From positions 1 to 34,070 of the forward strand of contig JAUUZA010000003.1 of NCBI GenBank assembly GCA_030590165.1: a stretch of DNA of 34,070 nt, written 5' to 3'. Shown in pieces: positions 1 to 34,070 of the stretch. Each line of letters opens with the position of its first letter. The stretch's first letter is position 1. The translations under genes and the position numbers were made by a program. Below the pieces are notes generated by a model, which was given only the letters and a program-made list of their open reading frames with translations, was not told the origin of the DNA and ran no database searches. This DNA is from Candidatus Altiarchaeota archaeon. GTDB taxonomy: Archaea > SpSt-1190.

Positions 1-1
1 A

Positions 2-1855
2 AGAGTCACACAAAAAGTTTGTGAAATTCTGTCGACTGATTATGATTGTTTTGTAAATGTAGTATATGCAAGACAAAATGAAATTGATAATTTTTTGAGA
101 TATGGAAAAAATGAAAGAGTAAAATTGATTGATGGTTTATTAAGAATTGATAGACTTGAAGATGCGAGAAAAAAACTTCGAAGTTTTTCAACTGGAGTTA
201 AGAGCAGATTGACTGATTTGTTAAATCTTGCTAATAGAGACATGTCTGAACATAAGGAAATGTGTGAAGACGCTAAAATTGAAATTGATAAATTGAAGGG
301 AGAATTATCTGACCTTCAAGCAATTATTAGTTCATCAAAAGATAATTTAAATTTGGAAAGATTGAAGTTTGAACGACTTGATGAATTAAGAAAGGAAAGA
401 GATGAATTAGTTTCAAAAGTTAGTAAATTAGAAGGAGAGGAAGATGCCCTATCTGAAAGACTTTCAAAACTTCCAAATATTCCAAGAGCAGTAGAAAAAT
501 TCTCAGGAGAATCAGAAAGATTCATAAGACTAAAAACTAAAGAAAGAGAATTAACCCTAAATATTGCGGCTCAAAGTGGAAAACGCCAACAATTAGAAAA
601 ACGAATAGGCGAATTAGAAAATTATACAAAAAAAGCGAAGGAAACAGTTAAAGACCTGCGTCCAGACTTAGACAAATTTATGAAGAATTTATTAAAACTT
701 AAGGCAGATTATGATTCCCACTCCAAGGCAATTGAACAATTGAATTTGGCTGATGCGAAATGTCCAACCTGTGATACTATTCTTCTGAATCCAAAAGAAC
801 ACATTTTGCGTCATACTTCCAAGCTTAAGGAATTAAAAATTGAAATTGAAAATATTGAAACAAAATTTAATATTTTAAAAACGAAGTCAAAACAAAATGA
901 AAAATTACGACAGGAAATTGAGTACGCAAAATCCTTGATTAAGGATTTACCTAATTTGAAAACTCAATTTAATTTAATTAATATTCAATTAAAGAATATT
1001 GAATTAGAAAAAATTAAAAAAGAAAGAGAGAAACAAGAAAAATTAATTAATGAATTGACAATGGCAGTTGAACGTCAAAAATCAGAAGTAAGATTGAAAC
1101 AAATTTTATCCCTAAAAGAAAGTTCAAAGATTAAGATGAGTAATATTGGATTTAATGAAAAAAAGTATGCAGACCTTCGTAAGAAAATAGAAAGATTGAG
1201 TGGGGAATATAGTAATAATATGGCAAGAATGAAGGTAATTCCAAATTTAATTGGTTCAAAGCAAGTAGAAATTATGTCCTTACAAAAGAATATTGTAGAA
1301 GTTGAAAAAGCTCAGAAGGAAAAAGAAAAAACAGAGAAAGGACTCGACAACTTATCCTTATTAATTAATTCAATTTCAGACATTCAAATTATTGTCCGCC
1401 AACAATTTATTGAAATAGTGAATGAATTATTGAGTGAGATTTGGTCTCAGCTTTATCCATATGGAGATTATGCCTCACTTAGAATTTTTGTTGAAAGTGA
1501 TGGCCGTCGAGCAGGGGATTATGTCTTACAATTAAGAGAGAGTAAGGATTGGGTAAATGTTGAAGGAGTCGCCAGTGGTGGTGAAAAAAGTATTGCTTCT
1601 CTCGCCCTTAGAGTTGCGTTTTCACGGGCTCTTAGTAAATTGGGTCTTTTACTTCTTGATGAACCTACTCATAATTTAGATGAAAATGGAATTGATAACT
1701 TGACTGAAGTTTTGCGAGAAGGAATGCCGAGTGTCTTAGACCAAGTTGTAGTCATAACACATGAAGAAAGAATGGAAAAATCGGCAACTGGATTTGCGTA
1801 TAAATTAACTCGAGATAAAGTGAAGGAAGACGCAACTAAGGTTGAAAGACTTTAA
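2..1855 (+). CDS. rad50: Rad50/SbcC DNA double-strand break repair ATPase, 5'-truncated by the window edge
   Basis: Frame is open from position 2 (…VYARQNEID, Q-loop-like). Long coiled coil with central zinc hook CPTC, signature SGGEK, Walker B LLLLDEPT and H-loop VITH. Confidence 0.93.
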   Translation, partial: RVTQKVCEILSTDYDCFVNVVYARQNEIDNFLRYGKNERVKLIDGLLRIDRLEDARKKLRSFSTGVKSRLTDLLNLANRDMSEHKEMCEDAKIEIDKLKGELSDLQAIISSSKDNLNLERLKFERLDELRKERDELVSKVSKLEGEEDALSERLSKLPNIPRAVEKFSGESERFIRLKTKERELTLNIAAQSGKRQQLEKRIGELENYTKKAKETVKDLRPDLDKFMKNLLKLKADYDSHSKAIEQLNLADAKCPTCDTILLNPKEHILRHTSKLKELKIEIENIETKFNILKTKSKQNEKLRQEIEYAKSLIKDLPNLKTQFNLINIQLKNIELEKIKKEREKQEKLINELTMAVERQKSEVRLKQILSLKESSKIKMSNIGFNEKKYADLRKKIERLSGEYSNNMARMKVIPNLIGSKQVEIMSLQKNIVEVEKAQKEKEKTEKGLDNLSLLINSISDIQIIVRQQFIEIVNELLSEIWSQLYPYGDYASLRIFVESDGRRAGDYVLQLRESKDWVNVEGVASGGEKSIASLALRVAFSRALSKLGLLLLDEPTHNLDENGIDNLTEVLREGMPSVLDQVVVITHEERMEKSATGFAYKLTRDKVKEDATKVERL

Positions 1856-2502
1856 GCTCTTATTGGTGCTGTTGCATTTCTTATTGGTAAAGAATATTGA
1901 CTGGTTTCATTGTATAATGCATCATAGAAAAAATTAGCAGTGTTACGATGCTTTTCTAATTTTGGATAATTATATTTTTCATTCAGAGTTGAATATGTGT
2001 ATTTTGCACCAAGTCCCATTAATTTTAATAAACCAATTGGAGCAAATATTGGAATGCAACACCAAGCAACGGCTTTCATAATTTTGTTAGATTCATCTGA
2101 ATAAAGATTATAGTCGGGTCTTGTAGCTTTTATGACATCATTATAAATTTGATGGACATTTCTTGAATTGAAATAATTATTATCAATATTAAATTTTCCT
2201 TTTTCCTTATCAAATACTATATAATTTTGGATGATTGTTTTTTTCCCAAATGGTTTATTTGCTTTATCAAGTAGAACATCCAAAATTTGTTCGGCTGAAT
2301 TGTTAATGATTTGAGTGTAAATACGATTGTGTAGTCTGTTTTTTATTTTTGTTGAATCTAATAGTGTTTCATAATCAGGAAAAAGTTCGTTTGTAGTTAA
2401 ATCCATCTTTTTCAAGAAATTGGTTTTTTCTTCTGTATTTTGAAGTGAGTGATAAGTTGAAGGTGTATATTTATTGAAACTCCAACGCTTTTGAGTTGAC
2501 AC
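1852..2502 (-). CDS. hypothetical protein with one hydrophobic segment
   Basis: 216-aa ORF, GTG start, convergent 4-nt overlap with rad50. Hydrophobic stretch AVAWCCIPIFAPIGLLKLMGL; no family recognised. Confidence 0.6.
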   Translation of the reverse strand: MSTQKRWSFNKYTPSTYHSLQNTEEKTNFLKKMDLTTNELFPDYETLLDSTKIKNRLHNRIYTQIINNSAEQILDVLLDKANKPFGKKTIIQNYIVFDKEKGKFNIDNNYFNSRNVHQIYNDVIKATRPDYNLYSDESNKIMKAVAWCCIPIFAPIGLLKLMGLGAKYTYSTLNEKYNYPKLEKHRNTANFFYDALYNETSQYSLPIRNATAPIRA

Positions 2503-2577
2503 CTTCTAATGTGGTTTTTTCACTTTAAATGTTTTTACCACTTCTAAGTGCAGTTTATCTTGTTTTCCTCGGAAACA

Positions 2578-2584
2578 TTTATAA
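2578..2584 (+). promoter_or_regulatory. TATA box, probable leaderless promoter
   Basis: TTTATAA preceded by GGAAAC (BRE-like), ending 22 nt before the ATG at 2606. Confidence 0.55.
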
Positions 2585-2605
2585 TCGTGGAATGGCAATA
2601 GCTAA

Positions 2606-3829
2606 ATGCGTCTTTTGGGAAAGTTCAATGAGGACATTTCTGTAATTAATGCCTCTGAATTTGGTCAAAGACTTGGTTCTTCAGTTAAAGAGCCTTTTGT
2701 AATTGGACTTGATGCAAGATTTGGTTCGTTACCTATGAAATTAGGTCTCACTTCTGGAATTTTAGCTTCGGGTTGTAATGTTGCAGATTTGGGTTATGTT
2801 CCGGCCCCTGTTATAGCAAGAATTGCTAGGGAAGAAAGAGTTTGGGGCGTTCATGTTTCTGCAGACCCATACCCAGAAAATTATGTTGGATTAAGAATTT
2901 ATGACCCAAGTGGAAAACCTTGGAATGGAAAAATTAAATTATCAAAACAATCACAAACAGTAGGAAGACTGGCAAATATTGATTTAGTCCCAAATTATAT
3001 TGGAGAACTCATCAACAAATTTGATATTGAGCCAATGAAAATTATAATTGATTCTGCTAATGGACCAACTGGTCAGATTGTACCTGCACTCTTACGTTCT
3101 CTCGGGATGGAAGTTATGGAAGTGAATAGTTCGCTTAGTCCTATCCCTGTGAGGGGTTATGAACCCTCGGCTTCAAATTTAAGTGATCTTGATTTTATTG
3201 TCAGAAAAAAAAGAGCAGACTTTGGTGTTGCTTTTGATGGTGCAGGAAATAAGGCCGGATTTATTACTTCAAATGGTTATATTAGCTCAGGACGAGCTAT
3301 GGCGCTCCTAATGAAATTTGATGGGTATGATAGGGCAATTGCTGACTTTGGTGCCACGAGTCTTCTTGATTTAGTTGGAACTATTGAACGCGTACCTGCT
3401 AGTGAAGTTTTTGTGGCAGACAGATTACAGTCAAGAGGATTTGAGATGGGTGGTGGTACCTGTGGAGTTGCTTTTTCAGAATGGAGTTATGCTCCAGATG
3501 CTCTCTTACTTATGCTTGAAATTATGAATGTGGCGTCACATAAGGGTATGACTGTAAATGAAATGAATTCTCACTTACCTAAAAATTTTGAAGATGCCGA
3601 ATTAATTAAGGTTAAAGATGTCAATGCAGCAATGAAACAAGCGAAGAAAGTATTTTGTGATAACGAAGTTGATGTGCGAGATGGAGCTAAAGTAATTTTT
3701 GATGACGGTTGGATGTGGTTCCAAGATTTAAAGGGACATATCCGAATTTCAGTTGAAGCAGATTCCAAGAGAAGGGCCGTTAAACTCATGGAAAGTGCAA
3801 AAAGTTCTATTAAGCACTTTATGAAATAG
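2606..3829 (+). CDS. phosphomannomutase/phosphoglucosamine mutase (alpha-D-phosphohexomutase) homolog with degenerate catalytic loops
   Basis: Family scaffold motifs VIGLDAR, DLGYVPAP, IIIDSANG, ADFGVAFDG and RDGAKVIFDDGW are present. TASHNP reads SADPYP and DxDxDR reads DGAGNK. Confidence 0.85.
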   Translation: MRLLGKFNEDISVINASEFGQRLGSSVKEPFVIGLDARFGSLPMKLGLTSGILASGCNVADLGYVPAPVIARIAREERVWGVHVSADPYPENYVGLRIYDPSGKPWNGKIKLSKQSQTVGRLANIDLVPNYIGELINKFDIEPMKIIIDSANGPTGQIVPALLRSLGMEVMEVNSSLSPIPVRGYEPSASNLSDLDFIVRKKRADFGVAFDGAGNKAGFITSNGYISSGRAMALLMKFDGYDRAIADFGATSLLDLVGTIERVPASEVFVADRLQSRGFEMGGGTCGVAFSEWSYAPDALLLMLEIMNVASHKGMTVNEMNSHLPKNFEDAELIKVKDVNAAMKQAKKVFCDNEVDVRDGAKVIFDDGWMWFQDLKGHIRISVEADSKRRAVKLMESAKSSIKHFMK

Positions 3830-3833
3830 TTTT

Positions 3834-4217
3834 ATGATTCCAACTTTCCCTATTAGTGTTAAAGCGCTTATTAAAAAGGACAAGAAATTTTTAATGATTA
3901 GAGGAAGAAGGGACGGAAAAATCGAATTTAGTTTTCCTGGTGGTTTAATTGAAAAAAAGGAGTCTGTGAAAGAAGCCCTTATTCGCGAAGTTAAGGAAGA
4001 AATAAATATTTCAATAAATATTGGAAAACTTATTTGTATAAAGAAATATATTCATCCCCTTGGTTCTGAAACTCTTGGAATTTATTTTGAATGTAAATTA
4101 GAGAACGAAAACTTTGTTTTAGGAAGTGAAATAGACAAAAAATTTGAGGCCATAGTATGGGTTTCAAAAGATGAAGCACCTATGTGGGCTAAAGAAATTA
4201 TGGTTCAACTTCCTTAA
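3834..4217 (+). CDS. NUDIX hydrolase
   Basis: Nudix box GGLIEKKESVKEALIREVKEEI. Confidence 0.9.
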   Translation: MIPTFPISVKALIKKDKKFLMIRGRRDGKIEFSFPGGLIEKKESVKEALIREVKEEINISINIGKLICIKKYIHPLGSETLGIYFECKLENENFVLGSEIDKKFEAIVWVSKDEAPMWAKEIMVQLP

Positions 4218-4740
4218 TTTTTGTAGTTATACTCTGAACAAAATTCTTCAAACCTTTTTCAGTTACTGCCAAGTATCCGAATTGTTTTGGTTTGAGTTCA
4301 AAAATTATTTGGTCGAGTTGTTTTGAAGGATGTATTCCATCATTATACCATAACTCACGCGTTTGTAAGATAGGGATACGTACTGATACATCCGCTGAAG
4401 GGAGAGGTAAAGTTCCAAAAACTCCGCTTACTTCCAGTATGCTTTGTGTAAATCCCTCCATAGTATCTCCGGATGGATTGGCGAAAAGAACTTTTCTAAT
4501 TGCTTGAACTATATTTGCACTTAAGGGCCTCAATAAACCTTGTGAGTCATTTTTTATTAGGAAATTTGGTTTCTTGGTTGTTCCATGTTTTATTAAGATT
4601 TTTTGGCAGTTTTGCCTTATTAAAAATTCAATTGTTGTTTTTAGAGGTAGGTTATTGAAATAAAAATTAAAGTCTTTGATGGCGTATAAAATTTCTGGCC
4701 TTTCAGGAAAGGAGTATATATCAAAGCCAGGAATTTCCAT
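4198..4740 (-). CDS. hypothetical protein
   Basis: 180-aa ORF with ATG start, last gene of the minus-strand run; no family recognised. Confidence 0.6.
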   Translation of the reverse strand: MEIPGFDIYSFPERPEILYAIKDFNFYFNNLPLKTTIEFLIRQNCQKILIKHGTTKKPNFLIKNDSQGLLRPLSANIVQAIRKVLFANPSGDTMEGFTQSILEVSGVFGTLPLPSADVSVRIPILQTRELWYNDGIHPSKQLDQIIFELKPKQFGYLAVTEKGLKNFVQSITTKIKEVEP

Positions 4741-4767
4741 TCATCACTAGGTTGTATGGATTTAAGT

Positions 4768-5538
4768 TTATTTTGCTCCTTTTTTTCTTAGTATTATGAA
4801 ATTTTCCCCACTGGGTTCTTCCAGTTTTTTGAGGGCGTCTCTTTCAAAGAAGCCAATAAATTCAAAATGATTTTCAAGCTTAACTAGGGCTTTTAGTTCC
4901 TGTGGGAAAATGTATTTAGTCATTCCACTCATTTTGAACTTCTTTTTTATTCCATTATCATTTACATTCATTTTAATTGTTTCTTCTTGCATTTGTGTTA
5001 TATAATCTTTGAATTTTATACTGTATTTTAACTTTACTTTTATTCCGTCGCGTTTCATAGTCCATTTTTCTGAATCATATTTCTTTGGAAATTCAAGTCG
5101 AAAATTTTCAATTACATAGAGGCCCCCTGATTTTAGTGAGGAGGCAACAGAATTAAGGTGAGATATAAAGTCCTTATTACTTTTGATATAAGAAATTGAA
5201 CCCATCATAATGAATGCAAAATCTACTTTTTTCCTTAGCTTAAAGTTTATCATATCTGCACGGATTGTTTTTATTTTGAGTTTTTCTTTTTTAGCTTTTT
5301 TTTCTAAATAAGTTAACATAGGTTTACTCAAGTCAAGACCGATTGCTTCTTTTCCTTGTTTTGCGAGTTCTAATAATTGAAGACTTGGTCCGCAGGCAAT
5401 ATCAAGAAAAGTTTTATTTCCTGCTCTGCCGTATTTTTTAATCATTTTTTCAAAAAGTTTAATTTGTTTTTTAGCATCAACAAAACTGAAAGCTATATCG
5501 TAATAGAGTGGTTTATTGTAAATGTTCATATTACTCAT
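4768..5538 (-). CDS. class I SAM-dependent methyltransferase
   Basis: Motif I FLDIACGPS, then IGLDLS, IRADM and LKSGGLYVIE. Confidence 0.9.
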   Translation of the reverse strand: MSNMNIYNKPLYYDIAFSFVDAKKQIKLFEKMIKKYGRAGNKTFLDIACGPSLQLLELAKQGKEAIGLDLSKPMLTYLEKKAKKEKLKIKTIRADMINFKLRKKVDFAFIMMGSISYIKSNKDFISHLNSVASSLKSGGLYVIENFRLEFPKKYDSEKWTMKRDGIKVKLKYSIKFKDYITQMQEETIKMNVNDNGIKKKFKMSGMTKYIFPQELKALVKLENHFEFIGFFERDALKKLEEPSGENFIILRKKGAK

Positions 5539-5548
5539 TATGGAAGTG

Positions 5549-7426
5549 CTACTTTAATCTTATGGCATCCATATTATGTGGAATACGTGTAGACATATGG
5601 AGCTGACTTCGAATGGCCGAAGCAAATTCTGAAATTTTTCTTGGGTCTCCATGAACAGGTAAAATTACCCCCGGTCTTGGTTCCATAGTCCTCAAATAAC
5701 TCATTAATTGATTTCGGTCACTGTGAGAAGAAAATCCATTAGCAGTAATTACTTCCATGCGCAAAGGCATTCTTGCTCGATTTACTACAATTTCATGTGG
5801 TTTTCTTTGGACTTGACGTCCCAAAGTTCCTTCACCTTGATAGTTAACGAGTATCATTGCATTCTTTTCGTATGGTGCCAATCTTGAAAGGTAGAATACA
5901 CTTGGCCCACCAGTGAGCATACCAGATGTTGCAATTATAATACAGGATTCATTTTCAGAAACAATTTTTTCTCTTTCTTTTTGACCTGCTACCTTTCTGA
6001 AAATTGGACTGAGAAGGGGATTTTCTTCAGTGCTAAAAACTTGTTTTCTAATTTTTTTGTGTAGATATTCAGGGAAGGTAGTATAAATTGCGGTTGCGTC
6101 CCAAACAATTCCATCAACATAAACAGGAACATCTGGCAATTTTTTAGTTCTAATACAATCTTCAATCATTAGCATAACTTCTTGTGCACGTCCCGTTCCG
6201 AGAGTTGGGATTAAGACTTTTCCACCCTTTGCTAAGTTTGTTTTTATTGCAGTAATTAATTTTTCTTCTGAAACTTCAATGGGTTCTTGAATGTCATTAT
6301 TTCCACCATAGGTACTTTCAATTATGACAGCTTCAACCCTTGGGAATTTATTGTTTGCTGGTTCGTGAAGTCGAGTATGTGCAAACTTGATATCACCAGT
6401 ATAAACGAGGTTGTACAAACCTTCACCTATATGCATATGTAAAACTGAACTTCCTAAGATGTGGCCTGCATTGTACATAGTTAGTCTTACATCAGGCGTT
6501 ATGTTTGATACTTCTTCATATGGAAGCGTGATAGTATGCAAAACCATTTGTTCAATTTCTTTTGAAGAGTAAGGTGCTTTTCCTCCCTCCTTGAATGCTA
6601 TATTCACAAGGTCAAGTTGGAGTAATACGCTTAAAGGTAATGCAGGAGGCGTCATATAGATGGGTCCCTCATATCCATATTTGAATAAGAATGGCAAAAA
6701 TCCAGTGTGGTCGAGATGTGGGTGTGTTAATACTGTAGCGTCAAGTTGATGTATATCAAATTCAGGGGCGTCAAGAAGAGGATAGGCATTTTCAGTGCTT
6801 GCAACATTAACTCCACAGTCCATTAAAACTTTTGATTCATTGGTTTGGAGAAAAATTGCACTTCGTCCGACTTCTCGAGCTGCACCAAGAAAACTTGTTC
6901 TTATCCATTTTGTTGGTTTTCCGTCTTCATAAATTCGCATACCGGTTTTATTCAGAAATGCTGCTCTTGCCTTACTATTCTTACTTATTATTTTTCTAAT
7001 TGTGTTTATGATGTCTGATTTAAGTGGTGGTTCTCTTTGAATAATTGGCGTCCAAGAAATTTTTTTCTTCATTTCAAGAAGTTTTTTTGCACCACCGTTT
7101 AGAAGGTCACTTGGTCTTTTTGCTTCAATTATAACTTTTGAACCAAAGGTATCAAAGAATATGTCAGTGACATCAGCGTTTTTTCCAATTTTTCTGATTA
7201 TAGCTTCAGATTTTTCAATTGGCAGGAGTAAACTTCTATCAGCTCTTGCTTCAACTCTAAGTTTTAGTTCTTTTGCGACATCACGCAAAGTTTCGTGAGC
7301 CTTCATGAGAAAGTCCTGACTCTTTGTAAAGACCACAACACTGGCTCCTTCAAAACGAGTATCGCCAATTCTGGCCTTACTCGGAATAAGAGCTGACACC
7401 TTGTCAAGAATTTCTTGTCCACTCAC
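5549..7426 (-). CDS. fttA: aCPSF1/FttA beta-CASP ribonuclease with N-terminal KH domains (transcription termination factor)
   Basis: LGAAREVGRS, THPHLDH, AGHILGS, YTGD, ESTYGG, SSHSD and VHG motifs; 625 aa; conserved adjacency to proteasome beta. Confidence 0.96.
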   Translation of the reverse strand: MSGQEILDKVSALIPSKARIGDTRFEGASVVVFTKSQDFLMKAHETLRDVAKELKLRVEARADRSLLLPIEKSEAIIRKIGKNADVTDIFFDTFGSKVIIEAKRPSDLLNGGAKKLLEMKKKISWTPIIQREPPLKSDIINTIRKIISKNSKARAAFLNKTGMRIYEDGKPTKWIRTSFLGAAREVGRSAIFLQTNESKVLMDCGVNVASTENAYPLLDAPEFDIHQLDATVLTHPHLDHTGFLPFLFKYGYEGPIYMTPPALPLSVLLQLDLVNIAFKEGGKAPYSSKEIEQMVLHTITLPYEEVSNITPDVRLTMYNAGHILGSSVLHMHIGEGLYNLVYTGDIKFAHTRLHEPANNKFPRVEAVIIESTYGGNNDIQEPIEVSEEKLITAIKTNLAKGGKVLIPTLGTGRAQEVMLMIEDCIRTKKLPDVPVYVDGIVWDATAIYTTFPEYLHKKIRKQVFSTEENPLLSPIFRKVAGQKEREKIVSENESCIIIATSGMLTGGPSVFYLSRLAPYEKNAMILVNYQGEGTLGRQVQRKPHEIVVNRARMPLRMEVITANGFSSHSDRNQLMSYLRTMEPRPGVILPVHGDPRKISEFASAIRSQLHMSTRIPHNMDAIRLK

Positions 7427-7438
7427 TTTAACACCTGA

Positions 7439-8044
7439 TTATACTTCTCTAAAGCCGTTTTTGTCTATGACTGCAAGTTGGAGTACTTTTCCGCCTGTGT
7501 AAATATCTCTTTGAATTGCGGCGTTTAATGCTCTTTTTGCGAGGTCTATAGCCTCAGCTTCAGTCATATCTTTTTTGTATTGGCTTTCAAGAACACCCAC
7601 TGCGAGAGGGGAACCTGAACCAGTTGAGAAATAATCTTCACCAGTTCCTATCCCTCCATATGGGTCCATTGAAAATACTTGAGGTCCTTCTTTATCGTAA
7701 CCTCCAATTACTAATGCAGTAATTAATGGAAAATATCTGTTTGCGTGTAAAACATTGCTCAGCAAGGTAACCATACTTCTTGTTGTCATTGGTCCATTGC
7801 CCATTCCATACAATTTTGCTTCGACTCTCATGAGTCTTACTATGTATTGAAGGTCGGCAACTACTCCTGCTGTTGTAATTGCAATATTATTTGTAAGTTT
7901 ATGGAGTTTCTTTTCATACCTACTTTCAACATACGTTGAAGTACTTTGTGAGTCTGTAGCCAAGATTACTCCGTCTTTGAATTTAAATCCCAAGGTTGTT
8001 GTTCCTTTCTTAATTTTTGCTTCTATATCGATGCTATTATTCAT
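7439..8044 (-). CDS. psmB: proteasome subunit beta
   Basis: Propeptide then KKG/TTT N-terminal nucleophile, TGSGS and RDIYTG. The ATG at 8044 follows an SD-like GGTGA (ORF track starts at 8053). Confidence 0.96.
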   Translation of the reverse strand: MNNSIDIEAKIKKGTTTLGFKFKDGVILATDSQSTSTYVESRYEKKLHKLTNNIAITTAGVVADLQYIVRLMRVEAKLYGMGNGPMTTRSMVTLLSNVLHANRYFPLITALVIGGYDKEGPQVFSMDPYGGIGTGEDYFSTGSGSPLAVGVLESQYKKDMTEAEAIDLAKRALNAAIQRDIYTGGKVLQLAVIDKNGFREV

Positions 8045-8117
8045 TCGTATCACCAGAATTATCAGCTTATTTTGAGAAGTTTAAATATGTTTGTTTTGGT
8101 AAGGTTTTATGTCCAAA

Positions 8118-8540
8118 TCAAGAATGGAGTAGTTTTTCATAAGTTTGAATTCCGTTAAGTGTTAGTTCAAAAGCTTCATGCATTTTTTCCTTTTCTTTAA
8201 AGAGGTAGACGAAAGCAATATGATTTTTTAGGTTTAGTTTTTTGTAAAACTCAAAATTTTTATAATGTGATATAATTCCATAGAGGAAGTAAACTTCTTC
8301 ATTAATTTTTTCATGCAGTGAAACTTCTTTTGAGTTTCCTTCGGCAAGATTTAAAAGGCGTTTAAAAATGAGTCCTGAATAGTTTTTTCCTAAACTCTTG
8401 TCAAAATTTTCAATTATTTCAAAAGCGGCTTCCTGTGCCTTCGTTTTTTTCTTTGGACTGAAGGGGAGGTCGCTACTCCTTAAAACATTAGTGTGGCCTT
8501 TGATTAAGTTAGATTTAATAATTTGGTATGACTTATTCAT
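8118..8540 (-). CDS. hypothetical protein
   Basis: 140-aa ORF with ATG start and an upstream TATA-like sequence; no family recognised. Confidence 0.55.
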   Translation of the reverse strand: MNKSYQIIKSNLIKGHTNVLRSSDLPFSPKKKTKAQEAAFEIIENFDKSLGKNYSGLIFKRLLNLAEGNSKEVSLHEKINEEVYFLYGIISHYKNFEFYKKLNLKNHIAFVYLFKEKEKMHEAFELTLNGIQTYEKLLHS

Positions 8541-8576
8541 AATAAGTAATAGGGCGAAGAACTTAAAAACAAATCT

Positions 8577-9158
8577 TTACTTTTGAGCAACATGTACGGC
8601 TAAACTAATTATTTTTCCTCTAGTTCCTTCTACTATTGCTTCAACTGTTACTGGAATTTCTCTTTTCCAATAATTTGTTAATGGCCAATTTTTTAACACT
8701 ACAGTCCATATGGGGGCTTCATATTTGTCATCATAAATTACAAAGTTCATTGAATAAACTCTGAGGTGTTTGGCTTTGGTAAGTGCTTTCTGGACTCTTC
8801 CATCTTTTTCAATCTTGTTTAAGATTTCTTGGTCTGTCAAGAATTTAACTTGTTTTGCGAATTGTTCTTCATCACTCATGTCGCCCAAATCTTTAGATAG
8901 GTCAATTACAGTTTTTGAAAATTTTTCTTTTTCAAAACTGATATCAATCTGAGTTGGTTTGCCTTCATTAACAAGAAGAAAAGTGAATTCACCCATATCA
9001 ACATTTTCCTTTCGTTTGTCGCCTTCAGCAACACGATGCCAAGAGGCAGATAAACTCATTATAGCTCCCTCCCCCTTTGCAAAATCCAAGGCCTTTTTTG
9101 CCTCAATTATAGTCTTACTTAAAACCCCGTCAAACTTTTCGCTTAACATTTTTTCCAT
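8577..9158 (-). CDS. hypothetical protein, possible C-terminal PepSY-like motif
   Basis: 193 aa. PIWTVVL…EAIVEGTRGKII resembles the PepSY W.V…idA.tGki pattern; overlaps the HIT gene by 29 nt. Confidence 0.65.
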   Translation of the reverse strand: MEKMLSEKFDGVLSKTIIEAKKALDFAKGEGAIMSLSASWHRVAEGDKRKENVDMGEFTFLLVNEGKPTQIDISFEKEKFSKTVIDLSKDLGDMSDEEQFAKQVKFLTDQEILNKIEKDGRVQKALTKAKHLRVYSMNFVIYDDKYEAPIWTVVLKNWPLTNYWKREIPVTVEAIVEGTRGKIISLAVHVAQK

Positions 9159-9552
9159 CCCCCAGTTTCTTTTGTAAAGAGTTCATAATCTCTTTACTCA
9201 TGGACCGTTTATTTTCCATGTCAGGAACTATCCCCATTAAATCGTAATCTGTCCTTGGAATTACATGGACAAATGCGTGGTTAATTACACTTTCAGCAGT
9301 TATAAGATTAACAAAGTGTGAATCAAGTTTTTCTTTCATCTTCTTTGAAATCATACGAGAAATTTTCATCATATGAAGAAAGTCTTCATCGGTTAATTTG
9401 AGAAGATTGTCTATATGTTTATTGAAAGCCACAATAACATGTCCCTCAGTAACTGGATATGCATCCAAAAAGGCGGTTACTTTATTGTCCCTATAAAGAA
9501 TCCAACCTTTTTCTTCTCCCTTGATTATTTTACAGAAGATGCAATTTCTCAT
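9130..9552 (-). CDS. HIT family protein with altered triad (HAFVH)
   Basis: CIFCKII, AFLDAYPVTEGH and HAFVHVIPR. Confidence 0.88.
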   Translation of the reverse strand: MRNCIFCKIIKGEEKGWILYRDNKVTAFLDAYPVTEGHVIVAFNKHIDNLLKLTDEDFLHMMKISRMISKKMKEKLDSHFVNLITAESVINHAFVHVIPRTDYDLMGIVPDMENKRSMSKEIMNSLQKKLGDGKNVKRKV

Positions 9553-9647
9553 AAAATAAAGTGTTTTTATTTATAGTTAAACTTGTCTAAAGGAAAAATT
9601 ATCAAATTTGTCTGAAAGTTTTTTGAAGGCTTGAGTATATATTTAAT

Positions 9648-10145
9648 GTGAAAAAAGGCAGACATTCAAATGTTTATTTCTTTGGAAATTTAGCAATTAA
9701 AATTTTCAAACCTGGATTTGAAAATAATATGGAAAAAGAATATAAAATTTTAAAACGACTAGAGCCACATAAATTTTCACCAAAACCATATTTGAAATTT
9801 GGACGAATAATAATAATGTCAAGGATTAGAGGAATTCCTCTTAAAGACTTTTTACCTGAGGAAGTGAGGCGACTTGCTATTCCTTATTTACGAATAATGT
9901 TTCTTCTTGATTCCCTAGAAATTATGAAGGAAGAAAATCATAGGCCAAATAAACATTTCATTGTGACAAGAAAGGGTCCGAAATTAATTGATTTTGAACG
10001 TTCGCATAAAGGAAGAGGAAATGTGACACAATTTATGGCTTACCTAAATAGGTTCTTTCCCGGCATAATAGAGTTTGGACCCATATATAAAAGAGAAATG
10101 AAATTGAAACCAATTATTGATTTCATTTCTTCCAAGAAACGCTAG
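9648..10145 (+). CDS. small archaeal Ser/Thr protein kinase-like protein (RIO/Bud32-related fold)
   Basis: KKGRHSNVY glycine loop, LAIK, EYKILKRL and LIDFERS. Confidence 0.75.
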   Translation: MKKGRHSNVYFFGNLAIKIFKPGFENNMEKEYKILKRLEPHKFSPKPYLKFGRIIIMSRIRGIPLKDFLPEEVRRLAIPYLRIMFLLDSLEIMKEENHRPNKHFIVTRKGPKLIDFERSHKGRGNVTQFMAYLNRFFPGIIEFGPIYKREMKLKPIIDFISSKKR

Positions 10146-11436
10146 GTTTTGGTAATTCAAGTTTTCCTACTATTCCAAATCCAAGTACAGTTTCATAGGC
10201 TATTATTCTTTCTTCTCCGGGTTCAAGCCTTCCCAAAGCCCAAGTAAGAATAGTTCCATCTCTGGTTTTGGATGTGTCTGGTTTAACAATATATGCCTTT
10301 GTAACTTGAGCAATTCTTGGGACGAGGTCGCTAAGCACAGCCTCATTGACGGGTTCGTCTGAACTATTTATTACAACAAGTTTAATTTTGAATCTAGTTG
10401 AATCTTCTCCAGGTAATTGTTCAACAATCTTTTTTACTTCTACTGCCTCTGGCTTTTGAATTATTAAAACAATGGCAATTACAAAGAGGATTAAAATAAT
10501 TGAATATGGGATATAATCAATTGAATATGACCCAATAATGACTTCTTGTCCCGGTTGGAGTCGATATTCCCATGTTAAAAGATAATCCGTACCGCTCCTT
10601 GTGATTTCTGGTGTTGGATTTGCTTCGAGTAGGGGTCTATCAAAGAGACTAATTTTCTCTGTTACATTTCCTCTTTCAAAAATATTTCCAATATTTTTAC
10701 CTACATATGTAACTTCCTTCCCAAGAAGTTTCGTTTGAATACTTTTTTCAATTTCGACTTTTCCTATTTCTTCAATTAAAACCTTTGTTTGATTGGATAA
10801 ATTTTTCCCAGTTAAATGAACTCTTAATATATAATTTCCTGGGCTTTGTGTTTCAGGAATATTAAGCGTAAAACTTTTTTCAATTTTATCGAGTGAGCCA
10901 GTTACTCTTGAAACTTCTACATCTTCACTATTAATAAACATCAAATCAACATCTGAAGGTAGAAGGCTTATTGGAATTTCAAGAGCTACGATTAAAGTAT
11001 CTCCAGGATTAACTGTTTCTTGAGTTTTCATTTTTATAAAACGTGCTTCACTTTCTATTTCTTCTTCAGAAGGTTCGCCGGAAACTTTGATTATTAAATT
11101 TCCTTTCCATACATTTTCATCGGTTTCTTGGTTACGCAATTCCAATAAGTAAAGATAAGATGTTGGTGTTGCCTTATCGCTGAAGTCAAAAGTAATTATT
11201 TCAGTTTGACCTGATTGAAGAATAAGTTGACTTGTTGAGGCCCTTATCCAAGTTGGAATACCTGTAATTGCAAGTTTTAATGTTATTGGGCTACCTTCAT
11301 TATTTGTAACTAAAAGATCAAAGGAAGTTTCTTCACCTTCATTTATATTTGCTACATTAGATGACATAAGTGCGGAAATATCGAGAGCAAAACCAATAGA
11401 TAACATAAAAACGATTACGAGACTGAGCCTCTTCAT
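10123..11436 (-). CDS. secreted/membrane-anchored protein with beta-rich Ig-like domains
   Basis: N-terminal signal peptide (MKRLSLVIVFMLSIGFA), beta-rich body, internal TM (YIPYSIILILFVIAIVLII) and C-terminal DUF11-like LTWALGRLEPGEERII. Confidence 0.75.
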   Translation of the reverse strand: MKRLSLVIVFMLSIGFALDISALMSSNVANINEGEETSFDLLVTNNEGSPITLKLAITGIPTWIRASTSQLILQSGQTEIITFDFSDKATPTSYLYLLELRNQETDENVWKGNLIIKVSGEPSEEEIESEARFIKMKTQETVNPGDTLIVALEIPISLLPSDVDLMFINSEDVEVSRVTGSLDKIEKSFTLNIPETQSPGNYILRVHLTGKNLSNQTKVLIEEIGKVEIEKSIQTKLLGKEVTYVGKNIGNIFERGNVTEKISLFDRPLLEANPTPEITRSGTDYLLTWEYRLQPGQEVIIGSYSIDYIPYSIILILFVIAIVLIIQKPEAVEVKKIVEQLPGEDSTRFKIKLVVINSSDEPVNEAVLSDLVPRIAQVTKAYIVKPDTSKTRDGTILTWALGRLEPGEERIIAYETVLGFGIVGKLELPKPSVSWKK

Positions 11437-11443
11437 GTTTTTC

Positions 11444-11665
11444 TTACACCTCTTGGCATATAAAGTATCCTGCTCGCTTACTTCTCGCTTTTCTTTTTAT
11501 TATTTTTTTCTTAAGAAGTTCTTGTAAACTCTGATTAACTTGACCTTTCCCCATTTTTACTTTTTCCATTATTTGGTCAGCACTTTTTGTTTTATCTTCG
11601 GATTTAGCACCCAAAGTATCCATAGCATCGTATATCTTTCTTGCGAAAGGAGTTAAATCAACCAT
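11444..11665 (-). CDS. small winged-helix DNA-binding protein
   Basis: 73 aa, basic. SADQIMEKVKMGKGQVNQSLQELLKKKIIKR…GYF wHTH pattern; SD AGGTGA. Confidence 0.75.
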   Translation of the reverse strand: MVDLTPFARKIYDAMDTLGAKSEDKTKSADQIMEKVKMGKGQVNQSLQELLKKKIIKRKARSKRAGYFICQEV

Positions 11666-11776
11666 TAGTTCACCTGCAACATTTTTTGAGGAAATTTATA
11701 AATATATGTCAAAAAGCCGCCATTTTTGAGTGATTTTTGCCACAAGATTTTTAATTACCATCTAACTTGTTAAACT

Positions 11777-11971
11777 ATGGGTAATGTACGCTCAACTCTC
11801 GTTAAAAGGACGGCAAGAAAAACGCTTTTGAAATATCCCGATAAATTCGAGGCAAATTTCGAGCACAATAAACACAAAATAAGTGAGCTATTGATTCTTC
11901 CTAGTAAACGAATGAGAAATATGGTAGCAGGTTATTTGACTTGTTTATTCAAGCAAAAAAACCGAAAATAA
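11777..11971 (+). CDS. rps17e: 30S ribosomal protein S17e
   Basis: MGNVRSTLVKRTA…FEHNK…SKRMRNMVAGY. Confidence 0.97.
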   Translation: MGNVRSTLVKRTARKTLLKYPDKFEANFEHNKHKISELLILPSKRMRNMVAGYLTCLFKQKNRK

Positions 11972-11987
11972 ATTAATTCAGTTTGTC

Positions 11988-12062
11988 GCCCCATTCGTCT
12001 AGCTCGGCCAAGGATGCTGGCCTTTCAAGCCAGTGACGCGGGTTCAAATCCCGCATGGGGCA
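11988..12062 (+). tRNA. tRNA-Glu(TTC)
   Basis: Acceptor GCCCCAT/ATGGGGC, anticodon arm CTGGC-CTTTCAA-GCCAG, GGTTCAAATCC. Confidence 0.96.
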
Positions 12063-12117
12063 ACCTTTTTCTTCGTCGCCCTCGCTTAACTTGGGCTCCT
12101 TGAAAAAGGTTGACGAA
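12061..12117. repeat. inverted-repeat hairpin directly after tRNA-Glu
   Basis: CAACCTTTTTC (12061-12071) / GAAAAAGGTTG (12102-12112) perfect 11-bp inverted repeat with inner GCCC/GGGC. Confidence 0.7.
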
Positions 12118-12192
12118 ATCAATGCCTTATATTAAAAAATATTAATTTTAATGAAAATTTGCATTTGGTAATCTTTCCCACTTTGTGGGGAT

Positions 12193-12453
12193 TTATTTTT
12201 CATTTGACAATTTTTCAATTTTATATAATAATTGTTCTTTGACTGAATTTGAGCTTTCAAATAAAGGACTAAAATTTTCTAAATTTTTTTGGTGTTTATT
12301 TAATTCATAAGATAGGTCTGTCGTCATTTTACCCTCTTTTTCAGCTACAATATATTTTCCTATGAATTCATTAATTTCTTCAAAATCTACATTTGTTGGT
12401 GTATATTCTTCCGGACATTTTTCATTATTTAGCATGATTTTGTATAATGACAA
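12193..12453 (-). CDS. hypothetical protein
   Basis: 86-aa ORF, AT-rich; start uncertain. Confidence 0.45.
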   Translation of the reverse strand: MSLYKIMLNNEKCPEEYTPTNVDFEEINEFIGKYIVAEKEGKMTTDLSYELNKHQKNLENFSPLFESSNSVKEQLLYKIEKLSNEK

Positions 12454-12511
12454 GGTTTAAATTATTATTAATAATTTTTTAATTATTTTAAGGGTTAGAT
12501 ATAGTTTTGTT

Positions 12512-12910
12512 TTATCTTTTGAAATAAGAGGGAACTTTATTTCCCTTCAAAAAATCCCTATACCTAAATTTTAAAATTGGTGTTAGATTGTTTTTTTCAT
12601 CTTTAGAAAGTGTATAATATTCCCTTGTGAGCATATTAAGTCGATTAGTTATTTTCTTTTTTTCTTGGCTATTGACTTTTTTATTATATGTAATTAAAGA
12701 ACTGCCATATGAACATCCTTCTTGGCAAGGATTAAGGTTGAATTTATTAGGTAAGTGATAGTCTTTATAGATTATACTTTTAGAAACAGTTTTTTGTGTT
12801 TGTTCTGGTAAAAGACCTAACTCCTTAATTTCTGCTTTTTGTATGGTTTCTTGGAGTATATTCTTTTTTTCATTTTCAAGAGAGTACATTAGGATTTTGT
12901 CATCACTCAT
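12512..12910 (-). CDS. hypothetical protein
   Basis: 132-aa ORF with ATG start and TATA-like sequence upstream. Confidence 0.55.
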   Translation of the reverse strand: MSDDKILMYSLENEKKNILQETIQKAEIKELGLLPEQTQKTVSKSIIYKDYHLPNKFNLNPCQEGCSYGSSLITYNKKVNSQEKKKITNRLNMLTREYYTLSKDEKNNLTPILKFRYRDFLKGNKVPSYFKR

Positions 12911-13022
12911 AAGTTTATAATCCTAATTTCTCTTTATAATATTTTATGTCACTAGACTGGCTTTTAAGAAGTTTAAGTATTTTTACAGCTCATGATATAA
13001 GAAAATAAGAGAAAAAAGGAGT

Positions 13023-14054
13023 TTAAATCTCCTTGAATTCTTGTCCTTCTAAGACTTTCATTTCTCTGAATATGTGCGAGCTGTCGCTTTCAATTGTTCC
13101 GAAATTTATCCAGAATTCACTAAATCCAATGTAAGCATCAAAATCACCATTTATTATTACTGTTGGAACTTTTGTTATATTGTATTTAGTAATTAATTCA
13201 AGTCCAAGGCTCTCATTTGTATAAACAGTTGTTTCAACATCAATGTAAAGACCTAATTGTTGTAGTGCCCCCTTGTGTAATATGGGGTCATAACAATTTT
13301 CACAAGTTGGGTCATCAACATAAGTTAAGTTTATCAAACCTCTTACTTCTTTATTTGAGAGTTGTAAATAAGGAACTTGTTCTTGATAAACAATTTTTCC
13401 ATTTATTTCAGTTGAGGTACTTAGAATTGCTTGGTAAAGGTCTGTGTATTCACTTAACCCCTCAATTAATAGTACTGGAACATTTTCAATTTCATAAAGT
13501 GAAATGAGTTCACTTGCTTCAGTATAATCAATAACGATTAGTTCTTCAAGATACATTCCGTTTCCTTGTAAAGCATCAACTATAACTCCAATTTCAGCAC
13601 ATTTTTCACAATCATCAGCTGTGATTTGAGTTATTGTAACTTTTCCCTTCATTTCCCCAAGGACATCAATGTAAGGAACAATTTTTGATTCATAAATTAG
13701 GGCCTCTTTATTCTTTGAAAAGTCTGAAAGGCTGATTTTTTCTGTATCGCCCTTAATTATAATAGCTGGAAATCTTTCAATTCCATATTCAGTGGTCAAG
13801 ACCTTTCCCTCAACCGAATCAAAACTAATTCCAATTTCACTCGTAATTTTTATTGAATCTTTATTTAATTTTGATCTGATTATGTTTATGTTTTCACAAA
13901 TTTCACAATCAGTTGTTAAAATTGTCACTGAAATTTTTGCAGGAGCTTCGGTTTGTAAATAGCCTACATATTTTGTGGCAGTTACTGCAAAGCTAGTTAA
14001 TGTTAATAATGAAATTGCTAAAACCAAAATTGGAAAATGTTGTTTGAAATCCAT
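13023..14054 (-). CDS. exported protein with three tandem thioredoxin-like CxxC domains
   Basis: Signal/anchor, then CEIC…YGIERFPAIII, CEKC…YEIENVPVLLI and CENC…YNITKVPTVII. Confidence 0.8.
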   Translation of the reverse strand: MDFKQHFPILVLAISLLTLTSFAVTATKYVGYLQTEAPAKISVTILTTDCEICENINIIRSKLNKDSIKITSEIGISFDSVEGKVLTTEYGIERFPAIIIKGDTEKISLSDFSKNKEALIYESKIVPYIDVLGEMKGKVTITQITADDCEKCAEIGVIVDALQGNGMYLEELIVIDYTEASELISLYEIENVPVLLIEGLSEYTDLYQAILSTSTEINGKIVYQEQVPYLQLSNKEVRGLINLTYVDDPTCENCYDPILHKGALQQLGLYIDVETTVYTNESLGLELITKYNITKVPTVIINGDFDAYIGFSEFWINFGTIESDSSHIFREMKVLEGQEFKEI

Positions 14055-14132
14055 ACTTCAGAAGAAAAAGGGGGATTAAATGTTTTTCCCTACCGAATGT
14101 ATTAAAAGGAATTCTTGAGAAAGTAGAATATT

Positions 14133-14214
14133 GCCAAGATGGCTGAATGGTAAGGCGCTGGCCTTGAGAGTCAGTTTCCCTCGGGAAGTAAGGGTTCGAG
14201 TCCCTTTCTTGGCG
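14133..14214 (+). tRNA. tRNA-Ser(TGA)
   Basis: GCCAAGA/TCTTGGC, CTGGC-CTTGAGA-GTCAG, long variable arm, G discriminator. Confidence 0.95.
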
Positions 14215-14278
14215 AAGAAGTTTTTTTTCGTTTCGTCCTTTTTATTTGTAGAATTCCTCTCAAAAACCTTCATCAAAT

Positions 14279-14686
14279 TTAAATAATTTTCTGGAGTTTT
14301 TTTCCTGGTTTTAAGGTATAAGTTTTTCCTTTCTTTTCCTTTATCACTAGGCCTTTGTTTTCAAGGGCTCTAATTGTTCTGTGAGATTTGACTTTCCCAA
14401 TTTTTTTTGAAACTTCAGTTTGAAGTCCCTTGTTTAATGCAATAAGGATTACTTCTTTTTCGTCTCTTGAAAAAAGTTCAGCTAAATCATTTTTATTAAT
14501 TTTTGAAAGAAGTTGAGGTATGGAATAACCTAAGAAAAATCCCAAGATGTAAATTACAGGCATTAGATAGGGTGTCATATAGACATAATTACACAAGATT
14601 CCTCTTGCAAGATGATTTCCAATATACATTGAAAATAAACTGACTGCCGTAAGTGACCCAAAAGAGACTATAATCCATTTATTCAT
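14279..14686 (-). CDS. membrane protein with C-terminal winged-helix domain (putative membrane-bound regulator)
   Basis: Two N-terminal hydrophobic segments, then LQTEVSKKIGKVKSHRTIRALENKGLVIKEKKGKTY. Confidence 0.75.
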   Translation of the reverse strand: MNKWIIVSFGSLTAVSLFSMYIGNHLARGILCNYVYMTPYLMPVIYILGFFLGYSIPQLLSKINKNDLAELFSRDEKEVILIALNKGLQTEVSKKIGKVKSHRTIRALENKGLVIKEKKGKTYTLKPGKKLQKII

Positions 14687-14743
14687 ATTCTGATTATTCT
14701 TTAAGTCTTAAAAAGGATATATGACTCTAATTAGAGTTGAGTA

Positions 14744-14828
14744 GCGAGAGTGGCGGAGTCTGGTCAAACGCGCAGGACTTAAGATCCTGTCCAAAGTTGG
14801 TTCGCCGGTTCGAATCCGGCCTCTCGCA
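14744..14828 (+). tRNA. tRNA-Leu(TAA)
   Basis: GCGAGAG/CTCTCGC, CAGGA-CTTAAGA-TCCTG, long variable arm. Confidence 0.96.
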
Positions 14829-14840
14829 TATTATTTTCAT

Positions 14841-15851
14841 ATGGTGAGAAAAATGAATTATCCAAGACTTGAACAAGGTAGTAAATTAGGAATTATTTCT
14901 CCCTCATCAGGTCTTGCTGGACTCTTCCCACATAGGATTGAAAGGGGAATTAAGTTATTGGAAAAACAAGGATTTCAAGTTGTTTTGGGAAAGAATGCGC
15001 TTAAGAAAGGGCAGATAAGCGGGAAACCTGAAGAACGAGCTGAAGATTTGAATAATTTTATTAATGATGATGAAATTAAGGGAATTCTTACGACTATCGG
15101 TGGAGATTATTCAATTCAACTTTTGGAGCTCGTCGATTTTGAAGGTATGAAAAAGTCACCTAAAATTTTTATGGGGTTTTCTGATATAACAGTATTACAC
15201 TTGGCTTTTTTAAAAAATTCAAAAGTTTCAACATTTTATGGGCCTTCTCTTCTTTCAAATTTTGGTGAAGTTAATCCACTTGAGTTTACATTGAAATCAT
15301 TTATTGAATCAACGAAACGCAAATCAATTGATTTGCACAATGTTGTTGAGTATACTGATGAGTTTATTGATTGGTCTGAAGATAAACCAAAAACTATTTT
15401 CAAAAAAACTAAATTGACAGTTCTTAGAGAAGGGGTTGCAAAGGGAAATTTAATTGGAGGATGTTTACCAAGTATTTTGAGAACTGCAGGTACAACGGTT
15501 TTTCCAAATTTTAAGAAAGGTATAGTTTTTTTAGAATTACCTGAGGGGAATTTACCTTCAGATTCATATTCACTTTCTGAAACTGATGCAGATATTTCTC
15601 AACTTATTGAAATGGGATTTTTTGAAAATTGTAAAGGGCTTTTATTTGGAATTCCTTACAGGTATTCAGATTCATTAAAAAAACAATTTCATTCCTTGAT
15701 TTTAGAAAGGTTAAAAGAATTCGATTTTCCAATTATTGCGGAGTTGAATTTTGGTCATACTGACCCAATATATACTCTACCTTATTGGCATAAGACCAAA
15801 ATAAAATCAACTGATTCTGATGCCGTGATACATATTGACGGTTTAGATTGA
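14841..15851 (+). CDS. S66 family peptidase (LD-carboxypeptidase / MccF-like)
   Basis: ISPSS, ERAEDLN, IGGDYS, GFSDIT (catalytic Ser), YGP, GNLIGGCL, FLE (Glu) and FGHTDP (His). Confidence 0.93.
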   Translation: MVRKMNYPRLEQGSKLGIISPSSGLAGLFPHRIERGIKLLEKQGFQVVLGKNALKKGQISGKPEERAEDLNNFINDDEIKGILTTIGGDYSIQLLELVDFEGMKKSPKIFMGFSDITVLHLAFLKNSKVSTFYGPSLLSNFGEVNPLEFTLKSFIESTKRKSIDLHNVVEYTDEFIDWSEDKPKTIFKKTKLTVLREGVAKGNLIGGCLPSILRTAGTTVFPNFKKGIVFLELPEGNLPSDSYSLSETDADISQLIEMGFFENCKGLLFGIPYRYSDSLKKQFHSLILERLKEFDFPIIAELNFGHTDPIYTLPYWHKTKIKSTDSDAVIHIDGLD

Positions 15852-15898
15852 AAAACTGAAAATGTAGAGTAACAAAAGTTTTCCAGCGAAGCGGGATT

Positions 15899-15972
15899 TG
15901 GGACCGCGGGGATTTGAACCCCGGATCACTAGCACCCCAAGCTAGCATCATTCCAAGCTAGACTACGGTCCC
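15899..15972 (-). tRNA. tRNA-Pro(GGG)
   Basis: Minus strand GGGACCG/CGGTCCC, CTAGC-TTGGGGT-GCTAG, GGTTCAAATCC. Confidence 0.95.
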
Positions 15973-15987
15973 GATTGATTAATTAAA

Positions 15988-16191
15988 TTATTTCAAAAGG
16001 TCTTCAAGTTTTTCGTCCATTTCGTCTTCTTTTTGAGATGCTTGAAGGTCGACGCCTAATGATTTTAGAGATTTAAGATGAGCTGCAATAAGTTGGTCTA
16101 CAATACCCACCATCTTTGCCAATTCTTGTCGTTCTTTTACTAAGGTAGCAATAGAACCCTTATGAAATCCAATTTGTTCTTCGTTAGCCAT
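15988..16191 (-). CDS. small helical hypothetical protein
   Basis: MANEEQIGFHKGSIATLVKERQEL…; ATG at 16191 preferred over the ORF-track start. Resembles small proteins I recall from DPANN archaea (unverified). Confidence 0.7.
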   Translation of the reverse strand: MANEEQIGFHKGSIATLVKERQELAKMVGIVDQLIAAHLKSLKSLGVDLQASQKEDEMDEKLEDLLK

Positions 16192-16281
16192 AGTTTTTAG
16201 GAACAAAAGGGAATTATAGCTTTTCGGTTATAGAAACACTTATTAAACTATTACGAAAAATAGAGATTGCTACTAACAGTT

Positions 16282-16354
16282 GCCCCTGTGGTGTAGTTGG
16301 CTATCATTCGGGACTGTCACTCCCGCGACTCGGGTTCGAATCCCGGCGGGGGCG
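16282..16354 (+). tRNA. tRNA-Asp(GTC)
   Basis: GCCCCTG/CGGGGGC, CGGGA-CTGTCAC-TCCCG, GGTTCGAATCC. Confidence 0.96.
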
Positions 16355-16392
16355 CTTTTAATTTTAAGGAATTAATTATGTACTTAGAAAAT

Positions 16393-17187
16393 TTAGTGTT
16401 GTCCCCAATAATGATTGAAATCTTTTTTAGCATCAATTGATTTTTTCTTATTTAATTCTTCAAAAAGTTCTTTCATTATTATTTCTTGAGGGTTTCGATT
16501 TTTTCTAAGAAATACATCATCATAAGATACCCTATTTATCTTGAATGGTTTTTTTCCGTTATAATTAGAAGGTCTTCCTGTAACATATTTTGAACCACGA
16601 TATTTCAGTTCTGTTGAATTTCCAATTTCTACAAAATTTACCCCTTTTTCAGAAAGGTAATTTATTAATTGATACATTTCTTCTCCAATTAATAAAGCTT
16701 CATCAATATCTTTGGTGTAAATTGTGAAAGCCTTTCCTTTTTGAGTTCCACTTAAACCATTCCATCCTTCTTCATTTTTGACATGTTTGAAGAAGGCACG
16801 TTTACTTATGAGATATGATGTGATTAATTCCATAAATAATTCATCATAATCTTCAGGAGCACTTATGTGAATTTTGATTCCTTGTTCAGGTAAATTTAAA
16901 TTTTGAAAATCATATTGTTTCCATAAATGATTTTTAGAAATATCATAATATCTATTTTCGGGGGATGCTTTTACTGGAAATTTTTTTATATTGTCTCTTA
17001 AATTATGTGAATTTGTAATTTTTTGATAAAGTTTGGGGTTTTCTGTTTTCTCAGCTAAATAAATATACCTTAAGATTTCATCAAAAGTATATTCATCTTG
17101 AGAACCTTTGATAGTGCCAAGTTTAGTTAAGGAATTTATGTTGTCCACAACATCTTGAAAAGAGTGGGTTGGGTTTTTGAATGGCAT
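16393..17187 (-). CDS. stand-alone phosphothreonine lyase-like protein (LanKC/RamC N-terminal, OspF/SpvC-like motifs)
   Basis: LPEQGIKIHISA…AFFKH…QKGKAFTIYT matches the QGWKIHVSA…FK…GKFITIYP pattern of class III/IV lanthipeptide lyase domains. Confidence 0.7.
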   Translation of the reverse strand: MPFKNPTHSFQDVVDNINSLTKLGTIKGSQDEYTFDEILRYIYLAEKTENPKLYQKITNSHNLRDNIKKFPVKASPENRYYDISKNHLWKQYDFQNLNLPEQGIKIHISAPEDYDELFMELITSYLISKRAFFKHVKNEEGWNGLSGTQKGKAFTIYTKDIDEALLIGEEMYQLINYLSEKGVNFVEIGNSTELKYRGSKYVTGRPSNYNGKKPFKINRVSYDDVFLRKNRNPQEIIMKELFEELNKKKSIDAKKDFNHYWGQH

Positions 17188-17304
17188 ATTATAGCATTTT
17201 TACATTTCTCATTTATAAAGTTATTTCTTAATAGTAGTAAATAGAGTTAAACTTAACTTTTAAGAACTCTTTAAAAAGAATAAGTTTGAGTATTAATCTA
17301 ACGC

Positions 17305-17376
17305 GGGCTGGTGGTCTAGTGGAATGACGCTACCTTGGCATGGTAGAGGTCGGGGGTTCAAATCCCTCCCAGTCCA
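17305..17376 (+). tRNA. tRNA-Ala(GGC)
   Basis: GGGCTGG/CCAGTCC with the G3:U70 identity pair, CTACC-TTGGCAT-GGTAG. Confidence 0.96.
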
Positions 17377-17431
17377 TCCCACTCCTACTCTACGCTGGAT
17401 TCGGGATTCGTCGTTTTTCGTTCACATTATT

Positions 17432-18046
17432 TTATTTTCCTAAAAATTTTAGGAGAAATAAGGATAGTGTTGAAATTGAGATATTGTCATCGAATCGAGG
17501 AAGAGTTTCAATCAAGGCAAGGACTAAGGGGAGAATTATTATTGTTGCGTCCTGAAAATAATAGAGAGTTATTATTATTCCTGAAATAAAAAAAGCAAGA
17601 GTGCCTTCAATTGTTTTTCTTGGGTTGTGAGGCCATTTTGTTTTTCCCAACATAATTCCAAAAATAGTTGAAAAAGTATCTGAAGCATTTAAGAGAATTG
17701 AAAGTTCAATAAGTAAGAGATTGATTTTGAGGATGAAGCCAATAAAAATTATTAAGAGTATTCCAGTTAGTAAAGTAAAGACTCCGAGACCTGGAGAAAA
17801 TAATACATTTTCAGGGCGGTCAAATTTTTTGATGCAAAAACTTATTATTGGAATATTTTTTCCACGTATACAAAATTCTGAGATAAGAATCCCAATGAAA
17901 AGGGCTGAAGAAAGAAGGGGGATAATTTGAAAATTAATAATTCGGAATAATAATGCTAAAGCCAACACCAAGAAAAAATGAATTAATTTTCTTTTGATTT
18001 CAATGCTTAACTCATCCACTACTTTTATATTTTTCATTTTAAACAC
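17432..18046 (-). CDS. CTP-dependent polyprenol/diacylglycerol kinase (SEC59/DGK1/VTE5 family)
   Basis: Multi-TM protein with RKLIH, SDTFSTIFG, NPRKTIEGT and DDNI. Confidence 0.88.
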   Translation of the reverse strand: MFKMKNIKVVDELSIEIKRKLIHFFLVLALALLFRIINFQIIPLLSSALFIGILISEFCIRGKNIPIISFCIKKFDRPENVLFSPGLGVFTLLTGILLIIFIGFILKINLLLIELSILLNASDTFSTIFGIMLGKTKWPHNPRKTIEGTLAFFISGIIITLYYFQDATIIILPLVLALIETLPRFDDNISISTLSLFLLKFLGK

Positions 18047-18416
18047 TCATTACAAAATACATTAGTGTTATTGTGATTAACACTAAAAGAACTGCGATTT
18101 TTTTTAGTCCAATTGGCTTGTTGAAAAAAGAGGCTAGTTTTTTTGGAAATGTTTCAAACATTACTGCCCTTGTTGGAGTTATAGCTCCTACAATTTTATT
18201 TTTATTTTTTAAAATAAGAGTGTCTTCAAGTGTAAAGAAAGAACCGTCCCTAATAAATTCAATATTTCGCCACTCATGTTTTTGAATTGTCTCAATTTTT
18301 AATTTAGGGTCCAAGGTTTGTTTTATTTTTTTTAAGTTTTGTTTTTTCCAACTATACTTTACAATTTTTTTCTTGTAAAAAATATCATTTAAATTTTTAT
18401 AACTGATTTTTTTCAC
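18039..18416 (-). CDS. hypothetical protein with C-terminal TM helix
   Basis: 125 aa, basic, C-terminal IAVLLVLITITLMYFV; overlaps the start of the next gene. Confidence 0.6.
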   Translation of the reverse strand: MKKISYKNLNDIFYKKKIVKYSWKKQNLKKIKQTLDPKLKIETIQKHEWRNIEFIRDGSFFTLEDTLILKNKNKIVGAITPTRAVMFETFPKKLASFFNKPIGLKKIAVLLVLITITLMYFVMSV

Positions 18417-18485
18417 TTGAATTTATTTATTATGGGTTTAAATTGAAGATGCATTGATTTATAATATTTTGAAAAAGGGGAATAC

Positions 18486-19379
18486 GTGCTTACGCTTTCA
18501 CTTGGTTTGTTGTTGTTGATAATTGGCGCTGAATTAGTTGCTAATGGTGTTAAGCAAGTCTCAAAACTTTTTGGTTTTTTTGGCACTTCTTTTGGGTTTG
18601 TGCTTGTCGCAATTTCTTCTTCTTTACCTGGGCTTTCAATGAGTTTATTTTCCGCATTCGAAACTCCTGAATTGATTATGTATTTAGTTGTTACAAATTT
18701 TATTTTTCAGATGACTTTTTTCTTGGGTATGATTGGTGCGGTTAAAAAAACAATTTGTTTTGTTAATCTTGGGGTTAATTTCAAATATTTATTATTGATG
18801 AGTATTATTGTTTTCATTGCATCATTGGATGGGATTGTAGATGGATTTGAAGGAAGTGTTATACTCATTATATATTTTTCAAGATTGGTGTTAATGAAAG
18901 TAAGGCGTCAAACCTTATTTGAAAATCCCTTGAGATTTTTGTCAGATAGTTTGGGTGGATTGATGATGTTGCTTGCTGGAGGTATAATGATATTGATTGG
19001 AACGCGTGGTGCAATTGAAGGTGCCATTTCATTTGTTGAACCTTTTACACCGCTCATTGGTGTTGTTGGAATATTACTTGCTGTGATTACTCTTTTCCCT
19101 ACTTTTTCTTTTTCATTGATAGCCTCTTCTAAAGGTAAGTGTAATGAGGCTATATCTAATTTAATCGAATCCAGTTTTTTTATGTTAGCAGTTCCAATTG
19201 GATTTGCATCATTATTATTTCCAATTCCAGTTAACTCACAGTTTTTTGCTTTTTGTATGGGGGTGTCATTTTTGGCTTTACTTCTTTTTCATAATGGGTG
19301 TTTCTCGAAGTGGAAGGCGTTTATTATTGGGTCGGCTGGGATACCTTTTGTTTTGTTTATGAAATCTATTTTAAGTTAA
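18486..19379 (+). CDS. Ca2+/cation antiporter (CaCA, YrbG/NCX-like) homolog with degenerate alpha-repeats
   Basis: About 10 TM in two repeats; GAELV and LDGIVDGFEG. Alpha-repeats read SSSLPG and ITLFPT instead of GTSLPE. Confidence 0.8.
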   Translation: MLTLSLGLLLLIIGAELVANGVKQVSKLFGFFGTSFGFVLVAISSSLPGLSMSLFSAFETPELIMYLVVTNFIFQMTFFLGMIGAVKKTICFVNLGVNFKYLLLMSIIVFIASLDGIVDGFEGSVILIIYFSRLVLMKVRRQTLFENPLRFLSDSLGGLMMLLAGGIMILIGTRGAIEGAISFVEPFTPLIGVVGILLAVITLFPTFSFSLIASSKGKCNEAISNLIESSFFMLAVPIGFASLLFPIPVNSQFFAFCMGVSFLALLLFHNGCFSKWKAFIIGSAGIPFVLFMKSILS

Positions 19380-19396
19380 AATGAGCATAATTCATA

Positions 19397-19414
19397 TGCC
19401 CCAATGGCTCAGTG
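19397..19414 (+). repeat. exact 18-bp duplicate of the tRNA-Thr 5' end
   Basis: TGCCCCAATGGCTCAGTG at 19397-19414 and 19473-19490. Confidence 0.95.
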
Positions 19415-19472
19415 CAACCGAAACATCGGTTGACGCTGTAAGATGTCTCGCTTCGCTCGAGCATCTGGAGTG
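19415..19472. repeat. 58-nt double-hairpin insert between the direct repeats
   Basis: CAACCGA-AACA-TCGGTTG and AGATG-T-CTCG-CTTCGCT-CGAG-CATCT. Confidence 0.75.
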
Positions 19473-19473
19473 T

Positions 19474-19545
19474 GCCCCAATGGCTCAGTGGTAGAGCGAC
19501 TGCTTCGTAAGCAGTAGGTCCCGAGTTCGACTCTCGGTTGGGGCT
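19474..19545 (+). tRNA. tRNA-Thr(CGT)
   Basis: GCCCCAA/TTGGGGC, ACTGC-TTCGTAA-GCAGT, AGTTCGACT. Confidence 0.95.
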
Positions 19546-19556
19546 TAAAGCAAAGA

Positions 19557-19829
19557 TTATTGTTTTTTGTCCCAGAATGCGTGTGCATCATCTTCCATTT
19601 TATCAAGTCGGGTATAGTAGTCAGGGAACTCGAGAAGATGAGCTAATGCAATTTTTCCAGTTAAAAGTGGGTCGTCATTTGTTACATTAGTTATTGGTGT
19701 TTCAGTTCCGTGTTCAAGTTCAACATCCATCCCACGTCTAAATTGTTCAACATCAAATTTGTCCCATTTAATTTCAAGTTTTTCCCCAATATTTTTAGCG
19801 TCTTCAATTGTAAATGTTTGTTTTGTCAT
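19557..19829 (-). CDS. DUF5661 family protein
   Basis: FDVEQFRRGMDVELEHG…TNDDPLLTGKIALAHLLEFPDYYTRL; ATG at 19829 or 19835. Confidence 0.85.
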   Translation of the reverse strand: MTKQTFTIEDAKNIGEKLEIKWDKFDVEQFRRGMDVELEHGTETPITNVTNDDPLLTGKIALAHLLEFPDYYTRLDKMEDDAHAFWDKKQ

Positions 19830-19926
19830 AAACATCTAAGTTCTTTGAGTTTAAAGAAATTAGTTTTGAGGGAAAAAAATAAATTTTGATTACGAATTTA
19901 TGAGTGTAATTTAGAGATTTAATAAT

Positions 19927-19978
19927 GAGAAACTGTTTTGTAAGAAGAAGGTTTCGAGTTTGACTCTTGGTTGGGGCT
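19927..19978 (+). pseudogene. decayed copy of the 3' 52 nt of tRNA-Thr (att-like scar / tRNA pseudogene)
   Basis: Ungapped alignment to 19494-19545 gives 42/52 identity by manual count; ends TTGGGGCT. Confidence 0.85.
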
Positions 19979-20071
19979 AAATTTTTTTCTCAAAAATTTA
20001 TAGGACGCCCCACTAAACACCTTGACCAAAAATTATACTGGTTCACCCTCGGTTCACCAGCATTCCAATAT

Positions 20072-20111
20072 AAATAAAAAAAAGAAAAAACTACCTTAAA
20101 AAGGTAGTTTT
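20072..20111 (-). terminator. hairpin plus U-tract terminator
   Basis: AAAACTACCTT (20087-20097) / AAGGTAGTTTT (20101-20111) spans the peptide stop codon and is followed on the minus strand by a long T-run. Confidence 0.75.
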
Positions 20112-20227
20112 CCTTCTTTATACAACCACCAGAGGCCTCCTCCTACAATTGCTAATACTACTACAACGATTCCTCCTATAAATAGTGGGCTTGTTGTAAA
20201 TGTTGATATTATTTCTGCTATTGCCAT
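20096..20227 (-). CDS. unannotated 43-aa hydrophobic peptide (single-pass microprotein or RiPP precursor candidate)
   Basis: MAIAEIISTFTTSPLFIGGIVVVVLAIVGGGLWWLYKEGKLPF*. Strong SD GGAGGTGA upstream; starts 20 nt after the radical SAM stop; below the ORF-track size cutoff. Confidence 0.8.
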   Translation of the reverse strand: MAIAEIISTFTTSPLFIGGIVVVVLAIVGGGLWWLYKEGKLPF

Positions 20228-20247
20228 TTTTCATTCACCTCCTTTTT

Positions 20248-21672
20248 TTATTTTTTTTCATATTCCTTTTTCCAATAAGGATCAGTAATTCTTTTCAGTT
20301 CTTCGTCAAATTCTATTAAAGTTTTATGATATCCTTCATCTTTCATTGCTTCTTCAGCAGATTTATCTTGAGGTAAAACTTTACTTGCTATTGCTATGTC
20401 CATGAATGTTTGGTGGTGATCTCTGATAAAACAAGGTCTTAGCATATTCCCGAGTTTTCCATTCTGATTAAAATATTTTTTTTGCCATTCTCTACCCTTA
20501 ACAAAAAAATCTGAAAACAAAGCATCTGAAATTTTTTTGCCTTCAGAAAACAATTGTTTAACATTATGTTTGTAATAGGGAATAAAAACACAAGGCATTA
20601 TATTTCCATTCCAATCTATGTAGAAATAACCTCCAGATTTTCCACAAGACATACAGCCCTTTGAAAGTATTGCACTATTCCAGAAATCAGCAACAAACCA
20701 TTGTTTTTCACTAAGAATATATTTCCATTTTTTGAATAATTTAAATCGTTGTTCAGGACTAATCATAAGTTCTGTCGTAAATTTTCTCCCTATTGGCATG
20801 TATTGAAATATCCACATATAAGTGGCTCCTAATTTTTCAAAATAGTGGTCATAAAATTTATCTGTTAGTAACACATCAATGTTCTTTTTTGTTGCTGTTA
20901 CAGATACGCCGAATAGAACACCTTCTTCTCTTAAATTTTTCATTGCTCTTAAAATTCCTTTGTAAACTCCTTTACCCCTCCTATAATCAGTCTCATTCTC
21001 AAAACCCTCTACGGATATTGAAGGAGTTATGTTTCCCAGTTCTGCAATTTCTTTAGCAATATCGGGAGTAATCAAAGTTCCATTGGTATATATCAAGAAA
21101 AAACTATCTTTCCATTTTCTTGGTAAGTCCAATATGGATTTTCCCTCGCTCTTATACATCAAGGGTTCTCCTCCCGAAATCACAAAAAATCTCATACCCA
21201 TTTCATCGTGTAATTCGGTCATTGTTTTATCAAGAATGGACCAATCAAGTGTTTCAGCCGTTGTTGAAGTTGAAGAGGCATAACAACCTATGCAGTTAAG
21301 ATTACATTTTTTTGTTGGACTTATTGTAACAAAACCAGGGGGTGTCATATCGTATTTTTCTTTGAATGTCAATATCGCTTCTTTTTTATGATCATCTTGA
21401 AAAAATCCCTGCTCCACTAAAGTTTCAACAAGTCTCTTTGCATATTTTTTTGAAATAATACCTCTATCGAGATTTTTAAGAACCGAAAGATACATAGCCC
21501 TCAAACCATTAAATTTATCTATCTGGGCATTTCTTGAAAACAGAGGAATATCTTTTTCAACCATATTTTTATAAAGTGTTTTCTCAAATTTCTTGGATAA
21601 CACTTTCCTCATCAATTTATTACCTACAACAACCTTTCCAAAGTTTGAAATCATTTTTTTTTCTAAATTCAT
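20248..21672 (-). CDS. radical SAM protein with C-terminal SPASM/twitch-like domain
   Basis: CNLNCIGC, ISGGEP, YTNGT, GCMSCG…GNIMPCVF and LRPC. Confidence 0.93.
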   Translation of the reverse strand: MNLEKKMISNFGKVVVGNKLMRKVLSKKFEKTLYKNMVEKDIPLFSRNAQIDKFNGLRAMYLSVLKNLDRGIISKKYAKRLVETLVEQGFFQDDHKKEAILTFKEKYDMTPPGFVTISPTKKCNLNCIGCYASSTSTTAETLDWSILDKTMTELHDEMGMRFFVISGGEPLMYKSEGKSILDLPRKWKDSFFLIYTNGTLITPDIAKEIAELGNITPSISVEGFENETDYRRGKGVYKGILRAMKNLREEGVLFGVSVTATKKNIDVLLTDKFYDHYFEKLGATYMWIFQYMPIGRKFTTELMISPEQRFKLFKKWKYILSEKQWFVADFWNSAILSKGCMSCGKSGGYFYIDWNGNIMPCVFIPYYKHNVKQLFSEGKKISDALFSDFFVKGREWQKKYFNQNGKLGNMLRPCFIRDHHQTFMDIAIASKVLPQDKSAEEAMKDEGYHKTLIEFDEELKRITDPYWKKEYEKK

Positions 21673-21693
21673 ATTCTTACATCCCTTAACTCA

Positions 21694-21711
21694 TTTCAGT
21701 TTTTTGTGAAA
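21694..21711. promoter_or_regulatory. putative operator (imperfect copy)
   Basis: TTTCAGT-TTTT-TGTGAAA, 16/18 identical to the palindrome at 22232-22249; lies upstream of the radical SAM start. Confidence 0.7.
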
Positions 21712-21733
21712 TTGTAAAACAAAAAAAAACAAA

Positions 21734-22228
21734 TTATCCCAAAATCCTCCCAATTTTATCAATTGAAATCTTTTTCAGAAAAATTGTTTTTTCAAACCAA
21801 CTAAGGTAAGTTTCCAACTGCTTATAGTCTTTTATTAAATTTGATATTTTTGGATTATTATTAAACTTTTTAAGATGTTCTAAATCTTTAATTAGGGGTT
21901 GAATATCATTTTGTAAAAATCTTTTAATTATTACATTGAAAGCCTCAACAAAAGATAATACTTGTGTGTATAATTTTTTTTTGTTTTCTTTTCTGACAAG
22001 TTTAATCATATTTAAATTCTCAAGAAGTTTTAAACTTGGGCTGACTAAACTTAAACTGTATCCAGTTTTCTTTGCTATTTCTTTCTGAGAAAGGGGGGGC
22101 TCCGATAATAAAAGTGTTGCCCAGACTCTACCGGCCGGTCCACCTAAACCCCATCGCTTTGCGAGGTTTCCCGTTTCATCAATGAAGTTTTTCTCTTTTT
22201 TGATTATATTGTTTTTCATTTTTTTCAC
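21734..22228 (-). CDS. GbsR/MarR-family winged-helix transcriptional regulator
   Basis: FIDETGNLAKRWGL…GRVWATLLLSEPPLSQKEIAKKTGYSLSLVSPSLKLL; start GTG 22228 or ATG 22219. Confidence 0.88.
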   Translation of the reverse strand: MKKMKNNIIKKEKNFIDETGNLAKRWGLGGPAGRVWATLLLSEPPLSQKEIAKKTGYSLSLVSPSLKLLENLNMIKLVRKENKKKLYTQVLSFVEAFNVIIKRFLQNDIQPLIKDLEHLKKFNNNPKISNLIKDYKQLETYLSWFEKTIFLKKISIDKIGRILG

Positions 22229-22231
22229 AAC

Positions 22232-22249
22232 TTTCAGTTTTTACTGAAA
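22232..22249. promoter_or_regulatory. putative autoregulatory operator
   Basis: Perfect palindrome TTTCAGT-TTTT-ACTGAAA between a minus-strand TATA (TTTTAAAT, 22265-22272) and the regulator start. Confidence 0.75.
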
Positions 22250-22413
22250 ATAGGACACAACCATATTTAAAAGGTTTTACTTTTTTGAATTGAATCAAGT
22301 TTCACAGAATTCTTTGTTTTTCGTTTACAATAATTGATACAAAAACGAAAGTTTGAATTTATATCTGTTGCTATGTCATTACTTTCATCAAAAAAGTTCG
22401 AAGCCTAAAATTC

Positions 22414-23052
22414 TTACTTCGTTTTAAAATATAAATAAGCCCCACCATAACAACATTTCCTTTTAAAATTCATTTTTCTTAAGTTTATTTCTTTTTTAGA
22501 AGTATCCTGATCTTGATATGTATAAAAAATTAATTTACCGCCTTTTTCTAGGGATTGCCACAATTTATTATAATTTTTTTCATTAAAAAAAAGTGCAGCT
22601 AACATAATATATTTGAATTTTGCATTAAATGGAAGATCTTCTCCGTTACGATATAAAAATTTTTTGAAGTTTCCTTTGAACTTTGGAAAAATTATTTCTT
22701 TTGCATTTCTAATTTTTGTAGCATCAAAATCTATTCCAAAGGGTTCTAATTTGTATTCTGAATTTATCACAATAAATTTTAATGAGAGCCCATTTGAACT
22801 TCCAATATCAAGAATTTTTCCGGGTGAATCAATTAGTGAAATAAGCTCACTAAACTTTAATGGAAAGGTGAAGGAAGAACCACCAACTCCATTTTCTTTT
22901 ATGAGATGTTTTTTATCAATTATTAAATCGATAACTTCAATCATCCAAGTTTTAAGATAATTTATGAGTCTAGGAGTAAATTCTTGGTGTAATCCATGTT
23001 TTAATCCTTGAGCCTCAAAAATTGGTTCATTCATAACAAGCCAAGGGTGCAC
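22414..23052 (-). CDS. class I SAM-dependent methyltransferase-like protein
   Basis: ILDIGSSNG, FGIDFD and LEKGGKLIF. Confidence 0.75.
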   Translation of the reverse strand: MHPWLVMNEPIFEAQGLKHGLHQEFTPRLINYLKTWMIEVIDLIIDKKHLIKENGVGGSSFTFPLKFSELISLIDSPGKILDIGSSNGLSLKFIVINSEYKLEPFGIDFDATKIRNAKEIIFPKFKGNFKKFLYRNGEDLPFNAKFKYIMLAALFFNEKNYNKLWQSLEKGGKLIFYTYQDQDTSKKEINLRKMNFKRKCCYGGAYLYFKTK

Positions 23053-23073
23053 TCAATTAATTGGCGTTTAAAT

Positions 23074-23313
23074 TTAAAGCATTAAAGGTTTTATCTTTTT
23101 ACGAATATTAGATTTCTTGTTTAAACAAGAATGAGATAGAAAACACGATTTACAATCTTTGGTTTGGAGAGGACGAAAGATTAATTTTCCTTTTTGAGAA
23201 AGTAAGACAAGTGCTTCTCTTACAACTTCTACAGATGCGTCAAGTTCCCTCGCCAGTTCTGTTAATGAAGAAATTTGGTTTTCATTTACCTTTTCAATTA
23301 GTTGAAATAACAT
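23074..23313 (-). CDS. feoC: FeoC-like winged-helix protein with Cys cluster
   Basis: True start ATG 23313 (MLFQLIEK…), 8 nt after the feoB stop. SLTELARELDASVEVVREAL and CKSCFLSHSC. Confidence 0.8.
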   Translation of the reverse strand: MLFQLIEKVNENQISSLTELARELDASVEVVREALVLLSQKGKLIFRPLQTKDCKSCFLSHSCLNKKSNIRKKIKPLML

Positions 23314-23321
23314 AATATCAC

Positions 23322-25256
23322 TTAAATTAACAAACTCCCAATCACTTTTACAGTTAGAGCCATGGCATAAGCAAGGATGAATGAATATAAGACTGAAAAT
23401 CCTGTCCATTTCCACGAACCAGTTTCCTTACGTATAATTCCTAATACTGCTAGGCAAGGAGTATAAATTAAGACAAAGACCATGAAAGCGTATGCCGTGA
23501 CGGTACTCATTGATTGAGTAAGTAATGTGCTTAGATTTGCCTCACCAACACCATATAATGTTCCAAAAGTTCCAACTACCATGTCCTTGGCGAGGAAGCC
23601 TGCAATAAGAGCAACATTAAATTTCCAATCGAAACCGAGAGGTTTGAAGATTGGTTCAAGTAATTTTCCAATTTGAGCTGAGTATGATTGTTCTAAACTT
23701 ACTCCCCAAGGATGTGTGTTGAGAAACCAAATCAACATTATTCCCATAAGTAATAGAGTTGATGCCTTCTTTAGAAATTCTGCAACTTGTTGCCAAGTTT
23801 CTAAAAGAACATTTTGAATTTTAGGTAATTGATAATCTGGAAGTTCAAGGACGAAAGGGTCGGGCTCACCTTTGAATATTGTCCTTCGGAAGACGAAGGC
23901 CATACCAAATGCGAGAAGGGCACCGAGTAGATAAAGTGACAAAATTACTAGACCTTCCGAATTTGGAAAGAAAGCACCAGCAAATAGCATATAAACAGGA
24001 AGTCTTGCACTGCATGAAATAAGTGGGTTTATGAGTATAGTTATTAAACGATCTTTTTTATTTTCAATACTTCTGGCTGTCATAATTGCAGGTACATTAC
24101 AACCAAGACCCATAATCATAGGTATAAAGGAACCGCCATGAAGTCCAACCTTTGCCATGAATTTATCCATGAAAAAAGCGGCTCGAGGAAGATAACCACT
24201 ACCTTCAAGCCAAGATATGGCAAAAAACATGAAGGCAATTGGTGGAACAAAGATGAGTACAAAACCTAGACCTCCAATAATTCCTTCTATGATGAGTGAA
24301 TTAAACCAAGGAGACGTGATGTATGTTCCTAACCATGAACCAAAATTAGCAAAGAAGGCATCGATTAAGTCCATAAAAGGCGCTGATAAAGTAAAAGAAA
24401 AGTGGAAGGTTGCCCAGAGTGCTAATAAGAATAAAGGAAGGGCGAGAAAACGATTCAAAACTATGGAATCAATTTTTTCTGAAATTGTTGATTTCAAATA
24501 TCCCTTATTAAAAACTTGAGATATAATATTTGAGATTTGATTATACCTTGCATCAGGAACTAGTAGTTCTTTATGTTTTGGAATGTCTTCAGAAACTTTA
24601 TCTAAAACTTTTTGTGCCGCAGATGAAGGTTTTGAACCATTAATCAAGACTTCATTTTCAAGAAGGTAAAATATTTCTTGGCGCTGTGTTTTTTTTGGAA
24701 GAACCTTTGTCAAACTTTTTGTATATTTTTCAAGTGAAGGATATTCTAACAATTTTGGTTTTTTTGGATTTTTAATATTTGTAATAATTTCATCTTTGAG
24801 TTTTTCAATTCCAGTATTGTTAGTAGCTATTGTTTCAATTACAGGAACACCAAGAATTTCCGAAAGTTTTTTGATGTCGATGTTCATATGTTTAGATTTA
24901 GCGAGGTCCATTTTGTTAAGCACAAGAATTAAGGGAATTTCTAATTCAATTAATTGTAATGTTAAATTAAGGTTTCGCAAGAGATTTGATGAATCAAGAA
25001 TGTCAATAACCAAATCAGGTTTATTCTCAATAATGAAATTGCGAGAAATTCTTGAATCTATTGCTTCGGATGACAAGGCATATGTCCCTGGTAAATCAAC
25101 AACCTTAATTTGTAGGTCATTGTGAATAAGTTTTCCTTCCTTTTTTTCTATAGTGACTCCCGGCCAGTTAGCAACACGTTGTTTGAGACCAGTAAGCAAA
25201 TTGAATATTACTGTCTTACCGACATTAGGATTTCCAATGACTGCAACAGTTTTCAT
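23322..25256 (-). CDS. feoB: ferrous iron transporter FeoB
   Basis: GNPNVGKT, NWPGVT, DLPGTY, NKMD; gate motifs GLGCNVPA, SCSARLP and YTPC. Confidence 0.98.
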   Translation of the reverse strand: MKTVAVIGNPNVGKTVIFNLLTGLKQRVANWPGVTIEKKEGKLIHNDLQIKVVDLPGTYALSSEAIDSRISRNFIIENKPDLVIDILDSSNLLRNLNLTLQLIELEIPLILVLNKMDLAKSKHMNIDIKKLSEILGVPVIETIATNNTGIEKLKDEIITNIKNPKKPKLLEYPSLEKYTKSLTKVLPKKTQRQEIFYLLENEVLINGSKPSSAAQKVLDKVSEDIPKHKELLVPDARYNQISNIISQVFNKGYLKSTISEKIDSIVLNRFLALPLFLLALWATFHFSFTLSAPFMDLIDAFFANFGSWLGTYITSPWFNSLIIEGIIGGLGFVLIFVPPIAFMFFAISWLEGSGYLPRAAFFMDKFMAKVGLHGGSFIPMIMGLGCNVPAIMTARSIENKKDRLITILINPLISCSARLPVYMLFAGAFFPNSEGLVILSLYLLGALLAFGMAFVFRRTIFKGEPDPFVLELPDYQLPKIQNVLLETWQQVAEFLKKASTLLLMGIMLIWFLNTHPWGVSLEQSYSAQIGKLLEPIFKPLGFDWKFNVALIAGFLAKDMVVGTFGTLYGVGEANLSTLLTQSMSTVTAYAFMVFVLIYTPCLAVLGIIRKETGSWKWTGFSVLYSFILAYAMALTVKVIGSLLI

Positions 25257-25564
25257 TTTTTGATAATCTCCTTTTCTTTGTTAATTGGTTCAACAATAAT
25301 TTTGCTTATGGATCGTCTTCCCATTCCGAGTTTACAATCTCCTACCTGAACCATACTATGGTGACCAAAATTTTGAATTTTTTTTATGATGGCGCCCCTA
25401 TAACACCCCATGTTATTAATGTGTCTTGTAAAATGACCGCAACCAGAGAAACCAACAATTTTTGCTTCTTGTCCAATTGGAAGTTCTGAGAGTGAAACTT
25501 CTGAAGTTTCCAAAAGTGTATGGTGTCGCATTCCCCTTCTTCGTCTACGAAATTGTTGTCTCAT
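25253..25564 (-). CDS. feoA: ferrous iron transport protein FeoA
   Basis: LSELPIGQEAKIV…MGCYRGAII…VQVGDCKLGMGR; 4-nt overlap with feoB. Confidence 0.9.
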   Translation of the reverse strand: MRQQFRRRRRGMRHHTLLETSEVSLSELPIGQEAKIVGFSGCGHFTRHINNMGCYRGAIIKKIQNFGHHSMVQVGDCKLGMGRRSISKIIVEPINKEKEIIKK

Positions 25565-25578
25565 TAGGTTAACCTAAT
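25563..25578. promoter_or_regulatory. DtxR-type operator at the feoA start
   Basis: Perfect palindrome ATTAGGTTAACCTAAT. Confidence 0.85.
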
Positions 25579-25631
25579 TTATTTTAGTAAGAAGGTAATT
25601 AAAAAGACTATCCTAAAAAAATTAGGAAATC

Positions 25632-25645
25632 TTAGGCTGACCTAA
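25632..25645. promoter_or_regulatory. DtxR-type operator over the regulator stop codon
   Basis: TTAGG-CTGA-CCTAA. Confidence 0.65.
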
Positions 25646-26057
25646 TTTTTTTGAAATCATTTTGGAGTTTTTCATAAAGTCCTTTGTCTTCAAGAAATCT
25701 TAAAAAACTTTGTAAGGCTTCAAGAGTTTCGCAACTTAGTTGGTGTTCAAGTTTACAAGAATCAAGGTGGGTGGTTTTTTCAGAAACAGACATTAGTCTG
25801 AAAAGATTTTCTAATACCTCCTGACGTTTGCGGACAAGACGAGCGGCTCTTAACCCCTTTGTGGTTAGTTTAACCCCTTCATATTGCTTGTATAAAATAA
25901 GTTTTCGTTCAGCAAGTTTATGTAACATTTCTGTGACTGAGGGTGGTTTGACTCTTAGTCTGGCGGCAAGGTCTTTTGTTCTGACATATCCCTTCTCTTG
26001 AAAAATTAATAATATAGTTTTTAGATAATCCTCGACTCGACTTGAATATTTAGGCAT
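25632..26057 (-). CDS. DtxR/MntR family metal-dependent repressor
   Basis: EDYLKTI, VRTKDLAARLRVKPPSVTEMLHKL and SCKLEHQLS. Confidence 0.95.
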   Translation of the reverse strand: MPKYSSRVEDYLKTILLIFQEKGYVRTKDLAARLRVKPPSVTEMLHKLAERKLILYKQYEGVKLTTKGLRAARLVRKRQEVLENLFRLMSVSEKTTHLDSCKLEHQLSCETLEALQSFLRFLEDKGLYEKLQNDFKKIRSA

Positions 26058-26065
26058 GCCTAAAT
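26048..26065. promoter_or_regulatory. DtxR-type operator centred on the regulator's own ATG
   Basis: Perfect 18-bp palindrome ATTTAGGCATGCCTAAAT; minus-strand TATA at about 26080-26087. Confidence 0.85.
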
Positions 26066-26125
26066 GTATGTTGGTATATTATAAAAAGTTAAGAGGTGAG
26101 ATTAATTTTTTTAATTTGTATTAGG

Positions 26126-26851
26126 TCAATCAATAAATGTAACAGGTCCTGTCCATTCGTAAGTTTCAGTCATTTGTGAAAGAAAATCTATATACTGTGA
26201 AAGCTCTTGGGCTTCACAATGTAATTCTCGTTCTAAACGAATAATTGGTTTTATCTTTTTTTCATGTAACATTTCAATTTCAGCCATATGATAAAATTGA
26301 GGAGATTCTACATCTTTCAATATTTGGAAACTATATCCATTTAATAAATTGTCAATAATTCCCTTTAGTTCATCTTGTTTTTCATCTTTTACAATATAAA
26401 CCATGGGCCAAAAAATTGCATTCGGGTCCCTTTCAAGACTATGTACGCCTCTAGTTGACACTAAGGGATAACGTGCAAAATTACTTTTTTTTACAATTAG
26501 ATTAGCCAAGTCATCTATAGTTTTTTGATAAGAATCCATAAGACCGTTGTCAAAGTGTAATCCATTGCCACTATCGCTTGCACCTGGAAAATATTCAATA
26601 TCTTCACCTTTTCGAATCTTTCTAACTTTCCAAGGCGAATTCATACCGTCACGGAATCCAACATACCCTCTTAAAGCTTCAACAGCTTGTTTATTCGCAA
26701 TTGTTTGAAATAGTACATAAGTGCTTTCTGGTGAGAAAACTTTTTGAAAAGCCTTTCGAACATCTCCCTTACCAAAATTCCAGTCTTCATGATATCTAAA
26801 TCCTCTTTTAATTTTTGGAATTTCAGTTAAACCACAAGTATCGCGCTTCAT
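26126..26851 (-). CDS. hypothetical protein
   Basis: 241-aa ORF with ATG start and upstream TATA-like sequence; no family recognised. Confidence 0.65.
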   Translation of the reverse strand: MKRDTCGLTEIPKIKRGFRYHEDWNFGKGDVRKAFQKVFSPESTYVLFQTIANKQAVEALRGYVGFRDGMNSPWKVRKIRKGEDIEYFPGASDSGNGLHFDNGLMDSYQKTIDDLANLIVKKSNFARYPLVSTRGVHSLERDPNAIFWPMVYIVKDEKQDELKGIIDNLLNGYSFQILKDVESPQFYHMAEIEMLHEKKIKPIIRLERELHCEAQELSQYIDFLSQMTETYEWTGPVTFID

Positions 26852-27000
26852 ATACCCAAAAAATCATAGATACTTATAATTATTCCTACTCTCAAGTTTT
26901 AATAAAACTAATTTTAGATTATTTTGTTGTGATTGAGTTTTTTGAAACTTTCCTTTGTTAGAGAACGAAAATTGAGAGGAGCATATATACCTTTGAAATA

Positions 27001-27195
27001 ATGAGAGTTATGAAGAAAGATATTTTATTTGTTGATTGGGCGATGCTCGCAATTTTTGGTGTATTAATTTTATCTAAAATATTGAAATTTGTCACACCAC
27101 CAATACTCCAAATGAGTTTTATGGTCCTTATTGGAATACATATATTTCAACATTGGAAAATTATTGTTGCAACAGTCAAGAGAAAAAGAAAATAA
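27001..27195 (+). CDS. small two-TM membrane protein
   Basis: Two hydrophobic helices and HIFQHWK (DUF4405-like H-x3-HW pattern). Confidence 0.6.
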   Translation: MRVMKKDILFVDWAMLAIFGVLILSKILKFVTPPILQMSFMVLIGIHIFQHWKIIVATVKRKRK

Positions 27196-27234
27196 TTACA
27201 AATAAATTCAATTTGTTTTTAATTATATGTTGAG

Positions 27235-28188
27235 ATGTTAAGTGTGGGTGATGAAAAGGGTCCATACGACATGATGGACTATGTTTTACGATTAGGTATG
27301 AAGTGTAATTTTAATTGTTCTTTTTGTAATATTATGAATCATGAAAATATTCCTGAGAAGACTTTTGAGGAGGTGAAGCGTGAGGTAGAAAATTTGAATC
27401 CACATAAACTTGGGACTATTTCAATTAGTGGTGGTGAACCTACACTATCTCCTTTTTTAGGAGACTTAATTGAATATCTTTTTAATAGAGGTTTCCGTGT
27501 TAATTTACAAACTAATGCTGTTTTGATTACACCGCAGAAAGCTAAGGATTTGAAGAAAAAGGGGCTTAGTATGGTTTTTGTAAATTTTCCCTCTCACTTA
27601 CCTGAAACATATGCTCGCCTAACTGGAACTAATTTAAAAATGTTTGAAAAAGGAGTGGAAGGTATTTTGAATCTTCTTTCTGAAGACATAACTGTAATTT
27701 TGAATATTGTAATTAATCAAGAAAATTTTTCCAAACTTAATAATTATTTACAATATGTTTCAGATAAATTTTCAAAAATTAAAGAAATAAATTTTTCAGT
27801 AATACAACCTCACGGAAATGCGGCAATCAATTCACATCTTATTCCAGATTATCGTGACCTCAAACCTTTTTTTAAGTCAGCCTTCAAAACTGCTCAAAAA
27901 TTAGGTTTGAAAATTATTAATCCTTATTGTGGGCTTCCACTTTGTATGTTGTGGGACTTGTTACCTCTTGAGAATAATTCAGAGTACCTTACGGGTATGG
28001 CTGTACGTAGAACTCAGAAAGTCCCTTCCTTGATTAAAATTATTTATGAAAATAAAATTCAACCAGACAGTTGTTACGCTTGTTGTCTGAAAAATATTTG
28101 TATGGGTATTTGGAAAGCGTATTATAAAATAAAAGGTGATATTGTTGAGCCCCCTTATAGAGCGCTTAGATTTTGGCCAAAAGACTAA
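27235..28188 (+). CDS. radical SAM protein, HxsC-like C-terminal Cys cluster
   Basis: CNFNCSFC, ISGGEPT, LQTNA, YCGLPLC and CYACCLKNICMG. Confidence 0.9.
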   Translation: MLSVGDEKGPYDMMDYVLRLGMKCNFNCSFCNIMNHENIPEKTFEEVKREVENLNPHKLGTISISGGEPTLSPFLGDLIEYLFNRGFRVNLQTNAVLITPQKAKDLKKKGLSMVFVNFPSHLPETYARLTGTNLKMFEKGVEGILNLLSEDITVILNIVINQENFSKLNNYLQYVSDKFSKIKEINFSVIQPHGNAAINSHLIPDYRDLKPFFKSAFKTAQKLGLKIINPYCGLPLCMLWDLLPLENNSEYLTGMAVRRTQKVPSLIKIIYENKIQPDSCYACCLKNICMGIWKAYYKIKGDIVEPPYRALRFWPKD

Positions 28189-28813
28189 GTTAATTAAAGT
28201 TCGATTAAACGACTCTAAACTTGAGTCTAAGATTAGAGATAAAACTCCTGATGAAAGTCAAATAATTTTTTATGGGGAAGAGTTTACTCAACACAATAAT
28301 TTTATTGAGTTGATTAATCTTACTAGACAATTGGATTACAAAATAATTGAATTGGTAACTAATGGTAAGGCTTTTTCCTCTCCAAAATTTGTAGTGAATT
28401 CGGTGTTTGCTGGAGTTACTGATATCCTGGTTAAGTTTTATTCAAGTTCTCCTGAAATCCACAATGTTTTGTCGGGTGAAGATTCTTGGTCTGATGTAGT
28501 TAAAGGATTAAAAAATATAATTAAACTTAGACAAAAAGTTTCAGTTTTTTTTAAGCCAGTTCTTTCAGTTGGAATATATCTCTCAGAAAAAAATCAAGAC
28601 ACTTTAGTATCTACATTGGAATTTTTGGAATCGTTGGAAGTGCAAGAAATTTTTATTGTAAAAGCCGGTGAGGTAGATGACCAATTGGTTAGGGACGCAC
28701 TTGTAGATAGAAAAGTTCTTACATTTACATTGGGTTTTGATACCCTTAAAGATTATCAGAAATTTAAGGAAGACGAAACGAATAGAGTGATGAAACTTTC
28801 AAGTTCAATTTAA
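28136..28813 (+). CDS. radical SAM-like partial barrel lacking CxxxCxxC
   Basis: IIFYGEEFT (GGEPT-like), LVTNGKAFS and EIHNVLSGEDSWSDVVKGLKN; no Cys; start uncertain. Confidence 0.65.
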   Translation: MILLSPLIERLDFGQKTKLIKVRLNDSKLESKIRDKTPDESQIIFYGEEFTQHNNFIELINLTRQLDYKIIELVTNGKAFSSPKFVVNSVFAGVTDILVKFYSSSPEIHNVLSGEDSWSDVVKGLKNIIKLRQKVSVFFKPVLSVGIYLSEKNQDTLVSTLEFLESLEVQEIFIVKAGEVDDQLVRDALVDRKVLTFTLGFDTLKDYQKFKEDETNRVMKLSSSI

Positions 28814-28859
28814 AAAAAGTAATTTCTACGCATAAATATTTCCAAACTTCAATTGTTTT

Positions 28860-29771
28860 GTGTGGTTACTCATTATTGGGCTTGTGTTTCTAATTTTGGG
28901 TGCAGAATTTGCTGGTCGTGGAGCAAAAAGTACGGCTCTTGCGCTTGGAATTGCACCTTTATTCATAAGTCTAACTCTCACAACAATTTCAACTTCAATG
29001 CCTGAGCTTGCGATTTCCATTACATCGGCGATTGAGAGCCTTAGCGGCCCAAGTCTTCCTGGTTTTATTTTTGCTACTGCAGTAGGTTCAATGATATTTC
29101 AGGGAACCTTGTCTTTAGGTGTTCTTGGATTATTCAGAAAGTTTGAATTTGCAAAGCGAGTAAAAGTTGATTTATTGGCTTCCATTATTGCCTCATTTTT
29201 ATTATTGATAGTATCCAGCGATGGATTAATTGATAGATGGGATGGTGCCTTATTGCTCTTATTTGAGATAATGTATATGAATAATATTATACAATCAGTT
29301 AGGAGAAAATCAGGAAAGAAATTAGAAAGGATACCTGTTCTTAAGGCGTTTAAAGGAATAGTATTTTTAATTTTTGGAATTGTTGTAATGATTTTTGCAT
29401 CAAAAATGGTTGTTAGTGGTGCTATCGATTTATCATTTTCATTTGGTTTGAGTGAGGAGCATATTGGGTTGTTTGCTGGTTATGGAACAAGTTTTCCTGA
29501 ACTTTTCTTTTCAATTACCGCACTTTTTATGGGGATGGAAAATGCGGCAATAGGAAATTTAATTGGGAGTAATTCATACATTATAACTGCACCAATTGGA
29601 ATTGCTGCCCTAATTTCTCCACAGAAGGCAAATATTTATATGGCTGCTTATGCCTTTGCTGCAAGTTTGATTGCATATTTCCTCTTGAGAGATGGAAAAA
29701 TGAATAAGAAAAAGGCAGTTTTGTTTATGGCTTCTTCAGTACCCTTTATTATGATGATGGGGATGCTTTAG
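28860..29771 (+). CDS. Na+/Ca2+ antiporter (CaCA family)
   Basis: Alpha-repeats STSMPEL…AVGSMIFQ and GTSFPEL…GNLIGSN. Confidence 0.92.
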   Translation: MWLLIIGLVFLILGAEFAGRGAKSTALALGIAPLFISLTLTTISTSMPELAISITSAIESLSGPSLPGFIFATAVGSMIFQGTLSLGVLGLFRKFEFAKRVKVDLLASIIASFLLLIVSSDGLIDRWDGALLLLFEIMYMNNIIQSVRRKSGKKLERIPVLKAFKGIVFLIFGIVVMIFASKMVVSGAIDLSFSFGLSEEHIGLFAGYGTSFPELFFSITALFMGMENAAIGNLIGSNSYIITAPIGIAALISPQKANIYMAAYAFAASLIAYFLLRDGKMNKKKAVLFMASSVPFIMMMGML

Positions 29772-30100
29772 TATTTTTCTTTGAAAAGATTTTTATTATC
29801 ATAAACTTTTCCTGAAAAATCGAGTAGAGAAGTTTCCTTATTTGGAAGAAGTGTAAAGTCTAAACCCTTCAAAAGTTTACTTGATTCTTTTTTTGAATAA
29901 GGCAATAAAACACCATCAAGGCCCTCATTATTCAATTTTTCAATTAATTTAATAAATTCTTTTTTTGGGAGATTTTCTGAGTAATCAATACATGCAACAC
30001 TAAAGTGTCTGTTCCCACGAATTGATGAAGCCACATCACGATATGTTTCAATAGTATATTCTATATTTCCAAAAGTTAAGCCGTATTGAATTTCGGGCAT
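29768..30100 (-). CDS. hypothetical protein
   Basis: 110-aa ORF with ATG start. Confidence 0.5.
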   Translation of the reverse strand: MPEIQYGLTFGNIEYTIETYRDVASSIRGNRHFSVACIDYSENLPKKEFIKLIEKLNNEGLDGVLLPYSKKESSKLLKGLDFTLLPNKETSLLDFSGKVYDNKNLFKEKY

Positions 30101-30153
30101 GTAGTTACTATTTTGGGGTTATTAATAATAGTTTCTTCTTAGTTACTTTTGAT

Positions 30154-30654
30154 TTATTCTTCAAATTTTTTCACTAAGCTAAAATTTTCCAAGAGTTCTT
30201 TTGAGAATATTTTGAATAATTCTTTTGCGATAAGTCCAGTACTTCTAACAGAATGAAATACAAATGCAATTGCTAAAGGGGTTGTCAGAATAAACCCAAA
30301 TATTCCTAAAATTTTTAAGATGAGTCCCCCTTTTAATAATGAATAAAATTGTGTTAGTAAAAGTGGCAGAAGATATGAAGAGAGAACTGTCAAAAAAAGT
30401 TTTTTTTGTATATGAATTTTTTTATTTTTTGTTGTGATTAGTTCATTCTCAGCAAATTGTAAAAGTTTTGAAAACATTTCACAAGCAAGGACGGGGAGAA
30501 TAAAATAAGCGAGAGTTGTAAATGGGGGTATCTTTAGATAATACATAGTTGGAATAAGTGTGATTAAAACGAGTAAGAAAAAAACACTTAAATTGAATGA
30601 AAGAAGTCCAAGTGTTTTTAGTCTTTTTAACCAGCTTTTCCTGCCCATATACAC
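30154..30654 (-). CDS. hypothetical membrane protein (about 4 TM)
   Basis: Four hydrophobic segments. Confidence 0.6.
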   Translation of the reverse strand: MYMGRKSWLKRLKTLGLLSFNLSVFFLLVLITLIPTMYYLKIPPFTTLAYFILPVLACEMFSKLLQFAENELITTKNKKIHIQKKLFLTVLSSYLLPLLLTQFYSLLKGGLILKILGIFGFILTTPLAIAFVFHSVRSTGLIAKELFKIFSKELLENFSLVKKFEE

Positions 30655-30721
30655 TTCTTGATTTTGAAATATTTATGATTTTAAAAGATAGTTTTTTAAT
30701 TCTTAGAGCTGTTACTTCATA

Positions 30722-31906
30722 ATGGTAAGTTTATTGAGTGTGTCTCAACGAGAAGAAAATAGTAAGAAACTTACTTATTTGAATCAATTTGTAAATACAT
30801 TAAATTCAGAGTATTTTGATATTTTACAGAAGATTCCGTTTTCAAGTATAATAATAGAGGATGGCTCTGATTGTTATCCACAATGTAAAATTTGTTGTTA
30901 TCGAGATGGTTCAAAGAAAAAAACACAATCTTCAAAAAAACTTTTTGAAACTATAATGAAACAAATTCCAGAGACAGAAATTGAAAGTCTTTTTCTTACT
31001 GATGGCGAACCCTTTCAAAACAAAAAGCGATTGGAAAAAATAGTTAAAATTACTAAAAAACTTCCACTTGATATTTACTCGAGTGGATTTTTTGCAACAA
31101 ATGTTAAAGCCGCAACTGAAGTTCTAACTGGAATTAAGGAGGCCGGATTTACAACAAATGCAGTTCCAAGACGTTCTTTCAAAGGTCAAGACCATAATTT
31201 ATTATCTATTTCTGCTGATGAGTATCACTTAAATTCATTTTCAACCGCTCGAAATTTTGTTAAAGCTTTTGATAAAGTTTTTGATGAAAAGGTAAGTATT
31301 GAAGATTTATTTAGTGGTGAATTTTATACACCACATCATCTAATGATTACAACTACATATGATGGTGAGCAAAAAAAACCACATGAGCTTAATAGTATTC
31401 GGGATGAATTAATTGAACCACTTAAAAAATCATTTGATGGTAAGTATATTACTTTTGGAAACCCAGGTGAAGGATATTTAATTTTAGGGGACCTTGTTGT
31501 ACTCTTACGTTCTCGAGTTTTGAGGCCGTGGGGAAAAGCAAAAAATATTATGGAAGAAAAGCCTAGGCGAGAGTTTAATCCAAAAGATATTGAATGTCCA
31601 ATAAATTTATTACCTCAACTTTATCTCACTTCAACTGGTGACCTTTATCACGCCATTGATTATGTATGTTTAGCTCCTGGAAGAAAAATGGGAAATATTT
31701 ATGAGGGGCCCTTGAATGAATTAATTTCAGACTTCAAAAAAACTCCGATTTTTAAAATGGAAAGACAGGGAGGAGTAAAGGGAGTTTATTCTTGGTTGTA
31801 TAAAAATGGAGTAAGACTTTCAGGGACTATTGATTGTGATGTGTGTAAACAAATTTACGGTGATGCTACTTTCATAAATGATTTGAACAAAAAACTGGAG
31901 AATTAA
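30722..31906 (+). CDS. divergent radical SAM protein
   Basis: CYPQCKIC, LFLTDGEPF, YSSGFFA, LSISADEYH, MGNIYEGPL and CDVC. Confidence 0.82.
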   Translation: MVSLLSVSQREENSKKLTYLNQFVNTLNSEYFDILQKIPFSSIIIEDGSDCYPQCKICCYRDGSKKKTQSSKKLFETIMKQIPETEIESLFLTDGEPFQNKKRLEKIVKITKKLPLDIYSSGFFATNVKAATEVLTGIKEAGFTTNAVPRRSFKGQDHNLLSISADEYHLNSFSTARNFVKAFDKVFDEKVSIEDLFSGEFYTPHHLMITTTYDGEQKKPHELNSIRDELIEPLKKSFDGKYITFGNPGEGYLILGDLVVLLRSRVLRPWGKAKNIMEEKPRREFNPKDIECPINLLPQLYLTSTGDLYHAIDYVCLAPGRKMGNIYEGPLNELISDFKKTPIFKMERQGGVKGVYSWLYKNGVRLSGTIDCDVCKQIYGDATFINDLNKKLEN

Positions 31907-31929
31907 GTTTCTGTTAAACACTTTCTTTT

Positions 31930-33021
31930 TTATTTTTTTAATTTTACTACAGTCTCAAAATGTTTTGTCTGTGGAAATAAATCAAACAAAGTAATATCAT
32001 CAATGACAAAACCTTGACTTAATAATTGTTTAATTTCTTTTGCGAGTGTTTCAGCATTACAAGAAATGTAAATTATATTTTTTGTTAACTTACCTATTTT
32101 TTTTATCTGAATCCCAACCCCACTTCTTGGTGGGTCAAGAATAATTGTGCTATATTTAATTGAACAATCTTTCAAGAATAATTGAACATCTTGATGGAGT
32201 GTTTGGCATTCCATTTCATTCGCTTCTAAATTTTTTATTAAGAGTTGGTGGCTTTTTCTATTTCCTTCAACTGCCAGAACTTTTTTTGTTTTTTCTAAAA
32301 TAGGTATAGTGAAATTTCCGTTTCCTGCATATAGTTCAAGAATTTTCCCTTTTCCAATAAAAGATTTTACATGATTTACAAGTAATTTATTTGTTCCGAA
32401 ATTTGATTGAACAAATCCAGATGGATGATAGGACAAAATAAAATCATCAACAAAATAATGTGCTTCGTCTTGAGTAAGAGTTTGTGTGGGTTCATCTAGT
32501 CCCCAGCATTCTCCTTTTTCATGGTCTTTGGAAAGGAGGGAATGAAATTTTTTATGAAGAACATAACATTCTTTAATTGGAATTATTTCGTTACTTTTTT
32601 TTGCTGAGAGTCCATTACCTGGGAAACGAATTTTACACCTATAATTAAATTCTTGAGTTGAAGGAACGATATTAATTTTTTTTATTTGGATTTGTTGTTT
32701 GTTGAAAGCATATTGTAATAATTGTTTTTTTTGTTTGAGTTGTTCCTTATATGAAACATGAAGCCAATCACAAGCCCCACATTTTCCAAAATGTTGACAA
32801 GGTGGAGTAATTCTTGATGGTGATGGTTTAATAATTTCAATAAGTTCAGCTTCAAAATATACCTTACTTTGATTTGTAATTTTTACTTTGATTATGTCAC
32901 CAGGTACAGTAAGTGGAACAAAAACTGCACGATTAGTATCAGCTTTGAAGAAACCAACACCTGTCCCACTACTTGTGAGGTTCTTAATGGTGATTGTAAT
33001 TTCGTCTCCAATGTTAATCAT
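31930..33021 (-). CDS. rlmD: RlmD/TrmA-family RNA uracil-C5 methyltransferase with TRAM domain and Fe-S motif
   Basis: TRAM (VFVPLTVPGD), CQHFGKCGAC…C, FVQSN, LELYAGNG, ILDPPR, YISC and DLFPQTKHFE. Substrate (rRNA vs tRNA) not determinable. Confidence 0.9.
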   Translation of the reverse strand: MINIGDEITITIKNLTSSGTGVGFFKADTNRAVFVPLTVPGDIIKVKITNQSKVYFEAELIEIIKPSPSRITPPCQHFGKCGACDWLHVSYKEQLKQKKQLLQYAFNKQQIQIKKINIVPSTQEFNYRCKIRFPGNGLSAKKSNEIIPIKECYVLHKKFHSLLSKDHEKGECWGLDEPTQTLTQDEAHYFVDDFILSYHPSGFVQSNFGTNKLLVNHVKSFIGKGKILELYAGNGNFTIPILEKTKKVLAVEGNRKSHQLLIKNLEANEMECQTLHQDVQLFLKDCSIKYSTIILDPPRSGVGIQIKKIGKLTKNIIYISCNAETLAKEIKQLLSQGFVIDDITLFDLFPQTKHFETVVKLKK

Positions 33022-33022
33022 A

Positions 33023-33095
33023 TAGCCCCTTCCGGATTCGAACCGGAGTCACGAGATTCAGAGTCTCGTATGCTGGACCACTACACTAAGGGGCT
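33023..33095 (-). tRNA. tRNA-Gln(CTG)
   Basis: AGCCCCT/AGGGGCT with archaeal A1-U72, CGAGA-CTCTGAA-TCTCG. Confidence 0.96.
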
Positions 33096-33128
33096 GGCAT
33101 ACTTATTTTGTTCTTTCTTTTTTAATAA

Positions 33129-34070
33129 TTAAGGAATTATCTCACACGAGTTAAATTCATGAAAATCGAAGTCGTTTTGGTCTATTACTTGGTTTTCAAT
33201 TAATTTTTTAATTTTAGGTAATCTCTCTTGCAACGCAAGAATCAGGTTTTGAATAGTTTTTTTGACCTGTAGATATCCCTCATCTCCCCACAATTTCGTT
33301 TTGTTTGCAAATAGACAGCGACCGCCACATTGTTCAAAAATATCACAGCTTGTGCAGGGTTCTCCAACTTCAATTTTTTTTAGATTATTTGGATTTGAGT
33401 TTGAGATGTTTCCAACATAAAATTCTTTCATCCCACTCATTGCAACACAGGGGGAAATATTTCCATCTGTTAGTATGGCATATTGAGTAAGTCCGGCACC
33501 ACACCTAAGTTTTGACTTGCGATTTTCAAGTAAAGATTTTGTAATTCCTATGAATGGATAAATTTTCCACACTATTCCTTTTTTCATTTCTTCAATCCAC
33601 AAGTCAATAAGTTCTTGAATATTTTGATTATATTTTTTACTCCACTCTTCAAAGTTTCTAAATTTGAGGTCTTCCCAAAACATAGCATTTAATTGCCAAT
33701 GAAAGGAGTCAAACAAATTTAATTTAATGAGATGAAGAACTTCTTCTTTAATATTAACAGGTTCCATTACAGTCATTCGTGCTATAATTTCTCCCTTGAA
33801 TTTTTCTTTCTTTAACCACTTGGCACTTTCAATAACTTTGTTATAAACATTTTTTCCTCTAAAATAATCTGTTGTTTCCTTTTTTCCATCTATTGATATT
33901 AAGATGGTGTCAAGTTTGTGGATGTCGTTACCTAACTTTTTAAGGTGAAGTCCATTTGTTTGAAGAATAAATTTTGCATTTATTTTCTTCAAAATTTCAT
34001 GTATAAGTTTAAGTCTAAGTAAGGGTTCTCCCCCATAAAATATTAACCAAGGGTTGGGGTCTTTTTCAAT
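33129..34070 (-). CDS. radical SAM/SPASM putative peptide maturase (TIGR04084/AF0577-like), 5'-truncated
   Basis: Frame is open to the window edge: IFYGGEPLL, LQTNG, FHWQLN, LRCGAG, CTSC…CGGRCL and terminal CEIIP. Confidence 0.88.
   Translation of the reverse strand: MEKDPNPWLIFYGGEPLLRLKLIHEILKKINAKFILQTNGLHLKKLGNDIHKLDTILISIDGKKETTDYFRGKNVYNKVIESAKWLKKEKFKGEIIARMTVMEPVNIKEEVLHLIKLNLFDSFHWQLNAMFWEDLKFRNFEEWSKKYNQNIQELIDLWIEEMKKGIVWKIYPFIGITKSLLENRKSKLRCGAGLTQYAILTDGNISPCVAMSGMKEFYVGNISNSNPNNLKKIEVGEPCTSCDIFEQCGGRCLFANKTKLWGDEGYLQVKKTIQNLILALQERLPKIKKLIENQVIDQNDFDFHEFNSCEIIP

Follow-up and report, generated by a model that had tools for sequence, protein, structure and literature searches.

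The locus lies in a window of 34,070 nucleotides (the whole stretch of DNA analysed; contig JAUUZA010000003.1, assembly GCA_030590165.1), from a Candidatus Altiarchaeota archaeon with an assembly of 724 kb. Three genes, all on the minus strand, make up the unit. They encode a regulator (REG), a radical SAM enzyme, and a 43-residue product (PEP). Coordinates are collected in Table 1. All sequence features listed by a first-pass annotation, made from the sequence alone, were located: the genes, a Shine-Dalgarno (SD) site, a hairpin and a tRNA repeat. The small open reading frame (ORF) starts 20 nt after the stop codon of the enzyme gene (gap 20228-20247), its quoted sequence is exact, and the SD site and the hairpin with T-run are present. 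Similarly, the ORF list and Pfam agree with the annotation that the unit has no transporter or protease. An Rfam scan of positions 19300-22500 returned the tRNA as its sole match. Base composition has no anomaly over the unit (GC 0.29-0.32, compared with ~0.32 for the window). Note that the sequencing runs listed as containing the locus are DNA from cold-seep and sediment metagenomes; no RNA run is listed.

Table 1. Features of the locus, in window coordinates.
Feature	Position	Strand	Remarks
TATA-like box TTTTAAATA	22264..22272	-	upstream of REG gene; read from sequence
Operator-like palindrome O1 TTTCAGTAAAAACTGAAA	22232..22249	-	~13 nt ahead of likely REG ATG
REG ORF	21734..22228	-	164 aa from GTG; 161 aa from ATG at 22219
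Operator-like palindrome O2 TTTCACAAAAAACTGAAA	21694..21711	-	between REG stop codon and enzyme start
Radical SAM enzyme	20248..21672	-	474 aa
SD site GGAGGTGA of small gene	20235..20242	-	7 nt upstream of ATG
PEP, 43-aa small ORF	20096..20227	-	predicted single-pass membrane protein
Terminator-like hairpin and T-run	20075..20113	-	hairpin 20085-20113, then CTTTTTTTT; overlaps last PEP codons
tRNA-Thr(CGT)	19474-19545
Degenerate copy of tRNA-Thr 3' part	19927..19981	+	~115 nt past terminator of unit

REG matches Pfam HTH_24 (23.9 bits, cut-off 21.9) and, over residues 12-125, Mj223 (PDB 1KU9; phmmer E = 1.6e-7). The likely start codon, ATG 22219, was chosen from an alignment of relatives. By sequence, REG is a winged-helix regulator of the Mj223/GbsR branch of the MarR family. 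Like other members (1KU9; PMC6207618), REG has a winged helix, related to that of Mj223, and then a C-terminal helical part. On NCBIfam CudC, REG reaches 23 bits, while the cut-off is 218. While known regulators of this type target osmoprotectant genes (Ronzheimer et al. 2018, PMC6207618), the targets of REG appear to be lipid-related genes. Relatives of REG, at 53-65% identity, head related cassettes.

A conserved palindrome of 18 bp, TTTCAnnAAAAAnTGAAA, flanks the REG gene. In the 724-kb assembly there are 2 matches in total, O1 and O2, and a reversed-pattern control gave 0. Five other genomes contain 9 sites, all flanking the REG gene (5/5), with none elsewhere and 0 for the control pattern. 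Hence, the candidate operator flanks the REG gene, its own promoter included, in six genomes, and occurs nowhere else in them. The identical 18-mer of O1 is found at the same place in L101, the locus of a close relative, and the O2 position of the motif is common to L101, L152, L171, L172 and L200-L202. In both intergenic alignments with L101, the palindromes are the best-conserved blocks. The presence of two such sites at the REG gene fits binding by a dimer, as would be expected of Mj223/GbsR regulators. The TTTTAAATA block is also kept in L101, and the spacer around the TATA-like box is not; the block is probably a promoter element of the REG gene.

The small gene is short, has no Pfam or NCBIfam match, and is missing beside the nearest relative of the enzyme (L101). 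One reading of these facts is that the 43 codons, lying 3' of the enzyme gene, are untranslated and open by chance. Relatives, intact copies, selection and the SD site all contradict this, and we regard it as barely credible. Briefly, six small proteins of 40-46 residues are 44-65% identical to PEP (E = 1e-8 to 4e-4, in a database of 1.84 billion proteins). In genome sets, PEP was found in 2/401 and in 5/301 (four strong matches and one weak). The four intact genomic copies are each exactly 43 codons long, with dN/dS values of 0.08-0.26 that indicate purifying selection. The motif GAGGTGA occurs at identical spacing ahead of all four. For comparison, an SD-like motif precedes only 3 of the 37 ORFs in the window, and 2% of random positions. 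The hairpin has a fold energy of -17.8 kcal/mol (z = -4.8), and none of 200 shuffled sequences was as stable. It is kept in L171, L172 and L174, and a double change preserves one pair, which is A-U here and G-C in L172 and L174. A terminator scan counted 2 in the region, both in this one hairpin, which is not above the 1.6 +/- 1.4 of shuffled sequences. Hence, we describe the hairpin as a terminator because of its position and conservation, not the scan count. Given the small relatives, purifying selection, and the conserved SD site and hairpin, we conclude that PEP is a real gene. The product is conserved over its full length, with the pattern ..P.FIGG..(TM)..WWL.KEGKLPF. It is predicted to cross the membrane once, so that the N-terminus faces outwards and the conserved KEGKLPF tail faces inwards. 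PEP and its small relatives form a new family of predicted membrane proteins, 40-46 residues long.

The enzyme has an all-helical domain (residues 1-107), a radical SAM core (~110-330, with C123/C127/C130) and a twitch-like C-terminal part (C340/C361/C414). Pfam matches are to Radical_SAM and Fer4_12, and the Pfam SPASM family did not match the 474-residue protein. In alignments, C340, C361 and C414 are the only invariant cysteines after the CxxxCxxC motif, giving six across subfamilies. Since just three C-terminal cysteines are kept, the C-terminal part is best classed as twitch-like, rather than as a full SPASM domain. Hence, of the label 'radical SAM/SPASM' given in the first-pass annotation, the first half holds and the second does not. 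In an AF2 model (pLDDT 91), residues 1-107 form five helices and no strands. The modelled domain has no sheet resembling an RRE, and no Pfam PqqD match, in line with the annotation, which had seen no obvious RRE. Among solved structures, the best fold matches have Z scores of 24.5-20.8 over ~290-320 residues, with anSME, SkfB and SuiB leading (Z 24.5-24.2). The best sequence match is SkfB (E = 8e-10). The lipid enzyme GDGT-MAS aligns at Z 17.8 (rmsd 3.2 Å, 241 residues).

Relatives of the enzyme number 6312 among 8000 scored candidates, and 584 species loci were found in the genome collection. The window enzyme is 49-62% identical to proteins named from Dehalococcoides, Patescibacteria, Bacteroidales and others. 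Judged on these searches, the family is very large, strongly conserved and widespread in anaerobes. The best NCBIfam matches are haem enzymes, NirJ2 and AhbD, at 77 bits with cut-offs of 500. The superfamily splits into at least four clades, in a quick tree of 57 rows hand-picked from about 200 sequences. The nearest relatives are in L101 (77% identity) and G465 (73.6%). In the Atlas, one homologue, P0015, has unnamed radical SAM clusters as neighbours. Members of the family are found in tiny genomes, which measure 0.5-0.8 Mb for the MAG loci of Woesearchaeota, Pacearchaeota and Methanosarcinales.

The first-pass annotation offered two roles for PEP: a substrate of the enzyme, in a RiPP system, or a membrane anchor for a lipid-acting enzyme. 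In the first case, the enzyme would be a maturase, and PEP would undergo epimerisation, or a Trp/Lys cross-link in WWLYKEGK. The position of PEP is precursor-like, since it follows the radical SAM gene directly in three of the four intact copies (20 nt after the enzyme here, and after related radical SAM genes in G193 and G465). By fold, the nearest solved structures are maturases of RiPPs or proteins (anSME 4K36-4K39, SkfB 6EFN, SuiB 5V1Q-5V1T, CteB 5WGG and ChlB), and there is weak NCBIfam similarity to WgkB (70 bits) and StsB (66 bits). However, all NCBIfam maturase scores are far under cut-offs of 625-650 bits. Furthermore, these peptide and protein maturases have seven auxiliary cysteines, the SPASM motif, compared with three here, and the helical N-terminal domain, as modelled, differs from an RRE. 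Precursor and maturase should also occur together. A search downstream of enzyme homologues, as the annotation had proposed, found a similar small ORF at none of the 76 enzyme-family genome loci with downstream sequence. Some hydrophobic ORF, of 23-91 residues, is carried by 8 of the 76, and none resembles PEP. The relative in L101 has kept REG and a 77% identical enzyme, and has no PEP. Conversely, G303 has REG, PEP and patatin together, and a search of this possibly incomplete assembly at E <= 1e-20 returned no homologue of the enzyme. In G511, the small gene is upstream of the enzyme gene and has an in-frame TGA. The unit lacks a protease or exporter, and PEP is conserved end to end, as a transmembrane helix whose inner end is aromatic and basic. 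Complex prediction from alignments of the enzyme and of the peptide gave a score of 0.02, where the mark is 0.32, and speaks neither way. We consider modification of PEP by the enzyme highly unlikely. More generally, a radical SAM gene may be followed by a small hydrophobic ORF that is no RiPP precursor.

If not a substrate, PEP could report on membrane state and control REG, for example by keeping REG at the membrane through the conserved cytoplasmic tail of PEP. REG is the most constant neighbour of PEP, sharing a unit with it in the window, G193, G303, G465 and G511, and the small gene directly follows REG in G303 and G511. A weaker pair is present in G519 (REG 41% identity; peptide match E = 5.8e-5). 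However, L101/G162 and G080 have REG-headed cassettes, with the same operators, that do without the small gene, and relatives of REG occur in 14 of 301 genomes, compared with 5 for PEP. We think such a sensory role improbable, though better placed than modification by the enzyme. PEP was not found in viral contigs, nor in 5 DPANN-type genomes holding other clade-A enzymes. Note that G479 also has a REG-headed cassette, but its contig stops 115 nt past the enzyme gene, and so cannot be counted as lacking PEP. We conclude that PEP is, across the genomes compared, an optional member of REG-headed cassettes.

The gene neighbours of the enzyme family point to lipids. A census of 103 loci, not de-replicated, has a TetR regulator beside the enzyme in 24, mostly on the same strand and directly upstream. 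Other neighbours are an ABC1/UbiB kinase (10), patatin (9), a PhaR-like protein (7), PgpA (5), a B12 radical SAM protein (5) and a LolA-like protein (5). An RND/MMPL-like transporter is near the enzyme in L111, as assigned from N-terminal sequence alone. Archaeal cassettes hold patatin, ABC1, phasin, MMPL, CrtC/lipocalin and CARDB. In G465, the cassette runs on into a patatin-like lipase gene and genes for lipocalin-like and CARDB proteins; the window has only the first three genes. Taken as annotated, the recurrent neighbours of the enzyme family handle lipids. Hence, while the substrate role suggested by the annotation is not upheld, its alternative, a lipid enzyme with a membrane peptide, survives as a lead, through the single-pass membrane protein and the lipid-handling neighbours.

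The annotation had also likened the motifs of the enzyme to those of a bacterial anaerobe family that may include membrane-spanning lipid synthases. A known synthase of this kind is Mss, for which Thermotoga maritima Tmari_0825 and Thermoanaerobacter ethanolicus WP_129545148.1 are verified, according to the available text of Sahonero-Canavesi et al. (2022, PMC13159169). The same text gives an operational criterion for Mss, namely that a protein match a verified member with 30% identity or more and E <= 1e-50. It reports homologues in candidate phyla, FCB, Spirochaetes, Chloroflexi, deltaproteobacteria, DPANN and Asgard archaea, and the accessible part of a further study (PMC11868695) adds Woesearchaeia and Patescibacteria. 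As far as these texts describe Mss, the window family is similar. It consists of radical SAM enzymes of anaerobes, DPANN archaea included, spread by gene transfer over the same phyla. The enzyme has the CxxxCxxC motif (C123/C127/C130), and the family has lipid-related neighbours. Conversely, the Mss literature, in the portions available, has no regulator-operator unit or small membrane protein, and candidates for both are present here. The enzyme is 32% identical (E = 3e-64) to a Fervidobacterium-labelled clade-B protein, taken as a proxy for Mss. The nearest relatives of the proxy carry Clostridia-type names, not Thermotoga, so the proxy may not mark the clade of true Mss. Searches with a clade-B profile and the Fervidobacterium-labelled query gave no Thermotoga or Thermoanaerobacter name among the 120 matches listed. 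We conclude that the enzyme is likely Mss-like, a term that expresses likeness in distribution and neighbours, rather than direct alignment to the verified proteins.

Other lipid enzymes are comparable in part. Tes/GDGT-MAS (7TOL, 7TOM) also has a radical SAM core and then an auxiliary-cluster domain, and its lipid-tail chemistry is proposed to use the auxiliary cluster (review PMC13459092, in the available text). However, Tes/GDGT-MAS is not among phmmer PDB matches at E <= 0.001, its fold scores below anSME, SkfB and SuiB, and the window enzyme keeps only three auxiliary cysteines. Gms shares the same build, with an N-terminal extension of ~100 residues ahead of a SPASM/twitch-type enzyme. 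Garcia et al. (2024, PMC11214058) propose, as far as the available text goes, that the extension of Gms makes up a lipid pocket. According to that text, Gms is a close AhbD homologue (E = 7e-79). The window enzyme, while it has an N-terminal extension, scores just 77 bits on AhbD (TIGR04545, cut-off 500).

Our preferred interpretation, which we hold to be somewhat probable, is that the locus is a cassette that arrived by horizontal transfer, regulates itself and serves to modify membrane lipids. REG, as a dimer, would most likely bind both 18-bp palindromes. O1 overlaps the predicted start region of the REG promoter, and O2 precedes the enzyme gene. Binding would keep the unit off until a ligand releases REG. 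The enzyme, a soluble radical SAM protein with one putative auxiliary-cluster site and a helical N-terminal domain, would most likely abstract hydrogen from inert lipid tails. PEP would most likely serve as a membrane tether or modulator for soluble lipid enzymes, and not as a substrate of the radical SAM enzyme. In favour are the recurrence of lipid-handling genes beside the enzyme family, and the match between its distribution and that published for Mss, as given in the texts cited above. On the other side, the closest solved folds modify peptides or proteins, with GDGT-MAS lower, each kind of lipid neighbour is in a minority of loci (5-10/103), and PEP mostly occupies the place of a precursor.

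The lipid genes could instead be an envelope or stress regulon, with the enzyme acting on another hydrophobic or small molecule, of a quinone or storage type. The ABC1/UbiB and PhaR/phasin neighbours also fit quinone or storage-granule biology, and no curated family claims the enzyme, as its NirJ2 and AhbD scores illustrate. However, patatin, PgpA and MMPL, and the LolA-like and lipocalin-like proteins, are neighbours that suggest acyl or polar lipids. The occurrence of the family in tiny genomes (724 kb here), and the literature distribution of Mss, so far as the cited texts give it, also argue against a non-lipid substrate. We consider such a substrate unlikely.

If the membrane-lipid interpretation is extended to related loci, the REG-headed cassettes may be a toolkit for lipid scavenging and remodelling in host-dependent, DPANN-type archaea, and the window a module moving between archaeal phyla. 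This is speculative, and we assign it a low probability. If true, several functions would come on under the control of a ligand-sensing repressor of the Mj223 type. The patatin-like lipase, lipocalin-like protein and MMPL would take lipids from the host, the Mss-like enzyme would stitch the borrowed tails into membrane-spanning lipids, and the 43-residue membrane protein would dock or activate soluble enzymes at the membrane. The locus bears on an open question: where ultra-small archaea and bacteria without lipid synthesis get their membranes, and how they adapt them. Mss homologues in DPANN genomes have been noted, and lipid remodelling suggested, and the available texts describe no genetic unit alongside them (10.1101/2022.04.21.487849; PMC11868695). 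The locus offers a compact, testable unit, with a regulator and defined 18-bp operator-like site, an enzyme and a membrane protein, joined in relatives by a lipase and carriers.

The annotation took a tRNA-Thr scar beside the unit as a sign of acquisition. The 3' part of tRNA-Thr and the sequence at 19927-19981 are 80% identical over 55 nt. A 23-nt core of the repeat has 2 mismatches, and none of 100 shuffled sequences matches as well. However, the repeat encloses only 19546-19926, holding a DUF5661 gene. Because the repeat fails to bracket the unit, the scar does not reveal how the unit arrived. A search for the insertion border, made with the flanking 297-aa gene, had no match in 9 family genomes (E <= 1e-10). 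Acquisition itself is supported by distribution. Of 17 genomes that represent the host phylum, one has the enzyme, and one has the peptide; hence, the cassette is probably foreign to the phylum, and horizontally acquired. The fullest close cassette is that of G465, which belongs to a phylum holding a Woesearchaeota MAG.

The best reading of the locus is that of a lipid-modifying cassette, transferable and under operator control, whose small membrane protein is newly recognised. The sequence features described in the first-pass annotation are real. A MarR-type regulator gene (REG), a radical SAM gene and a 43-codon ORF (PEP) were all found on the minus strand, with the small ORF sequence exactly as quoted there. 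The strong Shine-Dalgarno motif (GGAGGTGA, 7 nt 5' of the small ORF's ATG), the 20 nt gap after the enzyme stop codon, and the closing hairpin (13 pairs, fold energy -17.8 kcal/mol, z = -4.8) followed by a T-run are also present. The window is of archaeal origin: an FttA-type termination factor is among its gene products, and there is a weak match (under cut-off) to the topoisomerase VI subunit B C-terminal domain. The surrounding assembly is 724 kb, with a completeness of 87.6%, and DNA of the window occurs in cold-seep metagenomes.

Coordinates of features in the window
Feature	Position	Strand
Regulator ORF (REG)	21734-22228	minus
Radical SAM ORF, 474 aa	20248-21672	minus
Small ORF (PEP), 43 codons	20096-20227	minus
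tRNA-Thr(CGT)	19474-19545	
Partial tRNA-Thr copy, last 55 nt, 80% identical	19927-19981	
Stretch enclosed by the tRNA-Thr repeat	19546-19926	
DUF5661 gene, 92 aa	19557-19835	minus
Exact 18-nt copy of the tRNA-Thr 5' end	19397-19414	
Matching tRNA-Thr 5' end	19473-19490	
Other Radical_SAM match	27301-27750	
Other Radical_SAM match	28253-28624	
Other Radical_SAM match	30869-31153	
Other Radical_SAM match	33732-34043	
RamC_N-like protein, 264 aa	16393-17187	minus
FeoC-like ORF	23074-23415	minus
FeoB ORF	23322-25256	minus

The small ORF is a real gene. When 1.84 billion representative proteins were searched in full with HMMER (cut-off E <= 0.001), nine matched. Six are 40-46-aa proteins, with 44-65% identity to PEP, and the remaining three are long proteins aligned over hydrophobic stretches. 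Conserved in the family are a ..P.FIGG.. motif, a hydrophobic helix in which GG occurs twice, and WWL.KEGKLPF. Four intact PEP genes each have 43 codons, GAGGTGA at equal spacing, and the same terminal hairpin. Comparing the window hairpin with those of two other PEP-bearing loci (L172 and L174), a double change retains one pair. Pairwise dN/dS between PEP copies is 0.08-0.26. In genome G511, codon 7 of the copy between REG and the enzyme gene (L175/L180) is an in-frame TGA, and the FIGG motif is degraded; this copy is a pseudogene unless TGA is read in an unusual way there. Two different family members, P0244 and P0247, are each assigned to a JGI contig that is 3383 nt long, and may be tandem copies on one contig.

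PEP had been proposed as a RiPP substrate, with a conserved small ORF expected beside enzyme homologues. We took the best 80 genome loci of the enzyme family, 76 of which have downstream sequence. A hydrophobic ORF of 23-91 aa occurs within 450 nt downstream in 8/76 but none of the 76 regions, those eight ORFs included, contains one resembling the 43-aa protein. Similarly, tblastn of the peptide against the collected loci found only itself (next match E = 0.22). At L101, the closest metagenome relative (enzyme 77% identical), the same regulator lies upstream of the enzyme, the small ORF is absent after it, and a secreted CARDB-type protein takes its place. Hence, the enzyme family works without PEP across a very wide range, and the RiPP interpretation is unlikely.

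The gene contexts of PEP vary. In the window, the order is REG, enzyme (clade A of the superfamily tree described below), PEP, and terminator. In G465, REG, a clade A enzyme (73.6% identical) and PEP precede genes for a patatin-like lipase, a CrtC/lipocalin-like protein and a CARDB protein. G193 has REG, a clade C enzyme (36%), PEP, patatin and a 145-aa membrane protein, while G303 has REG, PEP, patatin and a CARDB-like protein. At E <= 1e-20, no enzyme homologue turned up in the G303 assembly, which may be incomplete. In G511, REG and the broken PEP are followed by a clade C enzyme, ABC1 kinase, phasin-like protein, patatin, 145-aa protein and MMPL. PEP is lacking from other REG-headed cassettes, among them L101/G162 (enzyme, CARDB protein), G080 (716-aa protein, CrtC-like, phasin-like, two MMPL, CARDB), and G528 and G494 (clade C enzymes). 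We did not count G479, also REG-headed with a clade C enzyme, as PEP-less; its contig stops 115 nt beyond the enzyme gene. We conclude that the cassette is variable and that PEP is optional in it. The genes most constantly found next to PEP are REG and, in the taxonomic order sampled by 301 genomes, patatin (4/4), rather than the enzyme. In the same order, 14 of the 301 genomes carry relatives of REG. Neither patatin nor CrtC has a match in the window's assembly. Set against G465, the cassette of the window is a shortened version.

REG matches Mj223 (PDB 1KU9; E = 1.6e-7), and its HTH_24 score is above cut-off. Extracts of PMC6207618 describe Mj223 as the structural template for the GbsR branch of MarR regulators. 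A repeat search identified the same 18-bp palindrome on both sides of REG, once 5' of it and once in the gap before the enzyme gene. The pattern, TTTCANNAAAAANTGAAA, has two sites in the window, even allowing one mismatch, and two in the whole assembly (reversed control, 0). It occurs in 7/172 loci, namely three copies of the window region, L101, L152, L171 and L172, and in every case borders REG or lies ahead of the next gene. In five further genomes (1.1-2.1 Mb), 9/9 matches flank REG (control, 0). In intergenic alignments with L101, no blocks are better conserved than the palindromes and a TATA-like box. The upstream palindrome is ~28 nt downstream of this box, close to where archaeal transcription is expected to begin. 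This position fits REG autorepression. We infer that REG would bind the palindromes and repress its own promoter.

Pfam detects Radical_SAM and Fer4_12 in the enzyme. The radical SAM part of its earlier label stands; the SPASM part does not, with no Pfam match to SPASM and only three invariant C-terminal cysteines. Over 19 diverse members, the invariant cysteines are C123/C127/C130 and C340/C361/C414, and the same six persist after adding more distant subfamilies. This fits one twitch-type auxiliary cluster, not the seven-cysteine SPASM motif. No NCBIfam model is near its cut-off, the top scores being NirJ2 and AhbD (77 bits, against cut-offs of 500). In the AF2 model (pLDDT 91, pTM 0.91), N-terminal residues 2-107 form five helices, ahead of the radical SAM barrel and a C-terminal domain. 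The model's closest folds are anSME, SkfB and SuiB (Z 24.5-24.2), whereas the lipid enzyme GDGT-MAS scores lower (Z 17.8). These matches span residues 82-474 and leave the N-terminal domain unexplained. The family is huge and tightly conserved: 6312 of 8000 scored candidates are relatives, and proteins named from Dehalococcoides, Patescibacteria, Bacteroidales, Chitinivibrionales and Sedimentisphaerales are 49-62% identical to the window enzyme. Species loci in the genome collection number 584, taking in Woesearchaeota, Pacearchaeota and one Methanosarcinales MAG. Separately, the assembly has 16 Radical_SAM matches, a density that is very high given the small genome size; five are in the window, including the enzyme, and eight are on contig C44 (about 40-9030).

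We counted neighbours at 103 loci with a full-length enzyme relative (at least 38% identity, not de-replicated). These include a TetR regulator (24/103, mostly directly upstream on the same strand), ABC1/UbiB kinase (10/103), patatin (9/103), PhaR-like (7/103), and PgpA, B12 radical SAM and LolA-like proteins (5/103 each). L111 has an RND/MMPL-like transporter, identified from N-terminal sequence only. Archaeal cassettes show the same themes. A quick tree of 57 hand-picked rows gave one superfamily, with clades A, B and D and a basal grade C, well apart from other archaeal radical SAM proteins. The window enzyme is in clade A, with those of L101, P0002 and G465; next nearest are Dehalococcoides, Patescibacteria and a Methanosarcinales MAG, and other DPANN sequences are elsewhere within the clade. 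At L105 and L106 (2329-5985, Bacteroidales-type contig), a TetR gene is followed by a clade A enzyme, then a clade B paralogue (32-35% identical). Hence, the two subfamilies can act side by side.

Extracts of PMC13159169 place homologues of membrane-spanning lipid synthase (Mss) in candidate phyla, FCB, Spirochaetes, Chloroflexi, deltaproteobacteria, DPANN and Asgard; those of PMC11868695 add Woesearchaeia and Patescibacteria. As given there, this distribution matches that of the enzyme family. The enzyme is 32% identical (E = 3e-64) to our proxy for Mss, a clade B protein labelled Fervidobacterium whose nearest relatives, among the matches listed, have Clostridia-type names. Neighbour context and distribution suggest that the enzyme is probably a functional analogue of Mss. 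The earlier alternative of a lipid-acting enzyme with a membrane peptide fits better than the RiPP reading. Lipid remodelling in DPANN was already suggested in extracts of preprint 10.1101/2022.04.21.487849, and the literature on Woesearchaeota, radical SAM and lipid includes the Mss papers and their preprint versions. A paper search found no report on DPANN, patatin and radical SAM together, and the extracts consulted describe neither the regulator nor the operator nor the small protein.

Horizontal transfer of the cassette is well supported, since the closest version (G465) belongs to a different phylum. Within the window's phylum, enzyme and peptide each occur in 1/17 genomes, for PEP the window itself by whole-genome search; two more PEP matches (E = 0.002-0.006) are both within long frames. 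Among 41 relatives, one other genome only has a true enzyme homologue (46% identity). PEP is in 2/401 genomes of the phylum containing the Woesearchaeota MAG of L033; one order within this phylum has it in 5/301 genomes (strongly matched in four, weakly in one). Base composition over the unit gave no transfer signal. While phyletic distribution supports acquisition, the proposed tRNA-Thr scar does not bracket the cassette: the repeat lies beside it and encloses only the stretch with the DUF5661 gene. This is the sole gene between tRNA-Thr and the degenerate 3'-end copy, and may be a remnant of a small integrated element. The 5'-end copy is 76 nt upstream of the tRNA gene. Hence, partial copies flank tRNA-Thr on both sides. 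Neither ARAGORN nor Rfam called a tRNA between the gene and this 5'-end copy.

Elsewhere in the window, tRNA genes flank the gene for the RamC_N-like protein (E = 2e-11 for the domain). With first-start-codon calls, the FeoC-like ORF shares ~90 nt with the 3' end of the FeoB ORF, named from its ORF-list sequence; FeoC probably starts further downstream than called.
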